DNA from: Phallusia mammillata
Taxonomy: Eukaryota
Assembly (NCBI GenBank): GCA_965637545.1
Contig: OZ281500.1
Span: 7,998,001-8,062,000 of the forward strand
Direction of reading: 5' to 3'
DNA length: 64,000 nt
Under the pieces are notes generated by a model. It did no database searches. It saw nothing but the letters and a program-made list of their open reading frames with translations, and was not told where the DNA came from. This document shows, one piece after another, positions 1 through 64,000 of this stretch. Position numbers and translations under genes: made by a program. Positions within the stretch are counted from its first letter, which is position 1. Each line of letters begins with the position of its first letter.

Positions 1-548
1 CCAAAAAAACAATTCCATTTACAGCAGGAAAGTAATCTTTCCATACTTTTCGTGCTGAAAAAACAAATAAAGGATAAATGAGTCTGAACGTATATGAAAC
101 ATCTTCAAACAGATGCACTTTGTACACTTACAGAAATAAAAAAATCATATGCATATCAATTTTGTGTTTCTTGACATTGCAGATATTTTGGAAAATTTTT
201 CAAATAGACATCAAATTTTTAGTCTTTAAACTAAGTTTGTACAATGCTATTTGTGTTTGTGTTTTGAACATACATGTTACTTGTCTCAACTTTCTGAATC
301 ATTATTTATTAATATGTCCACATAAAAACAAACAAAATGTGTTTGAATAGAAATCATAACTGTTACACAGAGAAATGAAAAGTTTGTATCACAGCACTCT
401 TTGGGCACAAGGTTCAAAATTCATTTATTTCATATGTTGGACTTTAGGACAAAGTTCATGTTATGAGTGTCTGTGTGTTGTAGTCAGCACTGGCACTGAC
501 AAAGTAAATTTCAAAAAAAATATTTGTTTATTTTATTAGGACATTTAC

Positions 549-2474
549 CTTGTTCGTGTCCGCCAAGGTCATACGTTGTAAATGATATAGATCCCATGGT
601 CAGATTTTCTGAGGCTAAAATAAAAGAAAGCCATTGGTCATAATTGCAACACGTTTTGTTTATCATCAACATTTTTTAACACGAAAAACTATGATAAATA
701 TCGAAACAAACTCTATTGAAAATGCCTTTCCTACAAGATTTTGCTTGTTTGAATTTGTAACACATACCTTCATACATTGGTGATTAGAAAAGTATATATT
801 TTATGCATTAATTGGGTTTCTTTTCTATGGGGAAAAACAGGGGGATTCTCACACAAGCATAGGCGTAGAGTTTTAAAAAATACCGGGGGTGCGCCGTTTG
901 ATCTTCCAAAAACGATGCCTATACCACGTACAGTATCTGTACCCGTATAAGACCGAGTAACGGTCCACCTTTTACGTGCTTTAGCATGTAGTTTCTATCA
1001 CATTAATTTGCAAATAGTCACCATTTCTGTGGGTTCGATTGGAACGTTTGCTGTACATCAGATAACGTCTGATGTAACAAAAGGACGATTTGCCGAATCA
1101 GCAATTTTAACAACGATTAAGTTTAAAGTAACGTGTTACGGCGGGAAATAAAAGTAAAGCAATTCACGTTTTAAATATAGCCGACTATGTATTGTTAACG
1201 CCTAAACTTAGGTCACCTTGGAACAAGTTTAGGCCGTTGCAGAGCTTTGCAAACGGACATTAAACTCGGCTTAGGAAACAATATATTAACTATTTTTATA
1301 TTTATTTTTTATTGCAGAGAGTTATTGCGACAAATAATACTGAAACGTTAGTCTGTAAGTCATGTTTATGTTGCATTAAAAAGCTCATTTATTGCGAAAC
1401 AATTACAATTGTTACGTTTCAACCGACGTCTGTTCGATCAATGGCGTGAATGCAAGCGCATTTGTTTAGCTGGAAACACGTTTTAATTAACCGACGTAAC
1501 TTGAACAAAAATGCGATTTTGACGTTATACAAAGGTTAAGGCCGGGGGTGCCGCGCACCCCCGCACTCTACCCCAGTGCACACAAGCATTTGTCAGTTTG
1601 AAGTAGTAATTGCCATTTTCAGATCTTTAAAAGTAAATATGTCACAAAAAAAGAAATAAAAGGGCAGATTTGCCTAATTTGTTACAATGACAAAATTGCT
1701 TTTTTTGCTACTTATGTCATTGGCATGCTTATGACAAAAGAACTTCTGCACTTCCCTGATTAAGTTACTGTTACAAAACCAATAATTCGCACTCTTTCGG
1801 TCAGAATTCACTCATGCCAATTGAGAAAAAACTCAACCCTTGGTCGAATATTTGAACTTTGATTATTTAACAACTTTCCTTGACCACAAGGGAAAAGCAA
1901 ACCAGTGTTGGACAAAAACAGAAAACCCATAATATGCAGAAATAGTTTGGCTGTGATAGTAAAACAATATTGAATGTACAATTTTGCTTCAGGGGTCATA
2001 TCCTGCGAAACTTGTACCACACCCAATAAACTACCTGTTTTGTTACGCATGTAAAGAGGATGGTAATCGTATTTGTTTTTTTCGCATTAAAAGGTAAAAT
2101 ACATTCATGAAATGGATGCTATGTGTGCTTTCTCAGGAGATATCCATGTAGAATAAGTTTAATCATTTAGTTAAATTTCATGAAGGTGGTCATACACTAT
2201 TTTATGTTGACAGTAAATGAGTAGGTTGGTACTCTTTTCTCCATACAACATATCAAATGACAGTAGTGGTTTGATTTATTCAAAAATGTATGTATTTCCA
2301 CAAAGCCTTACTTGGATGCATGGTAGGTTCATGTACACTCATTTTGTCATCTTTAAGCATGTGAAGAAGTGTAGTTTTCCCTGCATTGTCTAAACCCAAG
2401 AACATGAGCTTGCCGGATTTTTTATACAAACCCAGAGTTTGTAAGGCAACCTTAAACCAGTCCCATATAAACAT
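549..2474 (-). CDS. SAR1: Sar1 small GTPase (COPII), partial; 3' exons lie beyond the left edge
   Basis: Exon 2474-2312 encodes [54 protein letters not shown] ([10 protein letters not shown]-loop). Exon 614-549 encodes (T)[21 protein letters not shown]. Both have GT-AG boundaries in phase 1. Confidence 0.96.
858..1578. mobile_element. Non-autonomous hAT-type element in the Sar1 intron
   Basis: The 8-bp direct repeat CACACAAG flanks both ends (850-857, 1579-1586). Imperfect TIRs CATAGGCGTAGAGT / ACTCTACCCCAGTG (11/14). No transposase ORF. Confidence 0.75.
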
Positions 2475-2737
2475 TGTTCTAAAGGTTTATAATCTGTAGT
2501 AATAAAGTGTGTCAGGTTAACAATAGTGAATGCATACCAACTGTAATAAAACATAACACAAAAAGTCTAGATTAGAAGTAAGACAAATCATTTGACCTCA
2601 AAACACCTTATTCTTGGACTTGGCTTCTGTATTTAATGACAAAGTCCAAGATTTGAAAATATGATTTTAGACATCTGAACAAGAAAATGTTTTAGCTGCC
2701 CAAATTCTCTTGGTATCTTCTATGAGTTGCATATTGG

Positions 2738-3106
2738 CAGGGTTGCCATACCGTCCTTATTTCTAAGATTTGTCCTTATTTTGAAGGGCTATGTCTTAGA
2801 AAAGTTCATTGTCCTTATTTCTAAGAAATGTCCTTATTTTGTCTTATTTTCAACAATTACTATAGTCAAGTCCCTGCTACAAGTATATATAGAAGTGAAC
2901 CTAGACCCAGACTGTTGTGGGATGCACGAAGTATTTTCTACCAACAACGAGTTGCTGGAACAGATTGTTTCTGGCCAAAATATTGCAAATATTATGTCAT
3001 GGCTCGTATAAATGCAAAAATTTGTTCAAAAACGTTTATTAGTTTCGCATGGAAAATTAATTTTTCGGTTGTCCTTATTTTTAGTTTCAAGTCGATGGCA
3101 ACCCTG
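2738..3106. mobile_element. hAT-type MITE (CAGGGTTGCCA termini)
   Basis: Perfect 11-bp TIR CAGGGTTGCCA / TGGCAACCCTG. Perfect 8-bp TSD CATATTGG (2730-2737, 3107-3114). Repeated subterminal GTCCTTATTT motifs. Confidence 0.9.
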
Positions 3107-3211
3107 CATATTGGTCAAGCAAATCAAAATTGTCACGATTTAAATAACATTTCCCAATCAGCAATCCAGAACTGAATGATACTTCATTAATTGGGTTTTG
3201 ATATTACACAT

Positions 3212-3604
3212 TAGTGATGGGACGATACCAGGTTTTAAAGCGAGTACCGATACCGAGTACCACATGTATATACCTTCGATACCGAATACGATTACCGAGT
3301 ACCTAAGTGTAGTGTTGTACTTAGTTGTATATCATTGGTTAATTGATCTGCCATGGTCGGGTGCACACATACACGCCGAAAAATGTAATCTCAATGTGAT
3401 AATGAAAACGACATACGTAAACTGGCGGAATTTATTTCGAATTTTGTGCTGTCCGAAGCAAATATTGGCATAAAGTTGCCCATATTCTTATGGTGTATAC
3501 CGGCCTTCGGTACTCGCACTTTGGTATCGAAAACTGAGATGAAATATACAGATACCACTGAAATCGTTCGATACCATCGATACCGAGTACCGGTCCCATC
3601 AGTA
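3212..3604. mobile_element. hAT-type MITE (TAGTGATGGGAC termini)
   Basis: TIR TAGTGATGGGAC / GTCCCATCAGTA (1 mismatch). Perfect 8-bp TSD TTACACAT (3204-3211, 3605-3612). Multiple internal GATACC / GATACCGAGTACC repeats. Confidence 0.88.
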
Positions 3605-4500
3605 TTACACATAAAAGAACTATTAAACTGCATTTCAACATGAAATGAACATACCAACACAAATTTTTAAGCTCTGCCAAACCATAAAGTTTATGTATTT
3701 TCTAAAATAATACATACTTTATGTTTTAGCAGAGCAGTTGTGTAAGATGGAGTTTAAAATTGAAAAAGATGTGTCTGCTATAATTTTACAGGAGTTACTC
3801 AGTAAGCAGTAAATATAATGCATTAATTGTTAAATCCAATTGTAAACTAAGAGACAATCAAACTAAAAATCTAAGTGAAAAGCTTGTTATTCCTGGGCAC
3901 AAATCTCTCAATCTGGCACAAAGTAAGTGAGTTTTTTCTTGTCCACATGTTTATCAAGGTAATATATAAACTCTAGTCCAAACTAAGATTAACATCACAT
4001 GCTCAGAAAATATTTTAATTCAGCATGATCACCACTAAATTTGTCGCTGTATTTTTTTGTTTTACGAAAACAAATGCATTTCGCTTGATCTGATTTTAAT
4101 AACCCTGAATCGTCGCAGTTGCATTTGATAAAAAAACGTCGCAGATTTCATTGATAAAAAAGATTTACTACAAAACCATCAAAACATACTTAACCAAAAG
4201 GATTTGCCTTAACAAGAGTGAACTTTTGTCAACACATTTCTTTTATGTTTAATCGGTCACAAGAAGTGAAAACAAACACAAATGTGCCTGACACCTTTGA
4301 TGAAACACAATACAAAACGTAATAATCTTCAAACATAGACTACAACACATTAAACAACAAAGTCAACAGCACGAACAAAGACAAGGCTTGACAACAAAGA
4401 ATTAGAACTCAGTGTAACTGGGCGAAAAACAAGATAGACCAAACTTGTGGCATTTTAGTTCTGAATCAGCTTGACACGCACCAGTAGTTTGTGTCGTTGG

Positions 4501-4512
4501 AATGACGTCATT
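4501..4512. promoter_or_regulatory. Palindromic CRE/bZIP site in the putative Sar1-Sec24 bidirectional promoter
   Basis: AATGACGTCATT, a 12-bp palindrome containing TGACGTCA. It lies between a candidate minus-strand 5'UTR donor (~4189) and a candidate plus-strand donor GTGAGT (~4745). Confidence 0.5.
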
Positions 4513-5342
4513 TTCCTTTCTCACAAAAGGTCTTTTCATGTAAATAATATTTTAATTTTAGACAAGCGTTATGTAAATCAAGAACTGAACTTGGTACTAT
4601 TTTTTTGAGCATTTATAATAAAAGTTTGCAATTTATCAACTATTTACCATTTTGCCACGTTTGTCCGCATAATTTTTGTGACCTTTGAACCCGAGTATTG
4701 CGTCACAATAAATTGTTGCTTTTAGTTGGTTGTGCTGCCCTCCAGTGAGTCTAATCGTGTACTTTGAGAAGCTTGAACCTTGAGTGTTAGCTTTTTAGAA
4801 AATAAGTTTGTTATTTGTTTACTACATGCCATTTTTGTTCAAGGTGTATGTTTTGCTGTTGTATATCTGTGGCATAAAAGGTGTTTAATCTTTGGGTATT
4901 ACTAGTCAAGAACTTCAGATTTTGTACCAGTTGTTGAAGTTTATAAAATCCCTCCTTCTATTTTTGTTTTATTAGTTAAGAGTCTTTCTATTTATGGAAA
5001 TCAGTGCAGCATATAACTTTGTAAAACAAATTGCTGTTTTACAAAGATAGTAAAATATTTGTTTGTTATGGAGTTATTTTTAGCAAAAACTATTTCTGTG
5101 AGATGGCAGACATATATTTAACATTTACACTACATTCATGTCTGAGTTTTCAAAATTGTACAACAACATTAGATGAACTTATTATTACTATGGAGAAATA
5201 CAATGTCTTATAGCAATGTTGTTAATACATTTATAAACGTGTATACATTCAAAAACATACACTATATATTGTTTTTTTTTAACTATTTGTGTTGATGTGT
5301 TTTAAATTTCAGGTTACAAAAAATAGATTGAATAGTTTAAAA

Positions 5343-8300
5343 ATGGCTTACAATCAACAGTATGCCAGACCGCCACAATCTTATGCGCCACCACCAAATC
5401 AAGCTTTTTCCAATGGTATACATTGATTTATCAGTTGTATTTATGATGTTGAAGACTTGAAGTGTAATTACTATGCCTCACACTCTTTGACACTATTACA
5501 TCTGTAATATTTAAACACAATGTTAATGACTTCCTTTGTTAAATCTATCCTGCATCTTCCCTTTACAACATTTTTTGCAATACAGGTCCTCCTCCAATGC
5601 CTGGATACAACCAGCAAGCTGGACCACCGAAACCAGGGTACAGCACCAACCAATCAAATCTGAATGCTGGCCAAGCCACTCTGCCTAACCCAAGCTACAA
5701 TGGCACTTTGCCAGCAGGTCCAAATATGCCCCCTACAAACTCAATGACAAGGCAACCTGGCGCACCATTTAATGGACCTTCCATGCCAATGAATCATATT
5801 GGGGCCCCACCTACAAACCCAAACATGCAACCCTACAATGCTGTTTCAGTCCCACACTCTGCATCACCATCAAAGTATCAGGGACCACAGAGCAATATGC
5901 AACCATTGGCTGGCCCTCCTTTGCCAAATCAACAAGGGCAAAATGCCATGCCACATAATGGTTCTCCTGGATTACATGGAAGTCATACTGGAGTTACCCC
6001 TCCAGCATCTCAACATGGTGGCATTGGTGACATTCGGTATGCACCTCCACTTCCTGGTCAACAATTCAAGTCTTTTACACCACCACCAGGGCATCCGCCA
6101 AACAGTCATTCCCCTGGGTTACAAGGTGAGTAAAAATATAATTATATGTGGACCAGCTTCCTCTTTGTTTTAGTTGCTTCAAACCTGTAGTGAAACAAGC
6201 TCGCTCCCAAATCTGATTATTAGAATCTCTGTATTTATCACAGAAATTTACATGGGATGTTTATTACATACTTTTAGGGAAGTCAACTAAAAAAATTTAA
6301 GATTCTGGAAAAATCCAAAACATTAAATTTTAAGTTTGATCAAAACATACTGAAACATCAGTTTTTGTGTGTGAAGAAATCCCAAAATGTTTTGTTAATC
6401 TGCAGTGACAAATGTAACATTTATACATATTCATAAATACCATTGGTACATTTTAAACTTGGAAGTTGTAAGCAAATGTTTATGACTGAAGGCGTAAGCT
6501 AGCAAGTCATAAACCCATTGGTACCGTGTTGCAAAGACGAATACACTAAAATAACTTGTTAGATGATTGATTTATCTAATAGTGTTTTGTCTAACTAAGT
6601 ATCATTTGCAAACAATTTCAAAAATGCTTGCTTGTGTTGTACAATGATTAGTTGGGTTTAATGTATTATTATAAATCCACATAAATACTTAAAGAGGTTG
6701 CATATTGTTTTTGTCTATGATTTTTATTTTATTATTTTTTGGTTTGTTCCACTTGTTTGCACAAGTCCACTTTTTGCACAAGAGTGCTTAAAACTTTAAA
6801 ATCTGCTCATAACAAGTTAGTTATCCAAATATGATCTTCCCAAAGTTTGACTCAGAATGACTCAGCGGTTCATCAACAGGCCCTCAAGTTGTAATATTTT
6901 TCAAAAAAGATACCCTTATAAAATTGCATAACCCAGGGGTTTCATGCTTTGTTGATTGGTGCATTGCAAATTGTTTTAGTCAATATGTCTTTCACACTTA
7001 TTTCTACTGTTTTGTAGCAATGAATCAGCACAGTTCCAATTCCACACCCACTCACCCGGGTGTACTTCACCCAGCCAGTCAAGGCACCCCAACTCACTCC
7101 ATATATGCTCCCACATCAACAGGGGCTCCACCTTTAATGCAACCACCATTACCAGGACAACAGGTCAGTTTCAATTAAAGTTAATATTTTAATTAAACCA
7201 CTCAGGTAACAAAAAAGCAACTAAATGTACTTTTACATTTGAAACATAAATATCACAGTTCAGTAACATAACTTTTATCATTTGTTCCTAAAAATGATGA
7301 ATTAAAAACTCATTTTACAGACTTCCAATTATTCGGCGATGTCACAGCCATCATCGATGCAGACAGGACAAAAAGGGGGCATCATTGCACCCCCACCACT
7401 TTCTGGGCAGCAATATGTCCCACCCCAGAACATTCACCCCCCTCCTCCAATGTCAGGCCCACCCACGTCAGGCCCACAAATGTCAGGTCCACCAATGTCA
7501 GGCCCACCAATGTCAGGCCCACCAATGTCAGGCCCACCAACGTCAGGCCCACCAACGTCAGGCCCACCAACGTCAGGCCCACCAATGTCAGGCCCACCAA
7601 TGTCAGGTCCACCAATGCCAGGGCAACCAAGCAACCAAACTATGGCACAAGGTATTTAAAACTTTTTTCCAGTAGGTGTGCTAACCCAAAACTTGGGTCA
7701 TATAGTGAAAGTCATGTGAAAAAATCCAACATAACAAATTTAAGAATATCTGTGTCATTTAAAATTGCACTCAACAGATTTACAGATCTGAGATATTGTA
7801 GTGTATTGCTTCAAATTGTGCACAAAAAATGAGTTTTCTTGTGTTGAGCTAACACAAACAAAAGGCTTCCTGTCAAGGTTTATTTTCTTCTGTTCATTAG
7901 GTCGAGGTACTATGCCGCCACCTGGTGGTGAGCAGAAGATGCATCAACAGCCAGGACAACCCCAACAACCACATCAGCCACAAGTTTCACAACCATCTGC
8001 ATTTGGAGCTTACCCACCTCAAATGCAAAACCTCACCAACTCAATGGGAAACATGGGAATGGGAGATGCAAACCGACCAGTTAACCTTATGCAGGTAATC
8101 AGAACATTTGGGACAGGTTTGCAATGAAAAATAGTAAACAGCTATTTCCAATACTGTATACTTTAAACTAGAATCTTCCAGCTCGTTGCTTAGTGGATGA
8201 AGACTATAATAAACCTTATTTATATACTTATTGATATAAATTTATGAACACATTTAGTCATTCATCTTTATGAAATGTATAATGTTAAATTATAAACCTT

Positions 8301-11300
8301 GCGATGTATGTTGTGGAATAAAGGCAAACCAGCACTTTCTTGTTTATTTTGCATGTTTGTGGCATAAAAATTTGAAAACTGGCTATTTTCTAATAACAGG
8401 AAACAAGAATACTGCCTCCACAGAAAACAGTTGAATTGCCCTTACGATTTGAAACAAATGCTGAGGGAATGTTAATACCACCCAATAGAAAAAATTGCAA
8501 CCCTGAGTAAGTAACTTATGCAGATCTTGCTGTTTTAGTTGCTGTTTAATCTCTATTCAGCAGTATTACCCTAACATTAACAAATGTGTCTGGTTTGTTA
8601 AAAGCATTAATGCAATATTGCACTGTTGAATGTGCAGAGTTTTGAGATGTACATTGAAGAGAATTCCAGACACAAAAGATCTTTTGGGCAAAGTAAAGCT
8701 GCCATTTGGATTGGTAGTTCATCCTTTTCGTGACCTCACTTCCCTACCTGTCATATCAGCTGGTAAGAGCATTAAGTTGCCCTAATTAACAACCTTATTT
8801 AATAGTGTCTAACATTTATTTCTGTTTTTGTGTCACAATCACCTTGTTTACCTAAACTTGAAATACACTCATCTTACTTTTTTGATGCAATGTTCAGAAT
8901 GAGCCATTTTAAATCATCTTATAATTGGATAAATAGCAACTTATTTCTTAGCTTGTGCAAGTACTCCACTATGAAACAAAACTGGATAAAACTTGGATCA
9001 AACTGGATAAAACCAGCATGTTATTTAGTGACACTGAAATTTCATGCACTCCAATACTCAAAACTGATCAAATAGATTCTATGGAGTGGTTACATTATCT
9101 GCAAGTTGCAACTTGCTAAGCAAAACAACTAATCAATAACTATGTCTATGACACATGATAGCATAATGTAGTTTTATTAAGCTTTAAAATGAATTCTTGC
9201 AAGCTGCAAGCCTAATATTTAGTTTGGTGCTGTATTGTATAGTGTTTAGGTTATCTGAAAATTGGCTTTATCCTATGCATGTTTACTCCATAAAAGCTAA
9301 GTTATAAAATAAGTTCTAGTTGAAGTTTAGTATTATACAAGCAAATCATAGTATGTTCAAAGGGTTAAGAAAAATATCTTTAAGTCCATAAAAAGTCAAT
9401 ACTAGACATACTTTTAATACTAGTCCTTTGTTTACTTCTGCTGTTTTTGTTTGTAAATGTGCAAAGCGTCATTGTGTAACTTGTATCCTGTTTTGCATAG
9501 GATAAGGTAAAATGTAATACCAGCATTATATCATGACTTGACTTTTCATGGGATGGGATCAGCTGTATTGCACAAGTGTGTCATACTGACAAAACGAACT
9601 GTGGCAAAACGCAGTATCCCCTTAACATCAACTGTGTAATGCACCTGTTATTTTGTCAAACACTGTATATATTTTTTAATTGTAAAAAAATATATTTTTG
9701 TGTCACGATTATGTAAAAAGTTCTGAGAGTATAAAAAAGGAATTATTACTAGATCATTCTTTGGAAAGCTATTTGTTTTAAAAACATGTTTTATTCTGAT
9801 GTGTAAATCATATGTATATATTATAATTTAGGTTGTCTCTTTCATGTAGTAATTTTTAGGTCAAATGTTGACTTTATTGTTTTTCAGGAACTATTGTGAG
9901 ATGCAAGCGATGTCGAACTTACATCAATCCCTTTGTAAGCTTCTTGGATGAACGCAGATGGAGATGTAACATGTGCTTTGGAGTAAACGAAACTCCTGAG
10001 GAATTTTTACACCATCCAGTAACAAAAACATATGGACAACCACACACACGACCGGAGTGCACCAATGCAACAATAGAATTTATTGGTAAGCAAACCATTT
10101 TAAGCCATAATACAGTGATTCCTGAACTTTTTTCGACAAATTCCTCTCTTAACGACTTAAAACATTTCCATTCGCTCCCAATATACTACATAGTACGTGC
10201 TAATCCATACAAAGATTATTGTACAAGCATCTTTTAAATGTTCAAACTACATGTAAAAATTAAAGTAAATTCCTCCCCATAAGTTTTAAAGTTTCCTTCC
10301 AGTATTTCGAAGATGTTGTGTGGCTATCTAAATAAATAGATTAATTCTTATTTTCTGTAAAATGTCTACTATTTAAAGTTTGACTTATTTGTTACAGCTC
10401 CTCAAGAGTACATGCTGCGACCGCCACAACCTGCTGTTTATCTTTTCCTGATGGATGTTTCCCATTCTGCTGTGGAATCAGGATACTTGCAAATAGTTTG
10501 TGATGTAAGTATGTTATGCTTTGCGTTTTCATCTTTTTTGTGTAACATAACACAACCGTAAATCGAAACCAAAAAATTAATGCACAATATGGTGAAAAAA
10601 AATGATATTTTTGTGTTTTGAGAACTGGCTAAATTGTTTTTCAGGCTCTTCTGGACAATTTAGAACGTCTTCCTGGTGACAAACGAACAAGAATTGGTTT
10701 CTTGACTTACAATGGTACAGTGCACTTTTATCGACTCAGCGAGGGATTGGCCCAACCCCAAATGATCGTCGTGTCAGATATTGATGGTAAGTGTCAAAAA
10801 GGTTGACCTGTATCATTTGTTATGTTGCATGTGCTAAAACTCGAAAGATATTGATAAAAGAATAATGATTACTAAATACAAGCCCAGTTCTATTTTGCAG
10901 TATCTAATATAGGTTAAATATAATTTTCTGTAAACTTATGTCAGCTTTCCTGATTTTTTTTGCCGTTCATCGTCTTTGTGTCATATATAAACCTTTATAA
11001 GATGCTGTAAATTGCACTTTTGGGTTTGGAGTCTGAAAAATCTACACCAATACCCACTTTGCCCAAAAATGCCCTAAACATTTACTGCTACAACCTTCCG
11101 GGTTAGATATCACTGTCCTTGACCAATTTTCATTTTCTAGATGTGTTTTTGCCCACACCGGAAAACTTATTGGTGAACCTGCATGAGAGCAAGGACCTTG
11201 TACAGGATCTTCTCCATCAACTTCCAACCATCCACAATGTTGATGCTGAGGGAGAAATAGATACTTACTCTGCCCTTGGTGCAGCTCTGGAAGTGGCAAA

Positions 11301-14300
11301 GAAGCTCATGGTGGGTGGTTACTAATTTTCCAGCAAACTAAACTTAACCAACATTAAAACTGCATATGTTGTAAATGTGTATTTATTTATGGCACCTTAT
11401 GTATTGGTTCATTTGTTGATCTCCTATGCATAGAAGTTCAGACTCCCAGTATATTTTGTTAAAAATGAGCATAAACCTACAAATTCTCAACATAGTCTCT
11501 GTGAAATTCTATGATACTTTGCAGAGTCCATTTGGTGGACGTGTAACAGTTTTCCAACAAGCAATCCCATCGATTGGGCCTGGTACACTCAAGTCAAGAG
11601 AAGATCCGAACTCACGAGCTGGACAAATTCCTACTGCTAATCTTAACCCTGCCACAGATTTTTACAAGAAAATGGCCCTTGACTGCTCTGCCCACCAAGT
11701 AAGTTGTTTCCTTGCAGCCACAAACATACAAAGTATAGATTGTCAATGGGTTTTTCCCAAGTGGAAACAAGTGTACCTGATCTAAACAGCAAATTACCTT
11801 ACACAATTAGGATGTAGGCAACTAACTCCACTGACATATATTTCAGGTTGCAATTGACATGTTTTTCTTCAACTCCCAATACATTGACATTGCTACCTTA
11901 TGTAAGTATAAAATCATTTGCCTGCAATTTACAACAATGCAATAACAGTATTGATTAAAAATATCAAAACTGAACAACTTAATGGCATGTATCTTTCACA
12001 TCACGCAGCTTGTTCGTCGCGTTTTTCGGCCGGTGACCTCCACTATTATCCGTCACTGCATGTACAACACAATCCCATGGAGGTGGAAAGACTGAAGAAT
12101 GATCTGGAACGTTACTTGACCCGAAAAATTGGTTTCGAAGCTGTGATGAGGATCAGATGCACAAAAGGTCATTTACCTGTCAATCTACCAAGTTAATTAC
12201 TTGTAATGCTGGGTGATCTTTTGGTGACAAAAATCCGGCATATTCAATAAATATCAAAATGAATAAGTTAGGGTTAAAGCTTAAATACTTTAAAAATCAC
12301 GTGTTTAGCATTCCTCTGTTGAAAACCGTCGCCAGGGGTCGCTAGTTCGCCATTTTCCAACCACAAGGCAAGATAAAAACTTTAAATATGATATTGTAAT
12401 TTTCCGCAGGTTTGAGCATCCATACATTCCACGGCAATTTCTTTGTGCGATCGACCGACCTTTTGTCACTAGCCAATGTCAGCCCAGACTCTGGTTATGC
12501 TGTGAATCTTACCTTAGATGAACCGCTCACTGATCAATCAGCCGCTTGTGTTCAAGCCGCTCTGCTATACACCACCAGTAAAGTAAGTATAACTAGCAAA
12601 AGGGAAGATTGTATTCCTTTTGCATCTGGACTTTTGCAATTGGTCTGTAAAATTTTTATTAGGTTTTGTGTATGTGCCCATTCCTTCAGTTTTATTACAC
12701 GAAACGTCTTAAGCTCAAGGTTTTATTACACGAATCGCCTTTTGTTCCAAGTTGTTCTTGCTTTTTATGACATGATGCTTTGAAACCTCTTCTATCTCAG
12801 CAAAATAGCCATTTAATATTCACATAAATAACAGTTACAAAGCTTGGACATCTAATATTGAGTTTTGTTCTTTGTGTCACCTATACCTTTAAAACCTATA
12901 TTAATACAGGGCGAACGTCGCATACGCGTGCACACGATGTGCATCCCAATCGTGAAAACAACTGCTGAAATCCACAACAATGTGGACTGCGAGGCTGTTG
13001 TTGCGCTTCTCGCCAAAATGGGTAAGTCACGCGTTTCTTACTGCGCTCCAGTGGTCGCATTTTGCTTCGTGATGTGTTGAATTTTGCTCGGTCGGTGATG
13101 TAACACTTAATTTCCGTTGCTTGCTTGTAAAGAAAGCCGACAATACTTCATTGATTTTTTAATTGACCCAGATAAGTGACTGTTTCTTTTTGTTTAGCAA
13201 ATGATTCGGGCGTAATCATGCGGCGAAGAAATGAAGCAGTTGTTCATGACCGCCATAAATTAACTTACTTAAAAGTATACTGTATTTTTTGTATGGTTGA
13301 GTATAAAGTACAATTAGCATGGCGTTATTACCCGGTAAAAATTTTGATTTTTAGAGTATAGAATTTGTCAAGACGTTGCATTGCAATTCTAACCAGTGCT
13401 TTTTCAGTGTTGAACTTAATACTACAAACCTTTACCACATTAGCAAACCACCAAATTCTCGTAGGTGTTGATCGTTCGGTGACTGCAAGTTTACAAGACG
13501 CACGAGACGCATTGCTCAACGCCGTTATCGACCCCTTGAAAGCGTACAAGGCAGGTCTGCCACAGAGCATGACGGTTGGAGGATTGTACGTACCCAAGTG
13601 TCTGCGTCTGTTTCCTCTCTATATTCAATCTCTGCTCAAGCACGTAAGTGACGTGGCACTTTATGCGTACTTCCCGCGTGGTGTGCGCTAAAGTGGATCT
13701 CTGTAATGTTTGTTTACGGTTTTGATGCTTTTTGCTGGTCGAATTTTGGTTCAACTACCGCTACTGGTAGCAACAGTGACAAACATCTTTGTTTCCTCTC
13801 TAACGCGCCACAATGCTACCACTAAAGGCATGGGTCATATATGGGACAGTGTACAATACGACCAATATTACGTGAATATTTTTACGATTTTATAGTTTTC
13901 TCTCTCAGATAAACAGACCGCAAAACATATGCAGACGTTTGTCACAAAAATGTACATACACTTCTTCCCACACAACAGTCTTACACGGTTGTGTTGGCAT
14001 AATATATACTAAGGGTTGCCATCGACACGTACCAAAAATAAAAGACAACCACAAATAGATTTTTGTACGCAACGAAACAAACGTTTTCAAACAAATCTTT
14101 GGATTTGTACGAGTGATGACATATCATACGTGATATGTTTTGCCAGAAACAATCTGTTCCAACAACTCCTAGTTAGTACAAAATACTTCGTGCATCTTAT
14201 TACACCTCAGGTCATATGGTTACTTTTACCTGCAGAAGATATTTGTCGTTTAACTACCCTTGTTTCTTGTAATTGTTGAAAATAAGGACTCAGGTCAAAA

Positions 14301-15668
14301 ACAAGGACACTTATTAGAAATGAGGACAATTATTTAACCTCCTCATTGCTTTTCTTGCTCACAGCCTGCGTTTCGAGCTGGTGTGTCAACCCGTCTTGAC
14401 GACCGGGTCTTTTCGATGATCAACTTTAAAATGCAGCCAGTCGGATATTTTATGCAAGATGTCCATCCCGACCTCTACCGTGTTGATGACCTAAACGATG
14501 AAGTGAGTAACTTCATAACCCTTTGGGCATTTCAAAGCTTAAAGGGCACCGACAGATTTTTTCACCACCTATCTCAGTGTCATATGTTTCAAAAGCTATA
14601 CATAACAATGCCTTATGGTGGTTGGATGAATGTATTGAGTGTTGAAATTTCAGCTGGAATTTACTAAACCGTTTTTATTGCGCAACTTTGTATTTATATG
14701 ATTTTTTTCACTTTGTTGCAATGTTACAAGCAACTATTAACTGATGTCTATTTGCCAGGGAGCTGTAACTGTCGGTGGAAGGGAAGTCCCCCAACCTGAT
14801 CTTCTTCCACTCTCGGCTGAGTCCATCTCACAATACGGATGCTTCCTTCTTGATTGCGGATGGCGGATGTTCTTACTGGTGGGACGACAGAGCCCACAAG
14901 CGTTCATCAAAAACGTGCTCGGTGCACCACAATTTAGCAATATCGAAGAACCAATGGTAGGAAAGCTTGTTTCAAAGAATTTACTTGTCATTTACGTATT
15001 TCCACGCTAAACTACAAATTGCGTCCAATGTACTGGTCCAGTCCAAGAGGATATTTGCTCAGAACTAGGGACGATTAGTTTTTTTGTAATCGTCAGATCT
15101 GTGTATGACAAAACTCGATTGTAAGGTAAACTTCAAACGCGTAAATTTTAATAGGCGAAAAGTGCAAATGTTCGGAGTATAAGGGCAATGTTTCATATCA
15201 CTGGGTAAAAAACATGGGTACTCAACTATTGCTGTTTTGTAAGACGCACAGTTTTCATAATTATGAGCTGTCCTCAATGTCTCAGCTAAGATGGTTGGAA
15301 CTATAACAGTTAGATTTAGGTTATACGAAAACACAAAATTGCAATGTGTTTAATGACGGGATTACTTTGTTTCAGTATTCTATCCCTGAGCTGGAAAATC
15401 CCACGTCGGAACTTTTCCATAGTTTCATCGAATGGCTGCGCGAAAACCGACCGCACCACGCGCCAATAAGAGTTATCAGGTAAAAATGCCTTCTAATAAC
15501 CATTTGAAATCCATAGAAAATATGTATGATTTACGTTGGTTATTTGATGCTGACAGGGATGACAGCCGAGATCGCCACCTGTTTTTCTCGCGTCTTCACC
15601 AAGACCGGACGGAGTCATCAATGTCCCTACAGGAATTCCTAATTCACGTGCAACAGAAGCTCACCTAA
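5343..15668 (+). CDS. SEC24A/B: Protein transport protein Sec24A/B-type (COPII cargo adaptor), ~1178 aa, 21 coding exons
   Basis: Exons 5343-5415, 5586-6125, 7018-7163, 7321-7651, 7901-8094, 8400-8506, 8638-8762, 9888-10085, 10398-10504, 10645-10786, 11141-11310, 11525-11698, 11847-11901, 12009-12167, 12410-12582, 12910-13021, 13465-13643, 14365-14502, 14759-14956, 15376-15479, 15557-15668 join in frame (3537 nt). Features: Pro/Gln-rich N-terminus, NCNPE...[10 protein letters not shown], zinc finger [12 protein letters not shown]...[18 protein letters not shown] trunk, [43 protein letters not shown]. Confidence 0.96.
7453..7617 (+). repeat. Coding minisatellite: 11 x 15 bp encoding SGPP[M/T]
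   Basis: Unit TCAGGCCCACCAA(T/C)G is repeated 11 times with few substitutions inside the Sec24 exon 7321-7651. Confidence 0.95.
14012..14340. mobile_element. Degenerate inverted copy of the CAGGGTTGCCA MITE family in a Sec24 intron
   Basis: AGGGTTGCCATCGAC at ~14012 is the reverse complement of the right end of the 2738-3106 element. AAATAAGGAC-type motifs (reverse complement of GTCCTTATTT) occur at 14281-14330. Second TIR and TSD not found. Confidence 0.5.
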
Positions 15669-17226
15669 CCGTCGTCATGCACTGCGACTGTTCCACCGTT
15701 TTACCATGATTTGTTTTGCAATAACACGTCGAAGCTAGTACAGTCCTATAGTCGCGCGCGGCTTCTTCAGTGGCGGTTTACATTTCACGTTTGAGAAACT
15801 TTTTCTGAGGTGCATGACGGCTTGTCCGATAGCTTCAACCTTTTCCACTTCGCCGCGCCGCCCGTGAAATGCTGCTGTCCAATTTGGGCGCATTGAACTA
15901 CAGAGAAGGCCCAAACCAGCCTTTTTGAGTGATATATCCTCCCAAGAACTTACTGGTGCAAAAAGTCCAACGACTCGCACCCCTATACACTCTTTGCTTA
16001 GTTGCTATTTATTGCGTTGCGCCATAAAAATTAAAGTTTTATCTCCGGCTTTAAATTATATATCGAAAGTTCGTGTTTTAGTGTATTTAACGTCGTGCGC
16101 TCGTCGTGATAATGTGTGTTTTGCGTTTCTGTGCTTTGTACGTGTCGTTGAGTAACCCTTCGTTCTGCAATTTGGCCAGTTGGTCGACTTACATTATCGA
16201 AGAAATCTGTAACCCATTTTATTCTGTGTCCTTTAAGTTAAGGGCAAACACCATATCGCCACGAAGGGTCAATTTCGGGCTTCGAAAACTTTTGATTGTT
16301 CAAAATACTAGATTTTATGCAATTCATCGTCGTAATGGAAACTACTCATATACTACGAACACGTATTTTAAACATATACAAATGTACGTGTGCGTTGGAG
16401 CAATTTGTAACATACTATTGTGTGTCAATTAATTTATTAACCGTTACTCGCGAAAAATCTATATCTACATGTGATTTTTTTGAATTGCTTTGTGTGTTTC
16501 GTTATTTGAAACATTTTGTGTGGATACGAACAACGGAAATAGATGTTCGATTACCAATGATCAGAAACGGCGCAAAGTGCAGAACGAACAAACTTTTTCG
16601 GACGAAATATTACTTTGCTTAAATTTGCTGACGATCTAACCCAACTGTTGCATCGTTGGATAAAAGACATAAAAAGCATTTGTATGCAGAACTCAAATGT
16701 AAATAGCTGGTATTACGAGCATAGTGTGGTGGAGAGCTTTAATGCAATATGTGCCGCTGTTTTTAACACGCCATCAAAATGACAATTTTGAAATATATTT
16801 GCTTAATTCACATTTACTTGACGTTTTTCAAACGCATTGCGTTTTTCTCGTCGTATTGTCTGTTTGCTGATGCTACGTGAGTTCTGTTGATTGTACGTTT
16901 TGGCGCGCGTAAAATCGTCTAAAATAAAATTGCCATCAATGGAATGACCAGGGACCCCATTCTTAAATTTCGACAACAAATGCTTTGAAATTATTTGGAG
17001 AAACACAGGTGTACAACATTAGGCCCGCTCACATGCACAAATCTTACCGACTAAATTATTGTGTTTGAAAGACGTCACATACACAAAACTGTGACGTAAC
17101 GCCGTGATCAGTCAACCGTAAGAATCAAAACATGTAAGCACGTGCAATCTGTAAAAGAATCGTTATCTTGCTCTATTACAGTTTGGATGCTGTTTGGTAG
17201 CTTTGTAGTACGTAAAGCATCTTATT

Positions 17227-20101
17227 ATGGATCAATTTTCACCAAAAAAACAGAAAATTGGTGTGGAAGGTGATGCAATTGTACAAAACTTTATGGAGTG
17301 GATGAACCAAAGGCATTTTATAATTTCACCAAAAGTTCAAATCAAAAAAGCCTCCACTTCTGAAAGATACGGCCTTGTCGCCCTTGAAAACATCACAGAG
17401 GGGGAACAATTATTCCAGGTACCAAGGTAAGAAAGCTACATTGTACATATCACTTAAAAAAAATAAAAAATCATGACTTCGCATTTAATTGTCCTACCTT
17501 GACTTAACATCGCTTGCTTTTCGCCTACCTTTTTAGCAGGGGTCCATTGACTCTTGCAAATTCTGCTTATGTTTCCTTAAAATAGAAAATTGAGTCTAAG
17601 GGTTGTTTAGGAAGGGTGTGTTATTGCACATAATATGAATGATGACATGTGATTTCCACTCAGACCTATTAAGTTGAACTCCAGTCAAAATTTGCTCAAA
17701 GTGATTCTTGACCTTTTTTAAAGTTTCATCAATTGTTATGTTTTTCATTTCAGATCTTCATTACTTTGGGAGCAGACAAGCAGTATATCTGGTGCTTTGA
17801 CATCAAGCAAGGCCCTTGGCAGCACAAGTGGGTGGGTCAAGCTTGTGCTTTGCCTGATGTACGAGTACACTAACAAATCATCATTATTTCGACCTTACCT
17901 TGACTTTGCTCCTTCTGTTGAATGTATGGACCAGCCTATGTTTTGGAATGAAACTTCAAAACAATGGTTGAAAGGTATATATATTTTATAAAATGATAAA
18001 ACTGTTACTAAGAAAACGTTGTCCAATAAAAACCATAACAGAGAGAAAAGATGTGGAATACAGCATAAAACAAACTTTGCAGTTTGGGCTTTTTAACCTA
18101 GGTACAGAAAAATTCAGTTACAGACTGCCTATCAGTTGGAAATTAAAATAAAAAAGAGATGCATTTTGGAAACCATATGTTTAAATATCAAAGAAAACTT
18201 AATATCAAAGAAAACAAAGAAAAAAAAAACTCTGTAAAAATCTCCTGAACACAATTTTGTTGGGTAGTCTGCAAGGCATAAAAAACACTTTTTGGATCAT
18301 ATGCTAAATCAGAACTTTTCTATTAGTGTTTGAACAATTTTGACACAACTAAAGCTATCGATAAAAGTTAGGTTTTTAATTAACATGTTCTTTTTTACCA
18401 GGAACTGGTGTGCTTGATGCTGTTTCAAATGATCTGTCAATGATTGAAAGGGAATATAATGAAATTGCACTTCCGTTTATCAAAAGCAACCTTAAACTGG
18501 GGTTTAATGAATCTCTCCATGACATTAACCTTTACAAACACATGGTAAAAAGTAAAAACTACTTTAAAAGCAGTTTCATTGATTGAAAGGGAATTTAATG
18601 AAATTGCCCCTCCTTTTATCAAAAGCAACCTTAAACTGGGGTTTAATGAAAAACCACTTTTACCAAAATTTAAAAGCAGTTTACATTTTTAGAACTTTGT
18701 TTAATTCAGTTATGTAGTGGTATAAACAAACAGTATGCATTATATACAAACACCATTTATTTCACACTCTTATGTTCAAAGCGTTATGGTTTTGGTAACA
18801 CTGTCAAAAAATAACTTTTTGTTTATTAAATTAAGACAAACTAAACACGAATCACAAATTTACCAAAGTAATTCTTGTTTTTAGTGTGTGATACACTTAT
18901 CATATCTATTTTTCTGTGTGTGTTATTTTTTACAGCATTTTTCTTTTAACAACTGTGAAATTGAGTTTTAAGACTTGAGTTACTGGTTGCGCTAAAATGT
19001 GTTTTTTAGGTTGCATTTGTGATGGCATACAGTTTTACAGAAACAAGTGATGGAAATGAAGTAAACACTCCTTTTATGGTAAATTTGTTGAAACTGATTT
19101 CAAAATATGATCATAAAGGAGTATATTTACAATAGAATGCATTACATTTTTCATCTGACAATGTGTTTTAGGTGCCATTGGCAGATGTACTCAATCATGT
19201 AGCAAAAAATAATGCGTGTCTTGAATATGAAACAACCCACCTTAAGATGATTGCCACAAGGGACATTGCCGGTGATGAACAAATATACAACACATATGGA
19301 TGTGTTGCCAACTGGCAACTATTGCAGGTTATTAAATTAACACTGTGTGTGATAATTATTTGCACAAAGTTGAATCATTTTTTGGCTCGTGTTAAAGGAT
19401 TTACTTGTCTTGCACTAACTGTGGTTCATGAATTGAAGTCAATAATGCCAGCATCATATGTGCACATTTGCTGATTATAATTAGAAATATATATTTAGAT
19501 GTATGGTTTTGTGTTGAAGCACCCTTGCAATATTTACGACACTGTTGACTTAATGATGGAAACATTTTATGGTGTTTTAAAGACAAAATGCTCTTTAAAA
19601 TCCAACCAGGAAAAGTTTAAGTGGTTAACTACAACAGGTAGGCAAATGTTTATGTGTTTAGGAGAGTTAAATTATAACCCAAGTGGGACAAACTGTGATT
19701 TAGGTGGATTACTGCAAAACTCACCCATAACAGTGGGAATAGATGGAATTCTAAGTCATGAAGAATTTCAACTCTTTTTTAAAGTAATTCAAATGACACC
19801 AGAAGAATTCAAGTCATTTTGCATTGACTTTGAAACAGACAATTGGGAAACTGAATCTTCGGAATCATCTGAAGAAGACTCAGAATTTGAAATGCTCCCA
19901 TTTCGCAAGCTAGCAAAAATGTCCCAAGAAAACAAAATTATTTTAAAAGAAGTTGTCTCGCTAACATTAAGCCAGTTTTACAGCGAAACAAAAACACAAT
20001 CATTATCAGCTGTTGACCAATGGAGATATAATAGAGCATGCACTTTAATTCAAGGTCAAACCACAATTTTAAACACACTGCTCAATGCAATAAATGATTG
20101 A
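17227..20101 (+). CDS. SETD6: SETD6-like N-lysine methyltransferase, ~463 aa, 6 exons
   Basis: Exons 17227-17426, 17754-17974, 18402-18544, 19010-19078, 19172-19327, 19499-20101 are in frame (1392 nt). Motifs include SGWVKLVLCLMYE, MVPLADVLNHVAKNNACLEY, IYNTYG and QMYGF, typical of Rubisco-LSMT-type SET proteins of the SETD6 subfamily. Confidence 0.88.
18580..18650 (+). repeat. Intronic 71-bp copy of part of SETD6 exon 3
   Basis: 18580-18650 matches 18441-18511 (TGATTGAAAGGGAAT...GGGGTTTAATGAA) with about 4 mismatches. Confidence 0.85.
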
Positions 20102-22050
20102 TTCTTGATTTGTGTTTTATCTTAACTCGCGGATTTTAAAAGTAATTGTCTGTCCAATGGTGAAACAATGTTTTGATCAGTCCTGGTTGTGAGTAGGCTG
20201 AACATTACGGTTGTTTCGTTACCTTTCGTACAACTGTATCTGCAGATAAATTGTGAGCAATATCTAACAGTATTCAGGCAGCAATATTTTGTTAAAGAAC
20301 AGTTAGCTGTACCTAAATGGTGTAAATCTGTTGCAATATGGAGCAAAACCAGCATTCATTACATAAGTCAGAAATATCTACCTATTAGTCAACATATTTA
20401 AACACCAAACTATCAGAATAAACTAGTTTGAACATTTGTCAGGTATGCAACAGCAGTGTATTGAAAAATACTGAACAGGCGTTTCGTTGACCAGGTTGCA
20501 TATTCAATAAATTTTTCGTTTAACTGGTGTAATGTGTATTAATGTGTTTTTCCTGAAATCCACAGTTTGTCATACAAAGATCACTATAACAACTTGTGTT
20601 AATTTTTAAAAATGTAGTCCTACACATTGTACACTGTGGTGCAATATGATATTTTACTCATTTCAAAATAGGCCAAAGTGTTATCTCAACTATAGGTCTG
20701 TTATGTTTTGCCTTAAAAGGACAAGACTGTTCACTGCCTAATGAAATTATTTATTAACAATACTGTAAAATTATCTTGTGAATGCAAACTCATGAAAATA
20801 TTTTCTGGCCCTTGAGAAGTCTAACTCTGGGTGGAGCACCACTGCTTTGGTTAATGTGTAATGGTAAAGCTGTTAGTTCAATTTTGTGTGCTTTTTACGT
20901 GGTAAATGTCAGTAAGACTTCTGTTATCTAGATCAGGGTGGTCCTAGACTAAGATAATCTAGGTGTAAATATTTGGCAGGCCGCAAAGAAGAAACTTCTT
21001 TTGTATCAAAGGACAAAAATATTCTGTTTTAATCGACTTTGTTTTTAGACTTAAAATTATCCCACAAAGCATGGCTGCTAGCACTCAGTTACAACTGTTT
21101 TAAATACCAACAAATACTGATGTTCGCAACAAAAGGAAATTAAATCAACGTGTTTTTGTCACAGAGCAAAAGTCCTCATTGCTTTACAATAGATTTATGT
21201 TGACCCACAATTTAGGGCTCTGGCTACTGCAACTGATCCAATGATTGTATGCAGAAAGGGTTTTAGGGCCACTTGTGATTCATGTGTCAGGGTTTACTTT
21301 ATAACACCCTCATCTTAATGAATTACAACTTTTGGAAATGTGGATCTATTTGTTCACATTTTTTAAATGTTTTTGGTAATGGACTGTTATGCAACTTTGT
21401 GTACTATTTCCTGCACAGTATTAGAAGTGGCATCTTAATTTTGTTATGTTACAAGCGATTTTCAGTTGAGTTTTTTTTATGCTTTGTGTGACCACTGATA
21501 AGTCAACAGGCAAATGTAGTAACTCAAGTTTATTTGAGGGATCCTACACATTCAATACAAATTTTGACAATGCGGTTTAACACATTAAAATGTGAAACAA
21601 ATCAGCTTCAATACATTTATTGAGGAAAGTTATATTGTGGAATGAAAGATTGTTTAACACATTAAAATCTTTATTTTCGAAAACAAGGCAATCCATCAAA
21701 TGTATACAGGCAACCAGAAAATTTCAAAAACACATCTTTAAAATATTGGCTACCCAAACAGCTTGTAGCTGTTGGGGAAACATACAAAAGAGTTACCTAA
21801 GCATCCTGAAAAATGTACATTAACAAAATGAACACAAACTATATCTACATGAATAGCAAGCAAGAGGTAAGAATGCTGTGAGTCAATGCCTTCGTTCCAT
21901 TAACAATTTGCCTTCTAACCATTCACTGGGGAGGCCTGATGCGGCAGTGTTAAAAAAATCTCATCTTGATGGTGACAACTACTATTGTATTATAAGGCTT
22001 GATATAACATTCTTATCAGTCTTGCAAAAAGTTCTCATTCTTCTGGCCGT

Positions 22051-23231
22051 TCAAGGTGCTTTCTGTTGTCCCTTCTTGCCAATGAGTGACTTGTGTATGT
22101 GGGGAATCACACCTAAAAGGAAAACATATGTTTCATATTTGGCATGACAAGATATAGCAAATCAAGTCAAGCACTTGCCGACTTTATTTGTTAAAAGTAA
22201 ACTATATGAAAAGTGTAGTTACCTCCACCAGCAATGGTAGCCTTAATAAGTGAATCCAATTCTTCATCTCCCCTGATGGCCAACTGCAAGTGACGTGGTG
22301 TGATCCTCTTTACTTTCAAATCTTTGCTAGCATTTCCAGCCAACTCCAACACCTAAAAAGTTTAAGATGTTGTTATGGCAATGCAATATGAAATCAACTT
22401 ATTTAGAAACAAAATGTATGTAACAATAGTTCAATATCAAGAATCAGAATTGTATTGTGCAAAGTGCAATTGCAAACATACCTCAGCAGTGAGGTACTCC
22501 AAAATCGCAGCACTATATACTGCAGCAGTGGCCCCTACTCTTCCATGAGAAGTTGTCCTTGATTTCAAATGCCTGTGGATACGTCCCACTGGGAACTGTG
22601 AAGACACACATTAACAGAATATTAAAGCAGAACATAATCCTAAATGTTAAATTTTGGCCTAATTGGGCCCTTAGTATTTTTTATGCCACGTCAGAGTATG
22701 AATACGTAAAGAATCATGATTTTCATAGAACTTTGAAGGATTTATTTCATCACTTGTGGCAGTAAGTATATTAAACAGCGACAAAACGCAGAAAACAAAA
22801 GTAGGTATTACCTGAAGTCCTGCTCTCGCCGACCTCGAGATGGCTTTTGCCTTTGCTTTGCCGGAATCTTTACCTGCTTTGCCTCCTGCCTACATTGTAA
22901 TGATAAATGTTACAAAAAATAAAACTTTGAAATCTAGGCAACTTCCAAAGCAACGCAAAACATTTAAATGGTAACAGAATCTAAATCGAACAGTTTGTGA
23001 AAACGCCCTAAAACTATGCGCACGCGCAGTTAAACAAACACCTCGAGCGCGCAACAGCTAAGCCAACTTGAATCACAAATGAATTTCGAATTTGTGAAGT
23101 ACTGGGAGCATTTTATCAAAAAAAACACAAATGTCCGTGATCATTGAACTATGCGGCAACTAATTATGGTGAGTTTTCCAGTGGATGGCTTTCTTTTCCA
23201 ACAAATATTTTCAGATTAAAACACTCACCAT
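22051..23231 (-). CDS. H2AZ: Histone H2A.Z (H2A.V), 128 aa, 5 exons
   Basis: Exons 23231-23229 (ATG), 22889-22812, 22595-22482, 22352-22223, 22112-22051 give [128 protein letters not shown]. Confidence 0.99.
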
Positions 23232-23334
23232 TTTGTCTTTGTCCTGTACGTTGCTGCTGCTATCTCGACTGACGTAGACTGACGCGTCACCTGACCGGAA
23301 CGAACGCTCCTCTCTTTCTCGCAAACGTCACGAG

Positions 23335-23347
23335 CCAATTGACCAAT
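23335..23347. promoter_or_regulatory. Tandem CCAAT boxes upstream of H2A.Z
   Basis: CCAAT at 23335-23339 and 23343-23347, about 100 bp upstream of the ATG exon. Confidence 0.5.
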
Positions 23348-24041
23348 CACAGCGCGTTATGCTTGTATTCAAACAAAAGGCGGCGTTTTAGGGAGCAGAT
23401 TTTCCCGCCGATATACGATCAAAACATTCAAGCTTGTGCTGCACAAAGAAGCGTAGTAATTGCGCGCCCTTTGCGATTGTATTTATGGCACCGATCCCTT
23501 TTTCCCTCCCTGCGAGCAGGCTGGAGAGTGGGTTGAAGATTATTGCTGGTTTATAACGAAGATAACAATACATCTTTTGTGTTTTTAAGTACGTGCTGTT
23601 GCGACTAATTAACTCGTGTGAGTGAATTGTGACACAACAATGACCTTAATTGCCCACAATACAGTTATAAAGAGACCTTTTTTCCTGCACAAAGTCACAT
23701 ACATTATCACAAACGAAAGTTTATTTGGAAAAAGAAATCGAAGAAAACGAATGAATGCCATGAAAATCCACGTATGTAGTACGAAACGAAAAGCCACCTT
23801 GGTCAAAAATAATGAAGCTAAAATCCACACTGCTGTTTAACAAAACACCATTGGTACGAAGAAAAAGCCATTAAGAAAACAAAGCACAGTGCCAGATTAA
23901 TTTGCTATTGTGTAACCTACTTTTCCTGAAAACTCAAATTCAAACATAGTTGGGAGCTTTTTGTGTAAGGATTAGGGTCAGTCAGCTTTCCAAGGCGGGA
24001 GACAGACCATTAACTCCGTCAATATGCTTTGTTCATGCGGC

Positions 24042-26765
24042 TTACCGCCTGATAAACTTCCCGCGACCTCGCCCCAAACCAATGATAGATCGCGCTTGCG
24101 CCAGATTTGCTTCGCTGCCGGAAAGGGTAGTATTATCTTTTGGGCTGGCGCTTTTGCATGATCCGGTACCAGCAGCCGCTGCAGCGTACGTATTTTGAAA
24201 GCCACTGTATTGAGGTGTAGTGTATGGTTTGCATGACGGGTGCTGGGGACCAGTTGGAATTTCGTCTGACAATTTCAAGCTCTTTGGAAACTGTGCCGCC
24301 ATAACACCAACTTTGGCATTTGCAAATGGCTTATTTTTTGGACGGCGACTCATTTCGGATGGCTTGCAACTTGGCATGGACACCGGAGGCGGCAAGTCGT
24401 TATCACTGAACTGCTGCGTTGAGTCTATTATTCCATTTGTTACAGTTGATGTAGCAGACGCATTTTCAATGAAGGAGGTACCGCCTTCGCCATTATCATG
24501 TTCACTTTCTGACGCAGTGGCTGGTCCATGTGGTACAATCTCGTATTGGGCACGGTATCGTATATCTCTTGAGCCGAACTGAGAACCACCGTCTGGTGTA
24601 AATGATGCCGGCAAACTTAAGCCAGCGTCGTAACCACTTTCCTTTGACAGTGGATTTACTCTTGGGCCTGAACGGCGTGGCCTTTCGTCAATGATTATTC
24701 GTTCCGGTGGTGTGACGATGTAGGAGGGTGCTTGTCGAACCGGTAGATGGTTGTCCGTCACTTCAAATCCGTACACCGACGAAAGGCAATCGCTCATCCA
24801 ATAACAGCACTTTTTCGCTACAAGTAGGGCACAGTGGATGCATTCAATATCATCGTGATAATTACATTTTGTGTCGGACTCGTAGTCAAACATCGAACTG
24901 CTGCAGCCATCCTCGATTGTAGTGCGGGAAGGCCGAGTAACACCAGCGTGGTCAAACAATTCAACAGCAATGTCTTCCAACTCAAAAACCTTGTGTAGGC
25001 GATTGGCAATGCCAGCTCGAGCAGCCATCCAGTCCAGACAGTACAATGTTTTTCGAAGCTCACAAGTTCTTGTGTACAATGGTGGAAAGTTAAGTAAATT
25101 TCCATCTTCACTGATAAACTGCAGTAACTCTCTCCACATCTTGTCGTATTGCCCACATGCCAGTTCGAAATTTGCTTCAGGAATGCGGTGAGTTTTCTCC
25201 CGGAAGATGCTAACCTCTCCCCGCATGCCCATTTTAATAGGTCCTAAACATAAACAGGTATTTTTACGCTAACATTCTCATAAACACAAAAAAATGTGTT
25301 GGCATATTATGTAATAATAATGTCAACTAACATTATTTTTATCAGCTCTAGTTTGTCAAACCACATTTACATAAGGCTGTTATCAACCTGGATCAATAAA
25401 ATGATGCCATGTTCGCAAAATTCCTCCACTTAGTGTGTAATCAATGCATGCAACTTCGCAAGGTTGGTATCCTTCTTCATCAGGTAGCTCAAACAAAGAT
25501 TTGAAGGAAATAATGTAGAAGTGTACGTTGCATACGCCTGTAATATTCATAGATTTTAGTGCATAAGTTTAGATATTAAAAAAACTGCTGGAATAGTTTT
25601 ACTGCTTGCAGACAATTTGAAAAATTTTGAAAATGTTGTCCAATGTCATTCTGCCATTCATGTAAAAAAAATTAAAGTCGATGTTCTACGAAGCCTCATA
25701 TTTAGATGTCAGTACTTGGCTATGGCAAGAATTGGTGATCACAAGCTGAAGGAACCAGTTAATTGGTCAACACTAAAACACAGAAAATAGTATTTTACCG
25801 AATCCTTTCGGCCACATACTCCTTGCTGATTTTCTGTTTTCTTTTCTCTTTTTGTCCAAGAAATCATCAAAGTCAACTCTATCCTGTCAAAAACATTTGA
25901 CACAGATATGTTTGTTGCTCTGCTAAACACACAAACTATATTTAACCAGTGTGCTATTTCAGCTTTATTAAAGATATATCAAACTGCATTTACACTGTGT
26001 TTCCTACAGTTTCTGCCGTGGTGTACTATGTACAGTAATAACTAGTTCAATTTGTTGATAGGGTTCCTCTATTTCCCGGAATTGAGAATCTAAAATTGTT
26101 ATTTCCCAGGAATTTCGAGATCCCGACAAAATAATTTGACAATCTTTTGTGTGTTAGTCCGATAATTAAAATTAGTTTACATAAATTCAAAAAAAATGTT
26201 ACATTAACCATTATGCTAATTAATGTAACATTTGCTCGAATGATTCAGAAATATGACCAGTTGTTTTTTGAAGATTAACATCATAAAAAATATGTTTTTT
26301 ACTTGATTGCTGTTTTCCTGGGAACAAAATTCAATTGGAATATCCTGTGCATTTCATATCGAAACATTCCTGGTAGGGTACCCTAGTTGTGGATAAATAA
26401 AAAAAACCTACATCAATTCTTTTCCCAGTGCAATCAAGTCGACCAGGTCTAGGCTGATTGCGATTTGTCATCTTCCACTCTTTGGCTTTTGCTTCATATG
26501 GGGCCTTTTCCTTTGGTGACATGTTCTAAAAGGAGAAAACATCAAAAAATAAACACACAATTTGCATGACCAATGACCACATCCAAACCTTCCATGTTTC
26601 ATGAACTAATGGAACTGCTTCGCTTTTGTTCGAAACAGGCTTTCCTTGTCTTTTAAACTCTTTCATTGCTTCATCAAGATAAAAACTAAAGGCATTTCTT
26701 GGTGCTTTCTTTTTGCTTTTTTTAGGCTTGTTTAGCATTAAATCTTGACCACCAACAGCATACAT
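24042..26765 (-). CDS. MAEL: Maelstrom (piRNA pathway; HMG box plus MAEL domain), ~566-575 aa, 5 exons
   Basis: Exons start at 26765 or 26738 and run to 26589, then 26525-26412, 25883-25799, 25537-25388, 25243-24042. The N-terminal HMG box reads APRNAFSFYLDEAMKEFKRQG...WKNMSPKEKAPYEAKAKEWK. The MAEL domain reads YQPCEVACIDYTLSGGILRTWHHFIDPG...THRIP...FDYESDTKCNYHDDIECIHCAL (Cys/His zinc-type cluster). Disordered tail. Confidence 0.9.
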
Positions 26766-28554
26766 TTTGTTGTTTATCTTGACAGCACAACTCAATCTAT
26801 GTCATAACAACATAATTATACATCAAAAATTATCACAATTACAAATTGACCATATTTTAACATTTTATTGTTTAACCAACAAACAAAGTGAACAATGCAT
26901 GGGTGACACTGAGACTAGGTCAGGGGTGTGCATACTGCTATTGACATGGTCCGCTCTTATTAAATAGTTCATTGTTTTATACTTTTCACTGGTAAATCGT
27001 AGGAAGTTGTATTTGCACTGCATTGCTGGCAGTTTTGACATTGCGTTACAAAATATGGTTTAAAGCTCTTTGTGGAACTTTGTTTAAAATTTTCCCTTTA
27101 TGGCCGCCTTTTGTGGGGGGTGCAAACTGCAGGTCGGGAACCACTGCAATAAATGATTTTTTCATTACAATGCATGTGTGGTTTTATTGCCTGGCCCTCA
27201 GGATCATTATAGTAAATTTTGGCCCATTGCAAAAATCAGTTGCATGCATCTGCACTAGGTTAAGGACTTTTTACATAGTAAACTAGTATTAAACTTGGTC
27301 AAGAATGTAGAACTCTGGTACATGCAGTTCTTGAATATTCCTGTAAAGCAGTTTCAAATTTCTTATGTAGTGTGAGCAAGCAATTATAATTTTTTGTTTG
27401 GGCTTAATACATTGTATAACTGACGTAAGTCTAACTTTTTGCTGCGTGCGGATAGAGTTGTACAGAAACAATCCTTTGTGTATTTTAACTGTTTCTATTT
27501 AAAAAAAAAAAAAACATTTTGCAGCAAGTCTACATGATAAAAAACAAAACTTTGTGTACAAACTTTGTAAGACAAAGGTGCGGCAGGTATCGTTTTAGTT
27601 TTATCTGGCCTTTCTACAGTCATCAAAATTGCACACCCACGGGACTACTGTGAAAGTTTTGCAAACCATGTGTTCCCAGCAAAAACTTACTTCTTCCAGT
27701 TTTCATGGTCCAGTAATTTTGTTTTGTTGACATGACGTAATATATTTTTGGTTACAAGACTTTTTCAAAAATGCATTATCAGGGGTCAATTGAAAATGCT
27801 TGAGGTTAATCGTAAGGAAACATATAGTTTGACGTTACTTGTAGAACAAAATAATTTTCCAGATTTGATCAGGCACGCACGCATGCTGGCAGCATAGGCT
27901 ATGCTGCATAGCCTACCCAAATGGATATGACCATGACGACCCTCGTCACGTGGGTCACGAGAGAGCGGTCAGAGGTTAAGTGCCCCGTCAAATCGACACC
28001 AAACAATATAAACAATCGAGTCTGTTCCGAAATCTGAGTCCCTTTTACTTAAATTAATAAACTCAACAACTCAACAATTTGTGAATCCACACTAGATCCA
28101 CACAGTGAAATGTGACGCAGCCTCGACCCCATGAACGGTCCAACCCTTTGTGAGGGAATATATGCAAAATTATGAAATCACCTGTTTAATTAGGCTGTTT
28201 TAACGACATGTGATGTGTAAAGCAAAACTGCAAAAGATTACGTTTTGTCAAACGTAAGATATGCCCACTGCTTTGTGGATTGTGCAGTTGCGAAACAGAA
28301 ACAATAGTCATGTGCGGAGAGTGAGGTAGTCTTGTATGACGCAACATCATTTAACCGACTAAATGGAGCTGTTGCAGAAAGAGCAGTACACCAGGAAGTA
28401 GGCTAGCTAGGCCCGTTTGTTGCACCTATTATTTGCAGCATTCCCGTAACAGATTTAGGTATTGTTAGATTTATCAATAAAGTTTAAGAGAAAGGGCATG
28501 AATAACTTTTTTCCGCACTCGCCACCTGCAGGACCAGCAAAGTTCAAAGAAGTT

Positions 28555-29267
28555 ATGGAGGAAAATGCAAGCTTTTACGAAGAGATACCCCCTTTGCCAA
28601 ACAGTTACGTTGACCCAGCAACAACAGCTAAAATCAATGGCATTCTTACAGCTGTTCGCAACATCGAACAACACGTGAGCATTGCGTATCAACCACCCAG
28701 ACCACCGAAACCATCTCCAACATCAAAAACGCCACCTCCAGTGAAATTAGGTGTGTAAGTAGGCTGTAGCGCTACATTGAAAACATTGTAGTAGCCTAAA
28801 ACTTGTATTTAAGCCAGTCAGCTTTTCGCTAAGCTTTATTCATGCAAACGTTTGTACAGTTGTGGCAAAATGTCATACACTGTAAGGTTTATAGTTTATA
28901 CAACATAGCCTACCTATCAAAATCTGGGAAACTTTTTTAATTTGTTTTGACTCGTATAGACGCAGTACGTTTGCTTGGTAATTATATGTAAATTCTGCAA
29001 GTACAGTTAAACCTAATTTTGTAACATGTTTTTGTAGATGTGGATTTTCATGAACTTCCCCCACCGAGGCCACCTAAAACCAATTCGGCCCATATCGAAA
29101 CTCCAACAAAAACTTTTAACCCATCACAATGCAGTTACTTCCTTAAAAACCTAAAAGACGTTAGAAGCTTTATTGATGAAAATTTCGAGGACGAATACGT
29201 GGACAAGGAGCCTGCAATGATTGCCATGAATACGTTGGTTCGGGCATTTGGCGAACAGAAAATGTAA
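28555..29267 (+). CDS. Unknown small protein, family member A (141 aa, 2 exons)
   Basis: Exons 28555-28750 and 29038-29267 (phase 1, 426 nt): MEENASFYEEIPPLPNSYVDPATTAKINGILTAVRNIEQHVSIAYQPPRPPKPSPTSKTPPPVKL/DVDFHELPPPRPPKTNSAHIETPTKTFNPSQCSYFLKNLKDVRSFIDENFEDEYVDKEPAMIAMNTLVRAFGEQKM. An acceptor at ~28531 keeps the frame open, so an N-terminal extension is possible. Confidence 0.75.
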
Positions 29268-29721
29268 ATATGTACACAAAGTGCACTTGTTGATGTGCAC
29301 ATCAACATTTTAATGTAGTAGACCGTGGGTATTGACACGCTTCGAACCGAAGACATCTCCGCAATGAACGAGGGTGTGTCATGTGCATTGTTATTTTCCC
29401 GCTATCTTTGCAATGTTCAAATGCTTATTTGCATTGTGCATTTTGAAATATCAAACGCAATCCTATAACTTTGTGACAAGTTTTCACATTACTAAGCTTC
29501 TACTGCTGTACAGTTTTTCGCTTTCAGTTTTAAATAAAATATTCTTACGTCAAGACTTTGTTAAATGAACAATAAATGCTTTTGCTTGCCTACTTGGTGG
29601 CCATCTTGAACAGAATTAAGGACTTACACGTACCGAACACAAGGCATTTACAAATTTTATTGATCTAAAAGAGTATGTACCAAGTAATACTGGTCGCAAC
29701 GTTGCGTTTAATAAACTAGTG

Positions 29722-30175
29722 CAGTGTTTCTCAACCTGGGGGTCGCGACCCCCCAAGGGGTCGCCAAGCACTTTTGAGGGGGTCGCGGAGACGCAACCCA
29801 ACACGGAATTATTTTATCTGTATCAAAAAAACTTTCCCTGTGACTTTTGTTTAGCATATAGTAACTCACACGACCGTTTGATTTAGAACGGGCGCAACAA
29901 TATTTGCGATTGTATACTTCTATAATTGCGGGTTTTGGTTTTTCTTAACATAAAAAAAACACGAAATAGTGAAATAGTTAGTGAAAAATAGGCGTTTTCC
30001 GGAATACAGCAAAACGCCGAACTATTGCAGCCACGTTAGATTGCAAATGTGTGATGAACACAATCAACACATGCTGGTAGTTAAACTTCCTGTGTGTGTG
30101 CGTGTGTAAAGGGGTCGCGTGGTGTTAGAAAATCTCTAAAGGGGGTAGCATAGTAAAAAAGGTTGAGAACCACTG
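29722..30175. mobile_element. hAT/Charlie-type MITE (copy in duplication unit 1)
   Basis: TIR CAGTGTTTCTCAACC / GGTTGAGAACCACTG (1 mismatch). Perfect 8-bp TSD AACTAGTG with a CTAG core. Subterminal GGGGTCGC repeats. Confidence 0.92.
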
Positions 30176-30831
30176 AACTAGTGGTTTTCCTGTGTGAGAG
30201 CAGCCAAGTTTCCACAACCAGTTCTACCGTTAACATTTCAGTGGGTTGTTGTTTTGTAGGTTTCCTTTTGGCATCTGTTTAATGCTGAAAGAGGCGTCAC
30301 GGAAATTGATGACTCAGAGGACATGTAGGTATAAAGCCTTATACAATCATACGTGAATAGTCACTACAGTTGCGGTTAATAAAAACGTTAAGTTTTTTTA
30401 ATCAGGTTTGCACGTGCACTGTATTTTTTTATGAGATAATTGTGGTTAGGTTCATAGTTCAATTTTTTAGGTGATAGTTCATATTAGCAGAGTACAAAGG
30501 TGTTTGGGTAAGTGGCTCACATTTCACTGATGAAACATAATAGATACAATCTCTCATCGGTTTCTCAAGGAAGTTAGATCGAAAGTAGTAATGACAAACA
30601 GCAAGGCAAGTCATACTAGGCAGAGAGGATGAGAAATTTTAAATTAAGTTTTAGCTATTCATGCTAGGATTTTTTTGTACTACACAGTACGATGACAATA
30701 ACTAAAGACAAGAACGAAATCTATTGAAACCTAGACAATGTGCTTGCTGTGGTGGACATCATTTTTTGCAACAAGTAGGCCTAATCGCTTAACGTGTGTT
30801 TCTTTTTCAGCATTCTATACGTAAATTAGAA

Positions 30832-31290
30832 ATGTCTTATGACACATCTTACATAACGATGACGCCAAACCGCAACAGCGCGAAGGGAAGGATCGACCAA
30901 ATATGGGACGAAGTTACCAAACTCCAACAGTTGACAAGGCAGAAATTTCCAGCAATAAAACCTCCACCAATGTCGGAAAGCGATCTTGGCAGACCACAGC
31001 AAGGTATGTTTCAATTTTTTTGAAAACAATAATCAATCAAAAACCGTGATTTTTATGAGAGTTGTTTTGCAGCCACCTATGCAGATAGATCGCTGCCAAC
31101 CCCTGATATTATGAACTGTCCCCCCAGCCGGCTTCCCAAAACCTACGAAGAGGAGCAAATCAAATTTTTGTTAAAGTTGTTACTTGATGTCAAGGATTTT
31201 CTGAATCACCAATTCGATGAAAAGAGCAAACAGAAACAACTTCATGTGGACATGATCGACAAAGTGATCCAACAAATAAAAACACCATAA
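30832..31290 (+). CDS. Unknown small protein, family member B (129 aa, 2 exons)
   Basis: Exons 30832-31003 and 31073-31290 (phase 1, 390 nt): MSYDTSYITMTPNRNSAKGRIDQIWDEVTKLQQLTRQKFPAIKPPPMSESDLGRPQQ/ATYADRSLPTPDIMNCPPSRLPKTYEEEQIKFLLKLLLDVKDFLNHQFDEKSKQKQLHVDMIDKVIQQIKTP. Strong acceptor TTTTTCAG at 30810. Confidence 0.75.
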
Positions 31291-31648
31291 AAGCCATTGA
31301 CACACAAAAAAGGAAACCTTTTTGTATAGCTGTTTGCACTACTATTCCTGGTCAAATGTTTGTTTGTTCGGTTTTAACTGCATCATTGTTATTGTCCGCT
31401 TTAGTTGTCCCGGCTTTCGTGCACAACAGTATCACTCTGATGGATTGCATTAAATAATGATCAACTTGTCTTGTATTTAGCGAGAGTAACTGTGCTATAC
31501 AGGATTGGACATGCACTCAGTTTAAAACAAGTTGCTATGTTAAAACGCTCAGGTACGACAATACATGCAAATGCAGAACAGGACTAAGGTTTGAAAAAAC
31601 AATGCGATAGAATTCATATCATCTTGTTTTAATTTACAGCACATTTAG

Positions 31649-32443
31649 CTATTTAATTTTGGATTGAACATTTGGAACTGCAAAACCCTTCAGGGCCAGT
31701 TTAACATCGCTAAGAAGCTTTTCGTTGTCAAGACGTCCTTTATACCCGTTTTCAAAGTTTTCAGCAATAAATATTTCAACCTGGGTTATCTGATTAATTA
31801 GGAAGGTACATTGGTCGGATGTAAAATTGCAAGGTTTAGAGGATCTTTTTGATTTTTTCAAGGAAAGAACTTCTTTGCCTTCTTTGGGATTGCTTTTTGA
31901 TGATTTTGCTTTGTTTTTTTCCTTGTTTTGTTTTCGACCTGTGTATATTGAAACACTTTTCAGATAGAACAAAACATGTAAATTACGAACAAGGTTGCAA
32001 AATGCGCAGGCCTAGGGCGCAAACATGAAAGTATATAAGCCCGAACCTGGTTAAAACCCGAACTCGTTTTTTTAAACCCGAATTAGGTTTCAAAGTAGAT
32101 GGCATTGCCGAATCTATAGCCCGATTTTATTTAAACTTAGCCCGAACCCAGCTCAAATCTGATCCTATAAAAATCCATCCCGACTTACAACGCTGAAACT
32201 ATATGATTAGTTTGTTTAAACCACAGCAAAATTCTGACAAATTACAACAGGAAATTTCGTCATACCCGATTTACTGCTTTCAAGATATGCTGCTGGTTTC
32301 GGTGGACGGTCAGGCGTTGGCAGAGGCTGCGTTTCCAAACGTTTGTTTAAAGCAGATAGTTTATGATATATTTCATCGAGAGTTTGGGTCGTTCCCTGTG
32401 CATCTAAATCCGGGTACCGCATTGCTGGAAGTTCGTAAGACAT
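31649..32443 (-). CDS. Unknown small protein, family member C (155 aa, 2 exons)
   Basis: Exons 32443-32266 and 31938-31649 (phase 1, 468 nt): MSYELPAMRYPDLDAQGTTQTLDEIYHKLSALNKRLETQPLPTPDRPPKPAAYLESSKS/GRKQNKEKNKAKSSKSNPKEGKEVLSLKKSKRSSKPCNFTSDQCTFLINQITQVEIFIAENFENGYKGRLDNEKLLSDVKLALKGFAVPNVQSKIK. Candidate 5'UTR intron 32597-32470. Confidence 0.75.
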
Positions 32444-32744
32444 TTTTTCAGCCTTCACCAAGTGTCGATCTATAAATTTCAGCAACTTTTATTGCCACTT
32501 CTTACAGTTCCAATAAGAGCGTTGGTGGTTATGAACTATATAAAACAAACAAAGATACAACCCACTGAGATTTTAAATTTTTTACTTTGCAGCTTACCCT
32601 CAAAATGTAATTAAGGGTGCATTAATATCTGACTTTTTACACAATGCCAATTTCACTTCTACCTCTACTTTCTTGCTAGTAAATTACTGACTTGCCTGAC
32701 GGGCTGCTGGGAATGCCAAACTATATACGCATTCAAGTATTACG

Positions 32745-33393
32745 ACAGCTAAAATCAATGGCATTCTTACAGCTGTTCGCAACATCGAACAACACGTGAG
32801 CATTGCGTATCAACCACCCAGACCACCGAAACCATCTCCAACATCAAAAACGCCACCTCCAGTGAAATTAGGTGTGTAAGTAGGCTGTAGCGCTACATTG
32901 AAAACATTGTAGTAGCCTAAAACTTGTAGGCTATTTAAGCCAGTCAGCTTTTCGCTAAGCTTTATTCATGCAAACATTTGTACAGTTGTGGCAAAATGTC
33001 ATACACTGTAAGGTTTATAGTTTATACAACATAGCCTACCTATCAAAATCTGGGAAACTTTTTTAATTTGTTTTGACTCGTATAGACGCAGTACGTTTGC
33101 TTGGTAATTATATGTAAATTCTGCAAGTACAGTTAAACCTAATTTTGTAACATGTTTTTGTAGATGTGGATTTTCATGAACTTCCCCCACCGAGGCCACC
33201 TAAAACCAATTCGGTCCATATCGAAACTCCAACAAAAACTTTTAGCCCATCACAATGCAGTTACTTCCTTAAAAACCTAAAAGACGTTAGAAGCTTTATT
33301 GATGAAAATTTCGAGGACGAATACGTGGACAAGGAGCCTGCAATGATTGCCATGAATACGTTGGTTCGGGCATTTGGCGAACAGAAAATGTAA
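32745..33393 (+). pseudogene. A': 5'-truncated duplicate of family member A
   Basis: The duplication breakpoint removes the first 23 codons, including the ATG. The upstream in-frame sequence reaches TGA (32697-32699) without an ATG. Exon remnant 32745-32871 and exon 33164-33393 remain, with two amino-acid changes (NSVH, FSP). Confidence 0.7.
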
Positions 33394-33847
33394 ATATGTA
33401 CACAAAGTGCACTTGTTGATGTGCACATCAACATTTTAATGTAGTAGACTGTGGGTATTGACACGCTTCGAACCGAAGACATCTCCGCAATGAACGAGGG
33501 TGTGTCATGTGCATTGTTATTTTCCCGCTATCTTTGCAATATTCAAATGCTTATTTGCATTGTGCATTTTGAAATATCAAACGCAATCCTATAACTTTGT
33601 GACAAGTTTTCACATTACTAAGCTTCTACTGCTGTACAGTTTTTCGCTTTCAGTTTTAAATAAAATATTCTTACGTCAAGACTTTGTTAAATGAACAATA
33701 AATGCTTTTGCTTGCCTACTTGGTGGCCATCTTGAACAGAATTAAGGACTTACACGTACCGAACACAAGGCATTTACAAATTTTATTGATCTAAAAGAGT
33801 ATGTACCAAGTAATACTGGTCGCAACGTTGCGTTTAATAAACTAGTG

Positions 33848-34302
33848 CAGTGTTTCTCAACCTGGGGGTCGCGACCCCCCAAGGGGTCGCCAAGCACTTT
33901 TGAGGGGGTCGCGGAGACGCAACCGAACACGGAATTATTTTATCTGTATCAAAAAAACTTTCCCTGTGACTTTTGTTTAGCATATAGTAACTCACACGAC
34001 CGTTTGATTTAGAACGGGCGCAACAATATTTGCGATTGTATACTTCTATAATTGCGGGTTTTGGTTTTTCTTAACATAAAAAAAAACACGAAATAGTGAA
34101 ATAGTTAGTGAAAAATAGGCGTTTTCCGGAATACAGCAAAACGCCGAACTATTGCAGCCACGTTAGATTGCAAATGTGTGATGAACACAATCAACACATG
34201 CTGGTAGTTAAACTTCCTGTGTGTGTGCGTGTGTAAAGGGGTCGCGTGGTGTTAGAAAATCTCTAAAGGGGGTCGCATAGTAAAAAAGGTTGAGAACCAC
34301 TG
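33848..34302. mobile_element. hAT/Charlie-type MITE (copy in duplication unit 2)
   Basis: Same TIRs and AACTAGTG TSD as 29722-30175. Copied with the segment rather than inserted independently. Confidence 0.92.
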
Positions 34303-34958
34303 AACTAGTGGTTTTCCTGTGTGAGAGCAGCCAAGTTTCCACAACCAGTTCTACCGTTAACATTTCAGTGGGTTGTTGTTTTGTAGGTTTCCTTTTGGCA
34401 TCTGTTTAATGCTGAAAGAGGCGTCACGGAAATTGATGACTCAGAGGACATGTAGGTATAAAGCCTTATACAATCATACGTGAATAGTCACTACAGTTGC
34501 GGTTAATAAAAACGTTAAGTTTTTTTAATCAGGTTTGCACGTGCACTGTATTTTTTTATGAGATAATTGTGGTTAGGTTCATAGTTCAATTTTTTAGGTG
34601 ATAGTTCATATTAGCAGAGTACAAAGGTGTTTGGGTAAGTGGCTCACATTTCACTGATGAAACATAATAGATACAATCTCTCATCGGTTTCTCAAGGAAG
34701 TTAGATCGAAAGTAGTAATGACAAACAGCAAGGCAAGTCATACTAGGCAGAGAGGATGAGAAATTTTAAATTAAGTTTTAGCTATTCATGCTAGGATTTT
34801 TTTGTACTACACAGTACGATGACAATAACTAAAGACAAGAACGAAATCTATTGAAACCTAGACAATGTGCTTGCTGTGGTAGACATCATTTTTTGCAACA
34901 AGTAGGCCTAATCGCTTAACGTGTGTTTCTTTTTCAGCATTCTATACGTAAATTAGAA

Positions 34959-35417
34959 ATGTCTTATGACACATCTTACATAACGATGACGCCAAACCGC
35001 AACAGCGCGAAGGGAAGGATCGACCAAATATGGGACGAAGTTACCAAACTCCAACAGTTGACAAGGCAGAAATTTCCAGCAATAAAACCTCCACCAATGT
35101 CGGAAAGCGATCTTGGCAGACCACAACAAGGTATGTTTCAATTTTTTTGAAAACAATAATCAATCAAAAACCGTGATTTTTATGAGAGTTGTTTTGCAGC
35201 CACCTATGCAGATAGATCGCTGCCAACCCCTGATATTATGAACTGTCCCCCCAGCCGGCTTCCCAAAACCTACGAAGAGGAGCAAATCAAATTTTTGTTA
35301 AAGTTGTTACTTGATGTCAAGGATTTTCTGAATCACCAATTCGATGAAAAGAGCAAACAGAAACAACTTCATGTGGACATGATCGACAAAGTGATCCAAC
35401 AAATAAAAACACCATAA
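34959..35417 (+). CDS. B': intact duplicate of family member B (129 aa)
   Basis: Exons 34959-35130 and 35200-35417. Only a synonymous CAG/CAA difference from B was seen. Confidence 0.72.
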
Positions 35418-35775
35418 AAGCCATTGACACACAAAAAAGGAAACCTTTTTGTATAGCTGTTTGCACTACTATTCCTGGTCAAATGTTTGTTTGTTCGGTT
35501 TTAACTGCATCATTGTTATTGTCCGCTTTAGTTGTCCCGGCTTTCGTGCACAACAGTATCACTCTGATGGATTGCATTAAATAATGATCAACTTGTCTTG
35601 TATTTAGCGAGAGTAACTGTGCTATACAGGATTGGACATGCACTCAGTTTAAAACAGGTTGCTATGTTAAAACGCTCAGGTACGACAATACATGCAAATG
35701 CAGAACAGGACTAAGGTTTGAAAAAACAATGCGATAGAATTCATATCATCTTGTTTTAATTTACAGCACATTTAG

Positions 35776-36570
35776 CTATTTAATTTTGGATTGAACATTT
35801 GGAACTGCAAAACCCTTCAGGGCCAGTTTAACATCGCTAAGAAGCTTTTCGTTGTCAAGACGTCCTTTATACCCGTTTTCAAAGTTTTCAGCAATAAATA
35901 TTTCAACCTGGGTTATCTGATTAATTAGGAAGGTACATTGGTCGGATGTAAAATTGCAAGGTTTAGAGGATCTTTTTGATTTTTTCAAGGAAAGAACTTC
36001 TTTGCCTTCTTTGGGATTGCTTTTTGATGATTTTGCTTTGTTTTTTTCCTTGTTTTGTTTTCGACCTGTGTATATTGAAACACTTTTCAGATAGAACAAA
36101 ACATGTAAATTACGAACAAGGCTGCAAAATGCGCAGGCCTAGGGCGCAAACATGAAAGTATATAAGCCCGAACCTGGTTAAAACCCGAACTCGTTTTTTT
36201 AAACCCGAATTAGGTTTCAAAGTAGATGGCATTGCCGAATCTATAGCCCGATTTTATTTAAACTTAGCCCGAACCCAGCTCAAATCTGATCCTATAAAAA
36301 TCCATCCCGACTTACAACGCTGAAACTATATGATTAGTTTGTTTAAACCACAGCAAAATTCTGACAAATTACAACAGGAAATTTCGTCATACCCGATTTA
36401 CTGCTTTCAAGATATGCTGCTGGTTTCGGTGGACGGTCAGGCGTTGGCAGAGGCTGCGTTTCCAAACGTTTGTTTAAAGCAGATAGTTTATGATATATTT
36501 CATCGAGAGTTTGGGTCGTTCCCTGTGCATCTAAATCCGGGTACCGCATTGCTGGAAGTTCGTAAGACAT
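35776..36570 (-). CDS. C': intact duplicate of family member C (155 aa)
   Basis: Exons 36570-36393 and 36065-35776. The translation is identical to C in the ORF track. This copy keeps the original upstream flank. Confidence 0.72.
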
Positions 36571-37430
36571 TTTTTCAGCCTTCACCAAGTGTCGATCTAT
36601 AAATTTCAGCAACTTTTATTGCCACTTCTTACAGTTCCAATAAGAGCGTTGGTGGTTATGAACTATATAAAACAAACAAAGATACAACCCACTGAGATTT
36701 TAAATTTTTTACTTTGCAGCTTACCCTCAAAATGTAATTAAGGGTGCATTAATATCTGGCTTTTTACACAATGCCAATTTCACTTCTACCTCTACTTTCT
36801 TGCTAGTAAATTACTGACTTGCCTGACGGGCTGCTGGGAATGCCAAACTATATACGCATTCAAGTATTACGCATGTGCGGATATGCACAGCAACGCGTCA
36901 CAGGTTTTGTTACCAAGGTCTCCACAGTCAAAGCAAACATACATTTCCACTTTTTGCGACACTGGTCACACTGGATTCCAAAATATTTAACATGACATAT
37001 GTTTAACAAAACATGTCCTTCGATTATATTTGTAAAAAATAGTCTTTATAATGTTTTCGTATTAGCTTTGTTGTAAAACATGTTTTTTTGAACAACCAGT
37101 CCTCTGTCACCGCGATCATTCAATTCCATGTTCCAATTTGCTCTATACATGGCAGCAATGCGTAAATAATATAAAGAAGAGAACACATTTTGACTTGGGA
37201 TGGTGTCGACAAGTTCTATTTCAGTCTGGGTCAACACATTGTGAACGTTAAACATTAATGCGAAGGACGGTTTTTCCCGAATGGTTTCAACAAGTTAAAT
37301 ACACGACTTTCCTAACGTTGGTGCTGTGATTGTTCGTATGCTTCAACATACAGAGAAATTTTCTTCAAGCGTTTAAACGTGTAAGTAAGTCTGCGACTGT
37401 TGTTTCACTGCATTTAAATCAAAATCAGTC

Positions 37431-37811
37431 ATGTGCAGTCAACCCACGCAAGCTGAAAGCGACGCCAAGTTTGATAAGATTTTAATGCTTTTGGAAAACA
37501 CAAACGAACGATTGTCACAGTTGGAAAGACAGCAAAAGCCACAAAAAACTGAAAGTGGCAACGAATACACCGTACTGGAGGTGGCTTCTGTAGCAAAAGG
37601 AACAACAGGTTGTGGAAATACCAACCTTGCAAGTCAGCACAAGTCTGGAAAGTTCTTTGATGATCAGCAACGAATATTTTTATCTTTGCAATTGGAGGAG
37701 GTACTGCAATTTTTGCGACCACTGCCATGTGAAGATGTTCAGACCAAAAAACTGCAAATCCAAAATCTTAAGTCTGTTATAGCAGCCATTAAGGTCGACA
37801 AACGACATTAA
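37431..37811 (+). CDS. Unknown small protein, family member D (126 aa, uninterrupted CDS)
   Basis: MCSQPTQAESDAKFDKILMLLENTNERLSQLERQQKPQKTESGNEYTVLEVASV...FFDDQQRIFLSLQLEEVLQFLRPLPCEDVQTKKLQIQNLKSVIAAIKVDKRH. Same N-helix and C-terminal pattern as A/B/C/E. Candidate short 5'UTR intron 37381-37428. Confidence 0.72.
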   Translation: MCSQPTQAESDAKFDKILMLLENTNERLSQLERQQKPQKTESGNEYTVLEVASVAKGTTGCGNTNLASQHKSGKFFDDQQRIFLSLQLEEVLQFLRPLPCEDVQTKKLQIQNLKSVIAAIKVDKRH

Positions 37812-38021
37812 AACTGTAATAAGTGGCTTTTATTTATGTAAACGACTTAGGCATAAAAATGTAAGAGAGTATCAAACTCCTTGAAACGATTAGCTGTTAA
37901 ATATGTTTTCAAAGCATTTATTGATACGTGGTGGTGTGCATATCCTCTTGGACAAGTTTGTAAGATCCACTAACACTTTGACACTTACGCGTTTTTTTTT
38001 CGATTTTGTTTGTCTATATAC

Positions 38022-38473
38022 CAGAGCTCTTCAACCGGGGTTCCGCGGAACCCTAGGGTTCCGTACAACCCTTTCAGGGGTTCCGTGAACTTTAAGGGTT
38101 GCACGGGAAATAGCAATTCGAACACGAATGATTCATAGTATCATTGTTTCGAACAGCAATGCTCGCCTGTGCAATATTGGAAACCTTTGTTATACCATTG
38201 ATCAATTGTGACGTAATATACACAACCTTGTTACACTCTAGCTAAGTTGCGAGATTAATGTAGAAACGACCGATCCAAATAACACGGCAATGCGTTTCAG
38301 TTAACCGTTTAATTCAAGTCAACCTTTGTGATGTGCTTTGGATGTGTATGCATCTTTTTTCTTTGATGTAGCCTACTTGTATTACATTCATTAAAATTAT
38401 TTTATGGGGGTTCCGCAAAGTTTGACAAAATACCGTAAGGGTTCCGCGTCACTAAAAAGGTTGAAGAGCACTG
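38022..38473. mobile_element. hAT/Charlie-type MITE, second family
   Basis: TIR CAGAGCTCTTCAACC / GGTTGAAGAGCACTG (1 mismatch). Right flank GTCTATAC, left flank GTCTATATAC (TSD with an extra TA). Subterminal GGGTTCCG repeats. Confidence 0.85.
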
Positions 38474-38875
38474 GTCTATACTTACGTATATTCGGTACTC
38501 TTGCAGTCCGGTTTTTGCTACAAAAAGTCCTAAACATATGTCCATGATGCTATAAAATGCTTTTTAGAATTAAAAAAAAAATCTTTTCACAACAGCTTTT
38601 TGCGTTTGCAGAGTTATTTACGTTTGATATTTCAAAATAGATTTGTATGTGCTTTTTGTGATGCCATTTAGTCCATACATCCTACGTACATTGCGTTTTC
38701 AGAACAAATAGTAGTAAATGGATTAAGGCTCTGTGTACAAATGTGACGCTCGTTTTGGCACAGCGCCTCACCAGACCGTAGCGACTGCTGTAACATTCTT
38801 TCCTTGTACTGATAAGGTGCGTTAGGTCTGAGACAAGCAAACACCGTGACGGTCTACGTGAGGAAAGTTAGAGAC

Positions 38876-39644
38876 ATGGAGAATCTAGGTGCTACCAACC
38901 ATTACGCCGAGATCACGGACGGTAACTACTGTATACCTCAACCAATGACAGGAAAGCAAGGTACATTGGACAGCAAGCTCGATGAAATGTTGATAAGAAT
39001 TCGACGCATTGATAAGTCACTGCACGATGGCAATAGCGGACAACCAAACAAACCAATAGTTCCACCAAAACCACCATCAAAAAGCAGCAAGTTCGTCCCT
39101 GTGTTTAACAGGCTACAGTCAGGTATTTAACAGTTTTTACTTTTTGTCTTTAACACATACGGAAGTATTTTTGTGTTGTTTAGTGCAGGTGTACTTCTTT
39201 TGCTCAGTTTTTGCCGATTTACGCTAAAGTACAAACACATAATTGTAAAACATATAAAGTACAATTGTTTGATTTGTCAAAACCTTTATAGTTTTAGAGT
39301 GATAATATCGTACTTCGACATTGCTGTACTGTAGTATTTACACAACAATCAAACGTTTGGATAAGAAAACTGGAATAGTTGTCTTTGTGGCATTTGTTTA
39401 TTTGGATAGACTGCATGTTTTGTTTTTAGAACCTCCACCTCCTCCACGCCCAGCGAAGTCTAATAAAGGAGCACCGATTCCGGATTCCGGAAAGACATTA
39501 CCCAGACCCGAATGCGACTTTCTTGTGGCGCAACTGCAAAACGTCAGGTCGTATCTTGATGACATGATTGACGACGATTTTGACGGCAAACTTGAAAATT
39601 TGTCAACTTTGGACAACGTTATTGGCGCTCTTTTGTGCCGCTAA
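38876..39644 (+). CDS. Unknown small protein, family member E (153 aa, 2 exons)
   Basis: Exons 38876-39122 and 39430-39644 (phase 1, 462 nt): MENLGATNHYAEITDGNYCIPQPMTGKQGTLDSKLDEMLIRIRRIDKSLHDGNSGQPNKPIVPPKPPSKSSKFVPVFNRLQS/EPPPPPRPAKSNKGAPIPDSGKTLPRPECDFLVAQLQNVRSYLDDMIDDDFDGKLENLSTLDNVIGALLCR. Confidence 0.78.
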
Positions 39645-42600
39645 CGCCAAAAAGTTCATCCCAAGTCCAGAATATTTTGGAATGTGGCCATTTAATCATA
39701 TCGTGTTTTAACTTCTGCCAGCAAATGCTTTGTCAAGCTTAAAAAAGATTCAGTAGAGTTTGTAAACACGTTTTTGGAGAAATGCAAAAAAAACGCTTTG
39801 ACCACAGCTTTCAGCATGGCTGCATGTTCACCATACCTTCAAGATGGCTGATCGCACAACTTAGCGTGACTAAGCAACGTAATTGTTAAATCTAGTCACA
39901 TTCTAGGATAGGATTGACAATGCTAAAGTCATAAAAGTAGGTCCCATATGATACAAAAAATTTATCACCTCATGTGTTCAGTTATAAAACATCTGCTTTA
40001 AATATAAAAACGGTGTACTTATTGTTGTTTTGTTAGCTTTATTGTAAAGCATGCTGTATAACCAGTCAGTCGTGTCATGTTGTTTCGTACTGTGTGGAGT
40101 GACTGCGACGATCTTGTCCAAACCAATGGCTTTGCCATGTATGTGCATAGAACACTTGATTGCTGCCAGTGTACATGAGTTTCATTTGCTTTGTGACCTC
40201 TTAGCAAATAATGGTATTTCACGCACTCTAGTCAATTTACCGATGTTAAATTGAACTCGGTTGCGTTGTAGGTTGACGAAACTGTATTGCAGTTAGTTGG
40301 GAAACTACATCATGGACCAGTTGCGTGCATATTTGTGTACACGATTGCACAAACCCGAAAGCACTTGTAAACTGTTTCTGTGTAATATTTGAGTTTGTGG
40401 GGTTTATTGCTGCGTTGTAACATGCTGGTCAAACAGCAAAACAATATTTTCCTAAAGCAGGTATGCTTATAGGCATTGATTTGTTACATGAGCAATATGT
40501 TTTGCTGTATATTCAGTTGTTTTGCAGAAGTTTTTTGCTTGTTTTCGTTTTTTTATGTATACGCAATTTACAATACATCGATTTGTGTGTCGGCCCTGTA
40601 TATCGATTTTTTCACCGTTTGCGTACGTGCACTTACTGCAACCACGTCGAAGGTCGAACATCCATGTAAACAAAGGTCAGAAACTCTTTTGCCTAAAAGG
40701 TGAACCCTTGTCACTGTAGTTCAAGTTTAACAACGTGATGAAAACTGTTGCCATTTGCCAGTTTTCAAAAATAACAAGTAAAAGCCAAATGTTTACTCAG
40801 TACAAAACAATGGGTTACTAGATTCATTAGTCCCAGCATAATACCGTAGAACCCTACTTCTTCAAAACTCATTAATCAGTCGCGCGCCACAAAGGACATT
40901 ATTCTGATCCACCGAGCATGTCGTTTTTTATGGGATGAAAGATTTTGTATGCGTGGCGTAGAAAGGACTTTGAACTATAGGACAAGAATGAATCTTTTCT
41001 ATATCTAACTTATGTATCTTGACGACCCAAACCAAAACATTTGTTGGCTGATAATGTTGCTATGGTTGGTTGTGGATTGCTGAAACCAATGTGTTGCAAG
41101 TTATCAATGAATGTAGGATTGAAAGTGACCTCTAAAAAGTATACGCGTGTAACCTAGGATTTTAATTTTTAATTTTTTTATTTAACGGGGTTCGAACCCC
41201 CCAGTCAGAAAATATCTCGGAGTTATCCCCGGGCCAAACTAGGGATTTGGGACACTGTTCGAATTAGCAGTGGTTTATCTTAGATTAACTCAGATAAGTG
41301 TTCTTACACATTTTTCTTATTTGAGGTTGTGGAGACGATGTTTTAACAAGTAAACAATATTTTAATTCATGTTATTGCAAACTATGTTAATCTTGTGGAA
41401 AACTGTTTCTATGATTATCTGCGATAACCCATGGGTAAATCGTGGAAGTACCGATGGTATTTTCGGAATCCTGTGTTATTGCCAAATCAATGACTTTACA
41501 TCAAATTTACTGTTTAAATAAGTTTAAATTTGTATCTAGCCTACACAACTAATGCCCTATAGGCCGACATAAAACGCGTGGGCAAAAAATTATCAATAGA
41601 GCTTTTTTTTACACTCGCTGTACACATTTTTTTCGTTGTTGAAACATACAATACACAAACTATGCGAAATATTTTAAAATTATTGGCTGGTTTCGTCACT
41701 GTGAGTCCAGTTATTCCCGCGTTTTATCTTTTTGAAAGAGTTTGGCAAGCGACCAGACTTGATTTCGCTAAAACGTTCTAGGTTTTGGCGAGTTTGTGGA
41801 ATACATTGCTTCATGAAACAAGCCATAAGGCAGCAGGTTTGTGGAATGTATAATGACATATGTAAAAGTCTTTTAGATGTAGGCCACGTTAACTGCTAGC
41901 AACACTATGTTTACATTTTCCAACTTACTCTGTATATGTTAAATCTTATTTGCCAGTAATTGCCGATTTCTATTGATTCCCGCATTTCCTCAGTACAACT
42001 TGTGTTGTAATCTATTGCGTTGTGTGACGTAATAATCGACTACCAGTTTTGTGTGATAACGCAGCGTGATTTAGTCCTTTTCGTTGCTGACTTCCGTGGA
42101 GCACGGTGCTGCGTCGGTTTTATTAGAAAAGCCGTTTATTGTCGTGTTGACGATTATTGGTGAGTCACTTTGTATATATATGTGTTTAATGACTCCAAAA
42201 CGTGAATTACTACAATAAATGCGAACTTAACTGCAATGACTTAAAATGTCATTTTGCTTTGTAATATTTGTACTGTACGTGTAGTTGGGTTCATTTATCC
42301 AACCATATTTTTTTTCTTAGGAGTATTGCAATTCACATCTTACAAGGATGCAACAATTGACAAAATCGAAAATGAAGTTACCGTTTCTCTGGCTGGGGAT
42401 TGGAATGGGAGGCGCGAGGAGAGAAGAAAAAAATTGAAAATTTAACAAATGAGAGTGACAGCAACACCAGTACGGACACCACACCATGTGAAGACTGCGA
42501 TGACATGGAATGAAATCCAGGTTTGGGGCAAAAGTTGCATCTGGCAAAATGGCAAAATACTGCCTAAACGACTTTTGCCCCAACCTGCTGTTTAAACTGT

Positions 42601-43386
42601 TCGTTTGTTTATTATATCCGTGTGCGCGTAAGTACAATGAGAATAAATAATTGTAGCGGGTATTTTGCATTTGGTGTAAAGCAGGGATACGTTTGGCCAG
42701 GCTACTTCCACGTTAGGCCCATACATAAGGCCCTACCAAGGGAAATCAGCGATAATCTAACATGGGCCCGATGTTACCTTTCCTGTCTCCCGCCAGTGAT
42801 AAATCTATGGGGTATCTCCAATCATCAAATTATGGGCCATACTAAACTCGAAGATATTTCGACTAAGGCCCGCACAAAAATTTCCGACTGGGCCAGTACG
42901 CTCCCGAGGACGAATTACAAACAAGCTTGTTTCAAATGCTTCGCCATTCGGGCAAATTCCTGTCTACATCTGTTTGTTTTTTGCCTAGCTGTATTAGCAA
43001 GGAAGAAAAATATATACAATAAGAAAGGTAAACGAGCGATAAAAGAAATAGCACTTGTTGGAAGGTAGCGAACGAATAATTATAGACCTGCCCATTTTGT
43101 TTACACATTGCAAGTTTCTTGCTGTTTAAAGTCGCAATATATTCTGAGTTCTTGACTGATTTCACTGTGTAATAAAATAACAAGAGTCTAGGAAGTATTT
43201 TTTGCGTACTTACAACGGTAAATGACAAAGCGTACACGCGATAGTAAACAGTCCGATAATTTAGATTCGTTAAACACACCAAATCAAGCGTATACAAGAT
43301 AAATAGCAAGGGGAATTAAAGATTTCGGCGAAATTCATGCAAAGACCTCTTCCCATTAGCTCTGCACCCAATTACACTTAAAAATT

Positions 43387-43410
43387 CGGTTTCATTTCGG
43401 TTTCACTTTC
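43387..43410 (-). promoter_or_regulatory. ISRE/IRF-E-like array of four GAAA cores
   Basis: The minus strand reads GAAAGTGAAACCGAAATGAAACCG, about 2.6 kb upstream of the IRF ATG. Confidence 0.5.
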
Positions 43411-46051
43411 ACAGAAAACACATTGATGTGTATCTGTAACACCAAATGAATACAGAACATCATTGATCACAGCGGCACGTAAATTCAGTTTTATCTGGAA
43501 AGAGCGCAATTTTATTTCCATTGTCGAACTGATTTGGAGCAGTTTTTCCCAATATTTAAAACAAGACCCAAATCCCGTTTCCAGCTTTGTTTTTGTTTTT
43601 CAGGAAGAACCGTCATGTAGTTTTTAAATTGTTTGTATAAACCGCTTTAGGAGAGACAAATGTTTAAAAGAACTCGTTTTCACAAATTTAACTTGTTTTT
43701 TCGTCAGAGTTATCATTTGTTCGATCCCAATTAGGTGGCAGAGCCGTTATCGTTTTAAAGTTTTTGAATTAGTGATTGTTCGGAGTAAAATTGAATTTTC
43801 GCAAATCCATCTTAGATATTCTCCTGCATTATATAATACATTTAAAATGAGCCATTTTACATGAAAGGTTTGAAATTTGAGGGCAACAGTTTTACTGGCC
43901 CACAGCGATCTAGTGTAGGGTTCAGTCGATTGCATTATTTACATAAGCTTTCTGCAATTAGTAATGATTTTACTAACTGAGCATCGTTTTACTGCTGTTG
44001 GCAGATTGCCTCAAAACCAACATCCTAACTGCGTCTACATCTGTTTTTTCACGGGGTTCGAACCCAGGACACTCCCGGGGACAAATCCCGATCAGGTTTT
44101 TTATATCTGTATATGGGTCAGGCGAGCCGGCACATTCGGCCAATTTCCTGCCCACATCTAGGGTAACGTTACTATTGCATGAGTAGTCTACGACCACAAC
44201 TTACCGGAATATTTAAACCAGATATATTTCCACTTGGTGGCAGTCTAGAGCTTAAGTCATGGACACTTCTGGAGGGAACACTTGGTGCAACAGTCTACGC
44301 ACCAAATGGTAGTAAACGATGTAATTGGACCTTACAAGATCTCCTTCAGAAATCTGTTTACCAGTTTATAGTAAACCGCTTTGTATCCAATCTTAACAAA
44401 CATTCAATCTCCAATGGATCGATAACCCACTAATCTTTAAATTTTAAGGGCTTCTTGTATACGTATATGGAAATGAGTGATCCTCAGTTTTTGTGCAAAT
44501 TTACTAAGCGATATAGCAAAATGATTAAGATAACCAAACAGCCAACAGACCTCCTGGGTTTTAATGATTCTTGCGACAACAAAGTTTTAGGCCGAAAACG
44601 GGCTTAAAAGACCATGACATTTATGGTGCCAGTTTCGTTACCCCTGTTATGCTCAGTGTTGAGTAGAACATTTAACCTGTGCACTTTTAACAAAATGACG
44701 TATAGATACTGTGTAGTTATAGCTGTAGGAAAAACCACCTGGGATAAATACATTTGTACTTCACTTTCTTGGAAAACATGTCTCAAATTCCTATTCACAA
44801 TCGGTTGTCAGACGCACCCATAAATTGGCATATATATTTACTGTATGATAGCAATATGCTTTTTCTTATCGGGTTCGAACACAAGACGCTTCTCCGAAAG
44901 AATCCCTATCATTTTTTATATCCCTGTATACGAATCAAGCGCCTCAGAACTTTCACCTTAAATTCGGTGCCCATATCAAACGACAACGAGTCTTGAAAGC
45001 AGAAATCACGACATAAGCTGTCCAATATATATGTATAGCATTACAAAAAAAGCATTTATGCAATTGTACCAATTCAGTTTGCTAGGAGAGGTTCAAGGTA
45101 CGTTTTATGGCACTTTTAATGTATATATTTGGGACGGTGGACGCTTAAATAACCTGAGTTAATAACATCGCAGGAGCAACGCCGTTCGAAGGGTATTTTA
45201 GCAGTTGCGAGGCGTGGCGAAATCAAACACGTTTAGCACGGGATCGTGGTTGCTGATCTCAAATGACGTCACTTCGTCAACAGGCGGGAAATTTTGTGTT
45301 GCCTCTCGTAAACATCGATTGGAACAAAGCAGACAACATACGGCGAGCGCCACACAAGCCCTTGTCGGTGAAACCTCGATAGCAGACGACAACAAGTAAA
45401 ATGACCTGGTCTCAAATCCCTGTTAAGATTTGAAGTGTCAAACACCCATGTTCGTTTTGCGTTCCCGATTCCTGAACTCAACAATTCAAGCCTTTGCATT
45501 GATTTTAATATGGGAGAAAATTATGAGCTCTTACCATGCCTTTCGGATATTTTGCATTCGCCATCAAATTAATACATCATACTTTTAAACTATATAGTTT
45601 TTGAGCGTTATTTTATATGTTACCATATCTACTCTCTGCGCATTTGTTTTAATTGGTCCAGTAATTTGGAAATCGGCAAGCAATAAGACGTTAGTGCTTG
45701 AAAGTAAATAGTTAGGTTTCGACTGAGGTTTCGAGTTTTAATAAACTCCTTTCAATACATATATATCGGGCTCAGTCATTGTAAACCGGCCAAGCATCTG
45801 TTCCTTCGCCAAACCTTGGCTCCGCAAACAAATCATGGCATTGTTTATTTTTGTGGCGCTCGCGCAGTACATTTATAACACCGAGCTTGTGCTACGTCCA
45901 CCATTCGCTTGCAACGTGGCTGTGAAACGAGCAACGTGCGTCTTCATCTAATGCAAAATGCAATAGAGAAACAAGGCATTCAGAGTTAGCATAAATTACG
46001 TTTGGGTAGCTAAAATCGGAAAGTTGCGGACGAACATATATTCAGCAAACT

Positions 46052-49000
46052 ATGACAATTCAACGACAACGACGTGGCATGGAAGGAACTGGCCTAGACC
46101 AGAAACGTTTAAGGTATTGTAGGTTTGCATTTGTCATACAATTACTAGAGGTTGATCACCATATATTTTTGCGTGACATTGCAAGATATAAAATGTGTAC
46201 ACACGTAACTTGTAACAACTTGTGTATAGTTTGTTTCCCTGCATTTCAATCATTTAAACTACAGAGCTTTTGCAGTTTTATAACTTTTTATTGAAATATC
46301 TGTTACAAGTTGTTAATGTCGGAAATTTTATGATAAGTTACCATAACGGTATAGATTTAGTGAAACCAGTTAACGTGTTGCTTCAAAAATCGAAATCTTA
46401 CAAAGATTTCACAAAAACTAAAACCCGCAAGTGGTATAACTGTCTGCAATTAAAAACTAAAAGCGAACCCATGTCAAGTTACTCACTGGAATGTGTATGC
46501 AAAGGTATGTGGACTCTTTACAAAGCTAGTCCACACAAAAGCAACTAAAACCCAGCTGCAACCGGACGGGCTGTACCATTGCGCCACTATCCTCACAATA
46601 AACAAAACCAGCGTACCAAGAGTTTACTCCGAGGTAGTAAAATTGTTTTAACTCTTATTTCAGGCTTCGCGATTGGCTGGAAATGCGAATCGGCGACCGC
46701 AAATATCCAGGGTTACGTTGGGAAAATCAACGAGAAGGAATTTTTCGGATCCCGTGGAAACACGGTGCGAGACATGGATGGAAGGAAGAAGAAGACGCGA
46801 GATTGTTCCGCGAGTGGTCGGAGCACACAGGTACAACATAAATTTTTTTGGCCTCATATATTTAGTCCCGCAAGAAGAGAATAGATTACTATTAACGATT
46901 ATCAACAACTAATGTTTAACAAATGGTTTTCTGGTATTCAGTTAAAGCGGTGCATTTTCGTTGAAGTTAAGTTTCTAAAAAAATCAATGGGCAAATATGT
47001 CAACTCACACTAAACATGTCTAAGGCGTAATAAAGTTGGCATGGTACGTTGTGCCTTGAATAGTATAATTACATATTTATGCAAAACTGCTAAATTGGGG
47101 ACGTTTGAACATTTTAATTATGCCCTATAAACATGTCATGCAAAAAGAGGACGCATTGTCTATGACATTCGAAGGAAAGAAATTTTGTCATGGGACTGTT
47201 TAAGTACTTTATACAAAATTTTTAGGTAATTTTCACAATTATTAGCCTGGAAAAGTGGAGCAAATTATAAATTTTCTGCCTTCTTGCAATTAATGCCCAA
47301 AGCAAGGCACTAAGGGCAAATAGTAATTAAGTGTGTCGTTATTTCCATATAACAGGGTTTGGCTTGTACAAAAAAAAAACGCATAGCGAAATACACCCAC
47401 CAACCTAATGATACAACCTATAAAAGGTATTTCAAATGCAGTTTATTGCCCGTTTTTATGACCAAAAGTCAATGTACAATGTCACGTCTTGGCGTGCCTT
47501 GCAATTTAGTTGTTTTTTTTGCATTTAGGTGCTTCACCGAAGGATGTAAAACAACACAAGGCAAATTTCCGCTGCGCCTTGAACTCGCTGCGAGATATCG
47601 AAAAGCTGCAAGTTTCCAACAAATGCAAGGGTGACGATGCCTACCGACTCTACAAACTTTTGCCGAAACGATCGACCAAGAGCGGTAATAGTAAGAACCA
47701 TACGCATTTTCACCGTTGCTTCCGTTCTTTATCCTTTATAGGCTATAACGAGGCTTTATTTGTTTAAGAGTGGATAAGAAAGCGAACGCCCTCAACAAAA
47801 GCCCCGCCTCTGCGACCGCGGCGCTCACAATTTGCAACGTCGCAGATCACTTCGTTTGCTCACGAGCGAAAAACTCCCCTCTCTGCTCCGCCTGGATCAA
47901 CACCAGGGACTTTTGGAAGTGCGGTTTACGCTGGGTCGAATTCGTACGACAGACTCAACTTTTCGCAGTACTTGGCCCCTCGTGAAACAAGTGACTTTGT
48001 TTACAATGAGATTCCCACGCCGCCCATAGCTTTCCCAACCTCGCAGATGGAAGTAGCGACGTTGCACCCAGCTATGCCGATCTCACCTTACAATGGGTGC
48101 TTTCCCAACCCTTCGTCGGCTGCTTTAGAGCATTTCGGCGAATACCGTAATGACTCACCGCAACAAGGGCAAAGTTTTATTTACCCATCGCCGTCAGGCA
48201 CGATTGCCGACGCGTTAGGCGAGGCCACCGCTGCGGTGCAAAATTATCCCAACTACGGTCGTAACGACCTTGAACGCACCGTGAGCATTTCATCGAACCG
48301 TGGTACTCTCCTGTTTGACGACATGCTTCACCTGCAACCAAGTTTGATCGATACTCCTCCCCGGGAAGACGACACATTACCAGCTGGTGGCGGCTTTGAC
48401 CTGACTCAAAAGCAACCTGGAAAAGAATTAATAACATGGCCACAGGACCAAGTGCCATCGCCATCATTTCATTCAATGAAAGACGTTTCAGAATATTTGA
48501 AAGGTTTGTCTAAAATGTTCAAACATTTTAGCGTGTATGGGGTGTATGGGTAAAGCCGACCAAACAAAGAATGTTTTAGCAACTACTACTAATCCCCCTA
48601 AACGTATATCTCTGCAATGTAAAGTAGTAACAGCAAGTTGCAAAAAAAAACTGCTGGGCGGTAAAAACGCTCCCCATTTAGTTTACGTAATAAAAGTTTT
48701 ACAAACACCCATTTCCCTTTATTAAAAGTAAAACTTCAATTGTTTCCAGGTGACACTTTCGAAGACAATTCACAAGTATGGGACCTAACCACAAAGTTCC
48801 ACAAAAATGTAAGTCCCTGAAGTTCACGAGTTCGAACTAGAAGTAGCTTTAAAACGGCGACATTTTGTTTGCACAGACATTTACAACACCGTTACAAGAC
48901 CAGCAAGGCAGGTGCACGGATGCCGATTGGACAATGAAGGAGAGTTTGCAAGCAAATGACACACTTCTAGATTTTTGCGTCGAAGATTTGTCGATCGGAA

Positions 49001-49434
49001 AATTTGAACATCAACGAGGTAAGCTGTTCTAAACAACAAACAACATCGTAGGAAACAAAGCAATATATATTTCGGGCAGCAAGTACATGTTGAGAATTTA
49101 TAATTATCTCTAGGGAATACAAGTATCTTAAACGCGCTGTTTATTTACTTTTGCAGCCGAAACGATTTGCTCCGACGTCGAGAGTGTTTTCAGCGATGAA
49201 ACTCACGTTCCAGGCTTATTGCGGAGTTTAGCAAGCGAAAAGTCGCCACACTTCACAGAGTGGAATTCGTCACCCAAGCGACTACCATCAGCGTTCACCT
49301 TATTGTCTCCGAGCAACAATACTGAAGACAACTCGCGTTCTACGCCACCGTGGAAGTATTCGCCAGAGAGTGTGGAGTTAATCAATGAGACATTTTCTTC
49401 GGTCACGCCGGCCGTAGTGTACGGAAATTGCTAG
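46052..49434 (+). CDS. IRF: Interferon regulatory factor (IRF1/2-like DNA-binding domain), ~532 aa, 7 exons
   Basis: Exons 46052-46113, 46664-46830, 47529-47684, 47769-48503, 48750-48808, 48877-49018, 49157-49434 are in frame (1599 nt). DBD: RLRDWLEMRIGDRKYPGLRWENQREGIFRIPWKHGARHGWKEEEDARLFREWSEHTG...KANFRCALNSLRDIEKL...AYRLYKLLP. The C-terminus is low complexity with no recognisable SMAD/FHA-type IAD. Confidence 0.93.
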
Positions 49435-52400
49435 TTGGCTAATTGTATTCGACCACAACGTCTTGGAAGTCCCGTTATCAGCGGATTTTCGTTTCACTGA
49501 TTAGGAACCAAAGTTGTACGCCGGTAGGGCTTTCTGGGTGTAAAAAGGCTTCATTTGGGCCAAACGGGATTAATGTGGGAATGAATTCAATTTCTCGGCC
49601 TTATGCCGCAATTTTACAGACTTTTGGCCTATAAGTTGATCGAATTTCGGCCTGGTTTGAACTTGTGCTTTTGGGTTGGATTCGGGCCACTTGTAACTCT
49701 GTTTGGAACAGTTACCTCCTGTTGATGTTCATTTGACGAATGGTGTTTTTGCTTACTGTGACTGCACAAGCAACCGTTCAGAAGCACATCCAGAAAACGG
49801 CTGTTAAACCTTTGCACAAACAACGACGTTTTCCTCAATCAAAATCTTTTCTGTTACAGTGCTGTATTTTTTATGCTTTGATCGATAATCTGACTGCTAT
49901 GAACCCGTAACTCGTTATTTCAGTGTTTGCTTTCTTCAGTCGACGCGTGTTCCTGCTAAACATCAGTTTTAACGCCGAGGGTCTTTAATTTTGTCAATGC
50001 TCTTTTTACATTTTTGTCGCTTTTGTGTCAATGACCTAAGGTACTGTTCCACATTTATTGTTGTAAAACAGACCAACTGTGCTGTAATTTATGATGGATC
50101 GACTGTTTGAACAGACGATTGGCCATGTGTGAAAAACAGGCTGTTTCCCGTTCTGGCTAATGGTCCATAATGCCTCTTTTTGTCATATAGTTTTTGTCGT
50201 GTTGTCGATATTTTCTGTAGGTGTCGTACCGCCCTCTTTTGTTTATTGTGACTGTGCAATCTGGCAGATTATATATTACGTTTTGTGTGACAGTTCTAAT
50301 TTTAAATATAGTACAGTTCATTGAGAACGTGTTTATTGCAATTCGTTTCGGTGTCAACTTTTTAGGCCGATTAATAATGTGTGCAGTTTGTCATTGCATA
50401 TAGGACAACAAATCAAATGCTGGAGCTAGGAACTTTTGGTAAAACAAGGTAAATACAAAGTAAGGAAGTTTTTCGTTAAGGGCAGCGGATTTTGTATTTC
50501 AGTTTGTTTTTATCAGCACTTGAATACAATTAAAAAAAAATTGGAAGCATGACCTCAACCAATAATTTCAATTTTAAACACTAAAAAGAGGTTGGGTGTA
50601 CAAAGTTTTACTTCGATGCATAAAGATTAAGTGGGTTAAACTAACGTTACATCGGTATATTAACGTGGGGTTTGCCCATCATATATCATCAAATTTGAAC
50701 AAGATAACGTATGCTGGGCTCCTGTTTGTTTTTGACCTCGGTCTCTTTTTGTATCTTCAAACTATTTGTAACAGTGTAAAGCGTCGTAGGACCGCTTGAA
50801 AAGCAAATTTGCTGTTTCTATATAAGTTTCAAATCAGGCCAAAAGCTGACTATTGGCGCCTACTGCAAAGATCATCTTCTTTTCTCGGTAACTCATTAAT
50901 GAACCTTAACCCCGCAACACACACCCGTCTTTAAAATGTGTTTGAATCTGCGTCACAAAAACGCGCTCAGTTCCTCGAATTCGCACAAAACACATTAGAA
51001 TGTGGTTAGCATATTGAACTTGTGGTGGTATTAACAAACATTAAGATTGAATGTCTGACTTTCGTGGTGAGTTGGGCGCAACTTAAACAAACCAATGTGT
51101 TAAAAATATTTAAAATCTCTATATATTCGCTTTAATTTTTAAACGAATAAAGTAGGTTTGCATTTCAAGTCCAGAAAAACATTATCGATGAAACAAACGT
51201 ACCTAAGTCATAAATATATGTTCGAAAGAGAGAAACGTCGTATTTTCCGTAAATTGCGTTTTTCTAAATTAAAACACTCAGGAAATGGAGTGAAAAAATT
51301 CGATATGTTTGCTGACTCCCTTTGATTTATTTTGCCAAGACCTCGCTGACAGAAAAGCCGTTTCTGCGTTTACATTTAGATCAAACGGAAATATACAGAA
51401 ATAGATTGTAAATCCCCGCAGCGTTCTCCTTCCGTTTTGTAGCTCTTTGACAGGAAAGGAAACATGGAAACAGAACAGATTGTGCGAGCAATAAATCGAT
51501 GGGCATGATTTTGTTGATACGATGGCCAAATTAGTCGTTGTTGGTTTGGCGTGGTATTATTTGTGTTCCGGTGATTTACTATTTTAGAATTAATTCATCG
51601 GAAGCAATCGCCGAAGATATCCTAAAGGAAACGGATACCGCCGGCTGCATTGATGCCTCAAACAATGTGCCACACAAACAAGGTCAACGAACTATGTGGC
51701 GCTATTCATGAACACTTTTACAACACTTTAAAACTGCAATTATCGTGCTATTGCGGCTTTTTTTCCATTATCTTTCCATGTTAACCTTTCCATCAAACAT
51801 TGCGTCTTGCCTTTTCAAGCGCGCCAAAACGATTTCCAGAAAGAAGGGCTTCAAAGTTAACAGTCACCAAATAGTTATTCAGTCGAATTCCGCCCGGACA
51901 CGCTCGCAATCACGGTAACGGTCGATTCCAGGGAAAAAGTTAATAATTTACTTGTTTGCATACCGACCACGGTTACTGTAGTAACGTTAACAATGCATTC
52001 GTGCACGTGGTAATTGCAAAGCCACACTGCAAGGGTTGCTAAAACACAATTTACGATCATATAAGTTCATCTTGTAGTTGAACAGTGCTGTTGATATTGG
52101 TAGGTAAATAGTATAGGTGCCTACGCATTTGCTGTTTTGAATTTTTACATTTAGTTCTTCGTCCTTGCACCACAACATGACTGCAATGCAGTTTTGAACG
52201 AAACCCTAACCACATCCAAACAAAACGAAAATGAATGTGTTGAGAAAAAATATATCAAACAACAATGAAAATTGTTTGTTGTGTTTTATTTTCATATTTT
52301 TGATATCTCGTGACATTATTTTTTAAAGATTTGTGTTAGAAAGTTTAGCATCAATGGAAAGTTTGATAAGATAGAAACTTTCTGAAACAAAATTCGAAAC

Positions 52401-53135
52401 ATAGACAAGACGATATTTTTGCGGTATTACCTTCTCCCTGCACCAAATGCAATGCTTATACTAGTGCTTTGATATATTCCTTCTTCGTGACGATTTTCCC
52501 AAGTTTCGTCACGTTAATTTTTCAACAAATGTAAAAAACTGAAATCTCTATTAATTGCTTTGGTGGAACAAATACGTTTTTTGATGCGTTATTTTCATGC
52601 ATTTGCAATTACCTTTTTTTCTGCTGTAGCCTTTTGTAAATGAAAAAGGATTTCATTGCCAACTTGCATTTCCCCATTGTTTATACAAATCACACAGCCG
52701 AATACACATTCTAGTATTACAATCATATACAGTATAGTACACAAAGCAAGTTTAGTATTAAACCACTTTTCTTTGAAAGTCGTGTCACTGCCTTCCACTA
52801 TCCGTTTTTACTGCCACCAAATTGCTTTTATCAGGTCTTTGCATTCCAATCCTTTTTTATTCTAAGACTATTTTTACTTGACAACGAACAATATTCTTTT
52901 TCAAAGAACACGTGCAGGTCAAACCCGCCAAATGTATGCATAGTCTACGCTGCACCCCCAAAAAGATTAAAATATTCGAACAAATAATATTCAAAATATC
53001 TAATACGGATTTGCAGACTTTGTCATTTTCACATTGCATCATATTTATTTTGGTATACACCTGTAGTGTAATGGGTATACCCCATAAGACCGGTAAATTA
53101 GCACGACGTTTGTGCATTGTGCAGCAGCACATAAT

Positions 53136-53313
53136 CAGTTGTGGGATTCGGCCGGCTCGCACCAGTTCTATAGAACCGTCTCACGAAATTTTGAGATCAG
53201 CGAACCGGTTAGCATTATTGGTTACTGTCAATGGACGTTTTGTAACAGAACCGGCTAAAAAATATGACTTTTGTGATAGGACCGGCTGACAAAAAACTTG
53301 AATCCCACCACTG
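53136..53313. mobile_element. Short hAT-type MITE
   Basis: TIR CAGTTGTGGGATTC / GAATCCCACCACTG (1 mismatch). Flanks CACATAAT / CACATATC (6/8). Internal AACCGG repeats. Confidence 0.7.
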
Positions 53314-54696
53314 CACATATCAGTGTGTCAAGCTGTAATTGGACTGAGCAAACAAATCACACTTGATCAGCGACCAAAACTGGCCATGATGGGCACTTCA
53401 AACTAAATATGAATGTGAACATTGATTCTTTGGTGGCTGGGGTCAAACCGCAGCACCCCAATTGAGTACATACCCAACAAGCTGACGCGTGTACGTTTAG
53501 CAAACACCAGTGGGTCGTTAGTAGGGGTGTAGTTGTTTCGGGAGCATTACGACACCAAATAGCCCAAATTACAAATAAGACCAACAAAAGATTTTTTTAT
53601 TTGTGGCTGCTTTGTGGTTGCCCATACCTCAGAGTAGAATTTTTGGTATTTATAAAGTAAAATATTTGGTTTTTGTAAAGATTTGGAAAGTTTTCTTCGC
53701 TGCAAATTATCACATACTGTTAAACGATCAAATTTTCAATTTCTGCCCATTTTTAATTTGCTCGGTAAAGTGTGATAAATTGCATGTTCACAAAAAAACT
53801 CAAAACTTTAACTGTTCTAAAACAGTCTTAACCAGACACGCCCTTTGGACATAGTTTTGTTGTATTCTTTTGCAAGGTGACAGAATAATAATATTACAAA
53901 CGCCAAAAAAGTAAGAAGAGATGAAACAGTAGGAATAAGAAAACAGGAAGTACAAATAGTTGGTAAAAAAACAAATTCGAAAGACGCACGAAACACGCAG
54001 AATGTAGTTTATGTGTTGCGAAGGCTACTGCCGAATGGACTGCTATAAAACTAGTCTTGATGCAGCCACGAAAGAGTAACGACGCAGAGCAAAAGCGAGT
54101 TTGTTTGCAAAAATAGCGTGCTAAGCAAAAGCAGCCGAGTACAAACAGTTCGAATGATGTCTTTCAATCCGCAAAAAAACGTGTTTAGGTTTATTTGCAA
54201 AATTATGTGTATGGTAGTATTTTTTCCCATTAGAAGGCTTGCGGTGTAATATGTTGTCCCCAAATGCACCCGTTTAAACAAATAAGAAGCTACTGCAATT
54301 AAACAGTCATAACATTTATGTTGGCAAACCATTTTTATAAAGGAATTTTCTGATATGGCACTGACATGAGATGCGAATTGCAAACATGAACTAACGTGAT
54401 GTTATACCTAAGTGGTATTACTGCCCTCTAAGAGCAATGCAATGTAAAATATAAAAGCAAGTTGTGTTTGAAACCTTCAAACATCGAATACTTCAGAACA
54501 TGCGTCAATTTTGGTCGGTTCAGTAAGGAACCAAATGTGGCTCAAGCGCAAGTGCAGTTGCGTTGCTTTCGCTGCTCTCACTACAGAAAAGAGCAAGTGT
54601 TTTAGACCAATACAATTCAGACGTGAACTTCAGAGGAATATTGTTGGTCGCGTTTGGCGCAAAAAAAGACGCCAAAGTTTTTAAACGTGAGACAAA

Positions 54697-57600
54697 CTAG
54701 GAATCAAACAGCGATAGAATATTGTCTTCCTCCGTGCTATTGTTGTCCATACCGGAGGTAGGAGGGAGGCTGGTTGGGTTAAAAATGTCAAAGTCCAAAT
54801 CCGGTAGACTCTGTAAATGTTAACAATTTGAATTTGTTTTGCGCTATTATTTTGGATTTTTAGAATTATGTTGGCATCATTATATTTTTATCCAAATTCA
54901 CCGGCCAGTTAATGCTAAAAGCAAAAACAGAAAACAGAAAAAAATGAAAATCAAATCACGAAGTGGCCACTAATTATTACCTGATAGGGGGATTTTTAAC
55001 ATTAGAAAAGGTTAATAATTACATCGAATTTTTTTATTTGAACAGAGATAAGTCACGCAGCTTGAGAACACACAGACCCTAAAGCAGTATAGGGGCAACT
55101 GCTTTGCCGACCACCGAGCACACACCACTCAGGTTAAGTATTGTACTGTTCATACATACATAATATAAAAAAAACATTGCAATGTATTGTTCTCACCTGC
55201 AAAGCCCCGGTGTCGTCCCCGTCGTCTCCTTTAACACTTGGATCAGCAGCGAAAGGTAGCGATGGAATATCGACTGGCTCGGTTCCCGTGGCATCCTGGC
55301 TGCTCAGTATCGACTCAAGGGCATCGTCAAACGAATCGCACGGTGGAATGCTTTGCGGCGCGAAGGCGGGAGTAGCTGGGTTAGCTATTGGGGTCATTGG
55401 GTTATTAGTATTGTTTGTGGTACCAGACGAAAAGGAGCCGCTAGTGGAGACAGGTGTCGGACAGCATCCAACCGACTGTGGAGTGAGAGCACTGCTGCTG
55501 CTAGGTGGCCTCATTGGAGTGCTTGGTCCTTGCGGCGTCTTTGGGTTACTTGTGTTGCGGCGCTACGAAAATTGTTAATATATTTTTTAAACGTTTGTTA
55601 AAGATTTATGTCATTTAAACATCGATTAGATTCCAACGCATTGTCACTGCATAGCAAGTACCCAAATACCACATTTCAAATGAGCTTTATAGGTACAAAG
55701 TAGTAACTAATCCATCTCGTGCTGATTGTGTGACTTGGGTACGGCAGACCACAGATACTTTTCACAGTGCAACAATACAAAAACTTACGTTTGGAGAACC
55801 ACCGTTCTTAAAGAAGGCAGGATGATTGAGTCTTTTCTCTATAGTAACTACGTCGCTGGCGGCGATGTTGTCTCCCATCTCTGCGGTCATGGGCACAGCG
55901 GATGAACTGCACTGGAAGTGAGGGGTTGAAGGGTCAGCAGTTTGTCCACCAGATGTCGACATAGAGCCACCGGACGTTATACGACTAAAATCGTAGCTGT
56001 GAGGAAACCCTGAAAATCCAGACAAAAATATATTGATATCTAACATATCAACATATAAAACTAAAGGAATAAATGTAGGTAAGGCAATATGCAATGAAAT
56101 CACAAGAATTGCAATTGGCCAAGCAGGAAATCTTCTTATAGGTCACACTGCAACTTGCGTTGATTCGACTGTAGGACATATATATTCCGCTGGGAGAATC
56201 AATTAATGTCACAGGGTCGATATCAAAAACATGTTGATTCGCATCCACAACCTTAAGGAGAATCGAACAACTGCTTGCGACCGCCAATGACGGCTGCAAA
56301 ACGGAGACGACATCGACGGGTGGTCATATTACATCACAGCATAGGCGTGGTCTTGTGGTATTGTATTTATACATTACATATACGCCTTTACTCCAGCAGC
56401 GGATGTACGCAAATGCATGTAAACAAGTGGTCATTGGAGCTGTTATTTTTATCCGGAAAGCAACCTGGTGCGGTTTTCAATTGAAAGAGGGAATTTCTCA
56501 ATCTTACCGGAGTTATTTTCGGTTGGTGTTGGCCGATTACAAGGCAGTGAAGAAGAAAGGTTAGGAGCGGGAATGTTGTTCAGGCTGGCATTGGGAGAGG
56601 TGACAGTACGCAGACGCTTGTCTAAAAAAAAAACAAGTGGTTACTCAAAGCGCTACCTGCGGTGGCACTGTAATAACAGAAGCACAAGCGTTAACCCACA
56701 AATGGTTATATAGGGCATCGGTAAGGTATAGCTCTTCATACACTCAGCACTGTATAAGATCCTAACGATGACCAGTCAACATTCGATGAGCACTTGACAC
56801 TTACACGTGGGGCAAGCGTAACTTTTACAAAACAGCAACTTACTAGGGGGGCCGTCTGGGTCAGGTTTAATATGAAGTTGGCCAGGCCGGTGCATGTTAA
56901 TTTCTTGCTTCATCTCTTGTTTTACGCTAAGAACACTCATCAGTGTTTCTTGCTTGACGGCAAAGTCTCCGGGGGTGCTGATTGGTTCAGGTTTTATGTG
57001 GAACGCACTTGTATCCGTTCGTTCGCTCTTTACAACCCCGCCTGTCGGACCCTCGTCTATGGAGGGGTACATGCCAGGGTAACGAGGTAAACCGGCGTCC
57101 CCGGGGCCCGGCAGTGGGTTCCAGTGACAGTTGGAGTCAATTGCGACGATGCTACAGTCACGGTCTTGCAAGGATTTGAAGATCCCTTGCAGGAATTCGT
57201 CGATCTCCAAGACAGCGGGGGGAGCGGTTTTCCTAAAAACGTAAACGATATTTGAGGATAAAAGCAACAAAACAACGGTGTTTGAAAGTTAAAGATAGTG
57301 GTTTTGTTTTAAGTGGTGTTTACCTGCAAATCGGACAAATCCAGGTGGCGTTGTCGCTGTTAAACTGCAGGTATGACTCCAAATCAAAGCACTGTGAAGA
57401 AAAATACATTTTATCTCGTGCCTGTATGGAGTTTCGCACGACTACGCACTACTATATATTATTCCTTTTCCTAAAATAGCTTTAGTTTTCAAGTGATCAA
57501 CTTTAGATTATAGGGGTTTTGGGTTGTTTGTTGAACCTTTGTCATTGCAAGTTCAATGACCGGGCAAACTGGGTTGGCGCACTCTACGAGATATATTTAG

Positions 57601-60600
57601 ACAGGCAATGATATCATTTATACCCAATTCTGTCTTCCCCCACTAACATTTGTGACACACCGACAATAGGACCGTGACTAAACAGAATCTCAACAAACTA
57701 CAGTAGTGCATAAAAACGGATCAGGTCACGATCACGCTTCATGAGTAGTTTCCCCCAGTTCCAAAGAAACCCGCGAAGCAGGAGTTTCTCCTTAACCAAC
57801 ACCTTCGGCGCAAGGTAATAGGTCACATACTTGGTGATAATGATAAACGTTCGAAGAAACTCGGTCATGCTAAATGTCAATAGACAGAGCACATTTCCGA
57901 TGACCTAAGCTCATTTCAAATGGTACCTTCGTAAAACGGTTAGCATCTTAGTAAAAAGAGATTTTGCAATTGTGTTGACGTAACAATTTGGAAAAAACAG
58001 ACTTTATATTACAAAAACGTATAGTAAGCCTCGGTTAGGGGTAATGCGGGTTTCGGTTAATCCGGATCTTCGCCTGATTCGGACAAAACTAGAGGTACAA
58101 AATGATTTTGTAGTTTGATTCTGGATAACGCCTTCAATGGGCCTGGTAAGAATTGAACTAATCGACATCAGCAATCCGGATTTTCGTCTCATCCCGATAT
58201 TTTTTTTAAAAAACACGCCTAAATATTATTATGGATTTTGCTGTTTTAGAGGTCAAAAGCACTTATTATTTGACTGTGCAAAAATACAGACCATGGGTCA
58301 ATTTTTGATAAAGGACGCAACTCCCACCTGTATGTGTTTGCAATCCTGGCCACGAGCTGGTATCTGGATCCTGTTGCCCGAGATGCAGCAGCTCAACGAG
58401 ATTCGCACGGAAGTAGTTGTCCGCTCACTAGCACCGCTGCTGTCTCCATTTGTCGCCGTTGTCACAATGGAGTTGTTTGCCGCTATCGCCCCGCTGCTGA
58501 AGTGGCGCTGGACTGCAAGATGGTAGATGCACGTATGAATATTTCATTAGTTCTGTCACGGGAATAGCGAGCGTAGTGGCGAGCTCGTCAGCGAAATCCC
58601 GCTTCCATGCAATAAGTGCGTCACCGGCACGCCGCACATTGCGACCTTTAATGACTTTTCGCTACGACTGGTGGATGTTTAAAAAAGGAAATACTTTTTG
58701 GTGAAAGAACCACGCCGTATTATAGGGTTTTTAACAGGAAGAATCTCTGCATTAGCAGATACGTTCTACATCGTCTTAAACAATCTGCTAACGTTATAAT
58801 TTTTGTAAGCAGAAAAATACAAATGATTATTTTATTGTTGAAATTATATGCCATACTTGTATAATACAAAGGGAGTGCGTGCGCTATAACGCAACAACGG
58901 TTTAGCTTCTAATGAGGCCACAGACATACGATTAAGCAAGCGATAGTGTAATGTTTATTGTAACACACGCTCTATAGGATGTTTATGTATATGTACGGAA
59001 CCACTTAGAATCCATGCCTCTGCGTTGGAACACTTATAATTGTGTACGTAGGCTAACAAAAACATTGGCAGAGTAATATGAAGACGTATATTTACTTTTT
59101 GCCATGCATCTGCTGTCAGGCAACGCTCGCTTCTGCAGCAGACCCTTGAGGATGTATCGGATGGTGGGACGCTGCACCAGTTGAAGACTGAAGAAGTGAG
59201 ACTGCGAAACAACAAACAAAGTGTTAACACTGTGCACGTAGGTTTGTGCCGATCCAAAAGTATAATGTAGCGTCGCAACAAACATTTGAAGATGTGTTGC
59301 GCAACCAAGCAAGGTTAAAGGTCCAGGTTTCTGAGAAACGCCTGGAACGATCCGTTGCATGTCAGTTTCGAATGCCAATTTAGCGGCAGCGCTCGCACTA
59401 TTTAATCCCCTTATCGGTGAGGAATTCAGGCACGGTATGTTAAACATTTCCTATGTGCTCTTTGTACTTGTTTCCCGACGCATGGTGTGGTCCTCACCGA
59501 GTGTGTCGGTGCGCGAAGGGACAGACAAAACTATAAGCCTATACTGGTATCAACAATACAAATACGACAAAGTAACTTAAAATTGCCAACAATTCTACTT
59601 TTGCGGTGATTACTACTTACACAGCAGCATGCAGAAACCGTGATGGTGATTTCATTGCGGCCGGGACGACAGACTTTTTTCAGGTACAAGGGCTTATGCG
59701 TTGATCGCGACTGTCCACGGGTGATTGGCATCGGAGTCGAGTTGACGTTTACCTACAAAGTGGCAACAATAACTGTATTAGGTTCACAGCTTTCAAGTTT
59801 ATTTAAGCAACGTCTATCGAAAGACTATAGTTTTCAGTTGGTTGATTGGCATATGCGAGGACTATACCTGGACATTAAGAGGCCAGTTGGTATGCTTCAA
59901 TAGGTCTTCGTGATGATAGCACTTGAACTGAAGATCCAAATCAGGCCTGTGTTAATAAACGAAAACAATACCATGTTAGGTCAGCGTGCATTGCTTTAGC
60001 GGTATTTGATGTAACCCGAACAGGTACATGTCAGACACTTTTTATTTCTGCAGTTAAAACTATTTCAAGATTGAGATCATCAAAAAAAAGATGTGCACTG
60101 AGTATGAGATTCAGCAGTGGTTTTGTCTGAATCATACCGCACATTTACATCCAGATTAAAGACAAAAATATATTCACAGTTTAAAAACAATCAGCACTAC
60201 ATTAATGTCACTGTAAATGTCGCGGTGTGTCACACCACTATAGTATGACGTTGAATGTCAAAGCTGCCCCTGTTTCATGACAAATGTCACCATCGTGACA
60301 TGAAAACACAGTCAGGGAAGAGCTACCAGACTCACCTCTCAAATAGGGTTTTATGTATGTGCGGTTTGATGGCAAAAGCCCGTGTACTGACGCTTCGGTT
60401 GTGTTCCAAACGAAAGGCGTCAAGCACGACTCCATCACGGATGGTGAACACCAGTCGCTGTTCGTCAACACCTACAAGCATCACATAGGATAACAGGTGC
60501 GCTGGTGGCGTGAAGACCATTATGTGCCTACGCATCCTAACTGTCTTACACGCCTGTCATCAGGTTGATCTGTGTTCACCTGGCCGAGGGAAAGGCCATG

Positions 60601-62766
60601 AAATTGACAAGGCAAATTTTGTAGCAAACTGGCTTACGGGACCTCTGCGGTTACACCCTATAGCTGGCTGTCGTAGCTTATTGAAACCTAAACAACTAAC
60701 GAGGCGTTGCAACGCATGATTTCATGAATTGATAGCGAGGCTATGCAGTGTCCTGCGACTACCAGGAATTTGCTTCGCTGCTCAAAGTGCGACCTAGCCT
60801 AGTAACGCATGCCTGAGCCGGACAGCTCGGCGACGCCCGCTTTCATGAGGACTTGTCACGAAGGGCCGACCAGTGACTGACATGGCAGTGGAAACACTCG
60901 ACTCGATGCATGACATTAAAACGCGTTTTGCGCAAATACCCTTGAGGCAATGAGTGCGGTGGCTGACAGGAAAGTGCAACCATGAAGTGCCGCCTGTCGG
61001 AGAAAGGGCATTGCTTTGCGACGGCTGGTTGCGACCAGCACGTGTTTAGACGGCAAGTACAGGCCTCGATCTTATCACGAACGGAGTCGGCACAATAACT
61101 CTCTGCATCTCACCAGCAAACCCGCAGACGTGAAAAGCCGACTCTAGATCCACGGTCTTAAGCGTGGCATTTCTAGGCGGATTTGGGCGATGCGTGTGGG
61201 AGTTGGCGCACGTATAAGTGTGCTGACAAATTTGACATTGACGATGTAACAAACAAGGGTGTCAGCTACGCTCTAGCGCTACAGTTGGATCTCTTAAAAT
61301 TCCATAGAGGCTGTATATAATCGAAAATGGGCATTGTCAATCTTGGGGTTGAATACTTTCGATTCTCATGAACAGTTCGCAGCGCATCACAACCGACCAT
61401 TAGAACATACCATCCGTGTCGAATTTTTCCATGTTTGGATAAGGTGGGACGTTGTGGGCGCTGCCCGGCGTCAGGGGTGGCGTAGGATTGCCCGGAATAG
61501 GATTTGGCTGTTGTGAATTGGGGTAAGGCATCGACCGCATCTGCATGAGGTTAAATTGTTTGGTTAGCGTTGGAAATAAAAAAAATCCACATACAATTAT
61601 TTATTTTTTAAGCTAAAATGATGGCTTTCGTATATACTGCCATATTTTTCATATTTAACGATTTACTATAGTTTACGATTCCTGCTCAAAGATTTACTAC
61701 AAAGAAAGGGATCCCCCAAAAGAGCTATCGTTTATGGACATGTTAGATGTTTGGACATATTGGATAATACGCATTATGAATGCATTTAGAAACGGTACGT
61801 CGTACCGTGCTACAAAGTTTTCCATTAAATTTAAACGACAATATAATGCTGTGAATGTGCCCTTTTACCTACTGCATGAGATAATATGCTGCAAACACAA
61901 ATATTACTACTGTATTGAACACCTGCACATAACACGATACCCCAACACCTGGCATCGAAATCAATACCTCATTGGGATAGTGAGGGGGATACGGCCTGGG
62001 ACCTTGTCCGTAGGGGTGCGGTTCAGTGATGGATGGGTTGCCTTGGTAGAACTGATGTTGGGGTGAGGGCCCGGTCCTGGGGCTATAACCCTGTGCGGTG
62101 GGGGTCGTGGGACCCTGCGGGAGGTGAATGGTTGGGTGTGGCAGTGTGTCCCCCGGCTTGTTAAAGTGTCCCGGCATGTTCGGGGTCCCGTTGTATGGTC
62201 CTTGGCCCATCGGCTGTGCATGAAAGACATTGTCAAGTGGTGCTCGACGAAAGAAATCGGTTGCGTAACGTTTATTGCTGAAAGGTTCTGTTACACGCTT
62301 TGCTGTTATTGCTTTGACCTTTATTCCGTGAGAAACAAGTTAACTCGAAATAAGAAAGTTGACGAAACAAATAGTTCTTATACAGTGCCCCGAAAAATGG
62401 GATTAACTGAGCACGTTTGCATCTCATTTCTCATGCTTTTTCAAAGTCAAAATCAGAGGGCAAAAAAGCGAATCAAACCTGTTGTGGACGACATGATTGC
62501 TTGTACATATCATTGTTGCACATTGACCCGTTAAGGCTAGCGGTCCGTGGCGAGGTCATTCCACCGCCCATTTGATAAGGAGCGGAAGAGGGCGGACCCC
62601 GTCCGTAATGAGGGGTCATCTGGGGTCTCGTCCGGTTCGACTGGGACATAACGGGATACCCCATGCCATGTTGTTGGTTGGGAGAGTAATGTTGCCCAGG
62701 GTGGTGCGAGACGTTTTGGTGCATATGATAGTTGGGGCCATGATGACCTCCCGGACCGTTTTGCAT
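54697..62766 (-). CDS. ZMIZ1/2: Zinc finger MIZ domain protein (ZMIZ1/2; SP-RING), at least 857 aa, at least 14 exons; true 5' end uncertain
   Basis: Exons 62766-62479, 62213-61968, 61540-61411, 60471-60336, 59946-59868, 59752-59621, 59201-59096, 58512-58328, 57391-57324, 57232-56844, 56621-56508, 56009-55789, 55562-55197, 54810-54697 are in frame (2574 nt). Motifs: [74 protein letters not shown]...WICPIC, C-terminal DNILSLFDS. Confidence 0.95.
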
Positions 62767-64000
62767 CTAAAAACAAGAAATTTGAATAATGAATGAATTG
62801 ATGTGTACACACAATTTTGTGTCAACAAGTTTCATACAAGGTTAAATGTAAAAAGATTAAACGGGTAACCCAATCGAGCTCCCACAGATTTGTGCTACAC
62901 CAATGAAAGGTCTTTTATGCGCTAAAGCAAATTCTCATTACATGTAATATAAATTCAAAAACAGGGATCAGACATAGTGTAATCAAAATACAAAACACAT
63001 AGTAATATCATTCATTATACTTTCATTTCGCACTACGCAAAGCAACCTATACATTGGCAGGTAAACATGATGATGAAACAACAAACGCTCAATACAAGGA
63101 CGGATATCAACTGCAACGTGAGCACGATCACAGGGCCGACAATTCTGCGATCACACCAAGTGGGATAATGGATTGTCCCGGGCGTAGTCCTCTGTCAAAA
63201 CAACACAAAGCGCGCGCATTCCAACCCTGATCCCATCTCCGGGTTGTTTGGCAGCGGGTGCTCCCACGATGCAAGGACTCAGGTGGTAAGGCGCCATTTT
63301 GTCGCGCACGAAATCGTAGAGCAAACTGTATGATCGCTTATCATTCCCGAATCAATAACGAACCTGTCATAGAGGGAATATCACCCAGCTAACTCACATG
63401 ATTGACTGGTAGGCACTGTTTTCTGTTCATTCATACGAGAGCTTTGGCTAAATCTTATAGGCAACCGCGAACGCTTCCGATCAAGGCAAAAGAGATTACA
63501 TTAATATTTTACCACGGGAGAGATTCGCCACTCGTCGATTAAAAACCGAAACCAGCACGTCCCGAGAAAAAGGTAACACGCTAAATTTCCAAACGAAAGA
63601 TATGTCATCTTACAAAACGGTGGATTTTTCAGTGTCCCCCTTTTCCAATTACAAACTAAACGTTTATGTTAAACCACGTAATTGGACTTTAAAAGCTTTT
63701 TTAAAGACAGTGACGACCCGATGGAATGTGTACATAGGGTTTATTATGTATTGCGTAAATTACTGCCTTGCTTTTATATAAAAAAAGAGCAATATAAAGC
63801 ACCGTCGAAGACTTTCTTTAATTCATAACCAGGGCTAATCTATAATGCCCCATTGCAAAGATCTGCTGGTTGAAATTGCAAAACGCCGTTTGCACGAAAT
63901 GCAACATATCCCTTTCTGGACATTTGCAGGGACAAATTTAAAGTGAAATAGTGTAAAGAACATTAAACGAAAACAGTATGTCTGTAGAAGACCAAATTCT

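What the first reader, a model, noticed from the sequence alone, without database searches (positions are those of the whole stretch)
28555..39644. Unrecognised tandem family of small, adaptor-like proteins (5 paralogues, 8 loci) between Maelstrom and IRF
Seen: genes A, B, C, D and E (126-155 aa) only become evident after splicing. They share one layout: an N-terminal Tyr-bearing segment, an amphipathic helix (KINGILTAVRNIEQHV / RIDQIWDEVTKLQQL / TLDEIYHKLSALNKRL / KFDKILMLLENTNERL / KLDEMLIRIRRIDKSL), a variable linker (Pro-rich in A, B, C, E) and a conserved C-terminal module. A, B, C and E have a phase-1 intron in the linker. No signal peptide or transmembrane segment is visible. The paralogues are highly diverged, yet part of the array was re-duplicated very recently. 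Inference: a lineage-specific, fast-evolving family of cytoplasmic oligomeric scaffolds or decoys undergoing birth-and-death evolution. I do not recognise it as any named family.
Basis: partly seen in the sequence, partly recalled or inferred. Interest (0 to 1): 0.88.

Follow-up and report, generated by a model that had tools for sequence, protein, structure and literature searches.

The report
Ascidian small adaptor-like gene family beside IRF
This stretch of a sea-squirt genome holds a real tandem cluster of small soluble proteins that has relatives in other sea squirts and sits next to an IRF gene in three genera; no named family or paper matched it, and its adaptor role is inferred from motifs, not shown.

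Summary
Window 28.5-39.6 kb encodes five paralogous small proteins: A 160, B 129, C 155, D 126 and E 153 aa. They occupy eight loci, because a 4.12-kb unit (3' part of A, plus B and C) is tandemly duplicated at 99.5% identity. The second A copy lacks its first 41 codons and has no start codon. RNA contigs confirm the B and C introns exactly. Leave-one-out profiles show that all five share a homologous C-terminal module (19-33 bits; best of 1000 shuffles 11 or less).

The family is not an orphan. An exhaustive HMM search of 1.84 billion proteins found 21 small relatives. Every named one is an "uncharacterized" ascidian protein (Ciona intestinalis, C. savignyi, Clavelina lepadiformis, Styela clava).

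In Ciona, Clavelina and this genome the cluster lies directly upstream of an IRF gene, in the same order. A phase-1 intron just before a conserved PPxPP[K/R] motif is shared.

AlphaFold gives a disordered Tyr-bearing head, a long helix, a disordered linker and a confident helical hairpin. Pfam, PDB sequence and fold searches and the literature gave no named family.

The most likely role is a self-associating SH3/SH2 docking adaptor. That is inference from conserved motifs only. D and E were not shown to be spliced or expressed.

The parts
28498..28750 (+). Gene A exon 1 (CDS): Tyr motifs YEEI and YVDP, amphipathic helix, first PPRPPK
   Evidence: Splice enumeration; N-part HMM 86 bits; motifs. 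Junction not tested with reads.
29038..29267 (+). Gene A exon 2 (CDS): PPPRPPK motif plus C-terminal helical hairpin module
   Evidence: Phase-1 acceptor TTTTTGTAG|AT; C-module HMM 122.8 bits
29715..30182 (.). MITE-like element (23-nt terminal inverted repeats) between A and B; copy at about 33841-34309
   Evidence: Inverted repeat. High multi-copy RNA depth with loose ends at the copy.
30218..30324 (+). Gene B non-coding 5' exon (placed from copy 2, 34345-34451, offset 4127)
   Evidence: Contig joint 34451/34938 GT..AG in run X2; in-frame stops upstream of the ATG
30832..31003 (+). Gene B coding exon 1 (CDS part)
   Evidence: junction confirmed on copy 2
31073..31290 (+). Gene B coding exon 2 (RLPK motif plus hairpin module)
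   Evidence: 69-nt intron seen in contigs of 3 runs on copy 2, 35128/35198 with cut +2
31649..31938 (-). Gene C exon 2 (Lys-rich linker plus hairpin module)
   Evidence: 327-nt intron confirmed on copy 2, 36063/36391 with cut +2
32266..32443 (-). Gene C exon 1 (YELP and YPDL motifs, helix, PDRPPKP)
28621..32741 (.). Tandem duplication, copy 1
   Evidence: blastn 99.54% over 4127 columns, 13 mismatches, 2 indels
32742..36868 (.). Tandem duplication, copy 2. The junction at 32742-32744 shares 2-3 bases with the right flank.
32742..32871 (+). A' exon-1 remnant: starts inside the helix, lacks the first 41 codons, has no in-frame ATG
33164..33393 (+). A' exon 2 (intact module; 2 non-synonymous differences from A)
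34959..35130 (+). B' coding exon 1
   Evidence: RNA contigs with 0 mismatches
35200..35417 (+). B' coding exon 2
   Evidence: RNA contigs; translated transcript gives the 129-aa ORF
35776..36065 (-). C' exon 2
   Evidence: RNA contig in run X1
36393..36570 (-). C' exon 1 (CDS part)
   Evidence: RNA contig in run X1, 5' UTR reaching 36659
37431..37811 (+). Gene D: intronless, D-type subfamily
   Evidence: ORF; AlphaFold helices 7-34, 78-95 and 103-122; D-type clade 98/93. No RNA coverage in 4 runs.
38015..38480 (.). Second MITE-like element between D and E
   Evidence: 22-nt terminal inverted repeats; high RNA depth
38876..39122 (+). Gene E exon 1 (YAEI, NYCIP, helix, PIVPPKP)
   Evidence: exon 1 conserved in contig L005 and in Ciona and Clavelina orthologues
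39430..39644 (+). Gene E exon 2 (PPPPRPAK plus hairpin module)
   Evidence: 45% aa identity to the Ciona LOC100186212 exon in collinear position; one RNA contig in X6 at 39466-39644
46656..47677 (+). Neighbouring IRF gene: two DNA-binding-domain exons (46656-46832, 47519-47677)
   Evidence: tblastx 75-76% identity to the Ciona gene carrying PF00605
24042..25232 (-). Neighbouring Maelstrom gene, large exon
   Evidence: Pfam PF13017, E 1.4e-17

Best explanation
Shown: the region is a tandem cluster of five paralogous genes (seven intact loci and one truncated copy). They belong to an ascidian-wide, so far undescribed family of small soluble proteins.

Each protein has four parts:
1. A disordered head, carrying one or two YxxI/L/P tyrosines in A, B, C and E.
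2. A 25-30 residue amphipathic, heptad-like helix (core LDEIL...V).
3. A disordered linker. In A-, C- and E-type members it carries conserved class-II SH3-ligand-type motifs (P-I/V-V-P-P-K-P and PPPRPPK). In D-type relatives of other species it carries a YEEI/YEAL-type tyrosine; D itself has only YTVL.
4. A C-terminal helical hairpin of about 48 residues.

Inferred: the proteins work as non-enzymatic docking adaptors. The helix and hairpin would bundle with each other, or with those of other family members, to give dimers or higher oligomers. The proline motifs would recruit SH3-domain proteins. The tyrosines, once phosphorylated, would recruit SH2-domain proteins such as Src-family kinases, Crk or Nck. 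The assembly would then present several docking sites at once. The conserved position next to IRF may reflect shared regulation, but that is only a lead.
For: - Family and layout.
- Transcription and splicing of B and C.
- Relatives limited to small ascidian proteins.
- Same gene order (D-type, E-type, IRF) in Clavelina, and E-type then IRF in Ciona.
- Conserved phase-1 intron 0-8 codons before PPxPP[K/R] in Ciona and Clavelina genes.
- Two AlphaFold models (D; Ciona orthologue of E) give the same plan. The helices have pLDDT 90-97 and the head and linker are of low confidence.
- Islands of conservation inside otherwise unalignable linkers. KP-x-VPPKP is found in all five E-type sequences. PPxPP[K/R] is found in 12 non-D-type members. 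[IVL]Y[ED][EA][ILV] is found in 5 of 8 D-type members.
- Constraint: pN/pS about 0.43 with dS saturated.
- No TM segment or signal peptide.
- The helix-1 part of the profile weakly matches GCN4-type coiled coils (E 0.02-0.6).
- The hairpin's nearest shapes are hairpins that pair into four-helix bundles (BRAF BRS, RLIP76 Ral-binding domain, ESCRT-I core), but Z is only about 6.5 and non-specific.
- Language-model neighbours are Tyr-phosphorylated, Pro-rich scaffolds (BANK1, SRCIN1, NYAP, paxillin), with scores in the noise range.
Against: - No binding, phosphorylation or oligomerisation was tested.
- Short Pro and Tyr motifs arise easily in disordered sequence.
- B and D lack a PxxPx[K/R] motif.
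- D and its closest relative lack a good YEEI-type site.
- D showed no RNA in four runs, and E only an exon-2 contig.
- The fold and language-model matches are within noise.
- The Styela member is not next to IRF.
Confidence: 0.45

Rival explanations
1. The proteins are small structural or complex-forming helical subunits. The helix and hairpin would be built into a fixed multi-protein bundle, as in ESCRT-I, Mediator or BLOC-type subunits. They would have no phosphotyrosine or SH3 signalling role, and the Pro and Tyr motifs would be incidental or serve other binders (WW, EVH1, profilin).
For: The only confidently folded parts are helices. The nearest shapes include ESCRT-I core, MED7/MED21 and IcmR-IcmQ hairpins. 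B and D lack PxxPx[K/R].
Against: Strong conservation of PPxPP[K/R], PxVPPKP and YEEI-type islands across genera inside disordered linkers. Subunits of fixed complexes rarely expand and turn over in tandem arrays.
Confidence: 0.25
2. The family is functionally tied to the adjacent IRF gene. It would be co-regulated with IRF, or act as adaptors or inhibitors in the pathway that controls this IRF, so the conserved linkage would be kept by selection.
For: E-type gene directly upstream of IRF on the same strand in Ciona, Clavelina and this genome, with D-E-IRF collinear.
Against: The linkage could be inherited microsynteny among related orders. The Styela member is not near an IRF. ISRE-like GAAANNGAAA sites are not enriched in the window: 10 found, 6.1 expected, and 9 of 100 shuffles reach 10. 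No expression data link the genes.
Confidence: 0.12
3. The family is a highly diverged branch of a known family, such as paxillin-type LD-motif adaptors, SARAH-domain proteins or BANK1/BCAP-type scaffolds.
For: Helix 1 reads like an LD motif (LDEIL, LDEMLIRI; by eye). The hairpin start (FLKNL..V) recalls SARAH domains (recalled from memory). The Atlas feature search's first hit is a BANK1 fragment, score 0.80.
Against: No Pfam hit for any of 30 members even at E up to 1. No PDB sequence hit. No fold match above noise. The exhaustive HMM search returned only small ascidian-type proteins. An Atlas score of 0.80 is reached by a third of shuffled proteins.
Confidence: 0.05
4. Artefact: chance ORFs or dead genes, with the 99.5% duplicate arising from haplotypes mis-assembled in tandem.
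For: D has no RNA support and E very little. The duplicate's 0.3% divergence is within the range of allelic variation. A' is truncated.
Against: B and C are spliced exactly as modelled. Orthologues, synteny and intron phase are conserved across genera. pN/pS is below 1. The duplication has a clean internal junction with 2-3 bp microhomology and no gap.
Confidence: 0.03

Closest known systems
Ciona intestinalis LOC100186212 (F6VP27, 156 aa) and LOC108950073 (F6VP21); Ciona savignyi H2ZD76; Clavelina lepadiformis CAK8686623-626; Styela clava LOC120348100
   Same: True homologues (E 1e-16 to 1e-6 with a profile built only from this window). Same length, same helix-linker-hairpin plan and same intron phase and position. 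Same position upstream of IRF in Ciona and Clavelina.
   Different: All are annotated only as 'uncharacterized' and none is studied. Copy number differs. A, B and C of this genome have no clear one-to-one orthologue. The Styela gene is not IRF-linked.
Paxillin-type N-terminal adaptor regions (LD motifs plus SH3- and SH2-docking sites)
   Same: Works alike on paper: a short amphipathic LD-like helix, a polyproline SH3 site and YxxP-type tyrosines within a disordered chain (established knowledge of paxillin; motifs here).
   Different: No LIM domains, about a quarter of the size, and no Pfam Paxillin hit. The C-terminal hairpin has no counterpart. Not a member.
Small Pro/Tyr-motif adaptors of vertebrate immune signalling (for example SCIMP, LAT and PAG-type transmembrane adaptors)
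   Same: Small non-enzymatic proteins whose function lies in SH2 and SH3 docking motifs; lineage-restricted and fast-evolving (established knowledge).
   Different: Those are membrane-anchored. This family has no TM segment and has a folded helical hairpin instead.
Helical-hairpin pairing domains (BRAF BRS domain 5vr3, RLIP76 Ral-binding domain 6zqt, ESCRT-I core 2caz)
   Same: The same simple antiparallel two-helix shape, which in those proteins pairs with partner helices.
   Different: Z is only 5.9-6.5, below the tool's stated noise level for helical folds, and identity is 7-12%. A shared arrangement only, not evidence of kinship.

Membership tests
Any Pfam-A family | Score at or near a curated Pfam model | tested here: not met
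   The separate exon translations of A, B, C and E, full-length D, and 21 relatives gave no hit above E 0.004, and no family recurred in more than 3 of 30 members.
SARAH domain proteins (MST/RASSF/Salvador) | C-terminal helical dimerisation domain matching the Mst1_SARAH or Nore1-SARAH models | tested here: not met
   No SARAH model among the Pfam hits at E up to 1 for 30 members, and no MST or RASSF chain in the PDB profile search. The resemblance was recalled from memory only.
Paxillin family | LD motifs (LDxLLxxL) plus C-terminal LIM domains | tested here: not met
   Helix 1 of B, C, D and E fits an LD-like pattern by eye. There are no LIM domains and no Pfam Paxillin hit.
ITAM-bearing signalling subunits | YxxL/I, then 6-8 residues, then YxxL/I | tested here: not met
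   A: YEEI-x6-YVDP. E: YAEI-x4-YCIP. C: YELP-x3-YPDL. None fits. The Ciona orthologue's YAAI-x6-YCLV comes closest.
Class II SH3 ligands (a motif class, not a protein family) | PxxPx[K/R] in an accessible, disordered segment | tested here: met
   A has two copies (PPRPPK), C has PDRPPK, E has PIVPPK and PPRPAK; B and D have none. The motif is conserved in Ciona, Clavelina and several unnamed relatives. The linker has low pLDDT. Binding was not tested.
Transmembrane adaptor proteins (LAT, PAG, SCIMP type) | A single TM helix anchoring a motif-rich cytoplasmic tail | tested here: not met
   The maximum Kyte-Doolittle 19-residue mean is 0.45-0.90 in all five proteins.
Ascidian helix-linker-hairpin family (defined here; members include Ciona LOC100186212) | C-terminal module K-[TF]-F-x3-Q-C-x-F-L-x2-Q-L-x2-V-x2-F...K...L-x2-V-I-x-A, predicted as a two-helix hairpin | tested here: met
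   All five paralogues: leave-one-out scores of 19.5-33.3 bits, ungapped alignment and hairpin pLDDT above 90.
Ascidian helix-linker-hairpin family (defined here) | Phase-1 intron just upstream of the PPxPP[K/R] motif (non-D-type); intronless D-type | tested here: met
   A, B, C and E here. Ciona P0002 and P0023 and Clavelina P0001 and P0007. D-type members are single ORFs here, in Clavelina and in two unnamed assemblies.

The most novel reading that the evidence does not exclude
The family is a tunicate-specific set of signalling adaptors wired to the neighbouring IRF. They would be oligomerising, tyrosine-phosphorylated platforms in an innate-immune pathway that activates or restrains IRF. 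This would be an independently evolved counterpart of the vertebrate IRF-activating adaptors, kept beside its transcription factor across at least three ascidian genera.
Probability: 0.08. Interest if true: 0.8.

Novelty: new variant of a known kind. Interest (0 to 1): 0.5.

Why it matters
The work defines a protein family and a roughly 48-residue helical domain. No Pfam model, solved-structure sequence or paper found here matched them.

The family is restricted, as far as could be seen, to ascidians, the closest invertebrate relatives of vertebrates. It is conserved across Ciona, Clavelina, Styela and this genome.

If the conserved Pro and Tyr islands are real docking sites, these genes are lineage-specific additions to the chordate phosphotyrosine/SH3 signalling toolkit. 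They would be a tractable example of adaptors evolving by tandem birth and death. The Ciona orthologues are directly testable in an established model organism.

The conserved neighbourhood with IRF gives a concrete but unproven lead towards tunicate innate immunity.

In practice, the genes here were absent from the protein collections searched, so the models given can improve annotation.

Tried and rejected
- Word-indexed protein searches with the C-module alignment and the 30-row family alignment found nothing, or only two already known members. This is a limit of the word and length filter, not evidence of absence.
- Exact look-up of D and of neighbouring ORFs found nothing in the collection.
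- Pfam gave no family.
- PDB sequence profiles gave only weak GCN4-type coiled-coil matches to helix 1.
- Foldseek against PDB, VIA wide search and Atlas shape search gave only generic helical hairpins within noise.
- Foldseek against AFDB clusters gave one useful hit, the Ciona homologue F6VP27.
- The Atlas feature search returned Pro-rich, Tyr-phosphorylated scaffolds at noise-level scores. Kept as a lead only.
- ISRE-like sites are not enriched.
- Rfam found nothing in the window.
- Literature searches by accession and by topic found nothing.
- Transposon origin rejected: single syntenic locus across genera. The high-depth RNA blocks are two MITE-like elements between the genes, not the genes themselves.
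- A pLxIS-type IRF-recruiting motif was considered. The 'SVIS' in D-type members lies inside the second hairpin helix, so it is structural rather than a disordered phospho-motif. Rejected by inspection.
- P0025 (544 aa), listed in one cluster, is an unrelated bacterial protein.
- Full-length spliced A, B, C and E could not be passed to the structure or database tools by reference. Exon pieces and full-length D were used instead.

Full report
**What is in the sequence**

ORF listing and enumeration of GT..AG introns give five gene models:
- A: 28498-28750 + 29038-29267, 160 aa.
- B: 30832-31003 + 31073-31290, 129 aa.
- C: minus strand, 32443-32266 + 31938-31649, 155 aa.
- D: 37431-37811, intronless, 126 aa.
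- E: 38876-39122 + 39430-39644, 153 aa.

All four introns are phase 1 and lie in the linker. Family HMMs run against the six-frame translation of the whole 64-kb window find exactly eight C-module loci and eight N-part loci, all within 28.4-39.7 kb. Nothing else scores above 11.2 bits.

**Transcription**

It was laid on 33645-39644 (B', C', D, E) with four RNA runs from three studies.
- Contigs join 35128/35198 (69 nt skipped, GT..AG, three runs) and 36063/36391 (327 nt, minus-strand GT..AG, one run). These are exactly the modelled B and C introns shifted by the duplication offset.
- One contig adds a non-coding 5' exon to B (34345-34451 joined to 34938). The assembled transcript translates to the 129-aa protein, with in-frame stops upstream.
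- D had no coverage.
- E had one exon-2 contig (39466-39644, run X6).
- A lay outside the laid stretch.
- Two blocks of very high depth (33845-34444, 38045-38644) are MITE-like repeats with 22-23-nt terminal inverted repeats, not family genes.

**Are the five really related?**

Pairwise BLASTP is weak (A-C 3e-6, C-E 1e-3, A-B 0.014, D-E 0.097 in a five-sequence database). In leave-one-out tests, each C-terminal part scores 19.5-33.3 bits against a profile of the other four. The best of 1000 shuffles reaches at most 11.2 bits. The N-terminal parts score 4.8-15.7 bits; 21 of 1000 shuffles reach B's score. The C-modules align over about 48 columns without gaps. The family claim holds.

**The recent duplicate**

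Copy 1 (28621-32741) and copy 2 (32742-36868) are head-to-tail and 99.54% identical, with 13 mismatches and 2 indels. The junction sits inside A exon 1, so A' lacks its first 41 codons and has no in-frame ATG. The junction shares 2-3 bases (AC/ACG) with the unique right flank, and there is no gap. I read this as a genuine microhomology-mediated tandem duplication rather than stacked haplotypes. That is inference: spanning genomic reads were not examined.

**Relatives elsewhere**

A profile built only from this window (D plus the exon pieces, alignment A2) was scored against 1.84 billion representative proteins. It gave 21 hits at E of 1e-3 or better, and 8 at 1e-10 or better. All are 55-236 aa long.

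All named hits are ascidian and 'uncharacterized':
- Ciona intestinalis LOC100186212 (F6VP27) and LOC108950073 (F6VP21).
- C. savignyi H2ZD76.
- Clavelina lepadiformis CAK8686623 to CAK8686626.
- Styela clava LOC120348100.

The remaining hits come from unnamed ENA, JGI or Logan assemblies. No non-ascidian named protein was hit. None of the accessions appears in the paper library, and topic searches found nothing. Independently, Foldseek against AlphaFold DB clusters put F6VP27 first (E 2e-3). Earlier agents of this scan named the genome Phallusia mammillata. I did not verify that. The 76% IRF-exon identity and 45% E-exon identity to Ciona fit an ascidian.

**Conserved neighbourhood and gene structure**

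- In Ciona the order is RPS24(-), a 200-aa member, the 156-aa member, then IRF(+).
- In Clavelina it is 236-, 125-, 152- and 161-aa members, then IRF(+).
- tblastx shows a collinear D-type, E-type, IRF order between Clavelina and this window, and E-type then IRF with Ciona.
- A 1.2-kb contig from another run (L005) carries a D-type ORF followed 319 nt later by an E-type exon 1.
- The Styela gene lies between a methyltransferase gene and a GH31 gene, with no IRF within 10 kb.
- The phase-1 intron lies 0-8 codons before PPxPP[K/R] in the Ciona and Clavelina genes too.
- D-type genes are intronless in this genome, in Clavelina and in two unnamed assemblies.
- A tree of the module separates a D-type clade (support 98/93, with Styela as sister) from the rest. 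B and C are long branches.

**Shape**

AlphaFold2 of D gives helix 7-34, a low-confidence linker 35-77, and helices 78-95 and 103-122 at pLDDT 92-97. The Ciona E orthologue, predicted with the 30-row alignment, gives the same plan: head 1-28, helix 29-58, linker, and hairpin 112-132/138-154 at pLDDT about 95.

PDB Foldseek, the VIA wide search and the Atlas shape search return only generic helical hairpins. The best Z is 6.6, below the tool's stated noise level for helical folds. The helix-1 part of the profile weakly matches GCN4-type coiled coils (E 0.02-0.6). No TM segment or signal peptide is present.

**Motifs**

Inside linkers that otherwise do not align, a few islands are conserved:
- KP-x-V/I-P/A-PKP directly after helix 1, in all five E-type sequences.
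- PPxPP[K/R] about 20 residues before the hairpin, in A (twice), E, both Ciona species, Clavelina and several unnamed members.
- A head tyrosine in 'NYC', and usually a second YxxI.
- [IVL]-Y-[ED]-[EA]-[ILV] in 5 of 8 D-type members.

PxxPx[K/R] is the class II SH3 ligand pattern. YEEI and YDEV are the textbook optima for Src-family and Nck SH2 domains. Both statements are established knowledge, not tested here. B and D lack PxxPx[K/R]. D has only YTVL, and its nearest relative has no such tyrosine.

Against L005, D and E exon 1 show pN about 0.32-0.33 and pS about 0.75-0.77 (saturated). The ratio is about 0.43, so there is purifying selection overall.

**Interpretation**

- Shown: a real, transcribed (B and C) and conserved gene family with a new helical module, found in several ascidian genera and turning over by tandem duplication.
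- Inferred, at about 45%: self-associating adaptors that dock SH3 and SH2 proteins.
- Rivals: a non-signalling helical complex subunit (25%), a functional tie to the neighbouring IRF (12%), a diverged known family (5%), an artefact (3%).
- ISRE-like sites are not enriched in the window (10 found against 6.1 expected).

**Limits**

- Full-length spliced A, B, C and E could not be handed to the tools by reference, so the structure and database work used D, the exon pieces and database homologues.
- The second, richer profile could be run only through the word-indexed search, which returned two known members.
- The taxonomic range beyond ascidians is therefore not settled.

Noticed in passing
window 29715-30182 (copy at about 33841-34309) and 38015-38480: Two MITE-like elements of about 468 bp, each with 22-23-nt terminal inverted repeats 422 nt apart. 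They attract very high RNA-contig depth with many loose ends, so they belong to an abundant, transcribed repeat family. The first ends 36 bp before B's non-coding 5' exon and might contribute to its promoter.
   Followed up: partly
window 43395-43410 (-): Two overlapping ISRE-like sites (GAAACCGAAAGTGAAA) about 3.2 kb upstream of the first IRF DNA-binding exon. This could be an IRF auto-regulatory element. ISRE-like sites are not enriched in the window overall.
   Followed up: no
window 5597-16000 (+) and 19172-20101 (+): Upstream neighbours: a Sec24-like gene (Pro/Gln-rich N-terminal exons; Sec23/Sec24 zinc finger at 9896-10234, Pfam E 1.5e-15) and a gene with a SET-domain-like exon (by eye, not tested).
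   Followed up: partly
L005 (Logan DRR090687 contig, 1209 nt): A related species' contig carries a D-type ORF and, 319 nt downstream, an E-type exon 1 that runs on into intron sequence. D and E are therefore much closer together there than in this window (1065 nt, where a MITE-like element sits between them).
   Followed up: partly
L002 and L006 (ENA ERZ21736675), L008 (ENA ERZ25067590): Assemblies filed without an organism name contain long contigs (0.65-1.4 Mb) with family members and an RPS24 neighbour, as in Ciona. They look like unlabelled ascidian genomes inside metagenome-type assemblies.
   Followed up: no
window 29089 and 29119 versus 33215 and 33245: Both exon-2 differences between A and the truncated A' are non-synonymous (A to V, N to S). 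B/B' has one synonymous difference and C/C' has none. This fits relaxed constraint on A', but the numbers are too small to test.
   Followed up: partly

Follow-up and report, generated by a model that had tools for sequence, protein, structure and literature searches.

The gene cluster and its tandem duplication

The stretch of Phallusia mammillata DNA analysed here (the window, 64,000 nucleotides) carries five paralogous genes, A to E, whose last coding parts are the five C-terminal segments that a sequence-only reading had aligned by hand; all five quoted peptides are found where that reading had placed them, each running up to its stop codon. The module coordinates given below include the stop and come from translation together with matches to a profile built from other species. 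Gene A lies on the + strand, and its exon 1 (28498-28750), delimited from sequence and alignments, starts with an ATG and encodes the tyrosine motifs YEEI and YVDP, an N-terminal helix (28627-28677) and the motif PPRPPKP. A phase 1 donor GT is predicted from the sequence at 28751, and the last exon (29038-29267) carries the module (29106-29267, TKTF...GEQKM before the stop). Gene B, also on the + strand, has an exon 1 (30832-31003) with an N-terminal helix (30880-30939) and a Pro-rich KPPP, as read from the sequence, a GT..AG intron (31004-31072) and a last exon (31073-31290) with the module at 31138-31290. Gene C is on the - strand; by sequence its exon 1 (32266-32443) encodes MSYELP..YPDL, an N-terminal helix (32333-32389) and DRPPKP, and it is separated by an intron (31939-32265) from the last exon (31649-31938), which holds the module (31649-31834).

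Gene D (+ strand, 37431-37811) consists of one open reading frame that encodes 126 aa, with an N-terminal helix at 37449-37532, an EYTV tyrosine motif and the module at 37647-37811; the protein was also modelled with AlphaFold2. Gene E (+ strand) has an exon 1 (38876-39122, from sequence and alignment) encoding YAEI and YCIP motifs, an N-terminal helix (38972-39022) and PIVPPKPPSK, a predicted phase 1 donor at 39123, and a last exon (39430-39644) that carries PPPPPRPAK and the module (39489-39644). The introns of A, B, C and E, as read from the exon sequences, share the same position and are each in phase 1.

A 4.13-kb tandem duplication, as assembled, gives two copies each of genes A, B and C; its units, at 28621-32744 and 32742-36871 (span 28621-36871), are 99.5% identical, with 19 differences. 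The A' module (33232-33393, + strand) lies in an exon with two residue changes, and the first exon of A' is interrupted by the duplication boundary and is without an in-frame ATG. The B' module (35265-35417, + strand) closes a gene at 34959-35417, and the C' module (35776-35961, - strand) belongs to a gene at 35776-36570. Across the whole 240-Mb genome, a search for members turned up nothing beyond these eight places, all of which are inside the cluster in the window.

That the genes are real is shown by RNA-type contigs, from as many as three runs, that cross GT-AG joints of B' and C'. The B' intron (35131-35199, GT..AG) is removed in contigs from three runs, which are identical to the gene with zero differences, and the C' joint (CT..AC on the + strand) is seen in a contig of run X9; these joints match the introns assigned to B and C. 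A contig of run X18 spans 39466-39682 at gene E, for which no splice was seen in RNA-type contigs, and no RNA contig was found for gene D among the four runs examined.

Conservation of the C-terminal module

The resemblance between the five C-termini that had been noticed from the sequence is confirmed. A loose motif scan over six frames of the window matches only B, C, D and E plus B' and C'; A and A' are missed because they have Y-F-L where the pattern wants x-[FL]-[LIV]. When profiles are built from the five alone and each is left out in turn, A (E = 6e-7), E (2e-7), C (9e-5) and B (9e-4) are recovered among the 1626 window ORFs; in the same ORFs D is not recovered by the profile of the other four (2.4 bits). 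Joined with its orthologue P0001, D aligns end to end with A, B, C and E in a profile-profile comparison (P = 3e-5, 73% probability). An external profile of 23 modules, all from other species, was run against the six-frame ORFs of the window and recovers 8/8 loci with E-values from 4e-20 to 6e-6, the next match being at 1.8: E is found at 4e-20, D at 1e-18, A and A' at about 1e-16 (3.5e-16 for A), B at 8e-7 and C at 6e-6.

The pattern originally proposed coincides with the columns of highest conservation in an alignment of 27 sequences, namely F4, Q8, C9, F11, L12, L16, V19, F/Y22, L/I23 and D24, followed by the acidic loop, and then K37 (26/27), L44, V47, I48, A50 and L51. Two details of it change. 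The one-residue offset proposed for A at the FL is not needed, as the alignment is gapless and Y-F replaces F-L, also in some orthologues. The N-terminal boundary of the module moves back by two to three residues, to a conserved Lys in GK[TF]F, and its length is about 50 residues. The C-terminal signature of the family is GK[TF]F-x3-Q-C-x-F-L-x3-L-x2-V-x2-[FY]-[LIV]-D ... K-x3-[MVI]-x2-L-x-S-V-I-x-A-[LIF], no more than about 25 residues from the stop, and when compared with the ascidian family by the external profile all five paralogues carry it.

An ascidian family without a described domain

Searched in full with an HMM, 1.84 billion proteins yield 22 relatives at E <= 1e-3, 55-236 aa in length, of which 13 are at E <= 1e-10. 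Those with names are all ascidian "uncharacterized protein" entries from Clavelina (four consecutive accessions, CAK8686623-26), two Ciona species and Styela, including Ciona XP_002130097 and Styela LOC120348100, and orthologues are present in three ascidian orders. In these searches and alignments A, B, C and E were entered as separate exon rows. Word-index protein searches returned only P0001 with D alone or with the first alignment, and four proteins with a 32-row alignment. No paper on the family was found through LOC and UniProt identifiers.

The members have a common architecture of one or two YxxI/L/V/P tyrosine motifs, an N-terminal amphipathic helix with heptad patterning, a linker and the C-terminal hairpin. 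The disordered linker bears class-II-type proline motifs (PxVPPKP, PPPRPPK); motifs of the PPKP/PPPRPPK type occur in A, B, C, E and most full-length relatives, and D has only QQKPQK there. The heptad helix (K-L-D-x-I-L...) is found in A, B, C, D, E and every full-length relative. It is a second conserved element of the family, which the sequence-only reading did not include, and a profile search of PDB sequences found it weakly similar to GCN4-type zippers, at noise level. D and its orthologue P0001 are 43% identical, with conservation mostly at both ends (36/54 in the module, 19/37 in the N-helix region and 5/53 in the middle). Mean pairwise identity is 0.32 in the module, 0.27 in the N-terminal helix and 0.21 in the alignable linker; the module is thus the most constrained part of the family, as had been suggested, but its lead over the N-terminal helix is narrow. 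No hydrophobic (transmembrane) segment was seen in A-E or the relatives, and Ciona P0019 is the sole member with an N-terminal CCCC cluster.

The suggestion that this is a new domain stands within the libraries searched, which hold no Pfam, PDB-sequence or specific structural counterpart. Against Pfam-A (2025 copy, without PF28470) no family reached the gathering threshold when 32 members were scanned; the best E-value was 0.0043, in one member, and matches to any one family were limited to 4/32 members, all coiled-coil-type noise. The profile search of PDB sequences gave no match to the module, just the GCN4-like noise on the N-terminal helix. An ESM Atlas search gave nothing with D and only noise-level leads with Ciona P0003. 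As judged from sequence within the searched Pfam and PDB copies, the module is an undescribed, lineage-restricted domain, seen so far only in ascidians.

Several known arrangements were considered and rejected. A FAT or FAT-like four-helix bundle does not agree with two predicted helices, and neither a FAT fold match nor a Pfam FAT match was found. An EF-hand has a 12-residue loop with Asp/Asn/Ser at 1, 3 and 5, Gly at 6 and Glu at 12 between two helices, and is usually paired; the acidic loop here is too short for this, at about 7 residues, no register (columns 24-37) suits both A-type and E-type loops, and there is no EF-hand Pfam match. Transmembrane adaptors such as LAT, PAG and SCIMP begin with a transmembrane helix and carry palmitoylation Cys beside the membrane, and no such hydrophobic segment is seen in A-E or the relatives.

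Predicted fold and possible functions of the hairpin

The proposed helix-loop-helix is borne out by AlphaFold2, which predicts two helices in both of the distant paralogues modelled: H78-95 and H103-125 in D, where 10-residue block-mean pLDDT is 96-97 over residues 81-120 (pTM 0.43), and H28-48 and H56-72 in A exon 2 (block-mean pLDDT 90-94), with a loop of about 7 residues between the helices. Its sequence is unlike between subfamilies, acidic DDDF/EDEY in one and PCxDK in the other. In these models the hairpin is a folded unit of two antiparallel helices, about 50 residues in length, and it forms the C-terminal end of each family member. Foldseek against the PDB found nothing at E <= 1e-3, and VIA-align returned generic hairpins only, all with Z < 7. 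Neighbours common to both models are IcmR with IcmQ (Z 6.7 and 6.1), the RLIP76 Ral-binding hairpin (Z 6.5 and 6.0, rmsd 1.9 and 1.5), the BRAF BRS domain (Z 6.3 and 5.8) and MED7/MED21 (Z 5.8 and 5.5); the ESCRT-I core also recurs, and 1ec5, a designed helix-loop-helix model of a four-helix bundle, was found for A only (Z 5.9). As Z < 7 falls within the range for any helical hairpin, these matches are to be read as analogy only. FAT-like bundles, which had been raised for comparison, are not among the neighbours.

The favoured explanation, a tentative one, is that two hairpins pair, possibly with the N-terminal helix, to make up a bundle of three or four helices, and that the linkers are thereby clustered. 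The a/d core is conserved in both helices (C9, L12, L16, V19 and L/I23; M41, L44, I48 and L51), as are flanking positions (Q8, Q15 and F22; N/Q40, S46, V47 and A50), and since the hairpin is too short to bury this conserved surface alone, pairing into a bundle is the likeliest of its possible roles. It would do so in homo- or hetero-oligomers of the paralogues, which the N-terminal helix may join, and the linkers, with their resemblance to SH2/SH3 ligands, would thereby be gathered into a multivalent scaffold. Several of the recurrent neighbours, IcmR/IcmQ, BRAF BRS, MED7/MED21 and the ESCRT-I core, complete four-helix bundles with a partner, as do designed helix-loop-helix dimers such as 1ec5, and like them the module would have two antiparallel helices of about 20 residues and a short loop (Z 5.5-6.7 over about 50 aligned residues); it has no sequence relation to them (2-15% identity), and the Z values are within the background for helical models. 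Neighbours of the D monomer model align residues 61-126 only, and no compact bundle of N-terminal helix and hairpin is evident, which counts against the favoured explanation.

A serious but less likely competitor is that the hairpin gives the adaptor its targeting end by docking one common partner from outside the family (a kinase, GTPase or receptor tail, for example). Q8, Q15, D24 and K37 (26/27) are polar surface residues kept across both old subfamilies, and Q8, Q15 and K37 would be explained by an outside partner common to the members no less well than by pairing. The RLIP76 hairpin, which binds Ral, is among the recurrent neighbours, and members are without a membrane anchor of their own, save for the Cys cluster in one Ciona protein; however, neighbour Z scores are no higher than background, and the loop differs sharply between subfamilies. 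It is unlikely, though less so than the two readings of the next paragraph, that the hairpin serves as an intramolecular clamp in which the N-terminal helix packs on it as a three-helix bundle, with the linker looped out and phosphorylation or a ligand opening the structure. The two elements invariably co-occur and are conserved where the linker is not, both have wide hydrophobic faces, and the charges of N-terminal helix and module are weakly anticorrelated (rho -0.57, relatedness uncorrected), but fold searches with the D model aligned the hairpin alone, with no three-helix bundle, and its pTM was 0.43.

It is improbable that the module belongs, in very diverged form, to a domain family already known, for example the HTH_PIK3AP1 region of BANK1/BCAP (PF28470). 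Tunicate proteins diverge fast, and a BANK1 fragment cluster ranked first for Ciona P0003 in the language-model look-alike search, with a score of 0.80; this is noise level, as one third of shuffled proteins reach 0.80 by the tool's own note, and D gave nothing in that search, as did the Pfam and PDB profile searches. That the resemblance comes from chance or amphipathic-helix composition, or that the ORFs are not genes, has next to no likelihood: the five score a low 21-30 bits against one another and D fails when left out, but the independent profile from other species detects all window modules, transcripts are spliced, and the orthologues extend over three orders.

The value of these results lies in the definition of a family, not in a new structural principle, as the helical hairpin is a common fold; a conserved, foldable domain and its protein family are now defined where public records say only "uncharacterized". 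From their motifs the members, which include proteins of the model chordate Ciona, look like signalling adaptors: ligand motifs of the SH2 and SH3 types stand beside two conserved helices. This combination makes them testable candidates for signalling scaffolds specific to the lineage, in a group of animals where the signalling behind immunity and allorecognition is still poorly mapped. It is conceivable, albeit unlikely, that the family comprises ascidian-specific cytoplasmic LAT-/BHF-like scaffolds of tyrosine-kinase immunoreceptor-type signalling, in which hairpin and N-terminal helix would be a new oligomerisation domain giving multivalency; this reading is suggested by tandem YxxI...YxxL/V motifs that adjoin SH3 ligands, and under it paralogues could mix into combinatorial hetero-oligomers.

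BHF, the Botryllus histocompatibility factor, is described as a cytoplasmic ascidian protein of disordered regions with alpha-helices between them and several YxxI/L motifs (PMC12065747); it is located beneath the plasma membrane, with a proposed role in the assembly of receptor signalling complexes. Compared by that description only, the present family is likewise ascidian and mostly disordered, with YxxI/L/V motifs and helices; BHF is absent from the 22 HMM-search matches. Unlike LAT-type adaptors, the family has no transmembrane helix. As in the Cas family with its FAT-like domain, a C-terminal helical domain ends an adaptor with tyrosine and proline motifs, but the module has two helices and about 50 residues where FAT has four and about 130. 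The N-terminal helix of D, E and C reads L-D-x-[IM]-[LY]-x-x-L, near the LDxLLxxL consensus of paxillin LD motifs.

Similarity among the modules and their relatives

The ~50-residue C-terminal module that ends each of the five paralogous genes A–E is a real, conserved domain that, within the libraries searched, had not been described before; the family to which it belongs is lineage-restricted and adaptor-like, and the hairpin fold is itself ordinary. The five C-terminal peptides quoted in the sequence-only reading are all present in the window, each running to a stop codon. Compared two by two, the five modules score low (21–30 bits), and the window sequence alone could not join D to A, B, C and E. 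A profile from four modules, run over the full set of 1626 stop-to-stop ORFs in the window, recovered the omitted member for A (E-value 6e-7), E (2e-7), C (9e-5) and B (9e-4); D reached 2.4 bits and was not recovered. A profile of D and its orthologue, compared with a profile of A, B, C and E, aligned end to end over 46 of 46 columns (P = 3e-5, probability 73%). That the resemblance among the five arose by chance is nonetheless extremely unlikely, as a profile of 49 positions, drawn from 23 modules of other species and from none of the window's own, has as its top eight hits among the window ORFs the eight module loci, including A', B' and C', the tandem copies of A, B and C: E (4e-20), D (1e-18), A and A' (about 1e-16), B and B' (8e-7) and C and C' (6e-6), with the next ORF at 1.8. 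The reciprocal recovery of members, on which the proposal of a new domain had been staked, is therefore seen at all eight loci.

Word-index protein searches returned nearly no relatives. When 1.84 billion representatives were searched in full by HMM, a profile from an alignment (A4) in which exons were entered as separate rows with spliced models unjoined gave 22 proteins at E <= 1e-3 (13 with E <= 1e-10; lengths 55–236 aa). The named relatives are all ascidian, with record titles of "uncharacterized" or "unnamed" protein: Clavelina lepadiformis (CAK8686623-26, four consecutive accessions), Ciona intestinalis (XP_002130097 and XP_018670364), Ciona savignyi (H2ZD76) and Styela clava (LOC120348100); the remainder come from JGI samples and from contigs of Logan and ENA, the ENA contigs being of eukaryote size. 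Clavelina, Ciona and Styela represent three different ascidian orders. No members outside the cluster were found in the same genome (240 Mb, 312 contigs searched), and a literature search by family identifiers found no mention. One 544-aa, bacterial-looking protein (P0028) shares a 90% cluster with a 56-aa module fragment (P0008); because the two do not look related in sequence, the grouping is probably an artefact of clustering.

Conservation and predicted fold

Across 27 non-redundant sequences, the best-conserved module columns are K2, F4, Q8, C9, F11, L12, Q15, L16, V19, F/Y22, L/I/V23 and D24. These lead into an acidic loop that includes an aromatic residue (DDDF or EDEY in A/E types, PCxDK in the D type), then K37, present in 26 of the 27, and M/V/I41, L44, S46, V/I47, I48, A50 and L/I/F51. 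Apart from three residues inserted at one point in a Ciona protein, the alignment is without gaps, and A, earlier thought to be offset by one residue, requires no register shift. Neither its length nor its register lets the acidic loop be read as an EF-hand.

The helix-loop-helix proposed from sequence is predicted by AlphaFold2 in both D and A. In D, an N-terminal heptad-patterned helix (N-helix, 7–34) is followed by a stretch predicted to be disordered and by module helices at 78–95 and 103–125; in the last exon of A, helices are predicted at 28–48 and 56–72, and the loop is seven residues long in each. As 10-residue block means, pLDDT is 96–97 over 81–120 in D and 90–94 in A; high values for isolated helices from shallow alignments (10 and 6 rows) call for caution, yet two independent paralogues agree. 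The view that the module is the most constrained part of the family holds narrowly, with a family-wide mean pairwise identity of 0.32 against 0.27 for the N-helix and 0.21 for the linker, and columns below 1.5 bits of entropy numbering 15 of 49 against 4 of 23 in the N-helix. Between D and its orthologue P0001, identical positions amount to 36/54 in the module, 19/37 in the N-helix and 5/53 in the middle. A maximum-likelihood module tree sets the D-type clade apart from the rest (support 96/87), with B and C on long branches; 49 columns are too few to settle finer branching.

The module maps onto no existing Pfam domain within the libraries searched: Pfam-A (a copy without PF28470) gave no family for any exon or for the 32 aligned members, only scattered coiled-coil noise. 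The family profile found only weak GCN4-zipper matches, on the N-helix, among all PDB sequences, and Foldseek nothing at E <= 1e-3. VIA-align (48,161 chains) aligned the hairpin alone each time, with Z reaching at most 6.7 (D) and 6.4 (A), values under the background that the tool states for helical models. The recurrent structural neighbors are all helical hairpins (IcmR, the RLIP76 Ral-binding domain, BRAF BRS, MED7/MED21 and the ESCRT-I core), the designed four-helix-bundle model 1ec5 is a neighbor of the A model only, and no FAT domain was among the neighbors found by fold search. An Atlas look-alike search returned nothing with D and, with a Ciona member, a BANK1 fragment (Pfam family PF28470) at 0.80, which is noise level. 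That the module is a diverged form of a known domain is thus regarded as very improbable.

Architecture and possible role of the hairpin

Every full-length relative repeats the plan of the window proteins: one or two tyrosine motifs (E type YAxI...NYCx[ILV]; D type [IV]YE[EA][IL]), an N-helix with the heptad pattern K-L-D-E-I-L-x-R-V-R-R-I..., in most of them proline motifs (P-x-V-P-P-K-P and P-P-P-R-P-P-K), and the module, ending at most ~25 residues from the stop. Kept across ascidian species are the tandem tyrosine motifs, YAxI and, 4–6 residues on, NYCx[ILV/P], as well as the class-II-type proline motifs PxVPPKP and PPPRPPK; the exons bearing these motifs lie at 28498-28750, 30832-31003, 32266-32443(-) and 38876-39122, with relatives P0002, P0003, P0007 and P0019. 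In one Ciona member the N-terminal part carries a cluster, CKGCCCC, resembling a palmitoylation site.

The conserved N-helix and C-terminal hairpin therein flank a variable disordered linker carrying SH2-type and SH3-type ligand motifs. On both hairpin helices, conservation extends beyond a single a/d stripe to flanking Q8, Q15, F22, N/Q40 and V47 and small S46 and A50, a sequence pattern which suggests further helix contacts. The conservation of these flanking and small residues therefore favors a pairing module, a tentative reading that we place slightly below an even chance, in which the hairpin would pair with another hairpin into a three- or four-helix bundle, possibly joined by the N-helix, and so would render the adaptor multivalent. 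The conserved polar surface fits docking to one shared external partner as well as it fits pairing, and such docking is considered rather unlikely. That the N-helix clamps onto the hairpin within one molecule appears doubtful; N-helix and module charge are anticorrelated (rho -0.57), a mere hint because related sequences are not independent. The closest functional analogy to the family, likened by description only, is Botryllus BHF, an ascidian protein of the cytoplasm that is mostly disordered and contains helices and YxxI/L motifs; it lies under the membrane and is a proposed receptor-complex assembler reminiscent of LAT (review, PMC12065747).

Gene structure and surroundings

The window is animal DNA of 34–45% G+C with short exons. 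A, B, C (minus strand) and E have two coding exons each, with a phase-1 GT-AG intron at the same protein position, and D is one open frame of 126 codons. A, B and C are present twice because a 4.13-kb unit (28621-32744) is tandemly repeated at 32742-36871 (99.5% identity, 19 differences), which may be a recent segmental duplication or may have arisen in the assembly. The repeat boundary falls inside A exon 1, leaving in A' an exon-1 remnant (32742-32870) without an in-frame ATG. RNA-type contigs of four public runs were compared with 33750-39749: contigs of three runs show a GT..AG joint at the intron predicted for B', one run shows the intron predicted for C' as CT..AC (plus strand), and one contig overlies the last exon of E, with none over D in these runs. 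As the evidence consists of assembled contigs, presence and splicing are indicated rather than expression level.

Upstream of the cluster lie a Sec24-type gene (5597-12783, +), with a Pro/Gln-rich N-terminal exon, a Sec23/24 zinc finger (1.5e-15) and a beta-sandwich exon (1.6e-12), and a Maelstrom exon of 396 open codons (24042-25232, -; Pfam Maelstrom domain, 9e-18). A tandem repeat of 15-nt period, its copies ~90% identical, occupies 7443-7630 inside the Sec24-exon stretch. A 193-codon ORF at 47972-48553(+) is without a Pfam match. Repeat-like interspersed segments at 33842-34305 and 38022-38478 (also 29616-29886) show high-depth contig coverage in 4/4 runs; the contigs continue into dissimilar sequence, so the segments probably represent a SINE-type element that is expressed or occurs at many loci.
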